Assembly: GCA_963799775.1 (NCBI GenBank)
Contig: CAWCYD010000003.1
Coordinates: forward strand, 1,696,001 to 1,760,000
Origin: an uncultured archaeon
GTDB taxonomy: Archaea; Thermoproteota; Nitrososphaeria; Nitrososphaerales; Gagatemarchaeaceae
Reading direction: 5' to 3'
Length of the DNA stretch: 64,000 nt
The translations under genes were made by a program, and so were the position numbers. The notes below the pieces were generated by a model, which worked only from the letters and a program-made list of their open reading frames with translations, searched no databases and was not told where the DNA came from. This document shows positions 1 through 64,000 of this stretch, in pieces. How positions within the stretch are numbered: the first letter of the stretch is position 1; each line of letters starts with the position of its first letter.

Positions 1-28
1 GCGAGCGGGGCGTGAGACCGAGCGAGAG

Positions 29-970
29 ATGACAGAGGCCTTGCAAATGGTCAAGGAAGCCAAGAGCGTCTACATAACGGGCAGTGGGACCAGCTTCCAC
101 GCGGCACTGATGGCGAAGCACCTTTTTTCGAAGCACGCCGGAATTACTATCGAGCCAATCACTGCCAGCGAGGTGAGGTTTTCCCCCTACCACTTCGGTC
201 GGGGCTCCATCCTGATCGCAGTCTCCCAGAGCGGCGAGAGCGCAGACGTCTTGGAAGCTGTGGCATGGGCCAAGGAGCGCGGTTCGGAGATCATCTCAAT
301 CGTCAACGTGATGACGTCCTCGCTGGTCCGCATGTCCTCGATATCGCTGGGCTTGAACTGCGGACCTGAAATCGGGGTCGCAGCGACCAAGAGCTTCACA
401 TCCCAGCTTGTCACGCTTTACGAGATGGCCGACAGGCTCTGCGGGGGGTGCATCGGCCTGGATCTGAACGAGGTATCGGAGGAAATCTCAAATGCCCTGA
501 GGAACCACCTGAAAATCAGGGACGTTGCGAGGAAGCTCAGAGCCGTCTCTGACATGTATGTCGCGGGCAGGGGAATCCACTACTTCGTGGCCGCCGAGGG
601 GGCCCTCAAGCTGAAAGAGCTGTCCTACATACATGCCGAGGCCATCCTAGGCGGAGAGCTGAAGCACGGACCGATGGCCCTCTTGGACTCCGACTACTAC
701 GTGATAGTGATCAATCCCCATGATTCGACATACTTCGACATCTTGCTGGGCGCCCGCGAGGCGAAGGCCAGGGGTGCAAAGATCATCGGGATCTCCGAGA
801 AGAACAACGACGTCTACGACCACTGGATCGAGATACCCAGCGTCAGGCACGACCTGTTCCCGTTCGTCGAGCTAGTCCCTCTCCAGCTCCTGGCTTACTA
901 TCTGGCTCTAGAGAGAGACGTCGATCCCGACTACCCGAGAAACCTGGCGAAATCTGTCACCGTCAGATAG
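29..970 (+). CDS. glmS: Glucosamine--fructose-6-phosphate aminotransferase, C-terminal SIS domains (gene probably starts upstream of the window)
   Basis: GSGTS, SQSGESAD, GPEIGVAATKSFT, ELKHGP motifs and the C-terminal PRNLAKSVTV. Confidence 0.93.
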   Translation: MTEALQMVKEAKSVYITGSGTSFHAALMAKHLFSKHAGITIEPITASEVRFSPYHFGRGSILIAVSQSGESADVLEAVAWAKERGSEIISIVNVMTSSLVRMSSISLGLNCGPEIGVAATKSFTSQLVTLYEMADRLCGGCIGLDLNEVSEEISNALRNHLKIRDVARKLRAVSDMYVAGRGIHYFVAAEGALKLKELSYIHAEAILGGELKHGPMALLDSDYYVIVINPHDSTYFDILLGAREAKARGAKIIGISEKNNDVYDHWIEIPSVRHDLFPFVELVPLQLLAYYLALERDVDPDYPRNLAKSVTVR

Positions 971-1093
971 CCGGGTCCGCGGCCGGGCGTCGAGACCCCG
1001 CAAAATGAAGCCGGGGCAAAGAGCGTTTTGCTAGTGGATTGTCCCAGTGGCTGCAGGCGTAATCCAGATGGTAGCCGAACCCGATAGGAGAGC

Positions 1094-1318
1094 ATGCAAG
1101 CGTTAGAGAAGACGCAATCGATGACACCGAACCCCGATCTGACGCATCCAACGGTAACTGCGTTCCAAGGCATGAACCCGCTCATCCAAAGATGCGACTC
1201 GTGCAAGAACAGCATGTCCGTCGAAGAGGGCGACGTCATTCAAGGAGACAAGTGGTACCACGCCTCATGCGCAACGACTATGCAAGAGCCTGGCGCACGC
1301 GACAACGGTCGCCGGTGA
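1094..1318 (+). CDS. Small putative zinc-binding protein
   Basis: CDSC...WYHASC motif. Confidence 0.5.
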   Translation: MQALEKTQSMTPNPDLTHPTVTAFQGMNPLIQRCDSCKNSMSVEEGDVIQGDKWYHASCATTMQEPGARDNGRR

Positions 1319-1364
1319 GCAGCTAGATGTCACTCCTAGGGATAGCGTAGTTGCGAGCTTTTCA

Positions 1365-2567
1365 CTAAGAGCTCGTTAAGCCCGTCCTCTTCTTCATCCT
1401 CTCTACTGCTTCTCTCAGCGTCCTGTTCTGCTTGGGGAACGCCAGCCTCACCTTCTTCTTCCCCAGCCCCGGCGTCGCGAAGAAGCTCGAGGCGGGGACC
1501 ATCGCGACGCCGCCGTCCTTGACCATGTGATCGGCGAAGCTGTAGTCGTCGCCCTTCCAGACAGCGTGAAAGTCCGCAAGGATGTAGTAGGCGCCCTGCG
1601 GCTTCAGGCAGTCATAACCCATCGACTCGAGGTTCTTCAGAAGGTAGTCTCGCTTCTTGGTGTAGTCCTCCGTCAGCTTGGAGTAGTAGGATTCGGGTAG
1701 GCTGAAGCCGGCGAGGGCCGCCCTCTGGAGCGGCGAGGGAGCGCAGACGGTCAGAAAGTCGTGCACCTTCCTTATCGCTTCTGTGAGCCTCTTCTCGGCC
1801 ACGGTGTAGCCGATCCTCCAACCCGTCACGCTGTAGGTCTTGGACGCGCCGGAGATGGTCACCGTCGAGTCTGCCATGTCGCCGACCGTCGCGAGGCTGA
1901 CGTGCTTCTGCCCGTCATAGACTATCTGCTCGTAAATCTCGTCGGTTATCGCGAGCACGCCGTAGTCGGAGCAGAGGTCTGCGACAATCTTGAGCTCGCT
2001 CCGGGAGAAGACCCTCCCTGTGGGGTTGTTGGGGGTGTTGATCATGATCGCCTTTGGTTTGCGGCTGAAAGCGCGCTTCAGCTCCTCCTCGTCCAACTTG
2101 AAACCTGGCTCCTTGAGCGTCACGTGCCGCACTTTCGCGCCGGAGATTATCGCGGAGGGGAGGTAGCATTCGTAGAATGGCTCGGGGATGATCACCTCGT
2201 CGCTCGAGTCCGTCAGCGCGAGCATAGTCGCGACCATCGCCTCGGTCGCTCCGCAAGTCACAGTGACGTTGTCCTCGCCCGTCGCCTCGATGCCGTTGAA
2301 GCGGCCTGCCTTCGCCGCTATAGCGGCCCTGAGCTCGGTCGACCCCCAGGTTATCTCGTACTGGTTGTAGTCTTCCTTCACCGCGCGAGCCGCGGCTTCC
2401 TTGAGCGCCGAGGGAGCGGGAAAGTCAGGATATCCCTGGGCCATGTTGATGGCCCCGTGGACGGCCGCCAGCCTGGTCATCTCCCGGATGACCGAGTCTG
2501 TGAAGAGCCTCACTCGTGGAGCGACAGGGTCGCGTGTACTCGGGTCTGGAGTCTTCGCTGCTTTCAT
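1365..2567 (-). CDS. Class I/II PLP-dependent aminotransferase
   Basis: INMAQGYPDF, NTPNNPTG, DEIYE, SKTYSVTGWRIG; true start is MKAAKT at 2567. Confidence 0.92.
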   Translation of the reverse strand: MKAAKTPDPSTRDPVAPRVRLFTDSVIREMTRLAAVHGAINMAQGYPDFPAPSALKEAAARAVKEDYNQYEITWGSTELRAAIAAKAGRFNGIEATGEDNVTVTCGATEAMVATMLALTDSSDEVIIPEPFYECYLPSAIISGAKVRHVTLKEPGFKLDEEELKRAFSRKPKAIMINTPNNPTGRVFSRSELKIVADLCSDYGVLAITDEIYEQIVYDGQKHVSLATVGDMADSTVTISGASKTYSVTGWRIGYTVAEKRLTEAIRKVHDFLTVCAPSPLQRAALAGFSLPESYYSKLTEDYTKKRDYLLKNLESMGYDCLKPQGAYYILADFHAVWKGDDYSFADHMVKDGGVAMVPASSFFATPGLGKKKVRLAFPKQNRTLREAVERMKKRTGLTSS

Positions 2568-2569
2568 CT

Positions 2570-3330
2570 CTAGGCCCCTGCCTTGCGCCCCACAAACACC
2601 AGGTCCCTGAACTGGTTCTCTCCTCTGGTCGTCCTGAATGTCCAGTCGACGTAGTGCATCGTCTCGGCAAAGCCGACCTCTTGGAGAATCCCGAGGATTT
2701 CCTTTGCGTCGAAGAGCCCCAGCCTGTGCACGTCGTTCCTTAGCACTATCGTCTTTGGGCCGTCCTTGATGAGATACGAGAAGGTGATCTCCCCTACGTC
2801 TCCTTCCTTCTTCGAGATCCCCAGTCGCGCACCCATCACCCTTCCCTCGTCGAAGATGTCCTCGCCTCTGTAGCCGTCTTTGAACCCTTTCTTCGTGAAG
2901 TGCGTGTCGAAGACCACGACGCCGCCGGCAGACAGGTGGCTGTAGAACCCCTGTAGGGTCCGTCTCAGCTCTGCGGCCGTCACGTTGTAGGAGATCGCGC
3001 TGAAGAGGCACACCACCGCGTCATACCTGCCCTGGACCGCCTCGTCGAGGTCCCTCATGTCGCCGCGGACGAACGTCGCATGGCCCCCGAGCTTCCTCCG
3101 CGCGATTCTCAGCATGTCCTCGCTGATGTCGACGCAGGTCACCTCGTAGCCCTTCCCGACGAGGATCTTGGCGTGGTTCCCCGTCCCGCATGCGACGTCC
3201 AGGATGCGCTTTCCTTGCGCGCCGTACTTCTTGAGGGACCTTCAAGAGAAAGCCCACCTCTTGGTCGTAGTCCTTCCACCAGTATATCCTGTCGTAGTAG
3301 TCCACGAGCTGCGAGTAGAGGGCGCGCTTC
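2570..3330 (-). CDS. Class I SAM-dependent methyltransferase (frameshift near 3235; start approximate)
   Basis: YYDRIY..KDY in one frame; ILDVACGTG, GDMRD and YDAVVCLFSAISY in the next. Confidence 0.85.
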
Positions 3331-3390
3331 GGCACGAGCGGTCGCCCGTTCGAAGGAGATTTAATTCTGACCTCTCGGCCACATCGTCCA

Positions 3391-4368
3391 GTGGCGGTAG
3401 TCGAGGTCCGGAGCCTCAGGCGGGTCTTCAAGTCGAAGAAGAGCGAGTTCGTCGCACTGGCGGGTGTGGACCTCGACGTCAAGCAAGGGGAGATCTTCGG
3501 CTTGCTCGGACCCAACGGCGCGGGCAAGACCACGCTGATCAGGATCCTCACGACGCTCCTTCTCCCCACCTCTGGGAAGGCCACGGTGTGCGGGTTCGAC
3601 GTGGCGAAGGAGCCGGAGAAGGTCAGGCCGCTGATAGGCGTGGCCAGCGGCTCCGAGCGGCCAGGCTACGACTTCATCACGGCCCGGGGCAACCTCTGGT
3701 TCTTCTCCCAGCTCTACGGGATATCGACGGCCGAGGCGAACGAGCGGATCAAGGAACTCTCGACCCTCCTCCAGTTCAGCGAGCAGCTCGACAATAAGCT
3801 CTACACGCTCTCGACCGGGTATCGGCAGAGGGTGACGATAGCGAGGGGGTTCATCAACGACCCCAAGGTCGTCTTCATGGACGAGCCCACCTCGGGCCTC
3901 GACGTCATAACCGCGAGGACCATCAGGCAGTTCCTCCTCGACCAGGCGAAGGACCGCGGCCGGACCATCTTCCTCGCGACCCACAACATGGTGGAGGGGG
4001 AGACCATCTGCGACAGGCTCGCGATAATCGACAGGGGGAAGGTGCTCGCGTGCGACACCGCCCCGGCGCTGAAGAGGCAGGTGGGGAGGCAGGTGGTGGT
4101 CATGGAGGCGGGCCCTCCCCAGCCCCTGCAGTTCGTGAACGGCCTGCCCGGCGTGAGGGGGTTCTCCTCGACGGTGGACGAGGAGAAGGACCTCGCGACC
4201 CTGAGGCTCCTCGTGGACAACGAGGCCGCCGAGGCCGGGGTGGGGAGGGAGCTCGAGAAGAGGGGGATGAAGGTCTACGCCTCATGGAAGCAGGAGCCCA
4301 CCCTGGAGGAGGTCTTCATCAAGTTCGTCGGCCGCGGGTTCTCGGAGAGCGAGGGCGATGGAGCCTAG
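3391..4368 (+). CDS. ABC transporter ATP-binding protein (DrrA-like)
   Basis: Walker A GPNGAGKTT, Walker B VFMDEPT, C-terminal PTLEEVF. Confidence 0.93.
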   Translation: MAVVEVRSLRRVFKSKKSEFVALAGVDLDVKQGEIFGLLGPNGAGKTTLIRILTTLLLPTSGKATVCGFDVAKEPEKVRPLIGVASGSERPGYDFITARGNLWFFSQLYGISTAEANERIKELSTLLQFSEQLDNKLYTLSTGYRQRVTIARGFINDPKVVFMDEPTSGLDVITARTIRQFLLDQAKDRGRTIFLATHNMVEGETICDRLAIIDRGKVLACDTAPALKRQVGRQVVVMEAGPPQPLQFVNGLPGVRGFSSTVDEEKDLATLRLLVDNEAAEAGVGRELEKRGMKVYASWKQEPTLEEVFIKFVGRGFSESEGDGA

Positions 4369-5174
4369 GCTCTGGTTCAGGACGATGTATGCGCGCACCT
4401 GGGTGAGGGTGCGGAGCATGTACGGGGAGCCCCTCTGGATGATCGTGGGCATCGCCTTCCCCCTCTTCACGACCTTCGGCCTGGGGTTCCTCTACAGGAG
4501 CGCGGGGGCCGGGGACGTCGCGGGGTTCGCGGTGCTCGGAGGGATAGCCGTCTCGTTCTGGAGCAACGTGGTGTGGTCGATGGCGACCCAGTTCTACTGG
4601 GACAAGCAGGAGGGCATCTTCGAGCTCTACCTCGTCTCGCCGGCCCCCGTCTCAGCGATCCTCGTGGGGATGTCAGTGGGCGGCTTCGCGGGGACGGCGC
4701 CCTCCGCCTTGCTCGTCGGGGTGGTCGGATGGCAGGTCTTCGGCTCGCCCGTCTCGCCCTCGTGGCTGCTCATCGCCGCCGGGTTCATGCTCACGATAGT
4801 CGCGCTCTACTCCCTCGGGATGCTCCTCGCGTCCGTCTACCTTGCGTACGGGAGGTCGGCGGAGTCGCTCAACGACTCTGTCCAGACGTCGGTCTCTATG
4901 TTCTCGGGCCTCTACTTCCCGGCGGTGGGGCTTGGCTCTCCCTTCCCGGCGGCGCTCCAGCTGGCGGTCTCGCTCATACCTCTGACGATCGGGATGGACG
5001 TCCTGCGCAAGGGCGTCTTCGGGTCCCCGACGTCCTCGTTCCCCACGGTCACCCAGGGCCCTGGCTATCCTCGCGGTGCTCTGCGTCCTGTTCTTCATCG
5101 CCGCCCAGAGGGCAATCAACTACATGAGAGAGAAGGGGAGGAAGAGCGGCTCTCTTGTGGTGAGGCTGCGATGA
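4358..5174 (+). CDS. ABC-2 permease (frameshift near 5060 fuses it artificially to the next gene)
   Basis: Multiple hydrophobic helices, DKQEGIFELYLVSP, FSGLYFP. Confidence 0.8.
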
Positions 5175-6010
5175 GCTCGCTCCGGCCCCTCCTCGCATCG
5201 GTCTGGATGGGGTGGCAGAGGGAGATAGGCTGGGGGAACCCGGCGCTCGCGATACTCGCGAGGGCCATAGCGCCCGCGGCCGCCGCGCTCACGGCCTCGA
5301 TAGTCTACTGGTTCGGGGCGACGGCAGCGGGTGTCTTCGACCCTGGGCGCCTCGCCTACGTCGTCATCGGGGCGTCGCTTTACGGCCAGATAGCGCTCTA
5401 CGCCTACATCCCGACGTCCGCCATCTCGGAGGGGAAGAACAGCAACGTCTACCCGCAGGTCTACGTCACGCCCGCCTCGTCCATCCCCTACCTCGCGGGA
5501 AGGTGCATCGCGACCTTCCTCGAGTCGGTCCCGGTGGTGTTGCTCTCGATTGGGGTGTGCGCCTTGGTCAGCTCGGAGTTCTTCCACTCCAACCTTCCGC
5601 TCTTGGTCTCGCCGGCCTCTCTTGCGCTGGCGATAGCGGCTATGCTCCTCGTCTTCCCATCGGCACTCGGTTTGGGATACATCATAGGGTCGTACTCCAT
5701 CTTCGCGAGCAAGTTCGAGTGGGCCGTCCCGTCATACATCTCAGGGGCGCTCATGATCCTCTCGGAGGCCCTTTACCCCGCCTCGGTCTTGCCCTGGCCC
5801 CTCTCTGCCATCGCAGAGTCGCTTCCGTTCACCTACTTCATGAGGGCGACTAGGGACGCCCTCCTCTACAACTCCATGACTAGCTACGTCACGGACGCCG
5901 CGACGACACTCCTCCTCGGGCTCCCGTTGCTTGCCCTAGGCCTCCTGGTCTTCAAGTGGGGCGAGAACAGGGGAAGGGTGAAGGGATTTATCGACAGAAA
6001 GAGCATGTGA
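5171..6010 (+). CDS. Second ABC-2 permease
   Basis: MSSLRPLL start, hydrophobic helices, ALYPASVLP..LPFTY. Confidence 0.8.
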   Translation: MSSLRPLLASVWMGWQREIGWGNPALAILARAIAPAAAALTASIVYWFGATAAGVFDPGRLAYVVIGASLYGQIALYAYIPTSAISEGKNSNVYPQVYVTPASSIPYLAGRCIATFLESVPVVLLSIGVCALVSSEFFHSNLPLLVSPASLALAIAAMLLVFPSALGLGYIIGSYSIFASKFEWAVPSYISGALMILSEALYPASVLPWPLSAIAESLPFTYFMRATRDALLYNSMTSYVTDAATTLLLGLPLLALGLLVFKWGENRGRVKGFIDRKSM

Positions 6011-6050
6011 CAGTCACGTTGCCCTGCCATGACCCCCTAGGTCGGTCGCG

Positions 6051-7169
6051 CTGATAGCCGGCCACGCGACACAAGCGGGGACGTCGAAGTTCGCCGATTG
6101 GGCGGCCGCGTCCAAGGGCGTCAGCAAGGGCCACTTCAGGGAGTTCGCAGGGTTGAAGCTCTCCTCGCTCGGGATCGGGACGTATTTGGGGGATGTGGAC
6201 GCTGAGACGGACAGGATGGTCGAGGAGGCGGTCGTGCAGTCTGTCTCTTCCGGCGCGGTCAACGTCATCGACACGGCAATCAACTACAGGTTCCAGAGGG
6301 CCGAGAGGTCCGTCGGGAGAGCGGTGGCCCGGCTCGCCGGGAGCGGAGGGATTGGGGCAGGGCGGGAGGGACTGCTAGTATGCACCAAGAACGGCTACCT
6401 CACCTCCGACGGAGAGCTGCCTATCGATTTCTGGGCCTACGTCCAAAGAGAGTTCATCAAGCCGGGGAAGCTCAGGCCCGACGAGATAGCCGGGCAGGCC
6501 CACTCAATGGCCGTCCCTTTCCTCAAGGAGCAGCTGAGGAGGAGCCTGACGAACCTGGGCCTCGGGTGCGTGGACGTGCTCTACCTCCACAACGCCGCGG
6601 AGTCGTGGCTCGAGGAGTTGGGGCTCAGGCGGTTCGTCGAGAAGCTCTCCGAGATCTTCGCCTTCTACGAGGAGGAGAGGAAGGCCGGGCGCGTGCTCTA
6701 CTACGGCATGGCGACCTGGTCATGCTTCAGGGTGCTGAAGGACGACGCCGAGCACCTCAACCTCGACGACGTGGTCGACGTGGCCAAGGAGGTCGGCGGG
6801 GAAGACCACGGGTTCAAGTTCGTCCAGCTCCCGTTCAACACGGCGATGTCCGAGGCCCTGACCCAGAGGAACCAGAGGATAGCGGACGAGCCGCTGACCT
6901 TGTTTGACGCGGCGAGGAGGTTGGGCGTCGGCGTCTTCACCAGCGTGCCTCTCTCACAGGCGAGGCTGCTGAGCCAGACCAGGGTGCCGCCGCTCGAGGG
7001 CTCAAGGGCCCTTTCGTTGATCCAGTTCGCGCGGTCGGCGCATCCAGCCCTCATCGCCCCCCTCATCGGCCAGAAGGACCCGAGGCACACGGATGAGAAC
7101 CTCCGGATTTCGCAGATACCGCCTCTCGACGAGGCCGGGTTCAAGGAATCATACAAAGGCCTGATATAA
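6051..7169 (+). CDS. Aldo/keto reductase
   Basis: SSLGIGTY, IDTAINY, CTKNG, DVLYLHN, QLPFN; frame is open upstream of the listed start (GHAT motif). Confidence 0.9.
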   Translation: MIAGHATQAGTSKFADWAAASKGVSKGHFREFAGLKLSSLGIGTYLGDVDAETDRMVEEAVVQSVSSGAVNVIDTAINYRFQRAERSVGRAVARLAGSGGIGAGREGLLVCTKNGYLTSDGELPIDFWAYVQREFIKPGKLRPDEIAGQAHSMAVPFLKEQLRRSLTNLGLGCVDVLYLHNAAESWLEELGLRRFVEKLSEIFAFYEEERKAGRVLYYGMATWSCFRVLKDDAEHLNLDDVVDVAKEVGGEDHGFKFVQLPFNTAMSEALTQRNQRIADEPLTLFDAARRLGVGVFTSVPLSQARLLSQTRVPPLEGSRALSLIQFARSAHPALIAPLIGQKDPRHTDENLRISQIPPLDEAGFKESYKGLI

Positions 7170-7181
7170 TGGAAAGGGAGA

Positions 7182-7406
7182 ATGCGGGGCGTTAAAGGCG
7201 TGAGAATCTATCTGCTTCTCCCGGGCATCCTGGTCGCGCTCGCCGGGGCGACGTTCACCCTCCAGGGCCTGGGCATAGTGGGCCCTTCAGGCTCATTCAT
7301 GTTCCAGAGCACGACCTGGATCTACTATGGTCTTGCAGCCTTCTTCGTCGGCTTGTTGCTCGCCGTCGGCGGGCTTTGGAAGAGCAAGCCAAAGCCGAAG
7401 CCCTGA
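7182..7406 (+). CDS. Small two-TM membrane protein
   Basis: Two hydrophobic helices around LQGLGIVGPSGSFM. Confidence 0.7.
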   Translation: MRGVKGVRIYLLLPGILVALAGATFTLQGLGIVGPSGSFMFQSTTWIYYGLAAFFVGLLLAVGGLWKSKPKPKP

Positions 7407-7450
7407 GGACAGCGCGCCTGGTCGCGCCGTCCCCTGGATCGCTCAGGGCT

Positions 7451-8415
7451 CTACCTTCGCCTTTCGGCTATCTGCTCCGGCGCTTCCTTGAGCCGGAGCT
7501 TCGTCTCGTGGCTAGTCCCGTTCCTCACGAACTGGACCGAGACCTCCTCCCCTATCGGGAGGTGGGAGAGGGCGCCGACGAGGTCCTTCATCGCCTCGAG
7601 CTTGGTCTCGCCCATCTTCACGAGGATGTCGCCGACCCGCAGGCCCGCGTCCTTCGCCGGAGCCTCCCGTAGGCACCTCGGCTAGCAGGACTCCCTGCTC
7701 GACCGGGAGGTTGTACCTCCTGGCCACGGACTTGGTGACGTCCATCCCTGAGATGCCGAGCCACGGCCTGATAACACGGCCGTTCCGTGTGATCTGGTCC
7801 ATGATCCTCTTAATCGTGTCCGAGGGGATCGCGAACCCCATGCCCTGGGCGAACGGGATCATGGCCGTGTTGAGCCCGATAACCTTGCCATCGAGGTCGG
7901 CGAGCGGGCCCCCGCTATTGCCGGGGTTGATTGCCGCGTCGGTCTGGATCAGGCCCTCGACCACAAAGTCGGTCCCCGGGAGCGGCCTCCCTAGGGCTCC
8001 TATCAGGCCCATCGAGACAGTCGGCGCCCCGGGAAGCCCAAGGGCGTTGCCTATCGCGAGGACTATCTGGCCGACCTTGAGCTTGTCAGAGTCGGCAAGC
8101 GTCGCGAAGGGGAGGTTCTCCGCTTCCACCTTCACGAGCGCGACGTCCGTCGCCTGGTCCGTCCCTATCACCTCGCCCACGAAGGCTCATCCCGTCCTTG
8201 AGGTTGACCTGGACCTTCGCTGCGTCGTCGATCACGTGGTTGTTCGTGACGATGATGCCCTTGGGGTCGATGATGACCCCCGAGCCCTGGCCCTCCACTG
8301 GGACGACGCCGAACCGGAAGTCCCTGGCGAGCCTGGTGCTGTCGATGCCCACTACGCTCTCGCTGAGCCTCTCGACCGCGCCGGTAATCTGGCCTTCGAG
8401 TTCCGTGAGACCCAT
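7451..8415 (-). CDS. HtrA/DegP-like serine protease with PDZ domain (frameshifts near 8190 and 7670)
   Basis: [37 protein letters not shown]. Confidence 0.9.
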
Positions 8416-8516
8416 CGCTTCTCTCAACTCTCTCTTCTGTCTACCAGGGAGGCCGTATGGGCGGGCCTGGCTCTGGGATGGAGGGCGGTGCTGGTTGTCT
8501 CGGCTCCAATTGCCCT

Positions 8517-9426
8517 CTACTCCTCCCGTCCCGAGGTCGGCGTGACCTCGAGGTCGACCACGTTCCCGCCTCGCAGCACGGCGAGCTTCGCCTTCTGTCC
8601 TATCGCCTCTTCACCGAGTAGGCCTGTGAGTGTCCATCGGAGCTCAGGATGCTCTTCCCGTTGAACCTCAGGATTACGTCGCCGAACGACAGGCCCGCCT
8701 GCTTGGCAGGGGCCCGTCCTCCACTGAGAAGACCATCACGCCCGTCTCCTGCCCCACCTTGCTGGAAGATGAGACCTCCTCAGGGAGCGCGACCGGGTTC
8801 GTCACGATGCCCATGTAGGCCCTCTTGAACGGCTGGCCCTTCGCAATCCTCTGCACGACCTTCGAGATCGTGTTGACGGGGACCGCTATGCCCCTCTTCG
8901 AGACGTAGGCCACGTTCATCCCTATCATCCGGCCCGAGGCGTCGACCAGAGGCCCTCCGGAGTATCCAGGGTTGACCCTGGCGTCGGTGATGATGGCGTT
9001 CTCTATCGTCATCCCCCACCAGCCGCCTATGCTCCGGTTGGCGCCCGTGATTATCCCCGAGGTGACGCTCGTGTGCGCCGAGAAGGGGTTCGCGAGGGCC
9101 AGGACGAACTGGCCTGGCTTTAGGCTGTCAGAGTCGCCCTTCGTGATGGGCGAGAGCTCCCCCTCGACCGTCAAGACAGCGATGTCCGAGCGCCTGAAGC
9201 GCCCTGTCACCTTGGCGGGTAGCTTCTTCCCGTCGGAAGTCCCGATGCTCACCTCGTCCGCTCCCCTCACCACGTGGAAGGCGGTCACGACGGTGTGCTG
9301 GTCCCAGACTATGCCGGACCCGTTTCCGTGGCCGGAGCTTATGCTCACGACCGAGCGACCTGTGCTCTCGGCGAGCCGCTCAATCTCGCCGGAGATTGTT
9401 TGCAGTATGCTTGAATTCAGACTCAA
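8517..9426 (-). CDS. Second HtrA-like serine protease with PDZ domain (frameshift near 8710)
   Basis: [27 protein letters not shown]. Confidence 0.88.
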
Positions 9427-9521
9427 TTTTCCACTGCAGAGGTAGAGGAGGCGGGGATACTTGTTGATGGAGAACTCGGGAACCCCGTCACACCCAACGC
9501 GGGCGGCGGACATTGAAGCCG

Positions 9522-10157
9522 TCAGTTGTGCATCGAGAAGGTGGAGCCCGTCGAGAAGAAGGCGACCCTTCCTTCTGGGCCTGCGGGGGTGAACCTGGAG
9601 AGGTGACCCACCAGTTGGTAGGACGCCTTGATCGCGTCGGTCAAGTCCTTGCCTTCCCTGACGTTGCCCTCGATTACGAGCTCGCTTCCCGAGAAGATGG
9701 CGTCGATCTGGACTGCGCCGTCCCCCGTCACCCACTTCATCGTAGTCCCCCTCTCATCCTCCGAATATCCTAGCCAGCGGAGAGGCCCGAACCACCGTCC
9801 CTTGAGTCCCGAGACGGCCTCGCCCGACGCCTTCCCGTACGGGAGCAGCGTGCGGAGTATCGGGCCCCTGTGCTGCGTCGCCGAGTGAGGTTGGGCTGTC
9901 GCGAGCGGCTTTACGCCGATCATCTCCTTCCCCTTGTGAGTCACGTGGTAACCCTCTGAGGTCTTCTCCAGGATCATCTGCTCCTCGAGCCTGTGAAGTA
10001 TCCTCGAGAGCGTCTCCGAGTGCGTCCCCAGCCTTCGCCTGAGCCCCTCGAATGTGAACCCGAGAAGGTCCATCCTCGCCTAGGAAGCGCAGGGACCTCA
10101 GCGTCCCTGGCGCTAAACTCGGCGCCTGCGAATTGGTCCCTTGGAAGCCTGTCAGGC
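9522..10157 (-). CDS. Conserved hypothetical protein with winged-helix domain (frameshift near 10080)
   Basis: FTFEGLRRRLGTHSETLSRILHRL wHTH pattern. Confidence 0.65.
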
Positions 10158-10219
10158 ATGCTGGAACACCGGAGGATTAGGGGAGTCGGTTTCTTATATA
10201 GATAGTAGTATTCTGGAAA

Positions 10220-10600
10220 TTACTTGGTCGAGTGCCCCGCCGCGACCCTCCTGTACGCTGCGATGTAGTCCAGCGCGAACTTGTCGGCGTTCTTCTCCGT
10301 CCCCCGGTGGCGGCCGGCGAACTGGCGCAGGTGATGATAGAACTCGTGGAGCATGACGAACGGGTCGTAGAGATATTCCTGGCTCACGGCGAGTATCTCC
10401 TTCCTGTTGGCGGAGTAGACGGCGAGCACCCCTTTCGAGCGCCCCCTGACGACCCCGATGCCGAGCCTGGGCACCTCCACCCGGTAGTAGTCGGAGAGCA
10501 TCTTGATGGCCCGTCCGGTATCACGGTTGAGGATCGTCGCCACCACAGCTGTCTTGAAGTCATCGCCCGGCTGCCCTTGCCTCGCTTCGGTCGTCTCGCA
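10220..10600 (-). CDS. Hypothetical zincin-like protein (start approximate)
   Basis: LHEFYHH...E..AD.FA motif. Confidence 0.65.
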   Translation of the reverse strand, partial: CETTEARQGQPGDDFKTAVVATILNRDTGRAIKMLSDYYRVEVPRLGIGVVRGRSKGVLAVYSANRKEILAVSQEYLYDPFVMLHEFYHHLRQFAGRHRGTEKNADKFALDYIAAYRRVAAGHSTK

Positions 10601-10605
10601 ACACG

Positions 10606-10891
10606 CTATGCCTGTTTCTCTTCCAGCTCGAACGTGAACCTTGCCCCCGCGAACTCCTTTGTCCCGACCTTCTCCCAGGCCACGTCGTAGGTCTTCGTCA
10701 GCTGGGCGCCGACTATCTTGACCTGCTTGGGGAGGTCTCTCCCACAGCTTCTCCGACTTGGTAGGGTCCTTCGTGAAGAGCAAGGAGCGCCTCCGCTTCA
10801 TGAGGTACTTGACCGCGACCTTCTGATAGTCCGTTCCTTCCACCTGTATCTGCTCCTTCCCGGTGTCGACAGTGAAGGCCCGCTTCGCCAT
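10606..10891 (-). CDS. Small conserved hypothetical protein (frameshift near 10740)
   Basis: MAKRAFTVDTG...VAVKYLMKRRRSLL...GARFTF with host codon usage. Confidence 0.65.
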
Positions 10892-10941
10892 GACGGCGCA
10901 TCGTGATTTTTGATTAATGAGGTTTTGGTAAGAGGAACCCG

Positions 10942-11100
10942 CTAGACACCGACCGCGGACCAGACGTCGTCGTCGCTGTCCAGCTGCGTGAACCCGCACC
11001 TGTCGCACCTTCTGCCGGTGAGGGTCGCCTCCTTGCCCCCGGCCAGGATCTTCCTCTGGTACTCGACCATCTGCCCCGCGCGGCACCTCTCGCAGAACAT
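10942..11100 (-). CDS. Small zinc-finger protein (YgiT-like, 52 aa)
   Basis: MFCERCRAGQM...RCDRCG, translated by hand. Confidence 0.65.
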   Translation of the reverse strand: MFCERCRAGQMVEYQRKILAGGKEATLTGRRCDRCGFTQLDSDDDVWSAVGV

Positions 11101-11180
11101 CTTTCGATAGGTCACCCCGCCGTGGGCACCTTTAAGTCACTCCCCTGCGGTTTGGCCCCGTAGTCGGGTGAGAGCAGAAG

Positions 11181-12280
11181 TTGGGCGTTCCTGAGAAGAT
11201 AAAGAAGATCGAAGACGGACCTGCTGAAGACCCAGATCAACAAGCACACCGAGCGCCACATCGGCGTCCTGCGGGCGAAGCTCTCGAAGCTCAAGATGGA
11301 GCAGGAGGAGCAGCAATCCCGACGGTCGGGGAGCGCGGTCGGTTACGACGTCAAGAAGTCTGGAGACGGGACTGTCGTCCTCATCGGCCTGCCTAGCGTC
11401 GGCAAGTCGACCCTGCTCAACGTGCTTACAAACGCAAAGTCGAAGGTCGCCGCCTACCAGTTCACGACGCTCGACGTCGTTCCGGGGGTCCTTGAATACA
11501 ACGGGGCCAGGATACAGGTGCTCGACCTGCCCGGAATCATCCAAGGCGCGTCCTCAGGTAGGGGCCTGGGCAAGCGGGTCCTCGCGGTGGCGCGGAACGC
11601 CGACCTCATCATGTTCGTGATAGACGTCTTCCAGCCGGAGGCGCGCGCACTCCTCGAGAAGGAGCTCCGGCTGACCGGGATACGGGTCGACGATGGACCC
11701 TCCCAACGTCGTGATAGAGTCGACCACCACAGGCGGGATATCGGTGGTCTCCCAGGTCAAGCTCACCAAGATCACCGTGGAGATCGTGAAGGACATCCTG
11801 AGAGTCTACGGGATGAACAGCGCCCGGGTCGTCCTACGCCAGGATATCAGCGACGAGCAGCTCATCGACGTGATCCTAGGGACCAGAGTCTACATTCCGT
11901 CGCTGGTCGTCATGAACAAGATCGACCTCGTCAACGCAGGTTTCATCAACGAGGTGACGGCCAAGCTGGCCTACAAGTTCGTCCCGATCTCTGCGGAGAG
12001 CAACGTGAACATCGAGGCGCTGAAGCAGGAGATGTATCGGAGGCTGGACTTCATCAGGATATACATGCGGAGGAGGAGCGGCGAGACCGACTACAAGGAG
12101 CCGATGATCGTGAGGAACGGCTCGACGGTGCTCGAGGTGTGCGACAAGGTCCACCGCAAGATGAAGGACGACTTCCGCTACGCGCTCATCTGGGGGAAGA
12201 GCGTCAAGTTCGACGGGCAGCGCGTCGGAATCGGCCACCTGCTGATGGACGAGGACGTCCTCACGCTGGTAACAAAGTGA
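11181..12280 (+). CDS. DRG/OBG-family GTPase with TGS domain (frameshifts near 11215 and 11700)
   Basis: GLPSVGKS, YQFTT, DLPG, NKID, WGKSVKFDGQRVG. Confidence 0.93.
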
Positions 12281-12293
12281 GTCGACGCGTCCA

Positions 12294-12737
12294 TTGGTCT
12301 CTGGGAACGCTTCCCCCGTGGACGTCTTGAAGAGAAGCAAGACAGTCGCTGTCGTCGGAGCTTCCAAGAGCCCTGAGAAGGAGGCGCACACCGTCCCCGA
12401 GTATCTCAAGCAGAACGGCTACAGCATCGTCCCGATCAATCCGACGGCGACGGAGATCCTCGGGGAGACGGCCTACCCTTCGCTCAAGGACGTCCCTGAG
12501 AAGCTGGCGAAAACCATCGACGTGGTGGAAGTCTTCAGGCCCAGCGAGGAGCTCCCGCAGGTGGCCAACCAGGTGGTCGAGCTGAAGAAACGGACGGGCC
12601 GACCGGTCGTCTTCTGGGCTCAACAGGGCCTGGAGAACGAGGAGGCGAAGCGCATCCTGGAGGGGAACGGGATCCCCTACGTGATGGACGCATGCATGAG
12701 GGCGATCCACCAGATACACGTCAGGAAGGCTGCTTGA
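12294..12737 (+). CDS. CoA-binding protein (YccU-like)
   Basis: VAVVGAS, PINP, DVVEVFRP, WAQQG, MDACM. Confidence 0.9.
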   Translation: MVSGNASPVDVLKRSKTVAVVGASKSPEKEAHTVPEYLKQNGYSIVPINPTATEILGETAYPSLKDVPEKLAKTIDVVEVFRPSEELPQVANQVVELKKRTGRPVVFWAQQGLENEEAKRILEGNGIPYVMDACMRAIHQIHVRKAA

Positions 12738-12858
12738 GCAGCTCGTAGAGCCTATATCTCGTCTCCTCACCCGGAGATAGGACGTATCCGCAGAAGTTGC
12801 ACACGACCCCCGTCTCTTTTCGTTTCAACGAGTTCTTGCCGCACTTCGGGCACTTCAT
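12721..12858 (-). CDS. Small zinc-ribbon protein
   Basis: MKCPKCG...CNFCGY. Confidence 0.6.
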   Translation of the reverse strand: MKCPKCGKNSLKRKETGVVCNFCGYVLSPGEETRYRLYELLKQPS

Positions 12859-13011
12859 GTCCTTCGAATCGGTCCTGGTGGGCTGGTGCAACGCGGAATC
12901 CTCGAAGTCTGGTCTGAAGCACACAGCTAGACGCTTATAGGTTTGTCAGCAGATTTCATTCTCAGGCTCCCGCGATAGCTTTTTTAGAAACACCCATCCT
13001 TTTGGTCCGAA

Positions 13012-13509
13012 ATGGCCGCCAGACCTCTCAAGTGCAGGTTGCAGTTTCACGGGAAGATAGCGTGGGACAAGGAGCCAATCAACGACATCGCCAGAGAGAC
13101 CCAATTTGGTCGAGAGTACAAGGAGTACCGCATCGGGACGTGCATCGAATGCGGCGAGAGAGTTCTCTCCGAGACCCTGAAGTCGGCGAAGGGCATAGTC
13201 GAGGTGACGCCGGGCGTGGTGCAGAAGGCCGCGCCAGAGGTCATGGAGAAGCACGCCCAAGAGGCCGCGGCGGCCGACCAGGAGCGCAAGGAGCTCCTTG
13301 CCATGATTGCAAGGGCCTCGAACGAGCATCCGCACCTCAGGGTGGGGGAGCTGCTCTTCGTCGCGCTCACAAGGAGGATCAAGGTGAGCCTTGACCACGG
13401 GGTCAACAATGACTCTAGGGTAGGCCACTCGCTGTTCTACATCTTCGACTCTGAGCTCAAGAAGGCGGTCGAAGGGATTCCAAAGGCCGAAGAATACGAA
13501 GCGAGGTAG
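13012..13509 (+). CDS. Hypothetical protein
   Basis: Open 165-aa frame with host codon usage, CIEC and HPHLRVGELL. Confidence 0.6.
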   Translation: MAARPLKCRLQFHGKIAWDKEPINDIARETQFGREYKEYRIGTCIECGERVLSETLKSAKGIVEVTPGVVQKAAPEVMEKHAQEAAAADQERKELLAMIARASNEHPHLRVGELLFVALTRRIKVSLDHGVNNDSRVGHSLFYIFDSELKKAVEGIPKAEEYEAR

Positions 13510-13549
13510 GCCGCCAAGTCCACCCCGAGATCGGGGTGAGCCCCAGGAC

Positions 13550-13813
13550 GCTCCGGGATGGACCGTCTATGTGTTGAGGTGCAAGAACGGGGACCTCTAC
13601 ACGGGGTGCACCACGGACGTGGAGAGACGGGTGCGCGAGCACAACTCGGGGAAAGGGAGCAAGTTCACAAGATCGCGGCTCCCTGTGGCCCTCGTGTATC
13701 GAGAGGAGCTTGGCGCGAGGTCTGAGGCCCTCCGGAGGGAGCGAGCCATCAAGGCGATGAGGAGGACCGAGAAGCTGGGGTTGGTCGGTCAGGCCTCGGC
13801 GACCAGGGCATAG
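13550..13813 (+). CDS. GIY-YIG nuclease (UPF0213-like; start approximate)
   Basis: WTVYVLRC..LYTGCT...R..EHN.GKGSKFTR...E..IK. Confidence 0.85.
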   Translation, partial: APGWTVYVLRCKNGDLYTGCTTDVERRVREHNSGKGSKFTRSRLPVALVYREELGARSEALRRERAIKAMRRTEKLGLVGQASATRA

Positions 13814-14574
13814 ACCGGGCTCTCCGCCCTGGAGGGGCCCCTGCTCGTCAAGGACTCGAAAGTGCCCTTCACCTTCCATCCTGTGGTCTCGAGCCTCGAG
13901 ACGAGCTCGTGGGGCGAGTAGACCCTGATGTCCGTCGGGAACTCCCCGGCGTACTTTAGCGTCTCGCCTCCCCTGCCCTGCTTCAGATAGAATCTCCAGT
14001 TCCCCTTCTCCCGCGACCGCGCAGAGTCGAAGGTATACCTGTCCAGCACGAGCACCCTCCTGCTCTCCTCGTAGACGTTCTGGGAGGGGTTCCGCGCGAT
14101 GTAGTCCCTGTTGCGCAGGCCGGAGATGATCAGCAGGCCTCCTGGTCTCGTGACCTTTAGAGCGTCTTGGAAGAAGCTGAGGTCGTCCGCTTCCGACCCG
14201 TAGCCTATGCTCGTGAAGACGTTCAGAACCACGTCGAAGCTGCCGGGCGGGAACCTTCCTGAGAGGTCGTGCATGTCGCCGACGAGGAAGCTCGCCCTTC
14301 CCCCTAGCTTGAAGTTGGCCGCCTTCTTGGCGGCGACGTCGACGAGGTGCGGCGAGAGGTCCATTCCAACGACCTCGAAGCCCAGCCTGCCGAGGGGGAT
14401 GCCCACCCTCCCGATGCCGCAGGGGACGTCCAGGATCCGGCAGCCTTTGAGCCCTTTCTCCGAGAGGTAGGAGGAGATGGCGACCGCGTCCTCTTCGCCC
14501 CGCTCCCACATCCCCTCGAGGACGAGCTCGTAGAGCTTCGCGTTCCTGATGAAGATGTTCTCCGCCCAGTCCAA
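13789..14574 (-). CDS. Class I SAM-dependent methyltransferase
   Basis: ILDVPCGIGR, GDM, FDVVLNVFTSIGY. Confidence 0.9.
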   Translation of the reverse strand: MDWAENIFIRNAKLYELVLEGMWERGEEDAVAISSYLSEKGLKGCRILDVPCGIGRVGIPLGRLGFEVVGMDLSPHLVDVAAKKAANFKLGGRASFLVGDMHDLSGRFPPGSFDVVLNVFTSIGYGSEADDLSFFQDALKVTRPGGLLIISGLRNRDYIARNPSQNVYEESRRVLVLDRYTFDSARSREKGNWRFYLKQGRGGETLKYAGEFPTDIRVYSPHELVSRLETTGWKVKGTFESLTSRGPSRAESPVYALVAEA

Positions 14575-14634
14575 GCGTCTCTCCTAGGAGAGGGACGCTA
14601 GAAAAGCCTGGACCAGGCAGAGGGAACCAGCAAG

Positions 14635-15886
14635 CTAGGGCCTCTTCCTGGAGATCGCTATCCCAACGACAGCCGCTACGGCGGCTGCCAGCGCGATGGT
14701 CCCGATCTCAAGGAGGCCCGCGCCGGAGGAGCTCGTCGTCGACGAACTCGATGTGGACAAATTCGATGTGGAAGGTTGAGAGGAGGATGCCGGGAAGGGA
14801 GGGATGGAGGTGGTCGTCGACTGGGCGTTGCTTGTCGTTGATGCGGCGCTGTTGCCCGCTGCTTGTCCTGCCTCCAGGGAGCTCGTCGCCCCCTGTGCGG
14901 GAGAGGAGATGACCGCACCGACGGTCGGCGCGCCGCCCGCCGCACTAGCGCCTTGCGCGTAGAGTATCGGCGTGGGTTGGGTCTGCGCTGTCAAGACCAT
15001 GCTGAGGCTCGTCTGGGGTGGGAGTAGGAGCCCTGAGGCGCTCAGGTACACGTACTCGGGGCTGTAGTAGATCGTGACGTTGACGAGCTGGCCGCCCACG
15101 TTGACTTGCTCGGTCGTCTGGCTCTTTGGAAGGTTCACCTGCACGTCATAGGAGGTTGACAGGACGAGAGGGACCGCTGGCACCAGGAGATGGGCCACGC
15201 CGTCGTTACCTGTCTGCGCGTACATCGTGAGGTTGGCGTAGTCGCCCCAGTAGATGTATGTCCCCACCGCGTTCGCTGAGACATACGCGCCTGAGACGGC
15301 CGTGCCGTTCTTGAAGCTGACGCTCACCGTGACCTTGGTGGTCGGGATGTTCGATGGAGGCTGGGCGGCGATCGTTACAGTCGTGGGGCCGCTCACCTGT
15401 GTGATGGCGTAGCCATACTCCTCGGGTTGGCTGTTGTAGAAGCAGGGATAGGCTATCGCCGAGCTGGCGGAGCCGGCCGACTTTGAGGTCGGGGTGCTCA
15501 CACCCCCAGGTTGCGCGCACGCGCAGCAGACGGGCGGCGTGCTCGTCGACTGCTGTCCTTCTACCGTCGCCCCGAAGAGGTAGCTGCCCTGACGGGAGGT
15601 CCATCGTCACCTGCGGGTACTGGCCCGTGTAGGAGGCGACCTGCGTGCCCGACGAGTTGTAGGCGACCAAGTCATACGAGCTCACTTTCGTGATGTTCTG
15701 CGACTGAATCGAGAGCTCGACCGCGTTCAGACTCGCCCCGGACCCACCACTGCTACTGGTCGACGTGGCAGCGAAGAGCTGGGGGAGCGGCGCCAGCCCT
15801 GCCAATAAAAGAGCGAGGATGGACGCCGAGACTGTTATTGCCGTTACCTTCGGCCTTGATGATAGTGCCGTTCGCATCTGAATCAC
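14635..15886 (-). CDS. Secreted, C-terminally anchored surface protein (frameshifts at about 15510-15600)
   Basis: N-terminal signal-like helix, Ig-like beta-rich middle, Ser/Thr linker, C-terminal TM followed by RKRP. Confidence 0.7.
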
Positions 15887-15974
15887 TGGTATGGGGTTGG
15901 CGGCAAATCTAGTTGATGCTATGGCCTAGAACGCCTGTTCTCCATCCCAGAACAGGCAAGGGATTCCACTTCCA

Positions 15975-16550
15975 CTAGGCCTGGACCACGCTCGTGCCCA
16001 GGAACTTGTCGCTGAACTTCCTCATGTAGCCCACCTCCAAGGCGAGGCCTAGGACGACGTCCAGGAGGAGGAGCACCCAGTAAATCTTGCTCAGGTTCCT
16101 GAGAAAAGAGGCTCCCAAAGTGGGGCGCCCGCCGCCATCCGTGGTGACGCGCATCCCCATCACCGCCTTTCCGATCGTCTTGCCGTAGGTGGCCTCTGCT
16201 AGGGTGAAGTACAGGACGAGCAGGAGGTCCGCCAACGGGCCGAAGAAGGCCCCGAAGGGGAACAAGTGCGACGCGTAGCCAGGGATGAAGATGCTCGCGA
16301 AGAATGAGGGGATGGCGACTGCGGCCGCGGCTAGGCCTATCACAAGAAAGACGATGATCGAGTCGATGACGTAGGCGACGAGCCTCCTCACCCAGTACTC
16401 CTGCGCCCTCGCATCCCTCGAGAGCATCGTGAGGCCGCTCGCCGGTAACTGCGGCCCGGTCGTAGCGCTGTTGCCGACCGGCGTCCCGCACGAAGGGCAG
16501 AAGCCCGCCCCTATCGGAATCGGCGTACCGCACTTCGAGCATAATGCCAT
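15975..16550 (-). CDS. Zinc-ribbon + RDD-family membrane protein
   Basis: CSKCG..FCPSCG, RRLVAYVID, GKTIGK..MGMRV. Confidence 0.88.
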   Translation of the reverse strand: MALCSKCGTPIPIGAGFCPSCGTPVGNSATTGPQLPASGLTMLSRDARAQEYWVRRLVAYVIDSIIVFLVIGLAAAAVAIPSFFASIFIPGYASHLFPFGAFFGPLADLLLVLYFTLAEATYGKTIGKAVMGMRVTTDGGGRPTLGASFLRNLSKIYWVLLLLDVVLGLALEVGYMRKFSDKFLGTSVVQA

Positions 16551-16639
16551 CTCCAAGCGACCTGACCCGCATAGAAGGTTTCGGCTCCTATGTTAACAGG
16601 AGGTCTGCGGCCCCGGCCACTCGCCCTTTGGGCAGCAGC

Positions 16640-17287
16640 TTACGCTGCCTCGAAGGACTCGGCCGCTTCCTCTGCGACCGACTGCGGGATGTCGGGGAAC
16701 TTCTCCTTCATGCGGCTCTCTGCCACAGCTGCCGCCTCGGAGAGCGCCCTCTCCGCCTCCTCGTTGGCGGTCTCGAAGTTCATCGTGTACCCGCCGATGG
16801 AGCCTGCATCGACCAAGATGCCGCTGAGCAGACTGGAGACCTCGCCCATCTCGCCGACCGCGTCGGGCATGACTCCCGTGATGTCTTGCTTCACGCTTCT
16901 CACGATGGACGTCGCCGGAGCGAGCGTGGTGACTATGTCTCCCATCTCTGTTATCGTGTTGAGCCTGAGCACTATCTGCTCGAGGGCCAGCCTGGACTGG
17001 GTGACCATCTTCCCAACCTTGCGGACCTCCGCGAGCTCGTTGGCGAACATCGATGCCCTCTGGTTCTCGTGCTTCTGGACTGCGGCCACAATCTTGACGA
17101 AGAGGGCGTGGTCCCTGTCTCGGATCTTTACCATCGAGTTGTCGAGCTTCGCCATCACGACCTGGATCTGGCGCGTGAGAGCGTCAAGGCGCGGCTTCAG
17201 CGGTCCAGGGTTGTTGAACCTCCCCCTGAGCCTCTCCCCGAAGCCGGTTGATTTCTTCCTGTCCCAGTTACTTGAAAAATCTGACAT
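16640..17287 (-). CDS. cdvB: ESCRT-III/Snf7 cell-division protein, CdvB paralog
   Basis: ANELAEVRK, ALEQIVLRL.T..EMGD, EAERALSEAAAVAE...KFPD. Confidence 0.88.
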   Translation of the reverse strand: MSDFSSNWDRKKSTGFGERLRGRFNNPGPLKPRLDALTRQIQVVMAKLDNSMVKIRDRDHALFVKIVAAVQKHENQRASMFANELAEVRKVGKMVTQSRLALEQIVLRLNTITEMGDIVTTLAPATSIVRSVKQDITGVMPDAVGEMGEVSSLLSGILVDAGSIGGYTMNFETANEEAERALSEAAAVAESRMKEKFPDIPQSVAEEAAESFEAA

Positions 17288-17384
17288 CCGACCGTCGGGG
17301 CCAATTTCGTCCCTATTTTCGGGCGGGTGAAAATGTTTTCACATGTTGCATGAACTTCCGGTCCAGGGATGAGAGCGGGCCTGC

Positions 17385-18188
17385 TCAGGCCTCGGTCTCG
17401 AACTTCTTTGCGACCTTCTCTGCCGCCGCTGTCGCCGCCTCGACCGCGTTCATCATGCTCGTCCTCAGCGACCCCCTCTCGAGCTCGTAGATGCCGGCTA
17501 TGGTGGTCCCGGCAGGGGTCGTCACGGTGTCGCGCAGCTCTGCGGGGTGCATATGCTTCTGGCTCAGGAGGTCGGCCGTCCCCGTGAGCGTCTTCGTGAC
17601 GAGCTTCAACGAGATGTCCCTTGGGATCCCCACCTTGAGACCGGCGCTCACCATCGCCTCTATCACGACGGCGATGTAGGCCGGTCCGCTCCCGCTCAAC
17701 GCCGTGATCGGGTTCAGGAGGTTCTCTGGCACCTTGACGCAGTCCCCGAAGCAACAGAGGATGAACTCGACCTGGGCCTCGTCCGCCGCGGAGAGCTTGC
17801 TCCCGAGCGAGTAGGCGGTTATCGCCTCGCCTATGACCGCTGCGATGTTCGGCATCGCCCGGACCACCTTCGCCTTTGGAAGTGCCCGCTCGAGCCTCTC
17901 GATTGTGATGGCCGCCATGAGGGAGATGACCAGCTTGCCGGTGGTGAACTGGGAGATGTCGGCTAGCACATGCTTCGCGTCCCCCGCCTTGACCGCCACC
18001 AGAATCAGGTCGGCCCTCTTCGCCGCCTCCCGGTTGTCCGTCGTCACCTGAATCTTCGCCGACCGGACGTGCCTGAGCGTCGAGACATCCCTCTTCGTCA
18101 TTATCACCTTGGTGACCTGTCTCGACTTTGCTATGGAGGTGGCGACAGCCTCTCCGATCTTGCCGGCCCCGATGACGGCTACTATCAA
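17385..18188 (-). CDS. proC: Pyrroline-5-carboxylate reductase
   Basis: IGAGKIG, RAMPN, ALSGSGPAY, VTTPAGTTIAG. Confidence 0.95.
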   Translation of the reverse strand: MIVAVIGAGKIGEAVATSIAKSRQVTKVIMTKRDVSTLRHVRSAKIQVTTDNREAAKRADLILVAVKAGDAKHVLADISQFTTGKLVISLMAAITIERLERALPKAKVVRAMPNIAAVIGEAITAYSLGSKLSAADEAQVEFILCCFGDCVKVPENLLNPITALSGSGPAYIAVVIEAMVSAGLKVGIPRDISLKLVTKTLTGTADLLSQKHMHPAELRDTVTTPAGTTIAGIYELERGSLRTSMMNAVEAATAAAEKVAKKFETEA

Positions 18189-18369
18189 AGCGTCCTGACG
18201 GCTCGGGTCCGTTGTCTGGTTAATAACTTGGCTTTGGTCGGGGACGGGGAAGCCCACCTCGCAAATCATAATTGCCCCCTCGACATCACGTGTGGAGAAC
18301 AGACCTTGAGCCGACGAAAGAACAGGATGAACCTCTCCCTCCTCCAACAGGAGGTACTACCTTCTGGCC

Positions 18370-19026
18370 GTGGTAATCGCGATCGTCGGGATATCCGCCT
18401 ATCTGGCGTACGTGGGCTTGAACGCCCCGCAGGCGGCCTCGACGACGAAGCCCGTCATCCTGTACGTGAACCAGGGCAATCTTTTCGTGAACGAGTCGAC
18501 CTACCCACAGCTTCTCAGCGTCGCGAAGTCTCACGGGTTCAACACCATCTTCTTCCAGGTCTACCGGGGCGGGACTCTCCTGTACAACGACAGCACCCTC
18601 AGTCAGTTCGCCGTCTCGGCTCACAAAGACGGCCTGAAGATCTTCTTCGCGCTCCTCTTCTCGAACGCCACCAACCCTTTGCCCACCAACATCTACCACG
18701 ACGGAGAGGACGGGATTAGCTTCGACATGTCCAGCCTCTCCATCAACGACCAGTACTCTATCTTCGACAACGTAACGGCCTCCTACACGGGCAAGACGGC
18801 CATCACGACCACCGACCCCACGCTCCCCCTGAAGCCGGACCTTCTGGTTCTCGAGACGTACGAGCCGGGCTACCAGCAGTACATCCATCCCGGGATAATC
18901 GGCAGCGTCGAGGTGGTCAACACGACGAGTCAGGCTGATTACAATAGCGCCTTCTATTACGCGCTGGACAACAGCGACGGCGTGATGGTCTTCGACTACG
19001 CGGGCCTGCTCAAGTCAGGATACTGA
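18370..19026 (+). CDS. Secreted hypothetical protein, possibly a glycoside-hydrolase-like TIM barrel
   Basis: N-terminal TM, GFNTIFFQV, DGISFDM, GVMVFDY. Confidence 0.6.
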   Translation: MVIAIVGISAYLAYVGLNAPQAASTTKPVILYVNQGNLFVNESTYPQLLSVAKSHGFNTIFFQVYRGGTLLYNDSTLSQFAVSAHKDGLKIFFALLFSNATNPLPTNIYHDGEDGISFDMSSLSINDQYSIFDNVTASYTGKTAITTTDPTLPLKPDLLVLETYEPGYQQYIHPGIIGSVEVVNTTSQADYNSAFYYALDNSDGVMVFDYAGLLKSGY

Positions 19027-19065
19027 CCCAGAGCATTATTATCTCACTCGCGGACAGTTGGTGCG

Positions 19066-19623
19066 ATGTCGCTTCATCCTGAACCCGACTCTCGAAGCCT
19101 TCTGCAGTTCTTCATCATGTCCGGCCGTCTCAAGGCGGAGCTGAGGAGAGGGTGGATGAAGAAGCTGGGGATGGACCACCCGGAGTCGGTGGCGGACCAT
19201 TCATACCGTACGGCCCTGCTGGCGATGGTCATCAGCGACCTTCGGGGGCTCGACTCCGGGAAGGCGATGAGGCTCGCAATACTGCACGACCTGCCCGAAG
19301 CAATAGTCGGGGACGCGACGCCAGAGGAGAGGTCGGGGGAGCGCAAGACACAGCTCGAGACAAAGGCGATGGAGGAGCTGTTGAGCGAGCTCCCCAAGGA
19401 GATCAGGACCAGCTACAGAGAGGCCTGGCGCGAGTACGCCGAGGGGAAGACCGCCGAGTCGCGCCTGGTCAGGCAGCTCGACAAGGTCGAGATGGCCATC
19501 CAGGCCTGGGAGTATGCCAACGGGGCAGGCGACCCTTCGTTGGCGAAGGAGTTCTGGGCCTCCGCGAAGGGTCACGTGAACGACGAAGACCTGGTGGAGC
19601 TCCTCACGCAGGTGGAGCCCTGA
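19066..19623 (+). CDS. HD-domain phosphohydrolase (HDDC2/YfbR-like)
   Basis: RRGW, ESVADHS, LHDLPEAIVGD, DKVEM. Confidence 0.9.
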   Translation: MSLHPEPDSRSLLQFFIMSGRLKAELRRGWMKKLGMDHPESVADHSYRTALLAMVISDLRGLDSGKAMRLAILHDLPEAIVGDATPEERSGERKTQLETKAMEELLSELPKEIRTSYREAWREYAEGKTAESRLVRQLDKVEMAIQAWEYANGAGDPSLAKEFWASAKGHVNDEDLVELLTQVEP

Positions 19624-19626
19624 GGC

Positions 19627-20568
19627 TCACAAGCCGACCGTCTGCTTCCCGTATTTGGTCTTCACTTCTTCGGCGGGTATGAACTCCCTCTCGTAGGACT
19701 GCAGCTCCTTCAGGCCCCCTAGGTCGAAGAGCTTCCTGAGGTCGCTCAGCGGGTGGTCCTTGTACCTCCTCTCGAACTTCACCTGGGCCTGCGTGTCCTC
19801 CCTCTTCAGCTGCTCGAGGAAGTCCCAGACGGCGACGGACATGGCGTGCAAGGAGGCGAAGGGGTAGATCATCAAGGCCACGCCCATCTTGTGGCACTCT
19901 GCCACGCTGAGCCTTGGCGATATGGCGGTCGGGTGGAAGACCGTGGGGGCGCCCGTCTCGTCGCATATTGTCTCCAGCTCCTTTTTCGACGTCAGTCCGT
20001 CGGCGAAGACCAGGTCGGCGCCTGCATCCCAGCAGGCCTTCAGCCGCTCGACCGCGTCATCTATCCCCCCGCCGACTGCCCCTCTCGCGTCCGTCCTTGC
20101 GATGAGCACGAAGTCCGGGTCATCGGCTCTGATGACGCGCTTCGCCGCCTTGATCTTGCCGACCATCTCGTCGATGGAGACCACCTGCTTCCCCTTCAGG
20201 TGCCCGCACCGCTTCGGGATCACCTGGTCCTCGATGTGTATCCCGGCCACACCTGCGCGGATGTAGTCCTTGACCGTGCGCATGGTGTTCAGGGCGTTGC
20301 CGTAGCCGTTGTCCGAGTCGGCGATGAGCGGCAGGTCTGTGACGCTCGTGATGTACCTGGCGTTGGCCTGGACCTCGGTGGCCGTGGCGAGCCCAAAGTC
20401 CGCCATGCCGAGCTTGGACATGGAGGTCGCCGCCCCTCCCATGTACAGGATGTCAAAGCCGAGTTTCTCGGCGATCCTCGCGCAGTATGGGTCGTGGACC
20501 CCGGGAGCGACGATAGGTTTCTGCTTCCAGTTGTTGAGCTTCTTCCTCAGGCCCCTCGTTGTCTTCAT
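19627..20568 (-). CDS. Isocitrate lyase/PEP mutase family enzyme (methylisocitrate lyase-like)
   Basis: DSDNGYG, IEDQVIPKRCGH, IARTDAR. Confidence 0.9.
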   Translation of the reverse strand: MKTTRGLRKKLNNWKQKPIVAPGVHDPYCARIAEKLGFDILYMGGAATSMSKLGMADFGLATATEVQANARYITSVTDLPLIADSDNGYGNALNTMRTVKDYIRAGVAGIHIEDQVIPKRCGHLKGKQVVSIDEMVGKIKAAKRVIRADDPDFVLIARTDARGAVGGGIDDAVERLKACWDAGADLVFADGLTSKKELETICDETGAPTVFHPTAISPRLSVAECHKMGVALMIYPFASLHAMSVAVWDFLEQLKREDTQAQVKFERRYKDHPLSDLRKLFDLGGLKELQSYEREFIPAEEVKTKYGKQTVGL

Positions 20569-20701
20569 GGCTGTGCCAGCAGCAGGGCACGAGTAATAAG
20601 CGATGCTGGCGGATAATTCGTGAGGCGGAACCTTCGTGTGCGATTATCTATGCGAGAGCATGATTGGTGGGAAGAGCTTCAGTAGGACTTCGAGGTGAGT
20701 C

Positions 20702-21103
20702 TCACACTTCGATTGAAGGACCCGGGATTGCCTTGCGTGCGGAGCGGCTCTTTCCGTTCTTCGGCGCGCTCATGAATAGTTCCTCGATTGCCTCTAAAGG
20801 ATTGTCAGTCAAATGAAAAGTGATTCTTCGTCGTCCTCTTGCATTCCCATTTCTGCCTTTCCTGACAAGGGTCGCTCTTACCAGCCCAATTGCCTCGAAA
20901 AAATCCATGTGATCCATCACCGCCGAATAGGAGATTTCTAGTCTCTCTCTCAACTCCTCGCTTGTTAGAGGGCCTTCGGCAAGGGCGGACAGAATCTTCA
21001 TCCTCGAGTCACACTGGCGGCTGATGAGAACCGTTCCTCCCAGCTTGATGAGAGTAAAGTCGCCAAGACGGCTGGAAACCTCGGTCGTCTTGACCTTGAG
21101 CAT
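20702..21103 (-). CDS. ArsR-like winged-helix regulator
   Basis: RMKILSAL..GPLTSEEL...ISYSAVMDH. Confidence 0.8.
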   Translation of the reverse strand: MLKVKTTEVSSRLGDFTLIKLGGTVLISRQCDSRMKILSALAEGPLTSEELRERLEISYSAVMDHMDFFEAIGLVRATLVRKGRNGNARGRRRITFHLTDNPLEAIEELFMSAPKNGKSRSARKAIPGPSIEV

Positions 21104-21242
21104 CCAGCGGCGGTTGAGTTAGGGGCTTCTTTTAGGGTTTACGCCGTTCCCAATTTTTCGGGCTCTGCCCCAAATTATAGTGATTTGTCCCAATAGACTT
21201 AAATACAACTGAGGCGGATAATAACGTAGGTAATAATAGAAC

Positions 21243-22184
21243 ATGTCGTATAGATTGCATTCCCCCGGTCTTGAGGGGCGACAGGGGAGAGTAGGGAAGT
21301 GTCCCCGATGCGGCAAAGGACCTCTGGCTGAGGATTCCAACACTGGTGAGTTCTACTGCACCAACTGCGGGTACGTGATGAAGGAGAAGCTCGAAGAGAC
21401 CAGACCCGAGTGGAGGTCTTTCTCTGAAGAGCAGGGCGGAGAGAACAGGGCCAGGACTGGCATGCCCACCTCAATCACGTCGTTCGACATGGGCCTCTCG
21501 ACGGTGATCGGCTCGTCCAACAGGGACGCGTCCGGCTCCTCGCTGTCTGGCGCCATGAAGCACACGATGGACAGGGTGAGGATCTGGGACAAGAGGAGCC
21601 AGGCGGCCAACTCTTTCGACAGGAACCTGCGGCAGGCGTTCAACGAGATGAAGATGTTCGCCGAGAAGCTGGCGGTCCGCGACGAGGTCATCGAGAGGGC
21701 GGCCTACATCTACAGGAAGGCAGTGGAGAGAGGAGTCACCAGAGGCAGGTCGATAATCCAGATCTCCGCGGCAGCGCTCTACGCGGCCTGCAGGGACATG
21801 GAAGTCCCGAGGACGCTGAAGGACGTCGCAGCGGTGAGCAACGTCACGAAGAAGGACCTCGCCAGGTCTTACAGGATCCTGGTGAGGGAGATGGACCTCC
21901 AGATGCCCGTGCCCGACCCGATAAAGTCTGTCTCGAGGATTGCCTCGAGGGCCACCGTCAGCGAGAAGACGAAGAGAAGGGCACTCGAGATACTCACGAA
22001 GGCCCACCAGAAGGAAATCGTCGCCGGCAAGGACCCGATGGGGTTGGCGGCCGCCGCGCTCTACGTGGCATCCACCCTAGAGGGGAACGGGAAGACCCAG
22101 AAGGACATCGCCGACGCAGCAGCGATCACAGAGGTCACCCTCCGCAATAGGTACAAGGGCCTCAGGCTAGCTCTGGGCATCTAG
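21243..22184 (+). CDS. tfb: Transcription initiation factor IIB
   Basis: CPRCG..CTNCG zinc ribbon, PEWRSF, cyclin repeats, GKDPMGLAAAALY, TEVTLRNRYK. Confidence 0.96.
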   Translation: MSYRLHSPGLEGRQGRVGKCPRCGKGPLAEDSNTGEFYCTNCGYVMKEKLEETRPEWRSFSEEQGGENRARTGMPTSITSFDMGLSTVIGSSNRDASGSSLSGAMKHTMDRVRIWDKRSQAANSFDRNLRQAFNEMKMFAEKLAVRDEVIERAAYIYRKAVERGVTRGRSIIQISAAALYAACRDMEVPRTLKDVAAVSNVTKKDLARSYRILVREMDLQMPVPDPIKSVSRIASRATVSEKTKRRALEILTKAHQKEIVAGKDPMGLAAAALYVASTLEGNGKTQKDIADAAAITEVTLRNRYKGLRLALGI

Positions 22185-22205
22185 AGAGAAGCCTTTCTCT
22201 AGAGC

Positions 22206-22667
22206 TCAACGAGAGCTCATCTCGAACCCGATGACGTGTCTGTTCGCCTTGTCGTACCGGAACGCCGCGTCGAACTTCGCCCCCCTCAGCATCAAGGGCA
22301 ACCAGAACTGGTCGTCCTCCCACATCTCGTCATAGGGCGGGCCGTCGATTGAGAACCATCTGACAGGCCCCTCCTCACCCGACCTCACCCCTCCCTGAAT
22401 CTTCTTCGTCGAGAACAAGTGGGCCCTCATGAAGACCTCGGACTTGCCCTCCATCATGAAGGTCAGCACCCCGTGATAGAACAAGTTCGAGACGCGCAGG
22501 CCCGTCTCCTCCAGCACTTCGCGCTTCGCGCATTCCTCTGGGGTCTCTCCCGGCTCGCACTTGCCCCCGGGCGCGTTCCACTTGCCGATGCTTATCCCAC
22601 GTGTGGCCTTCTTCAGGAGGAACTTTCCGTCGCGGATGACATGGCATATCGTAGCCTCGATTACCAA
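22206..22667 (-). CDS. NUDIX hydrolase (8-oxo-dGTPase/MTH1-like)
   Basis: GKWNAPGGK.E.GE....AKREVLEETGL, MWEDD. Confidence 0.9.
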   Translation of the reverse strand: MVIEATICHVIRDGKFLLKKATRGISIGKWNAPGGKCEPGETPEECAKREVLEETGLRVSNLFYHGVLTFMMEGKSEVFMRAHLFSTKKIQGGVRSGEEGPVRWFSIDGPPYDEMWEDDQFWLPLMLRGAKFDAAFRYDKANRHVIGFEMSSR

Positions 22668-22728
22668 AGCGCTGTCGTTTGCCCGACGCGCCGACAGCGC
22701 ACGAAGATATTAAACCTGGATGACCTGA

Positions 22729-24877
22729 TTGTGGTCTACGAAAAGAGCGGCCTTCGTCGTCCTGTCGATCTGCCTACTCATGATGGCTCCGAGACTGGCC
22801 GCCGGGATTCAGCTTCAAGCCCATTCACCGGCCGCAGCCTCGCCAACGGCTGTCGATGGAGCCCGTCGGCCTGTCTTCACGCCTCAGGACGGATGCGCCG
22901 CGTCTGCGGCAGTAAGAATGGGGTGCGCGACAGGCGGTCAAGGAGGCTTTGGCAACCTGACGTATCATGGAGGACCAGTCATGCACTCGGTGACGAACTA
23001 CGCGATCTTCTGGCTGCCTCAAGGATATCACTTCGACACGCCCTCCATCGACGCCTCCTACTTGAACGCCAGCGACTCGGGCTACGAGGGCCTCGTGGGG
23101 CGATACCTGAGCGACCTCTCCGACACCGCGTACTACTCCATCCTCCAGCAATATCCCGACTCCGCCGGCCCAGCCGGGCTTGCGACGACGTTCGGCGGCT
23201 CGTGGGTCGACACGTCGCCGTATCCCAACTCCGAGGGAAGCCGCTCGAACCCTCTCCAGGATGGCGACATCCAGGCGGAAGTGACCAGGGCGATGAGCGC
23301 GAACGGCTGGTCGGCGAGAGATGGGAACAACACGTTCTTCGTGTTCACCGGCCAGAACGTATACAGCTGTGCCGGGAGCGAATGCTCGTACCAGGACTAC
23401 TGCTCGTATCACTCTGCCTTCGGGGCCGCGGACGGCGAGACGGTCACGTACGCGTACATACCCGATCCTGGGAATGCAGACGCCCTGCCCTGCCTAGCCA
23501 CAGCAGCGACCGGCCGTCTGGCCCCCAACGGCGCGGCTTTCGCAGACTCGGCTGTGAACCTGGTCGCGCACGAGGGCTTCGAGACGGTCACAGACCCTGC
23601 GTTCAACGGCTGGTACTACCAGGCACCTCCAGCACGAGATAGCTGACGAGTGCCTGTGGAAGTTCGGCGCCGTGGCTATCGATGGGAGCGACATCGTGCT
23701 CAACGGTCACAAGTACCTCCTTCAGGAGATGTGGAGCAATCAGGCCGGAGGCTGCTTCATCCCTTCCAACGTTCCAACGCTCCCCGTGGAGGTGAGCTAC
23801 CAGGTGAAGGGGACCAGCTCGCCTCTCAGTCCTCCGTTCTTCATCTACTGGTCGGGCGGCGTGCTGCGGGACGCGCAGCTCTCCACCGTCTCCCAGAAGC
23901 TCGACGTCGATCAGCTCAGCTCTTGGAACGTCACTAGCCTGCTCAGGGGCTCGACCGCGACCATTAGGTACCAGACGCCTCAGAGCACGACCGGCACGGT
24001 GAGGTCGGCCGAGTCGATCGCCTTTACCTATTACGAGCAAGACTTCGTAGACTTTGGATTCTCTGTAGTGGGCGGAGGCAGCGGATATTCGTCTCCTTCG
24101 ATAACTGTCATGCAGTTCGGCTATCCAGAGACCGTTGGGAGCTCGTCCCAATGGGTAGACGTCCAGTCGAGCTACAACTACGCAGACCCGCTCGTCGGCT
24201 CCGGACCGAACGAGAGATGGGAGTCCCAGTCTCCAATAGGGACTGTGACCTCGGCCGGGAACGTTAGCGTCGGATACCATCATCAGTATCTGGTCTCCTT
24301 CAAGGTCACTGATGCCTCCGGCTCGAAGACCTTGGCCCCCACATCGTTTGAGCTGCAATCATCGTCTCAGCCCAACGCCACACTTTCAGTTCAGGGAGAG
24401 ACGGCGTGGCTGGATGCAGGGAGCGCTTCCGTGGTCACCCAGGTGGTTTGGGAGGGAGTGAACGTAACGCCTTCGCCCCCAGGCAACATTGTCACAGTCG
24501 AGTCCCCCGGGGTGGTGACGATACCCGCAAGAGTCTACGATGCTACCCTCAAGGTAACGGATTGGCTTCGCTTCCCAGTCTCCGGGGCCACCGCGAACAT
24601 CCAGCTCGTGAATGGCACCTCATTGAGAGAGACCACGGGAAGCGACGGGGAGGTGACACTGATGTCTGTCCCTCTCGGGCGCTTCAACGCGACAATCTCC
24701 TATCTTGGTCTCTCGCAGAGGGTCGACGCCCAGGTGAGCTTGGGTAATGGGCAAGTGCCTGTGACCCTGTTCTCGAGCCTGCCAGACTTGGGCGGCATTG
24801 TTGCTTTGGTAGCGGTGGTCTCGGTCGCTTCCGCGTTCGTGGCCATGAGAAGAAGGAGAAGACCCTGGGTCTACTAG
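22729..24877 (+). CDS. Secreted membrane-anchored protein with Phi-1/EXORDIUM-like N-terminal domain (frameshift near 23635)
   Basis: Signal peptide, LTYHGGPVM, CSYHS, AHEGFETVTDP, GWY, EIADEC; C-terminal TM followed by RRRRR. Confidence 0.7.
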
Positions 24878-25962
24878 GCCCACTTGTCCAGCCTGGCGAG
24901 CTGCTCTTTCTCGCGCCTGAGACGCGAGACCCGAACCCCGACGAGCCGCACCGGCTTCTTCCTGTACTCGAACTCTTTCATGAGTTTGCGAGCCTCGTGC
25001 CTCAGGGCCTCTTCGCTGTCTGTGAAGCCGGTCAGGGTCGCCTCACGCGTGAATGTCTGGAACCCCTTGAAGCGGATCTTGATCCCCACGACCTTGAACT
25101 TCACGTTGGCGTCGCGCACTCTCTCGGCGAGCTCGCGGGCCTCGACGTCGACCTGGGCGTAGACGTGCCCAAAGTCTTCGACGTCCTCGCCAAACGTCCT
25201 CTCCACGCTCATCGACTTTAACATGTCCCTCTCGAAGACAGCCAGCTTCTCCTCGGCCTGGATGACCCCCCAGAGCCAGACCCCGGTCTTCCCGAACCAC
25301 TTCATGAGCTCCTGACCGGACATATTCTGAAGTTCCCCGATGGTCGCGATGCCCTTCTCCTTCAAGAACGCCTGGGTCTTTGGCCCCACCCCGGGGATGA
25401 CGGCGACAGGGAGCGGAGTGAGGAACCCCTTCGGATCGTCGAAGGGGACGACCGTCAGCCCGTCCGGTTTCTGCCTGTCAGACGCGATCTTCGCGAGCGA
25501 CTTGTTGGGGGCGACCCCGACGGAGCACGTTATCCCAAGCGTATCCCGTATGTCCTTCTTGATCACCACGGCGAACTCCTTTGCTTCCTCTACATTCTTG
25601 GTGCGGCTGGAGACGTCTAGGAAGGCCTCGTCGATCCCGGTCTGCTCGAACCTGTCGGCGTGCTTCCTCAGCAGGTCCATCACCTGCCCCGAGATCTCGC
25701 CGTAGCGCTCCCACCTCGGAGGGAGGTAGACGGCGTCGGGGGCGAGCCTGTACGCGGTCGAGATTGGCATGCCCGACTTGAGGCCGAGCTTCCTAGCCTC
25801 GTAAGAGGCGGTCATCACTACGCCTCGCGCCTTCCCGCCTGAGGGATCCGCGCCTACCACGACGGGGAGGCCTTTGAGGGAGGGGTTGTCCTTGACCTCG
25901 ACCGAGACGTAGAATGCGTTGAGGTCCACGTGGAGTATAGCCCTCCAAGCACTCTGCGACAT
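24874..25962 (-). CDS. dinB: DNA polymerase IV (Y family)
   Basis: HVDLNAFY, SYEARKLG, GIDEAFLD, NKSLAKIASD..KPDG, VRLVGVRV. Confidence 0.95.
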   Translation of the reverse strand: MSQSAWRAILHVDLNAFYVSVEVKDNPSLKGLPVVVGADPSGGKARGVVMTASYEARKLGLKSGMPISTAYRLAPDAVYLPPRWERYGEISGQVMDLLRKHADRFEQTGIDEAFLDVSSRTKNVEEAKEFAVVIKKDIRDTLGITCSVGVAPNKSLAKIASDRQKPDGLTVVPFDDPKGFLTPLPVAVIPGVGPKTQAFLKEKGIATIGELQNMSGQELMKWFGKTGVWLWGVIQAEEKLAVFERDMLKSMSVERTFGEDVEDFGHVYAQVDVEARELAERVRDANVKFKVVGIKIRFKGFQTFTREATLTGFTDSEEALRHEARKLMKEFEYRKKPVRLVGVRVSRLRREKEQLARLDKWA

Positions 25963-25972
25963 CTAAGAAACA

Positions 25973-26797
25973 CTACAGCGTGGCTTGGGTCGATTCCTTG
26001 CCCTTGCTCCAGTCGACCTCGATCATCCCGAGGAGCCTCCTGAACTCGTTGACGGACTCAGGCCCGAACCCCGCGAAATGGTTGTTGAAGAAGACGAAGG
26101 ACTCGTGGATGGATTTCCTCTTCTCCTTCAGCTCGGTGGCCCACTTCTCCATCTCGTCCCTCATCTCCTTCTGGATGCCGGTGAACTTCGTGATCTCGCG
26201 CGTGCCAACCATCCTGAGGTAGACGAAGTCCGCCGTCACCTCCGGAGGTGTCTCCAGGTACTGGTTGATCGACCACGCCATCGCGACGTTGTTCTTCTCC
26301 AAGAGCTTGTAGGTCTCGGGCGTGAACCAAGACTTGTGCCGGAACTCTATCGCGTGCCTGAACCTGGGCTCCAGCGAGGAGACGAACTTCTCCATGACCG
26401 CCTTGTGCTTCTCCACCTTGACAGACGGCGGGAGCTGGACGACAATCGGGCCTAGCTTGTCGCCAAGCTTGCTGAAGACGCTGTAGAAGTACAGGAGGGT
26501 GGACTCGAAGTTCTCGAGCTTGTTCTCGTGAGTGATCTTCTTCGGGAGTTTCGGGGAGAACGTGAAGCCTGGCGGGGTCACGCTCTTCCAGTGGCTCACC
26601 ATCGAGGGAGAAGGGATCCTGTAGAAGCTGGAGTCTACCTCGACGCAGTCGAAGACCCGGGAGTAGAGCTTGATGTAGTCCTTGGCGTCGGTGCCAGTTG
26701 GGTAGAAGGGGCCGACCCAGTCCTTGTACGACCAGCCGCTGGTGCCGATCCTGTACGCCTCTTCCTTGGACAAGGCGAGTCGAGCGACCCCCGTCAA
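25973..26797 (-). CDS. DUF72 (YecE) family protein
   Basis: IGTSGWSY..W...FYP, VEVDSSFY, QLPPS, EFRHKSW, FNNH. Confidence 0.92.
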   Translation of the reverse strand: MTGVARLALSKEEAYRIGTSGWSYKDWVGPFYPTGTDAKDYIKLYSRVFDCVEVDSSFYRIPSPSMVSHWKSVTPPGFTFSPKLPKKITHENKLENFESTLLYFYSVFSKLGDKLGPIVVQLPPSVKVEKHKAVMEKFVSSLEPRFRHAIEFRHKSWFTPETYKLLEKNNVAMAWSINQYLETPPEVTADFVYLRMVGTREITKFTGIQKEMRDEMEKWATELKEKRKSIHESFVFFNNHFAGFGPESVNEFRRLLGMIEVDWSKGKESTQATL

Positions 26798-26864
26798 CTA
26801 ATAAGGGTGGTCTCGGACTCTTTCAGACAGGGCCGGAAAGCCAGATATCCGCCCTCGCCAAGGG

Positions 26865-27107
26865 ATGGACCCGGTATTCGAAATGAAGTCGAGCAAGACA
26901 GGAGTGACGGTCACGATTCCGATGGACATCTGGCAGCCCCTGGCCGAGGTCCGCTCTCAGCTTGATGCCGCCTGCCCCGGCGCGCCGACTCCGGTGGAGG
27001 AGGTCCATCCGCGAGGTGATCTTGCACTACGAGCGGTGCCCGAACGCGCAGGACGAGACCGAGGCCTTCTGCGAGAGGGCGAAGGCCTGGAAGAAGCGCT
27101 GAGGCTA
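26865..27107 (+). CDS. Small hypothetical protein (probable frameshift near 27010)
   Basis: Host-like codons; AACP...YERCPN motif across frames. Confidence 0.45.
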
Positions 27108-27584
27108 GCTCAGCTTCACGAACTGCTGCTCGCCTGAGAGAGGGGAGACGACGACGGCCGTCCCGAACGCGATTATCTCGGTCATGCTCTGAGCCAGCTC
27201 CGTAGAGTCGAACATGATGCTGATCACAGCGTTGGCGCCCATGTCCTTGGCGTGAGCCGCGAGCCTGTCAAGGGCCTCTTGCCTCGCCTGGTGCGCGAGC
27301 TCCGTGTACTCCCTGATCTCTCCTCCCGCAAGCGTCCGGAGGCCTGCGACGAGGTTACCTCCAAGCCCTCGAGAACGCACTGTTATTCCGTAGACCATAC
27401 CTATCACCCTGTCTATCTTGTAGCCGGCTGCGTAGTTCGCGGTCAACATCATCATCGCCTGTCCGGAAGATGAAGCCGACGCCCCCATCTGTGGCCCCAT
27501 CATCTGCTGTTTCAGGTTGTTCCCGCAGAAAGGGCAGAAGGTGGAAGTGTCGTCGACAGTCTTCCCGCATTTCTGACAGATCAT
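27105..27584 (-). CDS. Zinc-ribbon + YbjQ/UPF0145 protein
   Basis: CQKCG..FCPFCG, GGEIREYT, GANAVI, AFGTAV. Confidence 0.9.
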   Translation of the reverse strand: MICQKCGKTVDDTSTFCPFCGNNLKQQMMGPQMGASASSSGQAMMMLTANYAAGYKIDRVIGMVYGITVRSRGLGGNLVAGLRTLAGGEIREYTELAHQARQEALDRLAAHAKDMGANAVISIMFDSTELAQSMTEIIAFGTAVVVSPLSGEQQFVKLS

Positions 27585-27656
27585 AGGCTGGAAGTGCGCA
27601 TCGTGAGTTCTATATTCCTTTGCAATTGAGATTATGGTAGCGACTTACGGCCCGTA

Positions 27657-28184
27657 TCAGACCAAGGCGGCGAGGACCAGTGACAGGCCCGAGATGACGA
27701 AGAGCCCGTTGAGGATCGGGTTGTCATAGCGCATGTGCGCGAGGGCGATGCGTCTCCTTCCAAAGAATATCCCGCCCTCTGTCAGCGCGTCGAGGAGCAG
27801 GTGGGAATACGCGAGGGTTGCGCCTAGTCCTACAGCGATGATGGCTTGAGACAGGCTCGTTTGCTGCCCGACGAGGAAGTCGTAGAGGTAAACAGAACCC
27901 AAGGCGACGGAAATGCCCCATATTGGTGCGGTGAAGACGGAGTGCGTCCAATAAGACCTGACGGCGTAGCCGTCTTTCGACCTGTGTCCCAGTATGTCGA
28001 TGAGCTTGTTGATCGAGACCGTCAGCCAGAAGACAAGGACGAGGCTAGGGAGAATCGGGAGTCGCCCGATCTGGCACGCGAGGTAGAGACCTAGCCCCAG
28101 AGAGAAGATGTCGTGGGTGACGGCCTTCACTGGAGAAGTGTTGTAGGTTTCGAGATTTAAGCCGCCATCTGCCCTGCGGGACAC
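27657..28184 (-). CDS. Membrane-bound metal-dependent hydrolase-like protein (DUF1286-like)
   Basis: THDIF, D.LGH, RS.WTHS, SHLLLDALTEGG. Confidence 0.75.
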   Translation of the reverse strand: MSRRADGGLNLETYNTSPVKAVTHDIFSLGLGLYLACQIGRLPILPSLVLVFWLTVSINKLIDILGHRSKDGYAVRSYWTHSVFTAPIWGISVALGSVYLYDFLVGQQTSLSQAIIAVGLGATLAYSHLLLDALTEGGIFFGRRRIALAHMRYDNPILNGLFVISGLSLVLAALV

Positions 28185-28212
28185 GATGGGATTCCGCGCA
28201 TGGAGATAGAGA

Positions 28213-28240
28213 GGGGCCGCGGGGGGGACTCGAACCCCGG
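28213..28240 (-). repeat. tRNA 3'-end-like fragment (T-arm + acceptor), copy 1
   Basis: Reverse complement CCGGGGTTCGAGTCCCCCCCGCGGCCCC; no D or anticodon arm. Confidence 0.7.
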
Positions 28241-28273
28241 CGATTTGACGTGGTACAGCGATGAATCCGGAAG

Positions 28274-28960
28274 CTAGTAGGTGAGATCTACGTATGAGCT
28301 CGAATAACTGCCACCCTCACCGCATCCATCGTTGACCCAAATTGTTCCGCTCCACGAGGGTGTTATACTTCCGGATGAATCACTTTGGGATATGGAGTCA
28401 AAATAAGTGGATCCGCTAGCGGGGTAATCTCCACATTCGTTATAGACGTTAAAATCCGCGGTCTCCAAGACGACATAACCCCAGTAAGGAAGGTTACTCG
28501 TATTGAAGCCGGCAGGACCGAAGGAGGCAGAGTAGTCGTAATCGCTATCATAGATGTTCGTGTCGTACGCGCATGTTATTGAATTGCAGCTAGTCTGAGT
28601 TATACTTCCATATACGGTGTCATACTCAGGAATACCGCATTGCGCCGTACCATAGTAGGCTTCACCCAAGTTCGAGTCTACAAACCAACTGTTGATGGCG
28701 TACGTTTGAATTCCCTGTCCATTGAAACAACCCGCAGTATTATCGTATGACGGCCCCCACTCCAACACGGGTTGCATCAGTCTTCCGTATCCCGTGCTGT
28801 TATCCATGATTCCAATCCATAAGAATATGGTCTGCCCGTCGTAGTCGCTTGGATAGGCGGGAGCCTCCCAGTTCGCTGAAAAGCCGGTCATATAATTAGA
28901 ACTGTAGTCCTCAGTTTGTTCAATCCATGTGGAGCCTGAAGGCCCCGTCCCCGGATGAAC
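28274..28960 (-). pseudogene. G1/A4 glutamic-peptidase-like secreted domain, 5'-truncated
   Basis: WIE..., FSANWEAP, FLWIGI, LMQPVLEWG, VVLET; frame is open upstream of the ATG but has no signal peptide. Confidence 0.55.
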
Positions 28961-29072
28961 GTATCACGAATTCATAGTTTCAAAATATTCTTTTTGCAAG
29001 AATGTACTGATTCGATTTCGTGTAACGATAATGGCTCAAGCAACGCATGCTTTTCTGCACTTGAGCAGATTT

Positions 29073-29540
29073 TCACGGAGGACACGTAGGAAGTGTAGAG
29101 ACTGTAGTTCGTGGGCTAACACAATAGGCCGTTGAGTTGTCGAACCAGACAGTGTACTGGATATTTGCCTGGCCTTGCTCCCCAACGTGCAAAGTCGCTG
29201 CATAATAGTATCTGTCTTGATACGCTAGAAGCGTGGCGTTTGATCGTGTGTTATTTGTATACAGTTCACAAGGAATTTTGAGTACTGTGCATGGCCAAGC
29301 CCCAGCAGTTCCAACCACGGTCGCATTCTGTTCTACTACTGTCCATGACGAGGAATTGCTCGTCCCAGTCGAAAGTTTAACGGTGTTACTCGTGTCTAGA
29401 CCGGACGATGCCACCTTGACATTACTCGAAAATCCAGACTCAATTACGAATCCGAATCCAAGCGTCGCGACCAAAGCAATCGTTGCCCCAATAATGATTT
29501 GCCTCTTATATTCGGACAACCCAATCCAACTGCTAATCAA
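29073..29540 (-). CDS. Membrane-anchored secreted protein with Cys-containing C-terminal module
   Basis: N-terminal TM, YTVWFDNST.YCVSP..TCP. Confidence 0.65.
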   Translation of the reverse strand: MISSWIGLSEYKRQIIIGATIALVATLGFGFVIESGFSSNVKVASSGLDTSNTVKLSTGTSNSSSWTVVEQNATVVGTAGAWPCTVLKIPCELYTNNTRSNATLLAYQDRYYYAATLHVGEQGQANIQYTVWFDNSTAYCVSPRTTVSTLPTCPP

Positions 29541-29607
29541 TTTCGAGCGATATAGCTCTATACATTAGCAATAAATTCCCTATAAAATTTTCGCGATCAT
29601 TTTCTTA

Positions 29608-29631
29608 GGGCCGGGGGGACTCGAACCCCGG
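29608..29631 (-). repeat. tRNA 3'-end-like fragment, copy 2
   Basis: Reverse complement CCGGGGTTCGAGTCCCCCCGGCCC; direct repeat of copy 1. Confidence 0.7.
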
Positions 29632-29685
29632 TCAAACCTAGTTACAATCTAAATATCGGCGCGAAAGACCCGTCGAAACCTTAGT

Positions 29686-29777
29686 GGCCCTGATAGTGCA
29701 GCCTGGTTAGCATAGAAGGCTGTGGCGGAGTAATCCGCAGATACCTTCCGACCCGCGTTCAAATCGCGGTCAGGGCC
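29686..29777 (+). tRNA. tRNA-His(GTG) with encoded G-1 and a 17-nt intron at 37/38 (29726-29742)
   Basis: Cloverleaf GCCCTGA/TCAGGGC, anticodon stem GAAGG/CCTTC, T-loop TTCAAAT, discriminator C. Confidence 0.93.
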
Positions 29778-30067
29778 CTCATCTCAACAATCAGCCCTTC
29801 GGCTTCACCTCGACCATTAGCGATTTCATCTCTCCGTTTTCGAGGGTCGAAAGGACGGCGCACCCAAATTCGGCCGCCCGTATACCAAAAATCCATCTTC
29901 AGTTTCCCAGTCATCTGCTCACCCAGTCGAACTATGGAGTCATTTCCCCCTTCGCCGGCTCGTTTTGGGTGTGCGTACTCCTGGGCGTTTCTAGACTCAG
30001 TACACGAACGAACGTGCGACCGGAATCTAGGTAAAATTGCCGCGCGGCAACATAAGAAAGTGACTTT

Positions 30068-31327
30068 CTATCTGACAATCTCAGAGCCGATTACGAGCAG
30101 CCACCCTGCGACGACCAGGTAGACGTCCCCATTCATAGTGTCAATCGAAGCTTCGAGATAGTTATGGTTAACGCCGGCCACAACTAAGATGGCTGTCGCC
30201 TCATAGGAATCTCCGATTATTATCGATGCAACGGAGCTATCATTGAAGCCAAACAAGTATAGGTTTCCCGAAACGGGATCGAATAATGGCAGTTGTCCAC
30301 CATGGCCCAGAGTTATTGTGGTTACGATAGAGTTCGTCACTCCCGATATGATGTAAATCGAGCCGTTTTTCAAATTAAGGCTAGATGCGTAAAGATCACC
30401 GTTAGTATAGTCTAGAACGGGCGTCGTGGGACCACGGCCGACACCCACTGTCGCGACGACGCTATTGTTCTTTCCATCAATGACCGAAATGTTGTCGCCC
30501 AGCAGCGGACCCTGGTCAGGGACGTAGATGTCCCCGTTAATGGGGTCAAAAAGCGGCGTCCATGGGAATGGGCCCACTGGCACAGTGGCTATCACGGTAC
30601 CTGCAAGTCCTGAAATCACGGAGACGGTATTACTAAACGGGTTGGAAACGTAGATGTCTCCGTTAATCGAGTCAAAAGCCGGAGTGACTGGATTATTGCC
30701 TACAGTTATCTCCGAGACTAACGAGTTTGTCGCCCCTGATATGACGGCGACAACATTCGATCCGTAAATGGGGACGTAGATGTCCCCGTTGGCAGGATCA
30801 AAGACTGGTGTGCGTGGACTCTCACCAACATAGATTGTGCCGATGACAGTGTTCGTATTGCCTGAAATGACTGAGACATTATCCATGCCTTGGTTCGAGA
30901 CATACAGGTCGCCGTTCATCGTGTCTAGTGCCGGCGTCGTAGCATTGCTACCCACAATCACGGTTGCGGCTAACGAGTTTGTGGCTCCCGAGATAACAAG
31001 GACTCTGCTGGATTGGTAATCAGATACATATATGTCTCCATTGAGAGGGTCAAAAAACGGTGGCTGCGGGTCAAGGCCCGCAGATATGTTAGCAATGACC
31101 GCCAAAGTCATTTGGGCGGTAGAATTCCCCGCAGATGATGTGTCCGATGCGAGTGTTTCTGTCAAAGTCGTCGTATTGTTATGATTCACGGTTACTGTGG
31201 CCCTGAACGAAGGCGCTGCCAGAAGAACAGATAGCGCGAGGCCGGCCGCTATGACACATGCCACCAATGCGTATGTAAAGCGCGAACTAGCAGAATGCGA
31301 TTGGCTTTGCAATTCGTCTTCAACCAA
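30068..31327 (-). CDS. YncE/YVTN-type beta-propeller repeat surface protein
   Basis: Repeats of P.FDP.NGDIYV...VSVISG.TN.V..TI.VG; N-terminal TM. Confidence 0.85.
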   Translation of the reverse strand: MVEDELQSQSHSASSRFTYALVACVIAAGLALSVLLAAPSFRATVTVNHNNTTTLTETLASDTSSAGNSTAQMTLAVIANISAGLDPQPPFFDPLNGDIYVSDYQSSRVLVISGATNSLAATVIVGSNATTPALDTMNGDLYVSNQGMDNVSVISGNTNTVIGTIYVGESPRTPVFDPANGDIYVPIYGSNVVAVISGATNSLVSEITVGNNPVTPAFDSINGDIYVSNPFSNTVSVISGLAGTVIATVPVGPFPWTPLFDPINGDIYVPDQGPLLGDNISVIDGKNNSVVATVGVGRGPTTPVLDYTNGDLYASSLNLKNGSIYIISGVTNSIVTTITLGHGGQLPLFDPVSGNLYLFGFNDSSVASIIIGDSYEATAILVVAGVNHNYLEASIDTMNGDVYLVVAGWLLVIGSEIVR

Positions 31328-31435
31328 TTAATCAGACAACGTGTCCCAAAAGCCATTAGTTTAAAACAGAAGCAAGCACCGTCAATGTGATGCTCTCCAT
31401 TTTATGATCTCGATGTCCATTGAATCGACTCCTTT

Positions 31436-33157
31436 CTAAGCGGTCTCCGTGAAATCCCAAATCCCAGAACCGAAACTGCATGAGCCAGTGCCAAGATTGC
31501 TTGACTCGCCGGTCGTGCTATACGTGGGACAAGTGTCTGGAATCAGAACGCCACTCGAGTCGTACATATTTCCATATATGGTCATACTGGTGCCCGAGTT
31601 CCAGACAGCTTCTGAGCCGCCCCCTGCTCCGAAGACATTGTACTCTTCTGATGTCCACTGATTAACTAGATTGTACCCAGAGGGGAACAGATTATCTGGT
31701 ATCGTGTTCTCCCAGCACTGCGAGCTGTCGCAAACATTCGCGAGATCAACATTACCGAGGCTCGAAACCCCCGCAGCGGCGGCGATGTAGAGAGAGCTGA
31801 AGTCTGACGGCGAGTTCGCTGGGGGAATCACTGTAGCCGGTGTGACATTCAACTTATATTCATAGGTGCCACAATTTCCGTTTCCAACTGAGGTCCAATC
31901 AGTTCCAAGGTTGCCGCAATTTCCTGAGCCGTAGTAATTCCCGTAGTTGATGACTTCGTCCTCTACATCGACGTATGCCGTACTTTCACCATAAATGCTC
32001 GTATAAACAAACTGCTCCCAACCGTAGCATGCGTTCATACCGGTTCCGCATATCCCCGAGATCAACCACCTATTGGAATTCAGTTGGATTGAATATGCGC
32101 AGTCTCCATATGTGTCGTCCTCTTCGCCAGTGCCTCCTGTGCAATCGTTGTTGATTCCACTTACTGTATCACCGCCTCCTGTTAGGAAGCTGTCCTCGGC
32201 GTGTGATATCAACGTTCCACTGCTTTCCTCTCCGGAGTAATCGCATGTTCCGGTGCTTGTCTCAGTGGCACAGCCACCGACCGGAGGACCAGGATTGTGA
32301 GGCCCGCCAAAGGGCTTGACACAAGCTTCTGCCTGCCACTTCACACTAGGATATGAAGCCTCGAAGCAACCCACCCCTCCCGCTCCAGTGGCGGCCACTT
32401 GATGCATCCAGATGTAGTTCGAACACTGCGACGCAATGTAGTTGGTATGCGTTGCTACCGAGCCGTCCTGGGTCATGACATCGCCAGTGATGTTCGCGCC
32501 GGTTCCCATCGTGATGCTGCCGACCGAGAGGATACTTCCCGCAAAATTGGTCTGCCTGCTCAGGGTAGCGGCGCCTCCGACCTGCCAGAAGACGTTGCAG
32601 CCGCTGCCACCGGTCATAATCACGGAGGAGCCACCCGAGGTGGTAAGCGAGCCCGCTACTTGGAAGATGAATAGGGCATTGACGTTGCCTTCAGGGTTGA
32701 GAGTGAGCGTCCCGCTCAGCGACGCCGCCGAAGAGTAGCAATAGACGCCCGGTGTGAGCGTGAGCCCTCCCAGGTTCTGGCCTGTCAGGTTTCCGGTGCA
32801 TGAATCGCTCGCAAGAGCGCTGTAGGCACTGGTGAGGTTGTCTTTGGCTTGAAGCGCGACTGAATCATCCTTGTATATGGTCCCCGTGACGACCCCAGGT
32901 GGAAATCCGACGACAACGGCGCTGGGATCGACTCCAAGGTTCCCGCTGATGTTGGAAGGGCCTGTATTGCTTACTGCCCCTGCAGAGAGAACCCCGAAGC
33001 CCGCTGCCATTCCTAGGCTAGGCGGCGACGATGGGCTCGTTGCTGCGGCGGGCGAAACATAACGCGTGAAAGAAGACAAAACAAGAATGACAACGATAAT
33101 GAGAGGTGAAATGTTCGTGCGCCGCCGACTCTCACCTTCCGAGGGTAACAGCTTCAA
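31436..33157 (-). CDS. Secreted DUF3494 ice-binding-like domain fused to a Cys-rich C-terminal domain
   Basis: FGVLSAGAVSNTG, LGGLTLTPGVY, FIFQV, NVFWQVG; then YSIQLNSN, GWEQFVY, EYNVFG, TGESSNL. Confidence 0.85.
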   Translation of the reverse strand: MKLLPSEGESRRRTNISPLIIVVILVLSSFTRYVSPAAATSPSSPPSLGMAAGFGVLSAGAVSNTGPSNISGNLGVDPSAVVVGFPPGVVTGTIYKDDSVALQAKDNLTSAYSALASDSCTGNLTGQNLGGLTLTPGVYCYSSAASLSGTLTLNPEGNVNALFIFQVAGSLTTSGGSSVIMTGGSGCNVFWQVGGAATLSRQTNFAGSILSVGSITMGTGANITGDVMTQDGSVATHTNYIASQCSNYIWMHQVAATGAGGVGCFEASYPSVKWQAEACVKPFGGPHNPGPPVGGCATETSTGTCDYSGEESSGTLISHAEDSFLTGGGDTVSGINNDCTGGTGEEDDTYGDCAYSIQLNSNRWLISGICGTGMNACYGWEQFVYTSIYGESTAYVDVEDEVINYGNYYGSGNCGNLGTDWTSVGNGNCGTYEYKLNVTPATVIPPANSPSDFSSLYIAAAAGVSSLGNVDLANVCDSSQCWENTIPDNLFPSGYNLVNQWTSEEYNVFGAGGGSEAVWNSGTSMTIYGNMYDSSGVLIPDTCPTYSTTGESSNLGTGSCSFGSGIWDFTETA

Positions 33158-33334
33158 CGCATATTAGACTTGGAACAAAATTGGGAAACCTAAATATAAA
33201 CATTGTACTATTCGCAACTTGTCGTCAATCCTTCTGGGTTTACGGGATTCATCCTTTTCACAGCAAGAACCGGGAAATTAGCGGATGCCTGGACAGGCCT
33301 AACTCGGGGCTCGTTGTTGCCTCCGTCAGACTCG

Positions 33335-34579
33335 TCAGGATTGCGGTCTAATCTGCGCCACCAACGATTTGATTTCGCTTCCATAGAGCACTGACAGCAC
33401 CGCGTATCCTACCTCCGCCTTGCGGTTGTACCCGAAGTCGACCCTCAGTTTCCTCGTCATCTGCTTCAGATGCCTTTGGATCTGGGAGTTGAGCCAAGAA
33501 TACCCATAATGCACCAGCAGTCGTGACTGGGCAATCGCCTTCCCGTCCCTGGTGAACAGGTCTTTCCCGCCTTTCGCAGGTTCCATTATCACGAAGTCGT
33601 CATGCCCAAATTTTCTTTGGAGAATCGTATACGCTATCTCTGAGCCAAGCCTTCCATGCTCGTAGTTGTTGCCATGCCTCAACATCGACTGCTCGAGAGG
33701 CCTGAGCGGCCCGATCCCCTCCACCAAGGGCAACCTATGCACACCATCGAGAAGGTATTTCTTTGGGCCTTCAGTGATCTCCCCTGAAGCATAGAGCGAG
33801 GACGGCTCCCTCTGGTAGATGACAGTGGTCGATGTGCCCTTGGTGTAGTTGTACACCAAGCGCAGCCTGAATCCATCGAACGAAAGATAGGCGACCCGGA
33901 AGAAGCACCGGGTTGCTACCTGCACCCCAAGCCACGCCCTCTTGTCTCCATCGTGGTAGAGCCGCATCAACCTGTCCATCGAGAACGCGTCCTTGACCCG
34001 GAATCCCGCGTAGATCGCGTCCGGCTGATATTCTAGGAGACCAAGCAGTTGTCCGTCCATAACGAACGGTGAGCCTTTGACCTCCGGCTCTTCCGCGATT
34101 GTCAAGGATACCTTATCCCCACTCCATTTCATCTCTATCTTCGCAAGGTTCGAGACCCAAGGTTTGGACATGTCGTTCGCGTATGTGATCGACGGGAAAC
34201 CGTCAAGAAAATCGGACAGAGTGTGTCTTCTCAAATCAATCGTGAAGACATCCCCCGGCTTGCCGATCCTCTTCGGCGCGGTCGGCACCCAGTTCTTGCC
34301 CCCGACGTAGCGGTGGAAGGCTATCGAGTCGGCCTCCTTGTAACTCACTTTCAGGAGCATGGGCTGGCCGACCTTGAACCCTGGCACCCTCGCCTCCAGG
34401 TGCGAAGCAGGGATGAACAACCGGCATGGCTTCTTCGTGCTGAGCAACAGCTGGTTCTCTGGGCTCAACTTCACCATGAGCTCGTTCCCTTCTCTATCGA
34501 GGCGCCGTTGGGAAATTATCTTGGAGAGAGATGTCGTCCCCCTCCTGAATTGGTCGACGGGTTGATGCATCTCTTTCAC
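33335..34579 (-). CDS. Hypothetical protein: AbrB-like N-terminal repeats + C-terminal restriction-endonuclease-fold domain
   Basis: HGRLGSEIA...GGKDL...AQSR; paralog of 42650-44053. Confidence 0.6.
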   Translation of the reverse strand: MKEMHQPVDQFRRGTTSLSKIISQRRLDREGNELMVKLSPENQLLLSTKKPCRLFIPASHLEARVPGFKVGQPMLLKVSYKEADSIAFHRYVGGKNWVPTAPKRIGKPGDVFTIDLRRHTLSDFLDGFPSITYANDMSKPWVSNLAKIEMKWSGDKVSLTIAEEPEVKGSPFVMDGQLLGLLEYQPDAIYAGFRVKDAFSMDRLMRLYHDGDKRAWLGVQVATRCFFRVAYLSFDGFRLRLVYNYTKGTSTTVIYQREPSSLYASGEITEGPKKYLLDGVHRLPLVEGIGPLRPLEQSMLRHGNNYEHGRLGSEIAYTILQRKFGHDDFVIMEPAKGGKDLFTRDGKAIAQSRLLVHYGYSWLNSQIQRHLKQMTRKLRVDFGYNRKAEVGYAVLSVLYGSEIKSLVAQIRPQS

Positions 34580-34990
34580 CCGTTGATCGGCTTCTCGCGC
34601 GTTCTCAGCTTGATTCGCAACTCCTCAGGGGACCGAGCGAAGAAGTCCGCCCTGCTGAGGGACCTTCCTCAGCGCAGTCGTCACTGAGTCCTGGTCCTCG
34701 TTGGGCGCCTCGACCAGAGAGCCGCATCTTATCCTCGGAAGCGTCCTCTTGAGGAGGCCGAACCTGTAGTCCATGAAGGCACCTCTCCTCCTCACCTCGG
34801 ACATGGCCTGGCCCTTCTTCTTCTCGCACCTCGTGCATTCCAAGACTATCCCGGCCCCGACGAAGACCAGGAAATCTACGGAGATCCTGTCCCCGTCAGG
34901 AAAACCGAAGACGTAGTGCTCCCGGGACGGAAGTCTCTCCTCCACCAGGACGTCCCTTACCTGCGCCTCCTGAGCCGTCAGGGGCGTCAT
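34576..34990 (-). CDS. Small Vsr/DUF559-like PD-(D/E)XK nuclease (frameshift near 34660; corrected stop overlaps the next GTG)
   Basis: T.QE..V...L...ISVDFLV....VLECT. Confidence 0.6.
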
Positions 34991-35013
34991 TGCATGAGTC
35001 CTTCTAAGCCACT

Positions 35014-35073
35014 CGATTGACGTTTGCCGCTACACCGTGGATATAGGTGCTGGGCGTATTTAAACACCCATAG
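35014..35073 (-). repeat. Conserved 60-nt palindromic element, copy A
   Basis: 53/60 identity by hand alignment to 42589-42647 in inverted orientation. Confidence 0.9.
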
Positions 35074-35213
35074 AACAAGGGTTTATTCTAGCTCGGATTG
35101 TCCAAAGGAGTCGAATTCTAGACATGCGGGGAACCGGTGATTAGAGCGTGGCGCTTATTTGGCCACCTCACGTATTGGGAGTGAGGTAGCCGGGCTCGAC
35201 AAAAGGGCTCATC

Positions 35214-37742
35214 ATGACGGCGCAGGGGTCGAAAGAAGACCTCTTGGCCAGGCTCGTTCACCCTGTCTTACCCGGACTGCAGCTCAATCGCATACTCTGC
35301 ATCTCGGATGACGAAGGTCTCAACTCTGAAATCAAGCAACAACTGAATGATTTCGGGTACAATCCCCGATTTGTTTCCTATTCTGGCCTGGGGACATTCG
35401 ATTCGAGGCTGGTACGCGGCAAGTCTATCGTGGCGATCTCCCCTACCGTGGCCATCAACGAGTCGCGCGCGAAGGGGATTGTGGATGGGGGCCTGGTAAG
35501 GCTGATGAGCGGCATGAACCTGCAGAGACATCCTAGTGTTTCGCGAGGTGGAGACGCCCTTTGTCATCAGTAGGGTCCAGTCCATCGAGCAACTTGTTCA
35601 TTGGATTTCTAAAGGAATTGATTCCCAGCCCGGGTTCTGGCTTGAAGAACTAGTATTGACACTCGTATACAAGAGGGGTTGCACTATGGTCGGAATACGG
35701 CGGCTCGTTGAAAATTCAGTCTGGGGACAACTCTTCCAAGACGATGGCAACTCAGTCGAGCAGGCCCGTGCAGAGCTCTTGCGGGAAGACCTGGTCACCG
35801 AAAAGAGCGGATACCTAGTTTGCAATGAGTTTGGACATGAGGTCGTTGAAGAAAACACTCCATTCGACACAGTCGATCGACCTGAGTCACGTGAACACCA
35901 TGAACCGGATGAATCGGATGGTCGAGAGGAATGGGGACCCGATGACGACTCCCGAGAGCGCAATTCCTACCTCACCGAAGTTGTGTTCGAAATCATAGAG
36001 AGATTTGGGTGGGTCACGCCAAACGACTTGGCCGCCGCTGCAGAGCGAGCCAGGGTGATGCCAGAGCGGTCGCTGGGAAAATCACGAAGGTTCCTGGAGA
36101 AGCTCGTCGCCAAAGGTGCTCTCGTCAAATCAAATTACAGCACCGGGAGGGGACGACCAAAGTCAGTCTATCGCGGGCGAGACTCGAGGACTGCAGATAT
36201 CTTGGAGAACACCTGCGGTGAGTGTGTCTTCTACTCCCGTGTTACGCGCCGATGCAGGCTGTGGTGGGCGCTATCGAGATTCAATGCGCCGGATGTCTAT
36301 GCAAGAGAGGAAGGATTGTCAACTGTCGCAAAAGACAAACTCCATCACTCCAACAAGAGGGTAGGTTCATTCAGCCACCTCCTGTGAAGAGTTCACGCCA
36401 AAGAAGAAAGACTATCCTCTGTTGAAGGCGCGTGACAAATGTGTTTCCTGCGGCCAAGAGATCGATTCACCCATCGCAAAGACCGTAAAATGCCCTACAT
36501 GCTTGACCGTGTACAAGCCTCTCGCCACGAAAATCCTCGTCCACTACGACTACGAACAGCTCTTCAAGAAACGTTACACAAAGTTAGCAGGCGTGCCGCC
36601 TCCCAGACAAGCACTAGTCCTGACCGAGCAAGAGGTTCATGGTAAGACGGACATCCGTGACACCATCGTTCTCTATCCCAATGAGAATGTTCGTCTTTCT
36701 GAGGAAGGCATGAAGGTGGAGCGAAGAGAGCACGAGTGGACCTTGGAGCCATACTCGAGGATCTACCAGGTAATCGACTATGGCTCGCTAGACGAGAAGG
36801 CTTGCTCGCAGCTTAGAGCCAAGGGGCTTCAGGTCGTGCAGACACATTTGCGGGAACTTCCGCAGCAACGCTTTCCCTTGTATCCATCCCGCGATTTCGT
36901 GGACAAACTACGCCTGCTAGAGCAAAAGTCACCCCTCAGAACAAGGCTCCTCGAGTCGATGATGCTCAGCACGGTCATCGCCACAAGGAGGATAGCGAGT
37001 CGCGGAGGTTCTCCACTCCAGGTCCATCATCAATCGCCAACTCCTCGAGTTCTCACGAATGAGAGCGGATAATGGGATGACACTGAGCAGGGCTCTTGCT
37101 TACGAGGCACGCGTCAACGCCTTCTACTGGAGCGTCTACAAGACGATGCTAAGGGTCTCTGGGCTCCAGTTCGAGAGCAGGGTGAGAGATAGGTTCGTTA
37201 GGGAGATTGTCTCCAGTATCCGGGCCAGAGCGAGGGGATACTCGCCCGCGAACGCAGCGATAAACTATCTGCATCAGAGGAGGCTGCTCTTGTGTCGACT
37301 AGCGAACGCTCGGACAGCTATAGGGTGGGTCGGCTGTGAAGGGGTTCTACATGTTGCGAAGAGAGAACCCAGCATAGGCCTGATGTTGGACCTTAGTGAT
37401 TCATTCCGGCTCGCCGACAGGGAGAGTTTCCTTAACTCCACTATGCGTATGGAGTTGTCAAGGGACGACTTCGTTGCTCGTCCGGGAAAGCACAGGGTCT
37501 GGTTCTTTCATCCGACGCAGGATGCGATTGGGAAGCTTGACTTGTGTGGGTCGAATGCGGATCAGTTTCGCGTTCAGCATGCAGGCAAAGAGATGGCTCT
37601 GACAGGAGCTTATGATCAGTTCGTGGCTTCTTTCGTAGACGCCGTGGACGCGATGGATTTAGAGCGCCTTCACACGTTCGTCTATGGAAATGCTGAGGAT
37701 TTGAAGTGGCTCGAGACGAAAGGCTTGGTTACCGTCTTGTGA
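35214..37742 (+). CDS. cas1: Solo Cas1 fusion of about 840 aa: Hel308-like WH + wHTH + two zinc fingers + Cas1 (frameshifts near 35525, 36370, 37020)
   Basis: Cas1 beta domain (IVLYP..VRL..GMKV..IYQVIDYG...L.AKGLQV) and alpha domain (YEAR...YW, F.SR, PANAAINY, G.LH, LDLSDSFR). Confidence 0.8.
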
Positions 37743-37942
37743 GTCGATCCACAGCCTCCCATGTTAACCAAGATGCGCCACTCTTTTGGAGTGTCTACAC
37801 CACCGCGGCCAAACGTTCCGGCCCGAGCCTCCTAGAGAATATAAAGAAATGGCCTGCGCGGGGTGGCTCTTCTACTCGCTAACTAGGTCGAGGTCAACAG
37901 CTCATCTATGCTTAAATTCGGTCCGAGCATTATCGTTATGCT

Positions 37943-38107
37943 ATGAGAGGCTCGGATCAGGACCATGAGGAAGATTTGGCCTTTGCGAGACAGAAGCTTG
38001 CACAACCAAAGCCTGAACTTGAAGCTTGGCTGAACGAGATAGTTGATGCCTGGATTTCTGGACGCAAGGGGAGAAGGTTGAACAAGAAACGTGTCAGGAA
38101 AGAGTGA
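37943..38107 (+). CDS. Micro-protein A1 (54 aa)
   Basis: Hand translation; homologous to 58639-58779. Confidence 0.65.
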   Translation: MRGSDQDHEEDLAFARQKLAQPKPELEAWLNEIVDAWISGRKGRRLNKKRVRKE

Positions 38108-38276
38108 CCGCTCATCGGTCCTGACCCTCGTTCAGGACTTGGAACCGGTTCTATTCAGGAGGGTTACGAGTGCAATGAGGCTTTCTCCCGAAACCCTCCC
38201 GGACGAGCTCTTGTTGCTAGAAAGCGTTATCGTGCTGAGAAGAGTGCTCGGTGGCACGGAGAGCTCTAGTCAGTAA
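38091..38276 (+). CDS. Micro-protein B1 (61 aa)
   Basis: Overlaps A1; homologous to 58776-58952. Confidence 0.65.
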   Translation: MSGKSDRSSVLTLVQDLEPVLFRRVTSAMRLSPETLPDELLLLESVIVLRRVLGGTESSSQ

Positions 38277-38293
38277 TCGGAGACGTTCCAGGT

Positions 38294-38767
38294 CTATTCG
38301 TTGGAGTAGCAGAAGTACGGGTATCCGCCGTTGACCTTCTGGACGGCCCACTCCACCACCTTGTCGGAGACCTCTCTCCACTTCCTGTCCCAGTCGATGT
38401 CGGCGACGACCAGCTCCTTCTCCTCCTTCCCCTGGACCTCCAGCTTCTCCCAGATTGGCGTGCCGTAGAACGGCTTCACTATCCTCGCGTTCCACTTGTT
38501 GCAAGTCGGTCTGGTGCCGTGCTGGTTGTAGAACTTGCAGGAGAGGCACCATTTCGAGAGCCAGATTATGTTCTTGGAGAACTTGACGGACTTGCCTATC
38601 TCCTCGAGGAGCCGCTCCGACTCCTTCCGGATCATCTGGGCGAGCTCGTCCTGCCCCTGCTTGGTGTTCATGTAGTACTCGGGGTCTTTGGCGAGAGCCT
38701 GCTGCCAAGTGAGCGGCTGCTCCTGTTGCTGCCTCTGCTGCTGCTCCTCGGGGTCGTCTTCGAGCAA
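38294..38767 (-). CDS. Conserved hypothetical protein, putative zinc-binding
   Basis: WCLSCKFY..C...YFCY; host codon usage. Confidence 0.7.
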   Translation of the reverse strand: MLEDDPEEQQQRQQQEQPLTWQQALAKDPEYYMNTKQGQDELAQMIRKESERLLEEIGKSVKFSKNIIWLSKWCLSCKFYNQHGTRPTCNKWNARIVKPFYGTPIWEKLEVQGKEEKELVVADIDWDRKWREVSDKVVEWAVQKVNGGYPYFCYSNE

Positions 38768-38890
38768 TTTTGCTGGGGAAAACCGACTCTCGGAGCTAAT
38801 TAACGATTTCAGATGAATCGTTCATCGGGTCGAATCATCTGGTTGGATTCTTCTCCGAAGACCCGATATATGCCCAACACTGAGCCAACG

Positions 38891-38975
38891 AAGGGAGACG
38901 CGTGGCGTGCTTCGACGGGCAACCTGGACTGGCGCAAGCCAGGATGAAGACGAAACTGCCACGCGTCGACCTTTG
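38891..38975 (+). ncRNA. Candidate structured small RNA
   Basis: 10-bp stem 38897-38906/38958-38967 enclosing two GCAA tetraloop hairpins. Confidence 0.5.
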
Positions 38976-38978
38976 CTT

Positions 38979-40200
38979 CTAGCCCCAGAGCAGGGCGGGC
39001 TCGGCTTGGCTGACCTCTCGCAGCTCTCTTACGACGCGGTCGCGTAGAGCTTCCACGTTCTCCATTTCGAGCACCAATTTGCCCTTGGCCATTATCTGCT
39101 TGAGCATGGGCCTGGAGCCCTTGGGCGCGCCCGACCCGCGGAACGACACTGTGTCCTTGTACCCGTTGGCTCTGTGCACGTCCTTCCTCCCTCCCAGGCC
39201 TCCCCTCTTCGCCCTGAGGTAGGTCTTCCCCTTCTCACGAACCTCCACTATCTTCGCGCTAAAGTCGATGCTCGGCGGGTACGCGACCGCCGTGCCTACT
39301 CCGAATCCGTCCACGATGTCCTTGAGCCGGATCACGTCTTCCTCTGTCAGTCTCCCGGAGACGAATATCTTAACGAACCCGCCGCCTCTGACCTTCAGTT
39401 CCCATTTCACCTCCTCGATGATCTGGCGGAAGTCCCCCCTCCTTGATGAGGGGGTGTCAATCCTCACGCCCCAGAGGTGCTTCCCAAGCGTCTCGAACGC
39501 CTTGATCGCTTCGGCCTTCTCGTCCCAGAACGTGTCGATAAGGGCAGTGCGCTTGACCTCCTTGGGCATGGTCTCGTCGTATAGCCTCCACGCTTTCTCC
39601 TGGTCGCCGATCACCTGCACCAGCGCGTGCGGCATCGTCCCAGAGGGTTCCACGCCTAGCAGCTTCCCTCCCAGCACATTGGAGACACCATCGAAACCCG
39701 CCAAGTAGCAGCCTCTCTCGATGAGAGGTGCGAGCGCGGGATGTACCCGCCTGGTCCCGAAGCTCACGACCTGCCTATCCCCGGCGGCGACCCTGAACCT
39801 GGCCGCTTTGGTGGAGATGCTGCTCGATGATGAGAGAAGGCCCAGCATGGGGTTCTCGTATTCGACGAAGTCTCGATATCTTCCTGAGATCGTTATCACG
39901 GGCTCGTAGAGCGAGCTCCGACCGTCGGCGACGAAGATCGACCCCTCGTCGAATGCCCAGACGTCGAGCGGCAGGCCTTCCAGAAGCTTTGCGACCTCGT
40001 AGACGCCGCTGAGGACGCCCCACCTCCCGTCCTCCGGCAGGTCCCCGCGCGAAGACCTCCATCACGACCTCCGAGTCGATGTGGTGCTTTGCAATGACCT
40101 CCTTCGTGTTGAGGAAGTAGATGTCGGTCGTCTTGGCGTTCTTTATCTCTCGCTCGTTCGCCAGCCAGAAGAGCCGGTCGCGGAGGGTCCTCTTCGCCAT
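38979..40200 (-). CDS. pncB: Nicotinate phosphoribosyltransferase (frameshift near 40040)
   Basis: TTDIYF, SFGTRRVHP, GTMPHAL, ALIDTF, GVRIDTP, GFGVGT. Confidence 0.92.
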
Positions 40201-40264
40201 GACGTGTGTGTCACCGGCCCTTAGAAAAACTATTTCAACTTCGACAGGCTGCGAAGCGAGCCTC

Positions 40265-41043
40265 TTGCTCTCTGCAGAACTCGACCTTTCGCACGCGAAA
40301 CGCGCCATCGTCTCCTTCATCAAACGAAAGGTCCAGGAGAGCGAAGCAGACGGCGCGGTGCTTGGTTTGAGCGGCGGGATTGACTCGGCGGTCACCGCGT
40401 ACCTCACCGTGGAGGCGTTGGGGAGCAGGCGGGTCAATGGCCTGATAATGCCGGACCTCAGGGCCACACCGGATCAAGACGTAAAGGACGCGAAGCTCGT
40501 GGCGAGCGAGCTGTGCGTCGAGACGAAGGAGATTGACATCGCTCCGATACACAAGGCGTACCTGAAGACGGTGGAGCCGAACAGGCTCGCAGAGGGCAAC
40601 CTGAGGGCGCGGATCAGGATGTCGCTCCTCTACTACCATGCGAACCTCTCGAACAGGTTGGTTACAGGCACGGGAGACCGCTCAGAGCTCCTGCTGGGTT
40701 ACTTCACGAAATTTGGCGACGGAGGTGTGGACATCCTCCCCCATCGCGGACCTCTACAAGACAGAGGTCAGGAGGCTGGGCGAGGTCATTGGGATTAACA
40801 GGCGGATAGTCGCAAAGCGCAGCAGCCCGAGGCTGTGGCCCGGGCACATCGCGGAGAACGAGATTGGGATGAGCTACGAGACAATCGACAGGCTCTTCAA
40901 GCTCAGGTTCGAGGAGGGGCTAGAGGTCCCCGGACATCGCAAAGAGCTTGAAGCTGAATCGCGCGAAGGTCGAGATGATTCTCGCAAAGTATGAGGCCTC
41001 AGAGCACAAGAGGCGCATGCCAGAAATCTGCAAGTTGCGCTGA
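40265..41043 (+). CDS. nadE: NH3-dependent NAD+ synthetase (frameshifts near 40740 and 40930)
   Basis: GLSGGIDS, GNLRARIRM, GYFTKFGDG, LYKTEV, SEHKR. Confidence 0.93.
40994..41043 (+). repeat. nadE 3'-end direct repeat, copy 1 (currently in the gene)
   Basis: 44/50 identical to 42219-42268. Confidence 0.9.
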
Positions 41044-41061
41044 CATAGTCCTGAATTTCGT

Positions 41062-41892
41062 CTACATAGTTTTCAGAAACCTTCTGATTCTTTTTACTGT
41101 GTCCCGCAAATTCTTGTCCGTGAGCGCCCTACCCGCTTCGATATCCGCGATGATGATTTTGTCCTCTTGGACAAACCTTCTTGCAGTTCGAACCAACTCG
41201 GGATGCCTGCTCCTCAGGTCGTGATATCTCTCTCCTCCTAGTTCCGGGAGGACGTAGAAGCCAAGCCCCATTATCGAGGGATTCGACCTCAATACCTTGA
41301 TGGGATTCTTCGCGGCCGCGTCGTTCAACGCCTTGAGACTCTTTGGGTCGAGCAAGCCAAGGTATCGACCCACAGAATGCTCTCCGTGATCCGCGTGGGT
41401 TATCTCAATCTTGCCGTGCTTTCTTGTCCTCACCGATGACCCTCCTGGGAAAGGGCGAACGTAGTGGAAAGCAACACCCAATTCTTGCGATATTCGGTTC
41501 TCATCCTCCTCGAGGAAATTGTTTCCGCCGTGGCCGCTCACTACGATGACCATCGATGCCTTGTTCCCCAGGTATCTCTGCTGCGCGAGGATCCCTCCAT
41601 TGATGTCTCCAATCAAGAGATTCACAAGCTCGTATCTTGGTATGCACCCCGGGTTCCAGTCCAAAGCGACCTCTCCAGCACGGTCGCCGGAGTAGGGGAG
41701 ATGGCCAATGTAAGTCAGCCCGAGTCTAATCGCTGCAGTTGTGGCTGTCATTATCGCTGCGTAGTCATCGATGTTGGAAGGGAGCGCCGGGCCGTGGTCC
41801 TCGTTTCCCGCACCGATCGAGAAGATGAGGGCGTGCCTGTTCTTCTCAGGGAATGACTCGCTCGCTCGCTTTCGTGCTGGTACGTCGGGCAT
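41062..41892 (-). CDS. Creatininase-family amidohydrolase (ArfB-like)
   Basis: EDHGPALP..ID, SGHGGN, HADHGEHS. Confidence 0.75.
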   Translation of the reverse strand: MPDVPARKRASESFPEKNRHALIFSIGAGNEDHGPALPSNIDDYAAIMTATTAAIRLGLTYIGHLPYSGDRAGEVALDWNPGCIPRYELVNLLIGDINGGILAQQRYLGNKASMVIVVSGHGGNNFLEEDENRISQELGVAFHYVRPFPGGSSVRTRKHGKIEITHADHGEHSVGRYLGLLDPKSLKALNDAAAKNPIKVLRSNPSIMGLGFYVLPELGGERYHDLRSRHPELVRTARRFVQEDKIIIADIEAGRALTDKNLRDTVKRIRRFLKTM

Positions 41893-41993
41893 TAGAAATA
41901 TCCAGAACCGAGGTTTGACTATAAGACTTGGGCTATCGTCTGGTGGTCAGAGTTATCATCGAGGCCCCTTCTCTTGTCAAAGGTGCGTCAAGG

Positions 41994-42220
41994 ATGCCTG
42001 ATGCCCGAAGCTTTGGGAAATGGTCTCTGATTGCTGTCGCCCTATTGGGTGTTGGAACGGTTCTGATGCTCTTTGGATTCTTCACTCTCCTAGGGAAGAG
42101 GTTTTGTGGATTAGCGTCATTGTTGTTGTGGCGGGCATCTTCGTGGAGGTTCATCGGATTCACTTTGGCATACTTCGCGTACAGAGCTTCGGTCTCAAAA
42201 GAACGAACTCAGCAGACTAG
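41994..42220 (+). CDS. Small membrane protein (frameshifted; end uncertain)
   Basis: Hydrophobic helices in adjacent frames. Confidence 0.4.
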
Positions 42221-42268
42221 GCCTCGGAGCACAAGCGACGCATGCCCGAGATCTGCAAGCTGCGCTGA
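42219..42268 (+). repeat. nadE 3'-end direct repeat, copy 2 (displaced)
   Basis: Encodes the same ASEHKRRMPEICKLR* with six synonymous differences. Confidence 0.9.
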
Positions 42269-42275
42269 AGCGTCG

Positions 42276-42515
42276 TTAGATCCTGTCTCTCCTTTTTTCC
42301 ATCCGCCTTGCTTCTTCAATCAGTTGGCGCGAGTCTGTGCGGGCGAATAATTTCTTGAGTGATCCTTTCTCTGTCATCGGGTCTGTAATTGGCTTGAGAA
42401 GAATGCCTCCCTCGGCGTCTACGAGCAGGACCCTTCTACCAATCTTGTGCTTCTTCAGGAGCCTGGTTGGAATGGTCGCTTGCCCCTTCTTTGTCACTGC
42501 CGCTATGGTTCGCAT
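42276..42515 (-). CDS. AbrB/MazE/SpoVT-family DNA-binding protein (orphan antitoxin-like)
   Basis: VTKKGQATIP..L.KK..I...VL....GGILLKP. Confidence 0.85.
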   Translation of the reverse strand: MRTIAAVTKKGQATIPTRLLKKHKIGRRVLLVDAEGGILLKPITDPMTEKGSLKKLFARTDSRQLIEEARRMEKRRDRI

Positions 42516-42588
42516 CTGTCCTTCGTTGTAACACAAGTTGCAAAGTAATACTTGAACATTGAGTATCACTCGGGCGTGGGTTCGAGTG

Positions 42589-42647
42589 CTATGGGTGTTT
42601 AATACGCCCAGCACCTACATATTTGGTGTAGCGGCAAACGACAATCG
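42589..42647 (+). repeat. Conserved palindromic element, copy B
   Basis: CTATGGGTGTTTAATACGCCCAGCACCTA...GGTGTAGCGGCAAACG.CAATCG. Confidence 0.9.
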
Positions 42648-42649
42648 GC

Positions 42650-44053
42650 TGTCTCAAGCAGGCTGAGATTCACCAACCCATTGAGTCGACACTTCAAGGC
42701 GGAAGAAGTGGGAGGCCTACGTTCGCGATCCGCAAGGACCTCATTGAAGACGCAATCGGAAAAAGACTGGAGAATGGGAGGGAGTATGAGATACGCGTCC
42801 GAATAGATGGAATCGGAGACTTCAGGGTAAGGCATCTGGAAAGAGGGGCAAGGCGGATCTCCATCAGGGTGCCAAAGGAGGTGAGGTCGAGTGACCTCAG
42901 GTTCGGCGAGAAGCACAGGTTAGAGATTCGCTCGGTGGAGCAACGGAGAGAGTTCCGTGTGGAAAACGCCAAGGCCGCGGGACCCACGGTGAAGATTTCC
43001 CGCGCTTCAATCGAGAGTTGGGGGCTATCCTCGAGGGCGAAGGCGCAAAACGAGAGACGGGTTGTCGACCTGCACTTTAGTAATGTCTCTAGGCCAGAGT
43101 TGGCGACAAAGCGCTTCTTCGCGGTATTCGACCCAAGAAAGGAAGAGCTGAACCTCCGCATTAGGAAGCCCGGAGGTAGAGCAGGCGACGTCATCAGACT
43201 CGAAGAGAAGAAAGAATACACAATCGAAGCCTTCCTTCAAGACTTTACGAAGCGCAGAATCGACGCGCTGAGCAATGTCACGTTACGGACGCAGAACGAG
43301 AGACTCGAAATCAAGGTGGATGGCAGGATCTTTCCGCTCAGCAGGCCTCGGCTGGATGCTCGGGGCCTAAAAGCGATCCTCTCCGCCAGGATTGGGCGAG
43401 AAGGTGTACCGATCAGGTTCACGTTCGATGGGGAGAAGGCGAGAATGACGCTGTTCGACGACTGCCCTGTCATTTGTCTAAGAGAGGAGAATGGCCTAGC
43501 AATCAGGTACGACCGAGGAGGAGGCGCATCGCGAACATTCAGGCTTCTCGATAGATTCACCCGAGAGTTGTTGGATAATCGAGTGAGGTTGGTCGCCGTC
43601 CCAGAAACCGAGCACGGGACGTTCAGTTTGATTGCGGATACTTGGCTAGGCGCGCACGTCAGAGACAGATTCGCGCGATGCAGTGGCTATGTTTTCTTGA
43701 GCCAGAAGGGAGACGTCTCGGAAGAGATCTGCCGTTATGCTCTGACCCTTACGTCGTTCTGGAGGGAGATTGCCGATCATCCTTACAATACCTCTACGGC
43801 AGGAGGTAGCAGACGGACCGGCCCTGACAGCCTTCAGCGGCTCTCGAGTTCTGGAGAGCTCTTCTACTTCGAGTTCAAGTGGTGGAGCGGACAACAGGCG
43901 AGCTCAGACGGAGAAGCTCGAAGACAGGCGGAACATTATCTCAAACGATTTCCGACCTATCAGGGAGAAAAGATAGAAGGCGTCTTTATCGGGCTCCTTG
44001 ATTGGAATGTCAAGAGCGACAAGCTCGAATTTCACGTCGAACGAGCGATTTGA
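42650..44053 (+). CDS. AbrB-like repeats + C-terminal restriction-endonuclease-fold nuclease (frame is open about 75 codons upstream of 42869; start uncertain)
   Basis: KGDVSEEI...GPDSL...YFEFKW motif; GDVIRL...YTIEAFLQDF matches GDVFTI...HTLSDFLDGF of the paralog. Confidence 0.65.
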   Translation, partial: CLKQAEIHQPIESTLQGGRSGRPTFAIRKDLIEDAIGKRLENGREYEIRVRIDGIGDFRVRHLERGARRISIRVPKEVRSSDLRFGEKHRLEIRSVEQRREFRVENAKAAGPTVKISRASIESWGLSSRAKAQNERRVVDLHFSNVSRPELATKRFFAVFDPRKEELNLRIRKPGGRAGDVIRLEEKKEYTIEAFLQDFTKRRIDALSNVTLRTQNERLEIKVDGRIFPLSRPRLDARGLKAILSARIGREGVPIRFTFDGEKARMTLFDDCPVICLREENGLAIRYDRGGGASRTFRLLDRFTRELLDNRVRLVAVPETEHGTFSLIADTWLGAHVRDRFARCSGYVFLSQKGDVSEEICRYALTLTSFWREIADHPYNTSTAGGSRRTGPDSLQRLSSSGELFYFEFKWWSGQQASSDGEARRQAEHYLKRFPTYQGEKIEGVFIGLLDWNVKSDKLEFHVERAI

Positions 44054-44069
44054 CTTTGTGAATTGTGAA

Positions 44070-44161
44070 TGGACCGGAAGGGATTTGAACCCTTGACCTA
44101 AGGGAGTTTTTAGCTCTCTCCTGCGTGCGAGGCAGGCATTCTACCACTGAACTACCGGCCC
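44070..44161 (-). tRNA. tRNA-Ala(CGC) with a 20-nt non-canonical intron at about 45/46 (44098-44117)
   Basis: GGGCCGG/CCGGTCC acceptor with G3:U70, CCTGC-CTCGCAC-GCAGG anticodon arm, relaxed BHB motif. Confidence 0.9.
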
Positions 44162-44315
44162 ACCAATTGGAGCCATAAAGCCCCCGTTATTAAGAGCCTA
44201 GTCCTTCAGGTGCTGTCCAGGCTTCGTTTGGTCTAGCGTGAGATGCACTCGGTACCAAACCACAACTCGACAGTGCCACAGTTTGAGTTGAATTATAGGC
44301 GACCATCAGTCTATT

Positions 44316-44340
44316 TGGTGCGGGTGGCGGGAATTGAACG
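44316..44340 (-). other. tRNA-Leu-like 3' fragment (possible att remnant)
   Basis: Reverse complement GTTCAATTCCCGCCACCCGCACCA ending in CCA; rest of the tRNA absent. Confidence 0.55.
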
Positions 44341-44655
44341 CACGAACCCATCCTCGTCGATTTTACTCGACTCTGAGGGAGCGGATATCCCACTCACTCA
44401 GCGATGCCAGCCAGATCTTGGGTCTCAGCGCGGAAGCAGCAGGCTGGGCGACGTCCGCAAGAGCCGAGCCCCGAGCCCCGAGCGCGGTCAAAAAGCCTTT
44501 CGTCGATGTCACTCATGGGTGACTGAACCGAATCTAAAAACTCTATTTTGACTGAACTCACGCTAGCAATCTGTTGGTTATTACACAATTTTGTCATAAC
44601 ATGATTCGTGGAAATGCTATATAGCTCCAATCGCTTCTAGGACTGAGCTTGCTCC

Positions 44656-45003
44656 TTGCCCGATGACGTCGAAGAATCGCCTACGATATTGCTGCGGGTT
44701 GCTCTGCGAAGCCGAGTTCGAAGGCTAGTTCTCTTGACCCTGATGAAACATGAGGACGGGCTTCCAATTTCAGAAATTGCCCGTCAGTCTGGCCTCAGTC
44801 CAACACAAGTTGTAGGCGCTCTGAGAGGCATCAAAGGTAGCTACGATCCTGAGTACTCTCTGCTGAAACTTCACCTAGTCAAAGAAAGAGAATCGAGGAA
44901 TCCCGGAAAGAGGCGGCAGAAAATCTACGAATTCAACTCGAAAAATCTGGTTAGCAGCATTGAGAGAGTAATGGAACGATACAGACAGGCTGGTGAAGGC
45001 TAG
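44656..45003 (+). CDS. Winged-helix regulator, EarA/DUF1495-like
   Basis: RSRVRR.VL..L...ISEIAR......V.GALRG...Y....SL..L.LV. Confidence 0.75.
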   Translation: MPDDVEESPTILLRVALRSRVRRLVLLTLMKHEDGLPISEIARQSGLSPTQVVGALRGIKGSYDPEYSLLKLHLVKERESRNPGKRRQKIYEFNSKNLVSSIERVMERYRQAGEG

Positions 45004-45127
45004 CCGTTGCAATCGAATGATTGTAGGTGTTTCAAAATAGAACGATATTCTATACAACTGAATATACGGCTGTGTCAACAACCGCAAGTCTCGCTTATAG
45101 AGTAACATTCTCTATGAATTTCAATGT

Positions 45128-46390
45128 GTGATCTTGAAATACGCCAACGTTCTCAGACATGAGTACTTCAGCATACCTCTGCTCTTTCTATTAGTGGTCT
45201 CTCCGGTTGGGCTGGTTGCTTCGGCGGAAGCAACCGCCACGCAGGCGGCCTGCGCTCAATCGGTTGTCGCCGCAAAGACCACATCCACACCCGTGCCTTA
45301 CAGTTACGATAGTGCAATCTCCTTGGCCGCGACATCTTCCGCATTTCTTGGTTCAATCTCAGGGTACAACGCATCCTTTTCATCCATTGGAACTAACTGG
45401 CGTGAGTCGCCCACCTGCAGCGTATCTTTCATTTACTTTTCGATCACCTACCTACTAAACGCCAGAAACGATTCACAGTACCTCCTAACACTGGGAGCCA
45501 ATCCAGGCACGGGAATTGTATTCTCTGCTGGAATCACACCTGCCGCATATCATTCACTTCCAATAAACCAGACTTCGTCAACTTACTCGGGCTACGCGAT
45601 AGCACAAGACAGCTCGTATGACCCATATGTCAATTATACACAGGTGGGCTGGTGGGTTCCCACTGTACACGCCCCCTCGGGGAACTGTGGGACTGGATCC
45701 GGCAATCCCCCAGGCTGCGAATTGGCCGAATGGACGGGGTTGCAAAATAGTACCTACGATGGAACGAATCATGTTACTACCGGCGAAGTGATTCAAACTG
45801 GTACTGATGCAGAATGCAACAGTACCTGTACATCTGGAAACTACAATGGATGGGCGGAATACTTGAACGGTAATTCGGCCGGAATACAGCAAAATCTCAT
45901 GCACACATGCGCAAATACCATCGCTGCTGGCGATGAGATGTACGGAGAGGTAGCGAACCAGAAAATCATAAATGGCACAACAGGAAAGACATTCTACACA
46001 TATCTCGAGGATTATAGGACATCCACATGGTGTGATTGGCACGTGTCACCATCAACATCATGTGGTTCCTCGAATTGCAAGATTGCCGGCAATGAGAAAT
46101 TTGCCGACTATTTCGCCGAAACCCCACAGATATCGAGTACTTTGAGTTACGAACTACCAAAGTTTAGAGCACCATCTGGAGACGACTTGTTCTTCGGGGC
46201 GGGGATGTACGCCTACAACACGGGAACATATACGTATTACAATGACGGTTACTGGCTGTACTCGTATATGAAGAACTGCGGCCTTCAATGCATACAAAAC
46301 ACATACGTGACTGCGATGAGTAGTAGTGGCTCCCCTCTGTATCAAGCAAGCTTCAACGAAACTTGGAAGAGCAGCCAGAACACGGGGTGA
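45128..46390 (+). CDS. Secreted G1 (peptidase A4, eqolisin-like) glutamic peptidase
   Basis: Signal peptide, YSGY, W.VP, WTGL, IQTGT (catalytic Q), AGDEM, FAETP (catalytic E), LPKF. Confidence 0.75.
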   Translation: MILKYANVLRHEYFSIPLLFLLVVSPVGLVASAEATATQAACAQSVVAAKTTSTPVPYSYDSAISLAATSSAFLGSISGYNASFSSIGTNWRESPTCSVSFIYFSITYLLNARNDSQYLLTLGANPGTGIVFSAGITPAAYHSLPINQTSSTYSGYAIAQDSSYDPYVNYTQVGWWVPTVHAPSGNCGTGSGNPPGCELAEWTGLQNSTYDGTNHVTTGEVIQTGTDAECNSTCTSGNYNGWAEYLNGNSAGIQQNLMHTCANTIAAGDEMYGEVANQKIINGTTGKTFYTYLEDYRTSTWCDWHVSPSTSCGSSNCKIAGNEKFADYFAETPQISSTLSYELPKFRAPSGDDLFFGAGMYAYNTGTYTYYNDGYWLYSYMKNCGLQCIQNTYVTAMSSSGSPLYQASFNETWKSSQNTG

Positions 46391-46517
46391 AACTCCGCGG
46401 TGGGTGCAAAGAGCGGTTGAAGATGGAACCTCGTACTATGACCCACCGGCGGAGCAAGAATCCACAAGCGTAATATTTCACCTCGCAATCTTGATTTAAG
46501 GAGCGATTCCTTCGACG

Positions 46518-47114
46518 ATGCTAGGAAGGTCCAAGCGCCGCACGAGTGTAGTGTTCGCGATAGGCTGCCTTGTTGGAGTCAGCATTCTCTTACTTCTGGA
46601 ATTGATAACATCCCTGATTCCCCTAGGGACTAGGACTACAACGCTAACCCTAACAATGGTACCGCCAACCATGGCCGTAGAACTAGTCAACGACAGCTAC
46701 TCACGTCACATTGTTTCGTTCGAGTCTGGAAACGCCTCGAATGTCATTTCCCAGTATTCGCAAAATGCGACCGTGAAATGGAGTGGAAGAGCATTCTGCC
46801 TCAACGGGATATATGTTGGCCAGAGCTATATCAAGCTCTTCTTTCAGAGTTTTCTTGATCAGACCGCTCCATTTCCAATTATCAGAAACACAAGCACGGC
46901 CATCATGCGCGAAGACAACGGGTCGGTGATTGTAAGTTCTTCTTTCACCTTCTCTTCAAATGGGTCACCAACATATGGAATGATCAACGGCACAGTTCAA
47001 GCTCAAGAGCTGTACGCATACTCCTCGACGGCCGAATCTTGGTTGATTTCTCATGAGACGTGGAATATTACTGAATTCTATTCGCAATATCCACTTTGCG
47101 GCCTGGCAGGATAG
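46518..47114 (+). CDS. Membrane-anchored NTF2/SnoaL-like protein
   Basis: N-terminal TM, Y..NATV.W.G....G.Y.G...I, WLISHETW. Confidence 0.65.
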   Translation: MLGRSKRRTSVVFAIGCLVGVSILLLLELITSLIPLGTRTTTLTLTMVPPTMAVELVNDSYSRHIVSFESGNASNVISQYSQNATVKWSGRAFCLNGIYVGQSYIKLFFQSFLDQTAPFPIIRNTSTAIMREDNGSVIVSSSFTFSSNGSPTYGMINGTVQAQELYAYSSTAESWLISHETWNITEFYSQYPLCGLAG

Positions 47115-47509
47115 AATCTAGAAGCAATCTAGACACTCGCGCCAGCCCTCGTCAAACGGATTCACATTGTACAAGACTCGAATTTCGGCTTTCGTGATAA
47201 ATTCGGCTCGTCTTTTCGTGCCTTCCTCGCTTCCTCGCCAGGCAGTAACACAACTTTGACGGTGACTCTGACTCATTCTGGGCAGTTCGAGAGCTGGGTT
47301 GTTTGGCTCTACATTAATAGAACAACATGAGTTCACCAAGGTCAGTTGGCTAGTGCAATTGGGTTGAAGGAGTGCACTGTGCGGGAAGACTGAATCAGGA
47401 TGAGGAAAGCAATCTACAGGACAGTCTAAATTCGACTCAAAATCGGTGCATGGACAAAGGTATAGCCCCAGAATATTTAAGGGCTTATGGCGGACGATTT
47501 CGTAAATTC

Positions 47510-47645
47510 CTCCGAGCCGGGATGGACTAACAAGATAAAGGACGAAATCCGGTGCCGGTCGACCGTCTGTTTTCGGACGATTCGATCACAGCCCCGGCCG
47601 GCAGCTTCAGCTGACTTGTTGAACTTCGGCAATCGCTCCCTCGGC
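47510..47645 (+). ncRNA. Candidate structured RNA downstream of a TATA-like box
   Basis: Nested stems (see findings); ATATTTAA at about 47473. Confidence 0.4.
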
Positions 47646-47835
47646 AGTTTATGAGCGGCCTGCTAATCTTTGCCCTATCCAAGTATTTTAGAGGTAAACG
47701 TATGCGAGATGTCACGTGGACAGGACAGGATTTTTCGTATCTCATGGCGTACTCGTCTACAATCGGTCACGGGAACCCGAGACTATCGTCTTTTCAGTCG
47801 ACTTCCTTATCTTGCTCTTACTCTCGGGTTGAATC

Positions 47836-48388
47836 TTACGTGATGACACAGTCGTTGGGACCCCTCGGTACGAGATTGACGACCACGCTTCCTTGCGAGA
47901 TTACGTATTCAGCGTAAATGGTCCCGTGGGCCGTGCCGTCGCCGGGGTTCCACGCTCCGAACATGAAGAAGACACCGGTGGCGTTCCAGTTCACCGGGAC
48001 CCACCACGGGTTCTGTTGTCCGCCTATGTCGCTTAGGACTGTGTAACCCGGAACGAAAGGCCCCCAAGCTAGCATCCCCCACGTGTAGCCTGAGACGGTG
48101 GTCCTGAACTGCGGACTGGAGATGACGGCAAGATATGTGGCGTTGAGCTGCTGACCCGACATGTTCAGGCCTTGGATGGACCTGGGTGTAGCTGAGCCTC
48201 ATGTTGTTCAGAGGTTGCAGAACTATGACGTCAAGGTCGGAGGTAGTTGTACTAGTGACGGTGTTAGTAGTCAAATTGGTAATCGTGCTCGTAGTTATCC
48301 TGGCTGGTAGGGCTGACCCGATGAAGAAGGACGCCGCGATTAAGACGACGATAACTGAAATCCAAATCGCCCTTCTTGCTGAAAGCAT
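47836..48388 (-). CDS. Membrane-anchored secreted protein (frameshift near 48170)
   Basis: N-terminal TM, Thr-rich linker, continuing in the second frame. Confidence 0.6.
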
Positions 48389-48485
48389 ATTTTCTAGACC
48401 TCTTACCGAGGTTTCCCAAACTCAAGTTGCATTCTGACTACGGTCAGCAATCGTAGCGGCTGGTTATTAAAACAGCGAAAGCGAA

Positions 48486-48987
48486 TCAGTTGGCAGGCCT
48501 AGGCTTCCGAGACAGCTTGGTGCCGCAGACCCCGCAGACAGACCTCTTCGTGTCGAGATACTCCTTGCCGCACCCCTTGCAATAGGTCACCCAGGTTATC
48601 CTCTTCCACTCGCCGCGAATCGCCGTCTCGGAGAGGCTTATCCCGATGACCTCGGCGACGTTCCGCACCGCAAAGTCGTCCGTCACGAGTATCACGTCCT
48701 CGCCGCGCTTGGACTGCACGAGGTCGAGCGTGACCGCGAGGATCGACGTGTCGGCCTCTGAGAGCGATTTCTTGTCGCCGGTTTTGCTTGAGGCCTCCTT
48801 CACGCGCTGGATGGACTCCTTCGAGGGCTCTGTGACCTGGACCCTGGAGTGGATGAGCTGAGCGCCTATCCCGCGGCCCCTTACCTCGTCGATGGACCTG
48901 GTAGGTCGTGTAGTATTTTCCTTCCCCCTGGAACGGGATGCCCGCGTAAAAGGCAGTCGAATCCAGGACGTGAATCTTTCCATTCAA
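48486..48987 (-). CDS. nob1: NOB1 PIN-domain rRNA endonuclease (frameshift near 48895)
   Basis: VLDSTAF, LSEADTSILA, VTDDFAVRNVA, CKGC..CGVCG. Confidence 0.9.
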
Positions 48988-49253
48988 AAGCTTGCTTTCA
49001 CTGTCAAAGTCAGGCAGACTAGGCTCGCATCTGCGCCGTCAGATCGCGCTCGCTGGCGACGTTCCGCTCAGCTGGATTCCGGAGTACCCTTGCAATCGCA
49101 TTCCTACCCTTTTCATCGTCTAATAAATAATCTGTGAAGCGGTCATCTATCATTCTAAGCATGACGCGATAAGACGTCCGGGCGCGTTCCGAGCCTCCTT
49201 TGACCCGCCAAGGCTTTAATTACCGAGTCGGGAAAGTCGTGGGAAGGGCGCTT

Positions 49254-49654
49254 TTGAGCAGACCAGCAGACCTCGGCAGCTTGAAGGAAGGGAGCTACAT
49301 CATCATCGACGGCGAGCCTTGCAAGGTGGTCGAGGTGGAGAAGAGCAAGCCAGGGAAGCACGGGAGCGCGAAGGTCAGGCTCACGGGGATAGCGATATTC
49401 ACCGGCTCCAAGAAGACCGTCATCGGGACGGTCGACACGCACATCGAAATCCCGATGATTGACAAGAGGTCCGCGCAGGTGATCTCTGCGACACCGACGA
49501 GCGTCCAGCTGATGGACCTGGGTCATTCGAGGTCACTGAGAGCCAGAACCCCACGGAGCCGGAGTTGCAGGGGAAGCTCCAGCCGGGCGTGGAGGTCGAG
49601 GTCTGGGTCGTCCTCGGGCGCAGCAAGATAATGCGCATAAAGGGCTCCGGCTAG
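49254..49654 (+). CDS. eif5a: Translation factor eIF-5A (frameshift near 49520)
   Basis: KSKPGKHGSAK hypusine motif, QLMDL, EVW.VLG..KIMR. Confidence 0.95.
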
Positions 49655-49681
49655 ACAATCAGCAGCTTGCATAACCACTAA

Positions 49682-51049
49682 GGTTCTGCTATGTTGCCTG
49701 AACACGCGTATGGGCAGATAAATAGTCATTCAACCCTCAATATTGATTGGCGCTCCTAGCGAGAAAATCGGTCAAACAGACGCTGTCTTCCGGGCCAAAT
49801 CCCTCTAGTCGGCTGCTCTCCCTCATGGAAGACTTCCGTCAGATGACCAACGACTGCATCCGAATCGGCCTAGATTACGAGAGCAAGAATAGAGGAGGAA
49901 CGGTGTCGATGAACAGACTCTCTGCTCTAGCTTATCAAGAACTTAGGACTCGATACGGAGGATACTCGCAATATGCACTGTGCGCTATATCCAAGGCGGC
50001 AGGTATCTTGTCAGCAAGGCGAAAATCGATCAAGAGAGGGATCAAGACAAAGAAGCCCTATCTCTCGAAGCCAGTCCTCGTCTCGTGCTATGGGTTCAAA
50101 GTCGACATCGATGCCGGTACACTCACAATCCATCTCGATGCACATATGACAGAGACAATCCAACTCAATTCGCACACCAAGATGGTCCTGCGTTCGGCGA
50201 AAGAACCATCATTGCCCGTGATTATCAGGTCATTCACACTCACACCAGAGTCATTGTCTCTCTGCATCTGCAAAAAAGTGGATGAAATAGAGGCAACAGG
50301 CACAATCGGGGTCGACAGGAACCTCAGGAACATCGCGGTCGGGAATGAAGAATCTGTGACCCTTTATGACGTGTCAAAAATAGTCGAGATAGGGGAGAAC
50401 ACGAGTAGCATCGTCGGCTCGTTCAAGAGGGATGATGATAGAATCAGAAAGAAGATTGAATCGAAGTACGGGAAGAGAAGGAAGGAGAGGGTTGATCAGA
50501 TGCTCAACAGGGTTTCGAAGAAAATAGTTTTGGAAGCCAAGGAAAAGAAGCAAGCGATCGTCTTCGAGGACATCAAAGGGATTAGGAAGCTTTACGGGAA
50601 AGGGAACAGCCAGAGCAAATCGTTCAGGTACAGGATGAATTCCTCTTTTCCTTACGGCGAGTTCGAGCGCGAAGCAAAGTACAAGGCACTATGGGAAGAG
50701 GTGCCTGTGTTCACTCTGACGAAGAGCGAGACGAGAGGCACGACCCTGGATTGTCCACGATGCGGGGAGAGACTCCAAGTGGCATCGAGGTGGGATGAAA
50801 AGCATCACAGGCAGTTGTGGTGCCCAAAATGTAAGAGATGGGCAGACAGGGATGTGATCGCTGTCCTGAACATCTCGCATAGGGGGCTGCTGAGGTTCCG
50901 CAGTTCAAAAGGCGAGGTAGGTGAAGCAGTGAATGGGAATCCGCGGAAGGAATGGAGTTCGCAAGAACCGGTAATCCTACGAGTCGATGCCTCGAAGCTA
51001 GGTATGAAAGGACGTGCCCCGAAACATGTCCAGACAACTTGACAGAACC
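49682..51049 (+). mobile_element. Non-autonomous element carrying only tnpB, with imperfect 35-bp TIRs (GGTTCTG...) and a degenerate 8-bp TSD
   Basis: TIRs 49682-49716 and 51015-51049 (25/35); flanks ACCACTAA / ACTATTAA. Confidence 0.75.
49747..51042 (+). CDS. tnpB: TnpB RNA-guided nuclease
   Basis: RuvC motifs GVDRN, VFEDI, DRDVIAVLNI; zinc finger CPRCG..CPKC. Confidence 0.93.
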   Translation: MALLARKSVKQTLSSGPNPSSRLLSLMEDFRQMTNDCIRIGLDYESKNRGGTVSMNRLSALAYQELRTRYGGYSQYALCAISKAAGILSARRKSIKRGIKTKKPYLSKPVLVSCYGFKVDIDAGTLTIHLDAHMTETIQLNSHTKMVLRSAKEPSLPVIIRSFTLTPESLSLCICKKVDEIEATGTIGVDRNLRNIAVGNEESVTLYDVSKIVEIGENTSSIVGSFKRDDDRIRKKIESKYGKRRKERVDQMLNRVSKKIVLEAKEKKQAIVFEDIKGIRKLYGKGNSQSKSFRYRMNSSFPYGEFEREAKYKALWEEVPVFTLTKSETRGTTLDCPRCGERLQVASRWDEKHHRQLWCPKCKRWADRDVIAVLNISHRGLLRFRSSKGEVGEAVNGNPRKEWSSQEPVILRVDASKLGMKGRAPKHVQTT

Positions 51050-51069
51050 ACTATTAATGACGGCTCCGG
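50900..51069 (+). ncRNA. Putative TnpB omega/reRNA scaffold plus flanking guide (bounds approximate)
   Basis: Stem CGAGGTA/TGCCTCG and hairpin GTTC-GCAA-GAAC overlapping the tnpB 3' end; position inferred from known TnpB biology. Confidence 0.55.
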
Positions 51070-51146
51070 ACCGGATCTAGCTCTAGATGAGGTCAACGGA
51101 AGAGCCGTCTGAGGACGTCCTTTGACGAGATCCAATACCGATAGAG

Positions 51147-51857
51147 CTAGTCTCTCGTCTTGAGTCTTGGTGAACTCTTGGGGACGAGGTGGGCTTCCTG
51201 GATCTCCAGATAACCTGAGTCTCCCTTCCAGTGCTTCTTCGAGGAGATGATCTCGATTCGCTTTTCGAAGAGCGGGCAGTCGAGGACGAACGTCTCTCCC
51301 TCCCCTCCCTCCAGCCCGGGGTTGACGCCGTATCTCTCGTGAAGCTTTGCAAGGTCGCTAATCATCTTCTCGTCCAGAGCACGGCCCAGCCAGCTCTCGT
51401 CTAGCCCTAGCGCAGCGACTCCCGTGAGGACCACCTCGAAATTGTCTTTGACAAGGTTGTTGAGATGCGTGATCTGATCGATTCGCCAGAGCGGAGAGAC
51501 CGCCTTCACACCGACTTCCTCGCATATTCTCTCCACTCGTGATTTCTGGTAGACGGAGGCTAGGGCTCCGGTGTAGACGCCCTCGATGGAGTACCGCCGC
51601 TTGGCTTCCTTGATCCCCTCTCTGAGGTCTCCCAGCTCCTCCTCCTTCACTCCCGCCGTCTCCCTGGTCACCTGCGGCACATGCATCGTCTGGGCTTGCA
51701 ACGCTGTCCATCGGACGTTGGGGTAGTGGAACATGTACGAGTCGGACACCGCCGGTGAGAGCGTTATCAGGCAGGAGAGCTCCTCTCCCCGCTGCTTCGC
51801 CAGGAACGCGGCGTACGTGCTGTCCTTGCCGCCGGAAAAGAGGACGGCGATCCTCAA
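51147..51857 (-). CDS. Diphthine--ammonia ligase (Dph6 family)
   Basis: FSGGKDS, SYMFH, SVYQKSR, EGGEGET.VLD.PLF. Confidence 0.92.
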   Translation of the reverse strand: MRIAVLFSGGKDSTYAAFLAKQRGEELSCLITLSPAVSDSYMFHYPNVRWTALQAQTMHVPQVTRETAGVKEEELGDLREGIKEAKRRYSIEGVYTGALASVYQKSRVERICEEVGVKAVSPLWRIDQITHLNNLVKDNFEVVLTGVAALGLDESWLGRALDEKMISDLAKLHERYGVNPGLEGGEGETFVLDCPLFEKRIEIISSKKHWKGDSGYLEIQEAHLVPKSSPRLKTRD

Positions 51858-51946
51858 TTGAGTGATGTCACGCTCCCGGCTCGGATTGGGCCTTGGCCGG
51901 CAAAGACTTTATGGCGTTCGTCGAGGGAAGCCTTCGGTGAATTCGG

Positions 51947-53284
51947 TTGCTCGATTCGTTGAGGAGCGGCCTGCAGAGTGCCATCAAGAAGCTCCTAGGA
52001 AGTGACATAGTCGATGAGGCGGCGATAAAGGAGTTCGTCAGAGACCTCCAGCGCGCCCTCATCACCGCAGACGTCAACGTGAAGCTCGTCCTCAGCGTGA
52101 CAGAGAACGTCCAGAAGAGGGCCATCGATGAGAAGCCGGCCCCAGGCCTGGACCGGAAGAACCAGATCGTGAAGATACTCTACGAGGAGCTCGACAAGCT
52201 CCTCGGCGGAGACCAGGAGCTCAAGCTCGACAGGAACAAGCAGAGCGTCATCGTGCTGCTGGGAATCCAAGGCTCGGGCAAGACCACGACCGTCGGGAAG
52301 CTGGCCAGGTTCTACGCCAAGAGGGGCTTCAAGGTCGGCGTCGTGGCGGCGGACACCTTCAGGCCCGGCGCGGTCACGCAGCTGAGGACGATAGCCCAGG
52401 TGGTGGGCGTCGACATCTACTCCGACGAGAAGGAGAAGGACTCTGTCAAGGTCGCGGATGCCGGGAAGCGCTTCTTCGTGGAGGGCGGCAAGAACCTCAT
52501 CATAATTGACACTGCAGGCAGGCACAAGGAGGAGCAGAGCCTTCTCGACGAGATGAGCAAGATCTACTCCAAGGTCAAGCCAGACCTCAACCTGCTAGTG
52601 ATAGACGGGACCATCGGCCAGCAGGCCTTCAACCAGGCCGCAGCCTTCCACAAGGCCTCCCCGGTCGGCGGAATCGTGGTCACGAAGCTCGACGGCGCGG
52701 CCAAGGGGGGAGGGGCAATCGCGGCCGTGGGGGCGACGGGCGCCAAGGTGCTCTTCATCGGGACCGGAGAGAGGGTCGACGACCTGGAGGAGTTCTCGGC
52801 CACCCGCTTCGTGGGGCGGCTGCTTGGGATGGGCGACCTGAAGGCCCTCCTAGACATGGCGAAGCAGGTCGAGGGAGAGGTCGACGAGAAGAGGGTCCAG
52901 CGGATGATGTCCGGCAAGCTCACCATGGATGACTTCCTATTGCAGTTCGAGCAGGTGAACAAGATGGGCTCCCTGAAGAAGATCCTCGACCTGATACCAG
53001 GCGTCTCGGGGAACATGAAGAGTGAGGACCTCGAGAAGGCGGAGAAGAACATGAAGACCTGGAAGAGCATCATCCAGGCGATGACCGCAGAGGAGAGGGC
53101 GGCGCCCGAGAAGCTGAACGCGCCCCGGGTCAAGCGCATCGCCACAGGTTCGGGAAGGACCGAGAAGGACGTGAGGGAGCTCATCGCGAGATACAGGCAG
53201 ACGAAGACGATGATGAAGTCGGGCAAGGGCCGCGAGATGAGGCAGTTCCTCAGGAGAGCCGGAGGTCAAGTCCCGGGTGGATGA
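51947..53284 (+). CDS. srp54: Signal recognition particle protein SRP54
   Basis: GIQGSGKTT, DTAGRH, TKLDG, M-domain RIATGSG. Confidence 0.97.
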   Translation: MLDSLRSGLQSAIKKLLGSDIVDEAAIKEFVRDLQRALITADVNVKLVLSVTENVQKRAIDEKPAPGLDRKNQIVKILYEELDKLLGGDQELKLDRNKQSVIVLLGIQGSGKTTTVGKLARFYAKRGFKVGVVAADTFRPGAVTQLRTIAQVVGVDIYSDEKEKDSVKVADAGKRFFVEGGKNLIIIDTAGRHKEEQSLLDEMSKIYSKVKPDLNLLVIDGTIGQQAFNQAAAFHKASPVGGIVVTKLDGAAKGGGAIAAVGATGAKVLFIGTGERVDDLEEFSATRFVGRLLGMGDLKALLDMAKQVEGEVDEKRVQRMMSGKLTMDDFLLQFEQVNKMGSLKKILDLIPGVSGNMKSEDLEKAEKNMKTWKSIIQAMTAEERAAPEKLNAPRVKRIATGSGRTEKDVRELIARYRQTKTMMKSGKGREMRQFLRRAGGQVPGG

Positions 53285-54389
53285 GCCCGTAGATTTTCGA
53301 CTCTGTAGATTCTGCAAAGAAAGACAAGGGTCAGAGGGGCGGGCGATAGCTCTCGCCGAGGACGATAGCGGCTGCTACATCTGCAGAGGGGCCTCCGGCG
53401 AACTCGAAGGCATCTCAGAGAAGATGCTCTCCCAGCTGAAGCGATACGATTTCAGGACCTTCTCCGTGGGGCTGGTCCTTCCGTCTGGCATGCAGGAAAG
53501 GGAGGACACGCTCCGGTCGGTCATGAAGATCCGTGGGCGCGAGACGGTGAAGTCAGAGCTGTCGAACCGACTTGGGCGCGAGGTCGTCAAGAGGGCGCCC
53601 GGGAAGAAGGTCGACAGGCTCCATCCTGACCTCACAGCGCTGGTCGACATGAACGAGGAGAGCATCTCGGTCTCGGTCACCTCGAAGCCCCTCTTCCTCT
53701 ACGGCAAGTACACAAAGCCGCGAGGGGTCGCGCAGCGGCGCCTGTTCTGCAAGGACTGCAACGGCAGGGGCTGCGAGAGCTGCGCCGGGACCGGGTACTC
53801 CACTTCGCCAAGCGTGGAGGGCCTCGTCTCGAAGAAGCTCGGCGAGCTTCTGGGTTCGAAGAGGTTCAAGTTCACATGGTTCGGGAGCGAGGACACCGAC
53901 AGCATGGTCTTCCCGCCAGGGCGGCCTTTCGTGATCGAGTCGAAGAGCCCTCGGAGCAGGCACCCCCCGAAGGCGCTCCGTCTCAGGTCCGGGAAGGGTG
54001 GCCTGGTCGTCTCAGGCCTTCACGTGGTCACGAAGAAGTTCGAGCACCCGTCCTTCACCTTCGTCACTAGGGTTGTGGTAGTCGCGGAGCGCAAGATCTC
54101 TGCCCAGGACGTGAGGAAGCTCCAGAAGGACATGAGGAACGCGCTTGTGCAATACAGGAACAACAAGGGGCGGTTGGTGGACAAGAGGATCTACTTTGTA
54201 AAGGCCAGCGCCCGTGGGAAGAAGATGACGGCCGAGATCAAGCTAGACGGGGGCCTGCCGGTGAAGAGACTCGTCTCAGGGGAGGCGGTCTCCCCTTCGT
54301 TCTCGGAGTCGATGGGCATGCCTCTTCGATGTGACAGGTTCGACATCCTCAGGGTGTGGCCTCGACCGGGAGTCGAGCAACCGGCCTGA
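53277..54389 (+). CDS. pus10: tRNA pseudouridine(54/55) synthase Pus10
   Basis: YGKYTK.RGV.Q, GSEDTD, GRPFVIE, DGGLPVKRLVSG; syntenic with rpl21e. Confidence 0.85.
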   Translation: MDEPVDFRLCRFCKERQGSEGRAIALAEDDSGCYICRGASGELEGISEKMLSQLKRYDFRTFSVGLVLPSGMQEREDTLRSVMKIRGRETVKSELSNRLGREVVKRAPGKKVDRLHPDLTALVDMNEESISVSVTSKPLFLYGKYTKPRGVAQRRLFCKDCNGRGCESCAGTGYSTSPSVEGLVSKKLGELLGSKRFKFTWFGSEDTDSMVFPPGRPFVIESKSPRSRHPPKALRLRSGKGGLVVSGLHVVTKKFEHPSFTFVTRVVVVAERKISAQDVRKLQKDMRNALVQYRNNKGRLVDKRIYFVKASARGKKMTAEIKLDGGLPVKRLVSGEAVSPSFSESMGMPLRCDRFDILRVWPRPGVEQPA

Positions 54390-54463
54390 AACCATGTGAA
54401 AACGACCGCTCGTTCATGAGTTAGTTTTTAAATGAGGATAGAGGGGCGGGCAACGTTTCCTCT

Positions 54464-54754
54464 ATGGGTAGATCGAAGGGATATCGTCGCAGGACGAGGG
54501 CCCTCCTCAAGAAACGGACCTCCACAGGTCTGAGCAAGATATTGACCGATTACCAGCCCAACCAGAAGGTCGTAATCAAGATAGACTCTACCCAGGTCAA
54601 GGGGATGCCGCACAGGAGGTTCAACGGCTTGGTGGGCGTCGTGAAGGAGACGGGGAGAAGGGCGGTCATTATCGACGTCATGGTAGGGGAGAAGGTGAAG
54701 ACGGTCATCTCTAGGAAGGAGCACATCATGCCGTTGCTGGAGGCGAAGCAGTAG
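54464..54754 (+). CDS. rpl21e: 50S ribosomal protein L21e
   Basis: SKGYRRRTR, KGMPHRRFNG..G. Confidence 0.96.
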   Translation: MGRSKGYRRRTRALLKKRTSTGLSKILTDYQPNQKVVIKIDSTQVKGMPHRRFNGLVGVVKETGRRAVIIDVMVGEKVKTVISRKEHIMPLLEAKQ

Positions 54755-54756
54755 CT

Positions 54757-55101
54757 TTGGCCGCCACAGAGCCAGCCGCACCTTCGAGCACAAAGAAGAT
54801 GCTGACTCTCGCCGAGGCGCACCAGATCCTTGAGAAGATCGACCTTGAGAAGGCCGACCAGATCCAGAAGAGGACCCTCGATTACACATCAAAGTTCGCG
54901 AAGGCTGCCCCGGAGGCCGCGAAGAAGCTGAAGAAGCAGCTCGAGACCGAGTGCGGCCTGAGCGAGGGGGAGGCAACAGAGGTGGTCAACATCATGCCGA
55001 AGTCAATCGAGGAGCTGAGGACATTCACGGCAGGATGGAGGAAACTCCTCCCGACCGAGACCCTCGAGAGGATACTGAAGATACTCAAGTCAAAAGAGTG
55101 A
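54757..55101 (+). CDS. rpoF: RNA polymerase subunit F (Rpo4)
   Basis: QKRTLDY..KF, VVNIMPKSIEELR; synteny. Confidence 0.9.
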   Translation: MAATEPAAPSSTKKMLTLAEAHQILEKIDLEKADQIQKRTLDYTSKFAKAAPEAAKKLKKQLETECGLSEGEATEVVNIMPKSIEELRTFTAGWRKLLPTETLERILKILKSKE

Positions 55102-55272
55102 CAGACCGGTCGCCCTAGCTGCCTAAGGTTCTCCCGTGCAGAACATTAAAAAGCAGGCGAGGCCCTTCTGGGCCCTAGAAGGGCGCACTAGATGCCAAGC
55201 TATGATCCAAGCTGCCGTCCTGATTTTCCTGCAAAACTCGAGAAATGAGCCAGGGGGTTGTCATAGCGGAAA

Positions 55273-55831
55273 ATGCTTCCAGCAGAGAAGAGGTATGAGG
55301 AATTCGCCTACGTCCTGGACTTCGTCCCGGGCGGCAAGTCTTCGATAATCAAGGGTAGGGAGGGGCCTATAGTCCAGGCCATCGGCGAGGAGAGGCTGAC
55401 CCTCCTGGAGCTGCTCGCCGAGGAGAACCAGGACTTTGAGCCGGGAGAGAAGCTGAGGATTGGAAAGGAGGGGAGGGCGAAGATAGTCAGCGTGTTCGGG
55501 AAGCTCGCCTACGATGAGCCTGACAGCGGAGTCAAAGTCCCAGCTATTGGCTGTCTGCGAGATAATCGTGAAGAACAACGAGGCGAGATACGTGGCGTAC
55601 TTCAACGAACTGCAGCCGCTGACCCCGCGCCTCCACGGGCTGGAGCTGATCCCCGGGATAGGGAAGACCTTCATGAAGACGATAATCGCCCTGAGAGAGA
55701 AGCAGCCGTTCACCTCCTTCGACGACATCCAGAACCGCGTGGGCTTGCGTGACCCTGCTAAGCTCGTGGCGAAGCGGATCGAAGAGGAATTGTCAGGTGC
55801 CTCGAGGGTCAACATCTTCGTCAAAAAGTGA
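55273..55831 (+). CDS. DUF655 putative RNA-binding protein (frameshift near 55510)
   Basis: YEEFAYVLDF, LHGLELIPGIGK, PF.SF.DI. Confidence 0.9.
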
Positions 55832-56609
55832 GCGCCGCCACCAGGCGCTCCGTCGTCACTCGCTGGGTCAGCACTACCTCAACGACCCGTCGGTCGTCAG
55901 CGCGATGGTCGAACTTGCGGCCATACAGGCTGGCGAACGCGTCCTGGAGATAGGCACTGGAAGGGGCGCGCTGACCAAAGAGCTCGTGCGGCTAACTCCC
56001 AGCCTTGAAGCGTACGAGGTCGACAAGGAGAGCTACGGGAACCTCCGGACAGAGCTCGCCGGAACTGGGCTGACACTCCATAATGAGGACGCGTTCAGGT
56101 CGTCGCCTGACTTCGACGTCCTCGTCTCGAGCCTCCCGTACTCAGAGTCGAGCGAGTTCGTCGAGTGGCTCTCGCAGAGGAGATATGACAGGGCGGTGGT
56201 CTTGTTCCAGCGCGACTTTGCGGAGAAGATAACGGCGGCCCCCAGCGGTCAGGCCTACAGGGCGGTCTCCGTGATCTCGCAGGCGTCGGCGGATGTGCAG
56301 ATCGTCTCGAACGTGAGCAGGCTCTCCTTTGACCCTCCGCCTAGGGTGAACTCCTGTCTGGTCACGATGAGGTGGAAGAAGACGTTGAGCAGGGAGGAGA
56401 TTGCGATGATAAAGAGGATCTTCTCGCAGAAGAGGCGCACCGTGCGAGCTGCGCTCAAGAGTCTCGGGCTCGTTGAGCCACCTTCTGCGCCTGCGGCGAC
56501 AGAGAACCTCCAGCTCCAGTGCAGGGTGAACTCGCTGCGACCAGAGTCAGTCCTCGCGATGGTCGGTGTGCTTGCAAGGGTGAACCGAACAGATGATGGA
56601 GACGAGTGA
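55828..56609 (+). CDS. rsmA: 16S rRNA adenine dimethyltransferase
   Basis: LGQHYL, VLEIGTGRG.LT, SSLPYS, FDPPPRVNS. Confidence 0.9.
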
Positions 56610-57346
56610 AGGTGGCGGGCCCCCGAGACCTGACGGACCTGAGCATCACTGTGCTCGGGGCGGAGTATCCGGTCAACCTTGGGTACACGGCCCGCCTCAT
56701 GAAGAACTTCGGCCTCAAGAGGCTCTATCTCGTCGACCCCAAGTGCGACATGAGGGCCGCCTCGGTCTATGCTTCCCACGGCTCGGACATTCTGGATGCT
56801 GCCGAAGTGGTGACGCTCGCAAAGGTGAGAAAGACCCATGATTTCCTGCTCGGGACGACCGCGATAAGGGCGAGGAGAGATTCGAACGTCAGCAGGAGGA
56901 CGACAAGGCCCGAAGAGGCTCTGGCGCGCGTGGTCGGGGCCAAATCGGCCTCGATCATCCTCGGGCGCGACACCACGGGGTTGACCAACGAAGAACTGGC
57001 GTTGTGCGACCTCGTCACGACGATAGACACGAGGACCGATTACAAGACGCTCAACGTGAGTCATTCGGTCGCGATACTGCTCTACCTGGCGACCAGCGTG
57101 CCTGCGAGAGGGGAGACGGCCATGGCAGAGGCAGGTTCACGGGCCTCAAGGGAGAGGCGTGAGGCCTTCGGGAGATATACCTACCAATTGGCGCTCGCGA
57201 CCGGGATGCAGAAGGACAGGGCCGAGCGGATTGTCCAGATCGCACGGAGGGTGGCGCTCAAGTCAGAGGTCAACTCCAAGGAGTTGGGCTTGCTCGTCGC
57301 TCTGATGAGGAAGGCTCAGCTCTCGATCAAAGGGAAAATCGGCTAG
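56606..57346 (+). CDS. TrmJ/SpoU-family RNA methyltransferase
   Basis: NLGYTARLMKNFG, GRD..GLTNEEL, LNVSHSV. Confidence 0.88.
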   Translation: MKVAGPRDLTDLSITVLGAEYPVNLGYTARLMKNFGLKRLYLVDPKCDMRAASVYASHGSDILDAAEVVTLAKVRKTHDFLLGTTAIRARRDSNVSRRTTRPEEALARVVGAKSASIILGRDTTGLTNEELALCDLVTTIDTRTDYKTLNVSHSVAILLYLATSVPARGETAMAEAGSRASRERREAFGRYTYQLALATGMQKDRAERIVQIARRVALKSEVNSKELGLLVALMRKAQLSIKGKIG

Positions 57347-58534
57347 ACCCTTTCCAGAGCGTAGACCGTCCGCCTCACCCATCTGGTGCTCTGGTGAGAC
57401 ACAATCAAGGGGTACTCGTAGGGCGCCGCTCCTTGTGGCTGGAGCGGTCTGAGCCCGATGTCCTCTATCCCCTCGAACGTGAGGGCCACGTCCTTTCCTT
57501 CCTTCGTCCTCACCGATGGCGTCACGAGCACCATCCTGCCACCCTTCTTCAGCACGCCGCTCATCTCGTGGAGGGCTTCTGAGTAGATGAATGATGCGTG
57601 CTTGACAAGCTTACGCGCCTTCTCGAGAGACGGTGGCGACGTCAGGGTCGGCAAGAGAATCGGCTCCGACACTATGGCGTCGACGGCAGTCTCGCCCAGA
57701 GTCCTCCGGAGGTTCGTGGCATCACCGACTAGGATGGAATACGACGGGGACCGCTGCCCGTTCTGCTCTCTCTGCGAAGCCAGCCACTCCAGGTTGTCCT
57801 TGGTCCGCTCTACCGTCCCGTGGTTCCTGTCGACCCCGATGCAGTTCGCCCCCTTGAGCAAGGCCTCGGCGAGGATCGTGCCCGAGCCGCAGAAGGGGTC
57901 GAGCAGAGTCTGCCCCTTGGTGACCCCGGAGATGTTGACGAGGAGGCGCGCCAAGCGGGAGGAGAGAGATATCCCCGAGGTGACGTAGGGGCGCTCCTTC
58001 GACCGTTCCTTGAACCCTTCAACGTCGGGGACGTATACCGTGACCCCCCACTGGTACTTGGCACCAATCGGGAAGACCACGAAGTCCATCGCCGACCTCG
58101 ACACGACGCGCTCGGAATGCAGCTCGGGCCCGGACCGGGAGCGAATCAGGTTGGCCTTCTTGAGGCCCATCTCGCGCATCGTCATCAGAAGCTCCTGCGT
58201 GAGGTTCATCGTACACGGCCTCTTGGTCGCCTTGGATGCAATACAAGCTCAGGGAGAAGTTGAAGTTCGTGTCTGGGAATGTTATCGCGTCGCCAAACTC
58301 GGGGGAGTCCAAGGAAGGAAGAGGCAGCGCTGCCTTGTGCACGCCTGCAAGGTCAGTCAGTCCTCTCAGTCTGCCCTCTTTGTGGTCGACGACGGCGATG
58401 TCCTCGCAGTTCATCGAGACCTTGGCGCGGTCCTTGAAGACGCATTGCGCTTCGAGCAGAGACGGGGCGCCGAAAGCGAGAACGAGGATCGAGGATTGGG
58501 AATCGATGCTCTCCGGCGGGACTAGGAACGGCAA
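57343..58534 (-). CDS. Trm11/TrmG10-like tRNA methyltransferase (frameshift near 58210)
   Basis: SLSSRLARLLVN, LDPFCGSGTI, GDAT, IVSEP. Confidence 0.8.
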
Positions 58535-58638
58535 AGGAGACCCATGCGAAGGCTGGACAGACCTGCTAAGTCTTTCTGTCTTGATTCTGGGGAGAAATGT
58601 GGACGCTTATTAGGGGCCGGCGCGTTATTTTGTAGACG

Positions 58639-58779
58639 ATGGCGAAGGTCAAGCGCACAGTGGTGAACGGCGATCTAGAACGCGCCAGACGCTACGTAGA
58701 TGAGCTGTTGAAAGACCCTGTCGCGTTCGAGAGATGGGCCAATGAGACCCTCGATATGTCCAGAATGCGGAGAAGATGA
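58639..58779 (+). CDS. Micro-protein A2 (46 aa)
   Basis: Hand translation; DL..AR...P..E.W.NE..D shared with 37943-38107. Confidence 0.65.
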   Translation: MAKVKRTVVNGDLERARRYVDELLKDPVAFERWANETLDMSRMRRR

Positions 58780-58952
58780 GAAACGAAGACGACCCCCGAA
58801 TCTGCGCTCTGGTCAGCCAACTGATTCCGATCGTGAAGCGTCGTGTGCTCCAGGCTATGGAGCACTCAAGGGAAGATGTAGAGTTTGAAGTAGCTACCCT
58901 GGCGAACCTGTTTACAATCAGTCAAGCAATGAATTGCGCGAAAGAATCGTAA
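58776..58952 (+). CDS. Micro-protein B2 (58 aa), ATGA-coupled to A2
   Basis: LV..L.P...RRV..AM..S.E....E...L shared with 38091-38276. Confidence 0.65.
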   Translation: MRNEDDPRICALVSQLIPIVKRRVLQAMEHSREDVEFEVATLANLFTISQAMNCAKES

Positions 58953-59049
58953 GGCGAGAAACTCCTTCCAAACAGCCAGACTCCATGCTCTGGAACATTC
59001 CAACGTTATTTACATCAGTAAACAAGATGCTCTAGTCTCCTGATTTCCA

Positions 59050-60777
59050 TTGGCCAGCTCGACTTCGAGAAGAGGTGGCGGCCGGGTCGGAATAGTCCTC
59101 ACCGTTGCCCTCATTGGGGGCCTCTTGGTGGCGGCATTCCTTGTGGTGTCCACGGGGAGTCCCTCGAGACCCACCGTTCCAACGACCTCAAAAGCCGGTG
59201 TGACGTCGTCTTCGACTTTCCAGTCGAGTTCTGCGAGTGCGACTACCGAGTCTGGTTCCTCCTCGACGGCGGCCATAACATCTAGCACCTTAGTGGGGGT
59301 GACGAATACCAACGCAAGTGCAACCTCGAGCAGCACTTCGAACACCACCATGACCTCGAGCTACGCAGGCTATGATTGGACAACCTATCACGAAAGCAAC
59401 TCGAGAGACGGCTACGACGGCTCGCTCGCCAACGTCACTTCGCCGTCTGTGGCCTGGACTGTAGCGGTCGACGCCCCTGTCTATGCCGAGCCCCTGACCT
59501 TCAACGGCTCGGTCTATGTCGCTACTGAGAACGACACAGTCTACGCCATGTCCGGGGCCAGTGGAGCTGTCCAGTGGTCGAACCACCTCGGCGCCCCTGT
59601 AGACAGCACCTCGCCGCCGTTCGAGTGTGGAGGAAGCCATCCGACAATTTCCCCAACGATCGGCATCACTGGGACGCCGGTCATCGACCCTGCGACCGGC
59701 ACGATTTACCTCGTCGCGTTAATCAATGGAAGCGGGTATCGGCTCATTGCTCTGGAGACCGGAAACGGCCATGTCAGGTGGAGCGCCCAGGTCAGCGAGC
59801 CCGGCCTCAATTATACCGACCAGGAGCAGCGCGGGGCGCTGACCCTGGCCCACGGAATGGTCTACGTGCCCTTCGGCGGATATTCGGTCGTCTGCTCGGG
59901 AATCCCGCACGGCTGGGTCGTGGGGTACGCTGCCAACGATAACGGCACTGGATATGCCTACGAGGCACCGACGAGCGGCGAGGGCGATATCTGGGAGCCT
60001 GAGGGGATGTCGACGGACGGTGCGGGGTATCTCTACGCAGTGACCGGGGACAGCGGCACGACCGGGCCCTTCGACTATGGAGTCAGCGTGATCAAGCTGA
60101 CCCCCAAGCTATCGGTCGCCGACTACTTTTCGCCCACGAATTACCTCGCCCTCGATGAGGGCGACCTTGACCTCAGCTCGACCGGTGCCACGCAGCTTCC
60201 TGGAGACCTGATCTTCTCGATCGGCAAGGAGGGGACAGGCTACCTGCTGAACTCTTCAGAGTTGGGGCAAATCGGAGGCCAACTTTACAGCCTTTCGGTC
60301 TGCAAGGGAGGGGGCTGGGGAAGCACCGCCTATGCCGCCGGCGTGGTGTACATCCCTTGCGCTGACGGCCTCCATGCCGTCGCTGTCCATATTGGGACCC
60401 ACCCGAGCCTGGCCTCGCTTTGGAACTACACTAATTTCTTCGCCGCTCCTCCCATCGTGGCCGCTGGAGCTGTCTGGACCTCAGACATCTACAACGGGAC
60501 CGTCTTCGCCCTCAACCCTGTGACCGGGGCTCTACTTGCCCAGCTCACCCCCGACCCCGCCCTCGCGCCGGGTTCTCTGCCACACTTCGTCACACCTTCG
60601 GTCGGCGGCGGCATGTTGTTTTTTGCAGAAGATCAAGCCATCTACGCCTTGAACCCCACTCCTTTACGGAGCGGCGCCGCCGCGGACCCGACGAGTTTCG
60701 TGGGGCTACTAGCTATTCCATCGCAGGAAGTGCGAAACGGCGCGTCGGAACCGAAGTGTCCATTGATGGACGACTAG
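59050..60777 (+). CDS. Membrane-anchored PQQ-like beta-propeller protein with Ser/Thr linker
   Basis: DWTTYH...RDG, VYAEPL, GITGTPVID, QEQRGAL, DLDL.S.G. Confidence 0.8.
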   Translation: MASSTSRRGGGRVGIVLTVALIGGLLVAAFLVVSTGSPSRPTVPTTSKAGVTSSSTFQSSSASATTESGSSSTAAITSSTLVGVTNTNASATSSSTSNTTMTSSYAGYDWTTYHESNSRDGYDGSLANVTSPSVAWTVAVDAPVYAEPLTFNGSVYVATENDTVYAMSGASGAVQWSNHLGAPVDSTSPPFECGGSHPTISPTIGITGTPVIDPATGTIYLVALINGSGYRLIALETGNGHVRWSAQVSEPGLNYTDQEQRGALTLAHGMVYVPFGGYSVVCSGIPHGWVVGYAANDNGTGYAYEAPTSGEGDIWEPEGMSTDGAGYLYAVTGDSGTTGPFDYGVSVIKLTPKLSVADYFSPTNYLALDEGDLDLSSTGATQLPGDLIFSIGKEGTGYLLNSSELGQIGGQLYSLSVCKGGGWGSTAYAAGVVYIPCADGLHAVAVHIGTHPSLASLWNYTNFFAAPPIVAAGAVWTSDIYNGTVFALNPVTGALLAQLTPDPALAPGSLPHFVTPSVGGGMLFFAEDQAIYALNPTPLRSGAAADPTSFVGLLAIPSQEVRNGASEPKCPLMDD

Positions 60778-60815
60778 GATAATGACCAAGCCGAGCCATC
60801 TACCCCGCGTTAGTT

Positions 60816-61019
60816 TTGGGTTGCCCGGTCAATGCTTCTGAAGCGAACGATGTGTTCACACCGCCCAGTCAAGGATGCGAGGGCGTGTCATGTTCGAGAT
60901 ACAACTTTCCGGAAGTCGGTCCGTATGCTCAACACAAATTCATACCCGGATGGTATACCTTAGTTGTCGCGGATGAGTGGGGACAAACAGTTATGCTGAA
61001 TTTTAATGTGGAGTCGTGA
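60816..61019 (+). pseudogene. 3' remnant of the secreted repeat-domain family of 62742-64000
   Basis: FIPGWYTLVVADEWGQ matches FTPGVYTVVAADEW and FPPGAYTLVAMDQWGQ. Confidence 0.6.
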
Positions 61020-61070
61020 CTTCCCTCGGCGGCAGCGGCGAGGCGCCCAATACCATCTTCGAATTCATGC

Positions 61071-61739
61071 CTAGTTCTCAGCTTGGCCCGCACTCGGCGG
61101 GGCACCAGGGTCAGGAATTCCAAAACTCGAATACACAGATGAAGTGAGGAACCTCCAGTTCTCCTTCTGGATTGTCCAGACGCCGTTCCTAATGGTCCAT
61201 TCCTGCTGCACGAAGACAAACGCTTGGTAAAAGAGGCAGTTTGGACGCGTGCCTTTAATCGTGATGTCGAACGTGGAGTTCACCACTCCTTGCCCAGTGG
61301 CACGTGTGGTGAGATTTGAGAACTGCAGGGGACTCGGGACCGACGGTGGCCAGTCATAGCAATTGATAGAAGAATACAATTCCTGTATCTTCGATAATCC
61401 GATGAAAGTCCCTGGGTTAGGAAAGGGAGTTCCAGAAGTCAGGTTTCCGTTCCATGCAATCGTGGACGAGTTGGTGTAGAACCTCAAGATGCCTGAAATG
61501 CTTCCCGGTGATTGGTTTTGGAGGCTTGACTCGTAAAGAGCGTTCTCAGCTATCGCGTTCGCTTCTATGGACCTTGCAGAGGACTCGGAGGAAGATTTTG
61601 CGGTCGCGTTGAACCTCTCGAGTCCGATGACGCCTAGGGAAATCAGCAACAAGGCAATTACGATTGCTCCAATAGCTATCTTCGTTCGGCCGGCTGAAGA
61701 TAGTTGTTGGGGCTCCGCCCTGACAGGGAACTTTGCCAT
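61071..61739 (-). CDS. Membrane-anchored NTF2/SnoaL-like protein
   Basis: N-terminal TM, FYTNSSTIAWNG..GTFIG...I, WTIQKENW; resembles 46518-47114. Confidence 0.65.
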   Translation of the reverse strand: MAKFPVRAEPQQLSSAGRTKIAIGAIVIALLLISLGVIGLERFNATAKSSSESSARSIEANAIAENALYESSLQNQSPGSISGILRFYTNSSTIAWNGNLTSGTPFPNPGTFIGLSKIQELYSSINCYDWPPSVPSPLQFSNLTTRATGQGVVNSTFDITIKGTRPNCLFYQAFVFVQQEWTIRNGVWTIQKENWRFLTSSVYSSFGIPDPGAPPSAGQAEN

Positions 61740-61846
61740 GACAATGTGCGATTGAGTCCCCGGCTGCTCTTACGCCTTCTGGATGAATCTGAGGAGCGGG
61801 TCAGAGCTTGAATGTACGAAGGGCTCGAACGGCATGGGAATGATTC

Positions 61847-62668
61847 ATGCTCCTAAATAGCAACCAGTCTTACAAGAAAGCTAGGTCGTTCGCGACGAAC
61901 ACGAAGAACGTGTTGCTTGCAGTCTTCATAGCGCTCACATTGGTGTTCGCCTCTCTGACAGCCTTTGAGTATAACGAGGTCGGCGTGCTCAACGCGCGGA
62001 TCGGCGCGAGTCAAAGCAAGACCACCTCCTCGGAGCTGTCTTTTCCCCATGATCAATCCGGGATTGGGCAGTTCTGCTCATCAGGCCAACCGGTTGATGG
62101 GGGCTGGATGACACAGACGTTCAATGCAACCGGACAGGTGACAAGGCAGGACTACTTCACGCCGGTGATGGTGATGCCTGATTCTTCAACGGCGTACGCG
62201 TGCATCACCTATCAATCGGACACGGGGTCCGACTTGGCGGGTTTCCTGCTCAATCGCGTAAATCCAATCAACTTTAGCTTCATGGCAGTGGTGTGCAGCC
62301 TGCAGGGTAATGGTCTTGGTCTTGGGTGTTCGCACACAAACGCGGGTTCTGGTCGCGCGTTCCCCTCTAGCATGACGCTCACGAATACGACGAGCGCTTT
62401 CACGGTAATCTATACCATCACGACGACTGCAGCTTCGAAAGGGTTCTATGGAGGGGCTGGTGATGTCTACTGGGGCCACGCCCTCGCTGTTGGCTATCAG
62501 CCATCCCAAGTGAACGCGAGCGACTTTGACCTGCACATTTTTGCCGGAGGGCATAGTGAGCTCAATGAACCGATTCACGCTGTCTCCGTCAGCGTGATAG
62601 ACATGAACGTCACCTACCTCGATTTTCAGTGTCAGGGCCCCGAATTGGGTTGCATCCTCGGTAAATGA
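61847..62668 (+). CDS. Membrane-anchored secreted hypothetical protein
   Basis: N-terminal TM, beta-rich Cys-containing ectodomain. Confidence 0.65.
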   Translation: MLLNSNQSYKKARSFATNTKNVLLAVFIALTLVFASLTAFEYNEVGVLNARIGASQSKTTSSELSFPHDQSGIGQFCSSGQPVDGGWMTQTFNATGQVTRQDYFTPVMVMPDSSTAYACITYQSDTGSDLAGFLLNRVNPINFSFMAVVCSLQGNGLGLGCSHTNAGSGRAFPSSMTLTNTTSAFTVIYTITTTAASKGFYGGAGDVYWGHALAVGYQPSQVNASDFDLHIFAGGHSELNEPIHAVSVSVIDMNVTYLDFQCQGPELGCILGK

Positions 62669-62741
62669 GCTGAACTTCGGGCCTCATAGCCTTGCACATG
62701 CGTATAATGGGAAAGCGGCTGGACCCTCATCTCTTCACTTC

Positions 62742-64000
62742 TCAAGTCACTTTGAAATGCAGGATCACCAGCGCTCGCCATTCGTCAGCCGCGACAACTG
62801 TGTAAACGCCGGGGGTGAAGTTCACGAAGGTCGTGCTGGTACTGCTATTCCAATAGCCGCTGTATGCGTTGGTAGCAAACACTGGTAGATATCCATAAAC
62901 AATAATGTCTGCCCAAGCACTCGACGGCTCAAACAGATAGGTGAAGTTGTTGCCGACGTAAGATCCAGTACAGCCACGGGACAATCCACCAGCGTAGGAG
63001 TAGAGCGCGAGCCATTGGGCCGTGGTTACGTTTCCGGCATCATAGTAGCCTTTGGTGACGACCCAACCCATAGGGTTGAGCTCGACACCGCACGAGTTTG
63101 TTCCGAATGGAGTGAACACGTGTCCGGCCGCATTTGGAGGGTTCCAGAATGCCCAGTTACTTTCTGTGAACACGTTGTTTGCATTATCGAGTGTGTTTTG
63201 CTCGTCCGCGGTTATTGCGATGCGCTGGCCACTCTCAATCGAGGTCGAATTTAGGCTGGCCGTGAGAACAAGGCCATCGACAGAACGGGAAGATGCCGTC
63301 GTAGACTTTGGCGCAGCCTCGACTGTAAAGTGTATGCCACAACCCTGACCCCACTGGTCCATCGCCACTAGGGTATAGGCTCCAGGAGGAAACTCGACGA
63401 AGCTGGAATTGTCTGGCGCACCGGACCAGTAGCCCGACAGAGAGTCAGTTACTGATATGGGGCACGAGCCGCTCCTACATTGCTCGGTAGTGCCGTTGAA
63501 CCCGATGATTGAAGCGTAGATACTATAGGGCGCGAAGGAGTATTGGTAGTAGTATTGAGGGCCTTGGGAAGGGCAGTCGTCATGAATGGCTGGATTCTGA
63601 AGGGATAGAGTGTCGGTAGCATTGTAAGGGACGCTGTCTCCTTGGTAAACCGCGAAACCTATTGCCTGATTGACGCAGGTGTCCCTAAGGAGGCCAACGG
63701 GAATTGGCCATAGGTCAGCCGATGTAACGTCGTTTGTAGAATTTCTTGTGTTGAAGACGTCGGCATTGATTGCAATCAAGCCCGAGCCATAGCCCGCAGG
63801 CGTACCCTGAACCTCTAGTCGAAGACCGTTGGATCCAACAGTCGAGCTCGCATACGAATCAGTTCCGATGCTGACCACGCTCGTAGGAGTCGGGAACGTG
63901 GGACATGGTTGGTACTCATCGACTATTGGACTGACGCAGAATATTGTGGTGCCCGAGAACCAAACGTCATAAGTTGCGGGCTGTCCGTTCGCGTAAGACG
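62742..64000 (-). CDS. Secreted modular protein with two internal repeats (starts beyond the window end)
   Basis: Two GL.L...N...W...GYW...F.PG.YT.VA.D.W units; frame is open to 64000. Confidence 0.75.
   Translation of the reverse strand, partial: SYANGQPATYDVWFSGTTIFCVSPIVDEYQPCPTFPTPTSVVSIGTDSYASSTVGSNGLRLEVQGTPAGYGSGLIAINADVFNTRNSTNDVTSADLWPIPVGLLRDTCVNQAIGFAVYQGDSVPYNATDTLSLQNPAIHDDCPSQGPQYYYQYSFAPYSIYASIIGFNGTTEQCRSGSCPISVTDSLSGYWSGAPDNSSFVEFPPGAYTLVAMDQWGQGCGIHFTVEAAPKSTTASSRSVDGLVLTASLNSTSIESGQRIAITADEQNTLDNANNVFTESNWAFWNPPNAAGHVFTPFGTNSCGVELNPMGWVVTKGYYDAGNVTTAQWLALYSYAGGLSRGCTGSYVGNNFTYLFEPSSAWADIIVYGYLPVFATNAYSGYWNSSTSTTFVNFTPGVYTVVAADEWRALVILHFKVT

Follow-up and report, generated by a model that had tools for sequence, protein, structure and literature searches.

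The window analyzed here is a 64,000-nt stretch (positions 1,696,001 to 1,760,000) of contig CAWCYD010000003.1 from an uncultured archaeon of the Nitrososphaerales (GCA_963799775.1; G000 among the genomes compared). On its plus strand lies a gene (35214–37742) that combines a helicase-like N-terminal domain, a winged helix, cysteine-rich zinc modules, and a Cas1 domain. The initial annotation described this gene as a Cas1 fusion. A Cas1 homolog is indeed encoded on the plus strand: the ORF at 37059–37742 matched Pfam Cas_Cas1 (PF01867) with 24.9 bits, above the curated cut-off of 22.3 bits, through its C-terminal domain only. However, the fusion is not a single open frame in the window. It is distributed over four ORFs (35214–35573, 35536–36387, 36422–37072, and 37059–37742), with three frame changes near 35510–35524, 36370, and 37025. 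Together, the four ORFs are collinear with single ORFs of 866 to 916 amino acids in paralogs, and fusions across the family, which has roughly 78 known members, are 820 to 930 amino acids long. Because the same assembly also breaks housekeeping genes, the frame breaks may be assembly artifacts; the window copy may be decaying or simply misassembled. For the paralog L004, the Pfam match reached 29.7 bits and extended over profile positions 2 to 263 of 283, covering both Cas1 domains, while the 916-amino-acid paralog taken alone scored 17.2 bits, which is below the cut-off.

Structural modeling of the fusion (pLDDT 81.4) yielded a Cas1 fold that resembled 4n06 (VIA Z = 23.0, 307 residues aligned) and the casposase 6opm (VIA Z = 20.8), with a Foldseek E value of 9e-10. 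Residues E717, H799, D813, and D816 are invariant in all 44 aligned members of the family. By motif position only, they can be matched to E141, H208, D218, and D221 of Escherichia coli (numbering as in the available text of PMC4046053). That the fusion is catalytically active is something we entirely infer. In the model, the N-terminal 270 residues look like an SF2 helicase, with fold likeness to Hel308 (VIA Z = 15.1, 213 residues aligned), Hjm (Z = 14.2), and HamAB of the Hachiman system (Z = 12.7). This region matched no sequence family, and no Walker A motif was visible when the family consensus was read by eye.

Divergent from the fusion is a small gene on the minus strand (34598–35026), previously labeled Vsr-like. 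The presence of a small nuclease gene at this position was confirmed, and its family model (pLDDT 90.3) has a PD-(D/E)xK fold. The listed ORF runs from 34625 to 34990; the full homologous stretch holds one in-frame TGA and includes N-terminal residues without a listed start. The model was most similar to the nuclease domain of Can2 (VIA Z = 11.3), PspGI (Z = 11.2), and 2okf (Z = 10.6), making Can2, PspGI, and XisH-like proteins the best folds, while Vsr itself (1cw0) had a Z of 7.7, below many other nucleases. The best Foldseek E value was only 1.4e-3, and there was no match to Pfam (Cas4 included), NCBIfam, or PDB sequences. On the basis of the modeled fold, we assign the gene to the PD-(D/E)xK nucleases. 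It is the constant partner of the fusion: the two genes stand head-to-head in the window and in 19 of 22 fetched loci, and the three loci without the nuclease hold only C-terminal Cas1 fragments. Across 61 genomes, which are related and so are not independent samples, both genes occurred in 14, only the Cas1 fusion in 1 (a fragment), only the nuclease in 2 (fragments), and neither in 44.

The third gene, in contrast to this constant partner, varies among Cas1-fusion loci. In the window, it encodes a 414-amino-acid protein (33335–34579, minus strand), which the initial annotation labeled REase-fold, and is one of several alternatives. Homologs occur in L034 (51%) and L031, and the family comprises only 11 clusters in a large database. 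Their alignment revealed invariant residues E311, D337, and R350 near the C terminus. None of 10 family members matched Pfam, the protein had no PDB-sequence match and no usable Atlas match, and an hhalign comparison of the family with the small nuclease detected nothing. The C-terminal remnant of a second gene of this family lies at 29797–29944 on the minus strand (tblastn, 50 to 52% to residues 364 to 413); its DNA is 78% identical to the 3' end of the ortholog in G022.

The intergenic region between the nuclease and the fusion has a 63-nt conserved core (35014–35076, plus strand) composed of a CGATTGAC box, a TATA-like box, and CCACCCATAGAAC. An orphan second copy (42586–42647, minus strand), located between an AbrB/MazE-like gene and a gene for a 394-amino-acid protein, matches it in reverse complement at 55 of 63 nt (E = 1e-17). 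A third copy is found in the paralog L004, likewise between nuclease and Cas1, and five other loci had no inverted second copy of their intergenic element. The sharing of this element, which had been noted as palindromic, is confirmed. The sequence is an imperfect palindrome at best, and a block of intergenic DNA that bears a promoter is a more apt description. We read it as a conserved divergent promoter region, specific to one subtype. The 394-amino-acid protein (42869–44053) showed no detectable relationship to the 414-amino-acid protein (BLASTP, E of at least 7; hhalign probability, 2.4%), and its gene is outside the module. Of the five components envisaged in the initial annotation, the Cas1 fusion and the PD-(D/E)xK nuclease are the only two that recur consistently across loci.

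These genes are part of a 9.5-kb island (28239–37746) that is absent from the relative G018, where only an intact tRNA lies between orf157 and a YbjQ-like gene. The GC content of the island is 0.49 to 0.58, compared to about 0.60 in the flanks. Its borders are the two parts of a host tRNA-His gene split at the anticodon loop. On the left is the 3' piece, consisting of the acceptor 3' strand and T-arm (28211–28238, minus strand), which is identical at 28 of 28 nt to the intact tRNA of G018. On the right is the 5' part with its upstream TATA-like box (37747–37847, minus strand; 91% over 103 nt to the tRNA region of G018), and the stop codon of Cas1 is 4 nt from this junction. For the host tRNA, ARAGORN called His(gtg) after in silico removal of a 24-nt D-loop insert. 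A degenerate second copy of the 3' piece (29598–29630, minus strand; blastn, 95% over 20 nt) forms, together with 28211–28240, a direct repeat around a 1.36-kb segment.

The island carries a tRNA-His(GUG) of its own with a 17-nt intron (29687–29777, plus strand). It scored 46.4 bits against the Rfam tRNA model (gathering score, 29), was called His(gtg) by ARAGORN with introns allowed, and has a T-stem that covaries with that of the G022 copy. The G000, G022, and G010 islands all carry such a spare tRNA-His gene, and none was found in any of four genomes whose host tRNA is intact. Also on board are two genes for secreted proteins (30068–33157, minus strand), one of 419 amino acids with 126-nt repeats and one of 573 amino acids with an Ice_binding-like domain. 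Among the larger ORFs scanned in the islands of G000, G010, and G022, there was no other recombinase and no PolB. Cas2 (PF09827) had no match in the 81.7% complete G000 genome, compared to matches in 6 of 14 control genomes; a k-mer scan found no spaced repeats indicative of a CRISPR array. The earlier suggestion that a Cas1-linked mobility module might explain the integrase-less cassettes nearby is supported in part. The absence of the island from a relative, the split tRNA, and the lack of another recombinase in the genes scanned favor it, but its five-component make-up does not hold.

Comparable junctions occur in other genomes. In G010, the same module is inverted in the same tRNA, with the Cas1 stop 21 nt from the junction. 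In G011, another species, 8 nt separate the end of an intact 866-amino-acid copy from the 5' half of a tRNA-Thr(UGU) that is split there and whole in G018 and G020; this island is 6.57 kb long and also has its own tRNA. In G027, which belongs to a different genus, a 5' tRNA fragment is found 36 nt after the Cas1 stop. Counting the window, there are four such settings, in both orientations and at two different tRNAs, and the distance from the Cas1 stop to the tRNA-half junction ranges from 4 to 36 nt. A 14-nt repeat in L040 stems from the similarity of the host tRNA to the element-borne tRNA.

We see about an even chance that a lineage-specific, polymerase-less, casposon-like integrative element of Nitrososphaerales is built around the Cas1 fusion and the PD-(D/E)xK nuclease. 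Such an element would target tRNA genes, insert at or close to the anticodon loop, and destroy the gene while supplying its own tRNA with the same anticodon, and it would transport variable cargo, mostly secreted or surface proteins. Strand transfer could be performed by the Cas1 domain, as in casposases, and the winged-helix and zinc modules may recognize the element end or the target. By analogy with TnsA in Tn7, the nuclease might cut the second strand, either to excise the element or to cleave the target, and the 63-nt block would act as a common promoter/operator of the divergent pair. Several observations weigh against an integrative element. No terminal inverted repeats were detected between the border regions of the G000 island (blastn-short, no match at E ≤ 1), and neither target has a target-site duplication. 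Instead, 24 to 29 nt of the tRNA are missing, which is not as expected from staggered integration of the Cas1 type. In addition, as assembled, the frame is broken in the window fusion and the nuclease holds a TGA. Excised or circular forms were not observed. Finally, a second-subtype copy of 916 amino acids just to the right of the window, which has a LAGLIDADG-like third gene, adjoins no tRNA, and its Cas1 end is away from any junction.

The same lack of terminal repeats and target duplications would suit a scenario in which the Cas1 fusion and nuclease are passengers, with a role in defense or DNA repair, in islands at tRNA hot spots that are moved by another agent or by recombination. Hot spots do hold different inserts elsewhere: in G007 and G017, the site of the window island is occupied by other DNA. 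The variable third gene is reminiscent of defense modules, and the N-terminal region looks like SF2 helicases, including Hel308 and HamAB. Yet PADLOC returned only weak Cas1 matches for the nine proteins scanned and so lends no support to the defense module once offered as an alternative, and the scanned island genes contained no other integrase family. Furthermore, proximity of the Cas1 stop to the tRNA junction in all four settings is unexpected for a mere passenger. We consider this scenario rather unlikely.

Less probable still is a homing-type element, in which the PD-(D/E)xK nuclease and the 414-amino-acid or LAGLIDADG-like protein would cut the empty tRNA allele and repair would copy the island in, with Cas1 being secondary or regulatory. 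The inversion in G010 would not result from copying a homologous allele, and the catalytic residues of Cas1 are invariant in 44 sequences. On the other hand, the island is inserted where tRNA introns canonically lie, archaeal introns host LAGLIDADG-type endonucleases, and the target is partly deleted rather than duplicated. The third gene has two LAGLIDADG-like motifs in 8 of 22 loci, but its profile matched I-HjeMI (E = 0.24) and I-CvuI (E = 0.92) among PDB sequences only weakly, at the motif alone, and below significance, and it had no Pfam match.

It is also conceivable, though very improbable, that the pair has a vertically inherited chromosomal function, for instance as a regulator, segregation factor, or repair factor, and that its nearness to tRNA halves is coincidental. 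The G000 and G022 copies share a syntenic place and hence look inherited rather than recently moved, which counts against the integrative element as well. In G000, G011, and G022, the same block of housekeeping genes (SRP54, Pus10, KsgA, and others) is also bracketed by two convergent copies. However, the distribution is patchy: among the other genomes, 14 of 36 within the family are positive and none of 24 from the rest of the order. Genomes differ in presence and absence at identical sites, and the GC content of the window island is lower than that of the flanks.

Returning to the integrative element, its closest counterparts would be casposons (families 1 to 4). In both, a Cas1 homolog that has all catalytic residues is encoded at the end of inserted DNA, without CRISPR or Cas2. 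Further common points are additional nucleases and HTH proteins and the targeting of tRNA genes; according to the available text of PMC6563490, family 2 casposons insert at tRNA-Pro. Unlike casposons, the G000 island lacks PolB among the genes scanned, and neither terminal inverted repeats nor 14- to 15-bp target-site duplications were found. The insertion interrupts the tRNA itself, at the anticodon loop; 24 to 29 nt are lost and a spare tRNA is supplied, and the Cas1 is an 820- to 930-amino-acid fusion with a constant PD-(D/E)xK partner. Cas1-solo group 1 of Methanomicrobiales likewise occurs outside CRISPR loci and without PolB, but the portion of PMC4046053 available describes incomplete catalytic residues and no sign of transfer. 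The present family has E, H, D, and D in every sequence aligned, and its loci are islands. The CRISPR adaptation module (Cas1-Cas2, Cas4) also places a Cas1 fold (Z = 20 to 23 here) beside a PD-(D/E)xK nuclease, namely Cas4; here, no Cas2 and no array were found, and the nuclease best matches Can2, PspGI, and XisH-like folds. In Tn7, a nuclease with a restriction endonuclease fold (TnsA) is paired with a strand-transfer enzyme (TnsB), an arrangement that would permit cut-and-paste transposition without replication. The putative strand-transfer enzyme here is Cas1 rather than a DDE transposase, and its joint action with the nuclease is hypothetical. Elements of the SSV and pNOB8 types, which use tyrosine recombinases, resemble the islands in occupying tRNA genes, in sequential insertions, and in the repeated tRNA piece (28211–28240 and 29598–29630). 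The differences are that the genes scanned here revealed no tyrosine recombinase, that the junction does not restore the tRNA, and that both orientations occur.

To our knowledge, Cas1 has been described from CRISPR adaptation and from casposons with their own polymerase. A third setting would broaden its known roles to a large fusion, partnered with a restriction-fold nuclease, at the tip of tRNA-splitting islands that bring a replacement tRNA. Literature searches, including PMC4046053, PMC6563490, and PMC12458937 as far as their available text extends (supplementary tables aside), returned no description of the family. If the integrative reading is correct, the fusion would be a new site-specific integrase for study and would offer a concrete way to test the long-standing proposal that interrupted tRNA genes and mobile elements have influenced each other. 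We tentatively put forward a possible, if doubtful, extension, in which the islands are a new type of casposon that dispenses with a polymerase. In it, a Cas1 protein with helicase-like, winged helix-turn-helix, and zinc-ribbon parts and a TnsA-like nuclease would cut and paste islands into the anticodon-loop/intron position, killing the target and replacing it with the element-borne tRNA. Cas1 mobility would then be tied to the origin or spread of interrupted and split tRNA genes in archaea, and the element would serve soil Nitrososphaerales as a carrier of surface-protein cassettes.

Beyond the right border of the island, a pair of micro-ORFs, A and B (37943–38276, plus strand), occupies a 452-nt stretch that corresponds to 58 nt in G018. 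The pair had been counted as a component of the system, but neither micro-ORF was found adjoining a Cas1 fusion in other genomes. Its reported recurrence at 58.6 kb applies to one member only: micro A does not resemble 58639–58779, whereas micro B resembles the ORF at 58776–58952 (E = 5e-6). The two constitute a small family of their own, outside the module.

The Cas1 fusion gene in the window (35214-37742, forward strand) appears as four overlapping or adjacent open reading frames (ORFs) in different frames (35214-35573, 35536-36387, 36422-37072, and 37059-37742). Among the large ORFs here, the last alone matched any known family, namely Cas_Cas1 over the C-terminal domain only (24.9 bits, with a cutoff of 22.3 bits), and it also matched TIGR00287 (E = 1.3e-5). 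The source genome, G000, contains two further copies. One lies ~2 kb past the right end of the window as a single 916-aa ORF (locus L005, 7963-10713), and the other, at locus L004, is 74% identical and was read as 232 + 628 aa. The four window ORFs line up in order along these paralogs and along an intact 866-aa copy of the same subtype from a relative (locus L040 in genome G011), so they make up a single gene whose reading frame changes near 35510-35524, 36370, and 37025. When intact ORFs of relatives were compared with 84 kb of the G000 assembly, 22 candidate breaks emerged across the 40.6 kb of conserved coding sequence, and at least two relatives supported six of them (in NaPRT, at two of three NadE sites, and near 55.5, 58.2, and 74.5 kb). 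From these comparisons, the assembly seems prone to indels, and for that reason the breaks in the Cas1 fusion may be assembly artifacts; the same caution bears on every "pseudogene" call in G000. Public sequencing runs matched the locus only as short, low-depth contigs from one soil-metagenome study, none of which spans a frame break. Housekeeping genes in the window are also broken (38979-41040, ~55500, and ~58200; NaPRT, NadE with three breaks, and others), whereas their orthologs are intact in two to six relatives.

To judge from a large protein collection, the fusion family comprises 78 clusters at E ≤ 1e-5; all those named by organism belong to Nitrososphaerales or Thaumarchaeota, with the labels "hypothetical" or "Cas1." Among whole genomes, the gene was found in 15 of 61 (G000 counted), with 14 positives among 36 other members of the source family and no positives among 24 genomes representing 19 other families of the order. 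It is multicopy in several genomes. Aligning 44 sequences showed E717, H799, D813, D816, and eight cysteines to be invariant. Residues 570 to 915 of the AlphaFold model (pLDDT 81.4) resemble Cas1 and casposase structures (Z = 20 to 23; Foldseek E of ~1e-9), while residues 8 to 270 are SF2 helicase-like (Hel308, Z = 15.1 with 213 residues aligned; Hjm, Z = 14.2; Lhr, Z = 13.0). No Walker A motif was visible in our reading of the family consensus. A profile of the first 543 positions had no relative among PDB sequences, and of 1.84 billion representative proteins it matched only 73; given the matched lengths and ranges, we took these as probable family members or fragments. A search of the ESM Atlas with the N-terminal part yielded only leads below 0.9, to STAND/AAA NTPases. 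In G000, which is 81.7% complete, there was no match to Cas2, no further Cas1 besides the fusion family, and no spaced-repeat array in our own scan. The three G000 copies sit at ~1.73, 1.76, and 1.83 Mb of the source contig, within ~100 kb around the cumulative GC-skew maximum (1.795 Mb), and two convergent copies border one housekeeping block (SRP54, Pus10, Rpb4, and KsgA) in G000, G011, and G022. A replication origin at ~35 kb, where cumulative GC skew has a minimum, was rejected: that minimum is local, and the contig extremes are at 0.525 and 1.795 Mb.

Divergent from the Cas1 fusion is a small nuclease ORF (34625-34990, reverse strand; 121 aa). Homologs stood head to head with the fusion in 19 of 22 fetched loci, as in the window; at the three loci without one (L039, L043, and L045), the Cas1 fusion itself is reduced to a C-terminal fragment. 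Across the 61 genomes, both genes were found in 14, Cas1 alone in one (a fragment, G020), the nuclease alone in two (fragments, G002 and G019), and neither in 44, counts that overstate independence because the genomes are kin. The nuclease family had no match in Pfam, NCBIfam, or PDB sequences. Its model (pLDDT 90.3) has a restriction-endonuclease-like fold, closest to the Can2 nuclease domain (Z = 11.3) and PspGI (Z = 11.2), followed by a XisH-like protein (Z = 10.6); Vsr reached only Z = 7.7, and the best Foldseek E value was 1.4e-3. The initial description of this protein as "Vsr-like" is therefore apt for the fold, but as a family assignment it is only tentative. Complex prediction with fusion residues 170 to 916 and the nuclease yielded no answer (score, 0.00).

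The position 3' of the nuclease is variable. In the window it is occupied by a 414-aa ORF (33335-34579, reverse strand), which has homologs there in 2 of the 22 loci. Eight loci have instead a two-repeat protein with LAGLIDADG-like motifs, a putative assignment taken from non-significant matches, and the remaining loci have other content. The 414-aa family numbers only 11 clusters. The initial annotation had assigned this protein a restriction-endonuclease fold, which we could not substantiate: none of 10 members matched Pfam, there was no PDB-sequence match, profile comparison with the small nuclease revealed no relationship, and an ESM Atlas search returned nothing. An invariant E...D...R pattern is the sole pointer to a nuclease. 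At L004 the third-gene position is held by an ORF (4770-6245) that we named TnpB by eye only. Elsewhere in the window, 49747-51042 is an IS200/IS605-type TnpB gene with a Cas12f1-like TNB domain.

Two small forward-strand ORFs follow the Cas1 fusion, micro A (37943-38107) and micro B (38091-38276). They had been proposed as components of the same system, a proposal that failed when neither had homologs in the 22 Cas1-fusion loci or in 25 later-searched loci of other genomes. In G022, whose ortholog locus is the closest, ~40 bp separate the stop codons of Cas1 and the next gene, and the micro-ORF site spans 452 nt in the window versus 58 nt in G018. Elsewhere on the source contig of G000, a paralogous pair (47% and 62% identity) occupies 1954732-1955041, and an ORF resembling micro A lies at 1621867-1622004. 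The suggestion that the pair recurs at 58.6 kb was half borne out: micro B resembles the ORF at 58776-58952 (E = 5e-6), but micro A has no direct resemblance to 58639-58779. By these comparisons, the micro-ORFs are a separate small gene family outside the Cas1 module. Overlapping two-gene pairs were seen in G000 only among the DNA searched, and two of them lie beside island borders.

Between the nuclease and the Cas1 fusion lies a 63-nt element (35014-35076), which is identical at 55 of 63 nt to the reverse complement of 42586-42647. G000 has three copies, the third in the nuclease/Cas1 intergenic region of L004. We aligned the intergenic regions of six loci of the window subtype from four genomes, with the 42.6-kb copy as a seventh row. 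Conserved features were a CGATTGAC box, a TATA-like box towards the Cas1 gene, and CCACCCATAGAACAAGG; the palindrome GCTAGATTCTAGC lies farther along in the aligned regions. This arrangement suggests that the block would act as a divergent promoter/operator. A 7.6-kb transposon (35007-42654) with the two copies as its terminal inverted repeats was considered and rejected: the core genes NaPRT and NadE, with GC at the genomic level, lie between them, and none of five related loci has a second, inverted copy of the element. The 42.6-kb copy has only the first 63 nt in common and faces an AbrB/MazE-like gene. Of an earlier claim that the element recurs there together with a restriction-endonuclease gene, the element stands, but between the neighboring 394-aa gene and the 414-aa gene no relationship was detectable. 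What is constant and conserved is the pair of Cas1 fusion and PD-(D/E)xK nuclease, together with the putative promoter region that they share.

In the window, this unit sits in an island (28239-37746) that splits a host tRNA-His gene. Genome G018 has no Cas1 fusion, and its orf157 and YbjQ-like genes, which flank the island in the window, are ~290 bp apart with the tRNA gene between them; in the window they are 10.7 kb apart. The proposed comparison with an empty site thus succeeded, G018 having a whole tRNA where the window has the island. The 3' piece of the host tRNA is at 28211-28238 (28/28 nt identical to G018); the 5' part, together with the TATA-like box that precedes it, occupies 37747-37847 (91% to G018) and lies next to the Cas1 stop codon at 37740-37742. 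This tRNA is whole in G018, G011, and G020, more diverged in G007, and fragmented in G000, G022, and G010. The gene contains two inserts. With the 24-nt D-loop insert removed in silico, ARAGORN called tRNA-His(gtg), and the Ser(gga) identity returned for the unedited two-intron gene was set aside; without intron handling, the program misses both tRNA-His genes. The break falls at the end of the anticodon loop, the canonical intron start, and 29 nt of the tRNA are absent.

The second tRNA-His gene is borne by the island itself. This tRNA-His(GUG), with one intron (29687-29777; Rfam, 46.4 bits), lies just beyond the 3' end of the 414-aa family gene. Islands in G022 and G010 also have one, with compensatory changes in the T-stem between genomes, and it was not found in any of the four genomes whose host tRNA is unbroken. 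The G010 island has flanks in the same order as those of the window but an inverted module, which places Cas1 at the opposite end and leaves 21 nt between its stop and the 3' piece of the tRNA. The insertions in G000 and G022 have a common position and one common junction, so this insertion looks inherited. Other island genes scanned, including an Ice_binding-like secreted protein, a MoxR ATPase, and other secreted proteins, matched no recombinase or polymerase families. The island's 419-aa secreted-protein gene contains six copies of a 126-nt tandem repeat (30384-31069). The tRNA-His 3' piece also occurs as a direct repeat (~27 nt; 28211-28240 and 29598-29630) around a 1.36-kb segment with two ORFs, apparently a small insertion of its own into this site. 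One contig (depth, 10.7) from a public soil-metagenome run matches 37747-37788 and continues into sequence like the intact G018-type tRNA region, which suggests that this soil metagenome also contains a related strain.

A second tRNA gene, for tRNA-Thr(UGU), is split in G011. Only 8 nt separate the end of the intact 866-aa copy from the 5' half of this tRNA gene, which in G018 and G020 is uninterrupted and has no intron. The break is again in the anticodon loop, with 24 nt of the tRNA absent, and the island (L040, 3350-9916) spans 6.57 kb. On the island is a tRNA with an intron (Rfam, 42 bits) that, from the common anticodon-loop sequence, is probably also Thr(UGU); ARAGORN was inconsistent on it (Gln in two runs and Gly in another). 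Host-type tRNA-Thr occurs in G011 as pieces only, and matches to the element-type tRNA in G018 and G020 are confined to stretches of <30 nt. A 14-nt direct repeat in L040, considered as a casposon-like target-site duplication, proved to be the likeness of the host tRNA 5' half to the element-borne tRNA. In G027, which belongs to another genus, the Cas1 stop is followed at 36 nt by the 5' fragment of a tRNA bearing the same promoter flank, and a tRNA-Thr(tgt) lies beyond the nuclease.

Because the module stands at the tip of islands that split two different tRNAs in the anticodon loop and occur in either orientation, and because a spare tRNA is aboard and no other integrase was seen among the scanned island genes, we considered it a Cas1-based integrative element without a polymerase. 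The argument is circumstantial, drawn from placement, and we give this reading an even chance. Its main rival is that the module is a passenger function in islands that occupy insertion hot spots. We found no terminal inverted repeats at island ends or at related loci and no target duplication at insertion sites. The Cas1-driven mobility module of the initial annotation gains support from the placement, but its five components do not hold together, since only the fusion and the nuclease are constant.

Copies also occur in other settings. A second subtype, to which the 916-aa copy beside the window and orthologous genes in G011, G017, and G022 belong, has no tRNA nearby and has cargo between the Cas1 end and core genes. 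At locus L026 (G011 C1:124001-142000), an 8-kb insert (5436-13511) at the 5' end of SRP54 encodes an 877-aa surface protein along with a Cas1 fusion and the nuclease. An imperfect 34-nt direct repeat of the start of SRP54 (76% identity) brackets the insert, and the genes on either side adjoin each other in G000.

The window holds a second low-GC island (41040-48400) between NadE and a PIN gene, which are adjacent in G018. It surrounds tRNA-Ala(CGC) (44069-44162), with the 394-aa gene ending 16 nt from that tRNA, and holds an EarA-like HTH gene; two of its genes (45128-47114) have homologs in a different island of G017.

What the first reader, a model, noticed from the sequence alone, without database searches (positions are those of the whole stretch)
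35214..37742. Giant solo Cas1 fused to helicase-derived winged helix, wHTH and two zinc fingers
Seen: four consecutive ORFs join with single frameshifts into about 840 aa. The parts are a Hel308/Ski2-like degenerate C-terminal and WH segment (WLEELVLTLV...ELLREDLV...CNEFG); an acidic linker; a wHTH (FLEKLVAKG...GRGRPKSVY); CGEC..C..C; CVSC..CPTC; then both Cas1 domains with putative catalytic E (YEAR), H (VLH) and D (LDLSDSFR). Knowledge: Cas1 outside CRISPR loci is known as casposase (with PolB and TIRs) and as a few solo clades. No Cas2, array or PolB is visible here. Inference: an architecture I do not recognise, possibly a site-directed integrase or a repurposed DNA-processing enzyme.
Basis: partly seen in the sequence, partly recalled or inferred. 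Interest (0 to 1): 0.9.

Follow-up and report, generated by a model that had tools for sequence, protein, structure and literature searches.

The report
Giant Cas1 fusion splitting tRNA genes
A real, roughly 840-residue archaeal protein joins half of a helicase, DNA-binding modules and a Cas1 integrase domain, and it sits at the very edge of a DNA insertion that splits the host's histidine tRNA gene and carries its own replacement copy, so it looks like a new kind of Cas1-driven mobile element.

Summary
Four ORFs (35214-37742, +) are collinear pieces of one ~840-aa protein; intact 820-870-aa orthologs exist. The three +1 breaks are probably assembly indels: 21 of 82 conserved genes in this assembly are frame-broken. 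The architecture is a RecA2+winged-helix module of Hel308/Ski2/Lhr-type helicases (no RecA1), an acidic linker, a putative wHTH, eight invariant Cys, then a very divergent Cas1 with invariant E/H/D. No Cas2, CRISPR array or nearby PolB was found.

New here:
- A PD-(D/E)xK-fold gene (34625-34990, -) is its divergent partner in 16 of 17 loci.
- The gene ends 2 nt from the boundary of a 9.5-kb insertion (28241-37744) that splits a tRNA-His gene.
- That tRNA-His gene is intact at the same site in four sister genomes.
- The insertion carries its own tRNA-His (29687-29778).
- A paralogous element in a sister genome splits and replaces a tRNA-Thr in the same way.
- A third subfamily occupies the tRNA-His site in the opposite orientation.
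- No TIRs or TSDs were found.

Best reading (about 0.5): the integrase of a PolB-less, tRNA-replacing mobile element. No activity was shown.

The parts
35214..37742 (+). c0: gene for the ~840-aa helicase-remnant/wHTH/Zn/Cas1 fusion. It is read in four frame pieces, with +1 shifts near 35510, 36368 and 37024.
35214..35860 (+). N-terminal RecA2-like alpha/beta domain plus winged helix, as in Hel308/Ski2/Lhr/PolQ helicases. There is no RecA1. The end coordinate is approximate.
35966..36171 (+). Putative wHTH that follows an acidic linker (about 35860-35965). Coordinates are approximate.
   Evidence: Only a weak Pfam AbiEi_4 hit, E 0.018. Conserved GRGRP motif in the alignment. Not folded.
36214..36502 (+). 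Two Cys clusters: CxxC...C...C and CxxC...CxxC (a zinc ribbon). Coordinates are approximate and the stretch spans the second frame break.
   Evidence: Eight invariant Cys in 29 homologs. Weak zinc-ribbon hits: RpoP-type E 0.0024, HVO_2753 E 0.0025.
36530..37739 (+). Cas1-like region: N-terminal beta domain, catalytic helical domain with E/H/D/D, and a ~90-aa C-terminal extension. The start coordinate is approximate.
   Evidence: Pfam PF01867: 24.9 bits on ORF4 and 29.7 bits over 2-263/283 in the paralog. PADLOC Cas1 22.8-23.8 bits. PDB 4n06 Cas1 E 0.0025. Invariant E/H/D/D.
34625..34990 (-). c1: small PD-(D/E)xK-fold protein, the divergent partner of c0. The copy here lacks the usual N-terminus and has a divergent C-terminal tail.
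33335..34579 (-). c50: 414-aa protein of unknown family, downstream of c1. The same gene follows c1 in two other tRNA-His elements.
   Evidence: No hit in Pfam, the ESM Atlas, PDB sequences or PADLOC.
29687..29778 (+). Element-borne tRNA-His(GUG) with a 17-nt intron. By ARAGORN it is the only tRNA-His(GUG) gene in the assembly.
28241..37744 (.). 9,504-bp insertion relative to sister genomes. In order it holds a nested 1.4-kb segment, a tRNA 3' fragment, tRNA-His', two secreted or repeat-protein genes, c50, c1 and c0.
   Evidence: Synteny and empty sites in four sister genomes. GC 0.50-0.55 against about 0.60 in the flanks.
37745..37810 (-). 5' fragment of the resident tRNA-His: G-1, acceptor, D arm with its intron, anticodon arm and 3 nt of the canonical intron. 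It begins 2 nt after the c0 stop codon.
28205..28240 (-). 3' fragment of the resident tRNA-His: T arm, acceptor 3' strand and discriminator.
29605..29631 (-). Second tRNA 3' fragment. Its 22-nt stretch at 29610-29631 repeats 28219-28240 at 95% identity, and the two copies flank a 1.4-kb nested segment.

Best explanation
The locus encodes one ~840-aa protein, called c0 here. It belongs to a lineage-restricted archaeal family found in soil Nitrososphaerales/Thaumarchaeota MAGs.

Domain order: the RecA2+WH half of a Hel308/Ski2/Lhr-type helicase, a wHTH, two zinc modules, then a highly divergent Cas1 domain with an intact catalytic E/H/D/D set.

The three +1 frame breaks in this copy are most likely assembly indel errors.

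Proposed role (inferred, not shown): c0 is the integrase of a PolB-less integrative element.
- The core of the element is c0, a divergently transcribed PD-(D/E)xK nuclease-fold protein (c1), an accessory protein (c50), a tRNA gene and variable cargo.
- The DNA-binding modules would recognise a tRNA gene around the anticodon loop or intron up to the T arm.
- The Cas1 domain would join the element there, with c1 processing DNA ends.
- The resident tRNA gene is destroyed.
- The element supplies a sequence-diverged tRNA of the same identity, so the host comes to depend on the element.
For: Shown:
- Intact 820-870-aa orthologs exist.
- The window copy keeps 50 of 51 invariant and 46 of 50 near-invariant residues, has 0 stops, and gives a crude pN/pS of 0.36.
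- 21 of 82 conserved ORFs in this assembly are frame-broken, about 0.26 breaks per kb. These include NadE and NAPRTase next door.
- The same tRNA-His is intact between the same flanking genes in four sister genomes. In the window it is split by 9.5 kb, with the c0 stop codon 2 nt from the junction.
- A different c0 subfamily occupies the same tRNA-His in another genome in the opposite orientation. Again the c0 3' end is about 20 nt from the tRNA remnant.
- A paralogous element in a sister genome splits a tRNA-Thr(UGU), with c0 2 nt from the 5' fragment. It carries its own Thr-like tRNA. Intact tRNA-Thr 'empty sites' exist in two genomes.
- All three tRNA-His elements carry their own tRNA-His, with an acceptor stem unlike the resident one.
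- In two metagenome contigs the c0 ORF runs into the antisense of the tRNA-His 5' fragment.
- T-arm remnants lie 22-29 nt after the c0 stop in three more metagenome contigs.
- No tyrosine or serine recombinase family was hit among the 11 insertion ORFs that I scanned.
- The family is multi-copy, patchy and leaves degenerate remnants: 12 of 41 genomes overall, 11 of 24 in its own family and 0 of 16 in other families of the order.

Background from papers: casposases are Cas1-family integrases that target tRNA T-loop regions (passages of PMC9939771).
Against: - No terminal inverted repeats. The best inverted matches in the terminal 120 nt are reached by 53, 10 and 187 of 200 shuffles. There is also no target-site duplication. 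Instead, 13-27 nt of target are missing. That differs from known Cas1 or casposase integration.
- Most loci show no tRNA remnant by my simple tests. In 58 of 65 metagenome loci with a stop codon and at least 40 nt downstream, none was found within 120 nt of the c0 stop.
- Subfamily-2 copies sit in conserved synteny in several genomes with no tRNA found nearby.
- Cas1 homology rests on weak profile scores of 23-30 bits. A Cas1-only profile (A4) hit no PDB sequence. The Cas1 part was not folded.
- The three breaks in 2.5 kb exceed the genome average. My own arithmetic gives 0.65 expected and a Poisson P(>=3) of about 0.03.
- No public read bridged a junction.
- No activity, excision product or expression was observed.
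Confidence: 0.5

Rival explanations
1. c0-c1(-c50) is cargo, for example a defence or DNA-repair module: a helicase-derived sensor plus a PD-(D/E)xK nuclease, loosely like Hachiman HamAB. It would sit in genomic islands that another, unidentified recombinase inserts into tRNA genes.
For: - tRNA genes are common hot spots for integrase-driven elements. A Caldiarchaeum case of a tRNA fragment plus a new tRNA flanking a recombinase-bearing insertion is in print (abstract of PMC3293823).
- c1 has a nuclease fold.
- Subfamily-2 copies lie in conserved synteny without tRNAs.
- A nested 1.4-kb segment flanked by T-arm repeats shows that other events hit this site.
Against: - The c0 3' end lies within about 2-20 nt of the tRNA remnant in three separate insertions, at two tRNAs and in both orientations. 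Random cargo would rarely do that.
- No recombinase family was hit in the insertion ORFs scanned.
- PADLOC gives only weak Cas1 hits for c0 and nothing for c1 or c50.
- The Cas1 catalytic residues are invariant.
Confidence: 0.22
2. The element spreads by homing. A sequence-specific nuclease (c1, c50 or, in subfamily 2, the LAGLIDADG-like c14) cuts the intact tRNA gene. The element is then copied in by recombination through the retained tRNA halves. c0 would help in DNA processing rather than in strand transfer.
For: - Target bases are deleted rather than duplicated, and there are no TIRs.
- The junction lies at the canonical tRNA intron site.
- The replacement tRNA differs in the acceptor stem and T arm, as expected for a cut-resistant copy.
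- c14 has a weak PADLOC 'homing endonuclease' hit, E 0.0055.
Against: - The c14 assignment is weak: PDB I-HjeMI E 1.3.
- c50 has no detectable family.
- The invariant Cas1 catalytic set argues that c0 itself is an active nuclease or integrase.
- Insertion in opposite orientation by another subfamily at the same tRNA is not what simple homing of one allele predicts.
Confidence: 0.15
3. The window copy is a true, recently inactivated pseudogene. The three frameshifts are real. The element is a fossil kept only because it holds the sole tRNA-His.
For: - Three breaks in 2.5 kb against a genome mean of 0.26 per kb.
- The partner c1 here lacks its N-terminus and has a divergent tail.
- One invariant Gly is changed to Ala.
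- The resident tRNA 3' fragment is eroded by a nested insertion.
- Degenerate copies with many stops exist in sister genomes.
Against: - There are no stop codons or deletions within the pieces.
- 50 of 51 invariant residues are kept.
- Housekeeping genes next door carry the same single-base breaks.
- 21 of 82 conserved genes are broken genome-wide, and one gene carries four breaks.
- The short contigs that match (up to 308 nt) show no differences where they cover the gene, but none bridges a junction.
Confidence: 0.25

Closest known systems
Casposases and casposons (Cas1-solo group 2)
   Same: A Cas1-family protein with the full catalytic E/H/D/D set, not linked to CRISPR, encoded at the end of an integrated element. 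The targets are tRNA genes near the T arm. The distribution is patchy and multi-copy, and Thaumarchaeota are among the hosts (passages of PMC4046053 and PMC9939771).
   Different: - No PolB in or near the element.
- No TIRs and no TSDs; target bases are lost instead.
- A ~450-aa N-terminal extension (helicase half, wHTH, zinc modules) instead of a small protein with a C-terminal HTH.
- The insertion destroys the tRNA and brings a replacement copy.
- The sequence is so divergent that a family profile finds only 117 proteins in 1.84 billion, and the Cas1-only profile finds no solved structure, casposase included; the full-length profile found only Cas1 4n06, E 0.0025.
CRISPR adaptation Cas1 (with Cas2)
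   Same: Pfam Cas_Cas1 scores above its cut-off. The best solved relative by sequence is Archaeoglobus fulgidus Cas1 (4n06, E 0.0025). The two alignments place the catalytic Glu, His and Asp residues in register.
   Different: No Cas2 and no array in the genome. Cas2 was found in 1 of 31 genomes of the family searched, and that genome has no c0 hit. One subfamily lacks the Cas1 N-terminal beta domain altogether.
Hel308 / Ski2-like / Lhr / PolQ superfamily 2 helicases
   Different: No RecA1 and no DEAD or Helicase_C profile hit in this family. It therefore cannot be an ATP-driven helicase on its own.
tRNA gene disruption by an inserted element in Caldiarchaeum subterraneum (Sugahara et al. 2012, PMC3293823; abstract read)
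   Same: A 5' fragment of one tRNA and a second complete tRNA of the same identity flank an inserted, repeated element. The authors proposed this as a route to tRNA introns and split tRNAs.
   Different: That element is 1.8 kb and encodes a 'DNA recombinase', according to the abstract. Here the candidate enzyme is a Cas1 fusion with a nuclease-fold partner.
Diverged Cas1 homologs of Asgard archaea (Makarova et al. 2020, CRISPR J; not held here, known only from passages of PMC8730458 and from recall)
   Same: Extremely diverged Cas1 homologs, some thought to belong to unknown mobile elements.
   Different: I could not read that paper. So I cannot say whether a helicase-Cas1 fusion, this Thaumarchaeota family or a tRNA-replacing element is described there.

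Membership tests
Cas1 superfamily (Pfam PF01867) | Profile match above the curated cut-off | tested here: met
   - 24.9 bits for window ORF4 and 29.7 bits for the paralog, against a cut-off of 22.3.
- Distant relative P0120 scores 48.4 bits.
- NCBIfam TIGR00287 scores 24.5 bits, below its 71.7 cut-off.
Cas1 superfamily (Pfam PF01867) | Catalytic Glu, His, Asp, Asp (E141, H208, D218, D221 in E. coli numbering, from PMC4046053) | tested here: met
   E650, H732 and D745 are invariant in 29 homologs and D748 is kept in at least 90%. All four are invariant in 15 sequences of three subfamilies. They lie in register with the catalytic motifs of Cas1 4n06 in the alignment. All are present in the window copy.
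Cas1 superfamily (Pfam PF01867) | Two-domain Cas1 fold (beta N-domain plus helical catalytic domain) | not tested
The Pfam match spans both domains in the paralog.
Casposon | Family B DNA polymerase encoded in the element | tested here: not met
   PF03175 gives no hit in the genome. The only PF00136 locus is at C3:450-454 kb, about 1.28 Mb away.
Casposon | Terminal inverted repeats | tested here: not met
   For three elements the best inverted match in the terminal 120 nt is no better than shuffles: 53, 10 and 187 of 200 shuffles reach it.
Casposon | Target-site duplication of about 14-15 bp | tested here: not met
   The junctions show loss of about 13-27 target bases. Only a shared CGAT is seen, in one element.
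Casposon | Site-specific insertion, often at tRNA genes | tested here: met
   tRNA-His is occupied in two orientations and tRNA-Thr is occupied once. Empty sites exist in sister genomes.
CRISPR-Cas adaptation module | Cas2 partner and a CRISPR array | tested here: not met
   No PF09827 hit at E <= 1. No exact 20-mer repeated at least 3 times at 45-100 nt spacing in the assembly (81.7% complete). One tandem repeat in the window, which is not an array.
Cas1-solo group 1 (Methanomicrobiales) | Incomplete catalytic residue set, vertical inheritance (per PMC4046053) | tested here: not met
   The catalytic set is complete and invariant here. The distribution is patchy and multi-copy.
Hel308/Ski2-like helicase | Two RecA domains with ATP-binding motifs | tested here: not met
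   Only the RecA2+WH part is present. No DEAD or Helicase_C Pfam hit in the window pieces or the paralog.
Hachiman (HamA nuclease + HamB helicase) | Match to the HamA and HamB family models | tested here: inconclusive
PD-(D/E)xK nucleases (for c1) | Restriction-endonuclease-like fold with conserved acidic residues | tested here: met

The most novel reading that the evidence does not exclude
A Cas1-family integrase descended from a helicase-Cas1 fusion drives a class of archaeal mobile elements that are not self-synthesizing and have no TIRs. They insert at the anticodon-loop/intron position of a tRNA gene and kill the resident gene. They leave the cell dependent on the element's own, sequence-shifted tRNA, which amounts to addiction by tRNA replacement. 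Repeated rounds would turn over tRNA genes. They could also be a natural source of tRNA introns, tRNA fragments and split tRNA genes in archaea.
Probability: 0.35. Interest if true: 0.9.

Novelty: new variant of a known kind. Interest (0 to 1): 0.82.

Why it matters
Cas1 is known from only two settings: CRISPR spacer capture and casposon transposition. A third, structurally different setting would widen what Cas1 chemistry is used for. That setting has a helicase-derived, multi-module DNA-binding N-terminus, a dedicated nuclease-fold partner, no polymerase, no inverted repeats and a target deletion instead of a duplication. It would also bear on how the CRISPR adaptation machine arose.

The element appears to destroy an essential single-copy tRNA gene and replace it with its own version. 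That is an unusual way for a selfish element to make itself indispensable. It gives a concrete, testable case for the old idea that mobile elements created tRNA introns and split tRNAs.

A naturally site-specific Cas1 integrase with modular DNA-binding domains is also a candidate for targeted-insertion tools.

Tried and rejected
Work that led nowhere, or was inconclusive:
- Public reads. One soil run holds exact low-depth contigs over parts of the gene, but none bridges any of the three junctions. The frameshift question therefore stays open by this route. A related strain's contig lacks one base at 40046, where NAPRTase is broken.
- Complex prediction of c0 (residues 20-866) with c1 gave no verdict, score 0.00. 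This is no evidence either way.
- c50 has no hit in Pfam, the ESM Atlas, PDB sequences or PADLOC. It is unrelated to c14 by hhalign, probability 0.2%.
- c14 as a LAGLIDADG enzyme is a motif resemblance that I recalled. Its only support is PDB I-HjeMI at E 1.3 and PADLOC HEase at E 0.0055. It is not established.
- The c1 profile against PDB sequences gave nothing meaningful.
- The Cas1-only profile A4 against PDB sequences gave no hit at E <= 1.
- Viral contigs: 14 pattern matches, none a relative.
- A 25-nt pattern of the tRNA-Thr 5' fragment found only itself in 23 genomes. Synteny was used instead.
- Rfam at E <= 0.5 did not detect the tRNA half-fragments. ARAGORN miscalls multi-intron tRNAs: Thr as Gln and His as Ser.
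- A Cas1 phylogeny against casposases was not attempted. Canonical Cas1 and casposase sequences were not in hand, and similarity is near the detection limit.
- Casposon and CRISPR-adaptation readings were rejected (see Membership tests).
- Literature. Four searches bear on whether this family is in print, and they found no description of it. Two further searches covered thaumarchaeal mobile elements and split tRNAs; one mistyped search failed. I read passages of PMC4046053, PMC8730458, PMC9939771 and PMC6563490, and the abstract of PMC3293823. Makarova et al. 2020 (PMC7307682) is not held. Supplements were not opened. Either source may describe relatives.
Full report
THE OBSERVATION

On the + strand, four ORFs lie at 35214-35573, 35536-36387, 36422-37072 and 37059-37742, in frames 0, 1, 2 and 0. 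The open frames overlap at each junction.

An intact 861-aa homolog (P0002) aligns to the window in four collinear tblastn pieces:
- q13-117 to 35193-35507
- q122-401 to 35521-36366
- q403-623 to 36371-37024
- q624-857 to 37026-37727

These cover 840 of 861 positions with no in-frame stop. Each junction is explained by one extra base, in ATGAACC, TCATTCA and GTCCATC.

ARE THE BREAKS REAL?

I compared 82 conserved ORFs of at least 250 aa from a one-contig sister genome (G007; 400 kb sampled at even steps) with this assembly.
- 21 of the 82 are split across frames here. That is 24 frame changes in 31,168 aligned codons, about 0.26 per kb, of which 16 are +1.
- One gene carries four breaks.
- NadE (40121-40991) and the nicotinate phosphoribosyltransferase (38982-40299, -), right next to the finding, are broken in the same way.

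The window copy keeps 50 of 51 invariant and 46 of 50 near-invariant residues of the family. A crude pN/pS against an intact relative is 0.36.

Public contigs from one soil run match parts of the gene exactly, but none bridges a junction.

My judgement is that assembly indels are the more likely cause, at about 0.7. Three breaks in 2.5 kb is above the mean: 0.65 are expected, and a Poisson P(>=3) is about 0.03 (my arithmetic). A recent pseudogene is therefore not excluded.

ANATOMY OF THE PROTEIN

N-terminus.
- The first 251 aa of an intact ortholog fold with confidence (pLDDT 88.8, pTM 0.85).
- A Foldseek-independent search of 48,161 chains puts Ski2/Hel308/Lhr-type helicases on top:

|---|---|---|
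| PolQ helicase domain | 12.1 | 207 |
| Hel308 | 11.5 | 221 |
| Slh1 | 11.3 | 217 |
| Lhr | 11.0 | 223 |
| HamB | 10.4 | 223 |

- Foldseek agrees: Hel308 E 3e-4.
- The match covers RecA2 plus the winged helix. There is no RecA1 and no DEAD or Helicase_C profile hit.

Middle region.
- An acidic linker follows, then a putative wHTH. The wHTH has only a weak AbiEi_4 hit (E 0.018) and was not folded.
- Eight invariant cysteines lie in two clusters. They give weak zinc-ribbon hits.

C-terminal half.
- It hits Pfam Cas_Cas1 above the cut-off: 24.9 bits for window ORF4, and 29.7 bits over profile positions 2-263 of 283 for the unbroken paralog.
- PADLOC Cas1 models score 22.8-23.8 bits.
- The best solved relative by sequence is A. 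fulgidus Cas1 4n06 (E 0.0025), with the Glu, His and Asp motifs in register.
- The putative catalytic residues E650, H732 and D745 are invariant in 29 homologs and D748 is kept in at least 90%. All four are invariant in 15 sequences from three subfamilies.

THE FAMILY

- 39 proteins were found in the word-indexed search. Most are 820-870 aa, and a few are named 'Thaumarchaeota archaeon' or 'Nitrososphaerales archaeon'.
- 16 loci were found in species-representative genomes. All are MAGs titled Nitrososphaerales, Thaumarchaeota, Nitrososphaerota, Nitrosopumilales, Ca. Gagatemarchaeum or simply 'uncultured archaeon'.
- 72 metagenome loci were found.
- Among 41 related genomes the gene is in 12. 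That is 11 of 24 in its own family and 0 of 16 in other families of the order. It is often present in several copies, and some copies are full of stops.
- This genome has three copies:
  - the window copy;
  - copy B at C3:1828836-1831425, with one break in the linker;
  - an intact 920-aa subfamily-2 copy at C3:1761972-1764680, 2 kb beyond the window.
- A third subfamily lacks the Cas1 beta domain.
- A profile of the Cas1 part finds only 117 proteins at E <= 0.001 among 1.84 billion representatives. Canonical Cas1 proteins are therefore out of its reach.
- The distant hits are 1000-2082 aa. P0111 and P0120 carry complete DEAD + Helicase_C N-termini. P0120 also hits Pfam Cas1 at 48.4 bits.
- The window's family therefore looks like a reduced form of a wider helicase-Cas1 fusion group.

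NOT CRISPR, NOT A CASPOSON

In the whole assembly (81.7% complete) I found no Cas2, no protein-primed PolB and no CRISPR-like array. The single PolB locus lies about 1.28 Mb away. Cas2 occurs in 1 of 31 genomes of the family searched, and that genome has no c0 hit.

CONSERVED PARTNER GENES

I clustered the ORFs of 17 loci: three in this genome and 14 in relatives.
- A ~145-aa gene, c1, lies directly upstream of c0 and divergent from it in 16 of the 17 loci, across subfamilies. In the window it is at 34625-34990 (-).
- c1 folds with pLDDT 85.
- Downstream of c1 the gene varies:
  - c50, with no detectable family (window 33335-34579);
  - c14 in subfamily 2, with a LAGLIDADG-like motif that is only weakly supported;
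  - an inserted TnpB gene in copy B.

THE INSERTION IN tRNA-His

Empty sites. In four sister genomes (G011, G018, G007, G009) an intact, intron-bearing tRNA-His(GUG) lies between the same flanking genes as in the window. Those genes are the homolog of 27657-28184 (found in three of the four; not in G018) and the homologs of 38294-38767 and NAPRTase.

Occupied site in the window.
- The same tRNA is split. Its 3' part lies at 28205-28240 (-) and its 5' part at 37745-37810 (-).
- 9,504 bp lie between the two parts.
- The 5' part runs through the anticodon loop and 3 nt of the canonical intron.
- It starts 2 nt after the c0 stop codon.

Contents of the insertion.
- Its GC is 0.50-0.55, against about 0.60 outside.
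- It carries its own tRNA-His(GUG) at 29687-29778, with G-1 and C73.
- By ARAGORN this is the only tRNA-His(GUG) in the assembly.

Other occupied tRNA-His sites.
- The orthologous insertion in G022 has the compact order c0, c1, c50, tRNA-His.
- In G010 a c0 of another subfamily (35% identical) occupies the same tRNA in the opposite orientation. It has c1, c50 and its own tRNA-His. Its stop codon lies about 20 nt from the tRNA's variable loop and T arm.
- The three element-borne tRNA-His genes share an acceptor stem (GCCCTGA or GCCCTAG) unlike the resident GCCGCGG.
- In two metagenome contigs the c0 ORF reads on into the antisense of the tRNA-His 5' fragment. The junction there lies 8 nt into the intron.

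tRNA-His status across the genus. In 23 genomes, the resident 5' 16-mer is present in 10 and the intact-gene pattern in 7. Of the other three:
- G000 is split;
- G010 is split;
- G014 has the 5' fragment directly beside another complete tRNA-His.

G021 has a c0 remnant, part of c50 and a tRNA-His side by side.

A SECOND TARGET: tRNA-Thr

The G011 ortholog of copy B lies in a 6.6-kb insertion (L034 5353-11911).
- It splits a tRNA-Thr(UGU). The 3' fragment is at 5332-5352.
- The 5' fragment begins 2 nt after the c0 stop, and its acceptor/D-stem 12-mer lies at 11932-11943.
- It carries a complete, intron-bearing tRNA with the same acceptor stem and anticodon arm at 7460-7579.
- G018 and G007 have the intact tRNA-Thr between the same flanks.

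Three more metagenome contigs have a T arm 22-29 nt after the c0 stop. One of them has a Thr-like acceptor.

WHAT DOES NOT FIT

- No terminal inverted repeats. The terminal 120-nt inverted matches are reached by 53, 10 and 187 of 200 shuffles.
- No target duplication. Instead 13-27 target bases are missing.
- 58 of 65 metagenome loci with a stop codon and at least 40 nt downstream show no tRNA remnant within 120 nt by my simple motif tests.
- Subfamily-2 copies lie in conserved synteny with no tRNA found.
- No recombinase family was hit among the 11 insertion ORFs I scanned, but not every ORF was scanned.
- The c0-c1 complex prediction gave no verdict.

READING

The c0 3' end lies within about 2-20 nt of the tRNA remnant in three separate insertions, at two tRNAs and in both orientations. 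It also has an invariant Cas1 catalytic set and several DNA-binding modules.

From this, the best-supported explanation is that c0 is the integrase of a new PolB-less element that disrupts and replaces tRNA genes. I put this at about 0.5.

The rivals are:
- cargo of an island moved by another enzyme (0.22);
- nuclease-driven homing (0.15);
- independently of these, a dead copy in this genome (0.25).

IN PRINT

- Casposons and the two Cas1-solo groups are described in PMC4046053 and PMC9939771 (passages read).
- The 2019 survey of thaumarchaeal integrated elements lists only casposon and CRISPR Cas1 in the passages I read (PMC6563490).
- A tRNA fragment plus a new tRNA around a recombinase-bearing insertion is reported for Caldiarchaeum (abstract of PMC3293823).
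[quoted passage not shown] The primary paper is not held.
- Four searches that bear on this point found no description of this fusion or of Cas1-linked tRNA replacement; two further searches concerned thaumarchaeal mobile elements and split tRNAs.
- Supplements and non-held papers could still hold one.

Noticed in passing
window 38982-40299 (-) and 40121-40991 (+): The nicotinate phosphoribosyltransferase and NAD synthetase genes are each split by a single frame change. Genome-wide, 21 of 82 conserved ORFs are frame-broken, so the assembly carries pervasive indel errors.
   Followed up: yes
window 28219-28240 and 29610-29631: A 22-nt direct repeat (95% identical) that is a tRNA T-arm/acceptor 3' fragment flanks a 1.4-kb segment holding two small ORFs: 28274-28891 with no Pfam family, and 29073-29540 with only a sub-threshold Tudor_3 match. 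It looks like a nested second insertion at the same hot spot.
   Followed up: partly
window 30068-31327 (-) and 31436-33157 (-): These are cargo genes of the insertion. One is a 419-aa protein built from six ~126-nt tandem units. The other is a 573-aa secreted protein with an Ice_binding-like domain (E 2.5e-49). Both lie in low-GC DNA.
   Followed up: no
G000:C3:1761972-1764680 (-), 2 kb beyond the window's end: A third, intact 920-aa paralog of subfamily 2, 64% identical to P0035. It has its own c1 and a c14 gene with two LAGLIDADG-like repeats, and it lies in synteny conserved across several genomes.
   Followed up: partly
G000:C3:1828836-1831425 (loci L001, L002): Copy B of the fusion has a single frame break in the acidic linker. 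A TnpB-like IS gene is inserted between its c1 and its element-borne tRNA.
   Followed up: partly
proteins P0111 (1346 aa), P0120 (2082 aa), P0073 (1166 aa): These are distant relatives of the Cas1 part. P0111 and P0120 carry full DEAD + Helicase_C N-termini, and P0120 and P0073 hit Pfam Cas1. They point to a wider group of giant helicase-Cas1 fusions of unknown host.
   Followed up: partly
loci L045, L052, L053, L058, L059, L060: A third subfamily keeps the zinc ribbon and the Cas1 catalytic domain, but a short acidic stretch replaces the Cas1 N-terminal beta domain.
   Followed up: no
window 44069-44162 (-): A tRNA-Ala(CGC) of 94 nt with an insertion after the anticodon arm. The resident tRNA-His and tRNA-Thr genes of this genus carry one or two introns at canonical and D-loop or T-loop positions, which ARAGORN and Rfam often miss or miscall.
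   Followed up: partly
L072 (G014:C4) 10227-10333: A 13-nt 5' fragment of the resident-type tRNA-His lies 18 nt upstream of a complete, intron-less tRNA-His. No c0 lies within about 8-10 kb. This may be the scar of an element that was later lost.
   Followed up: no
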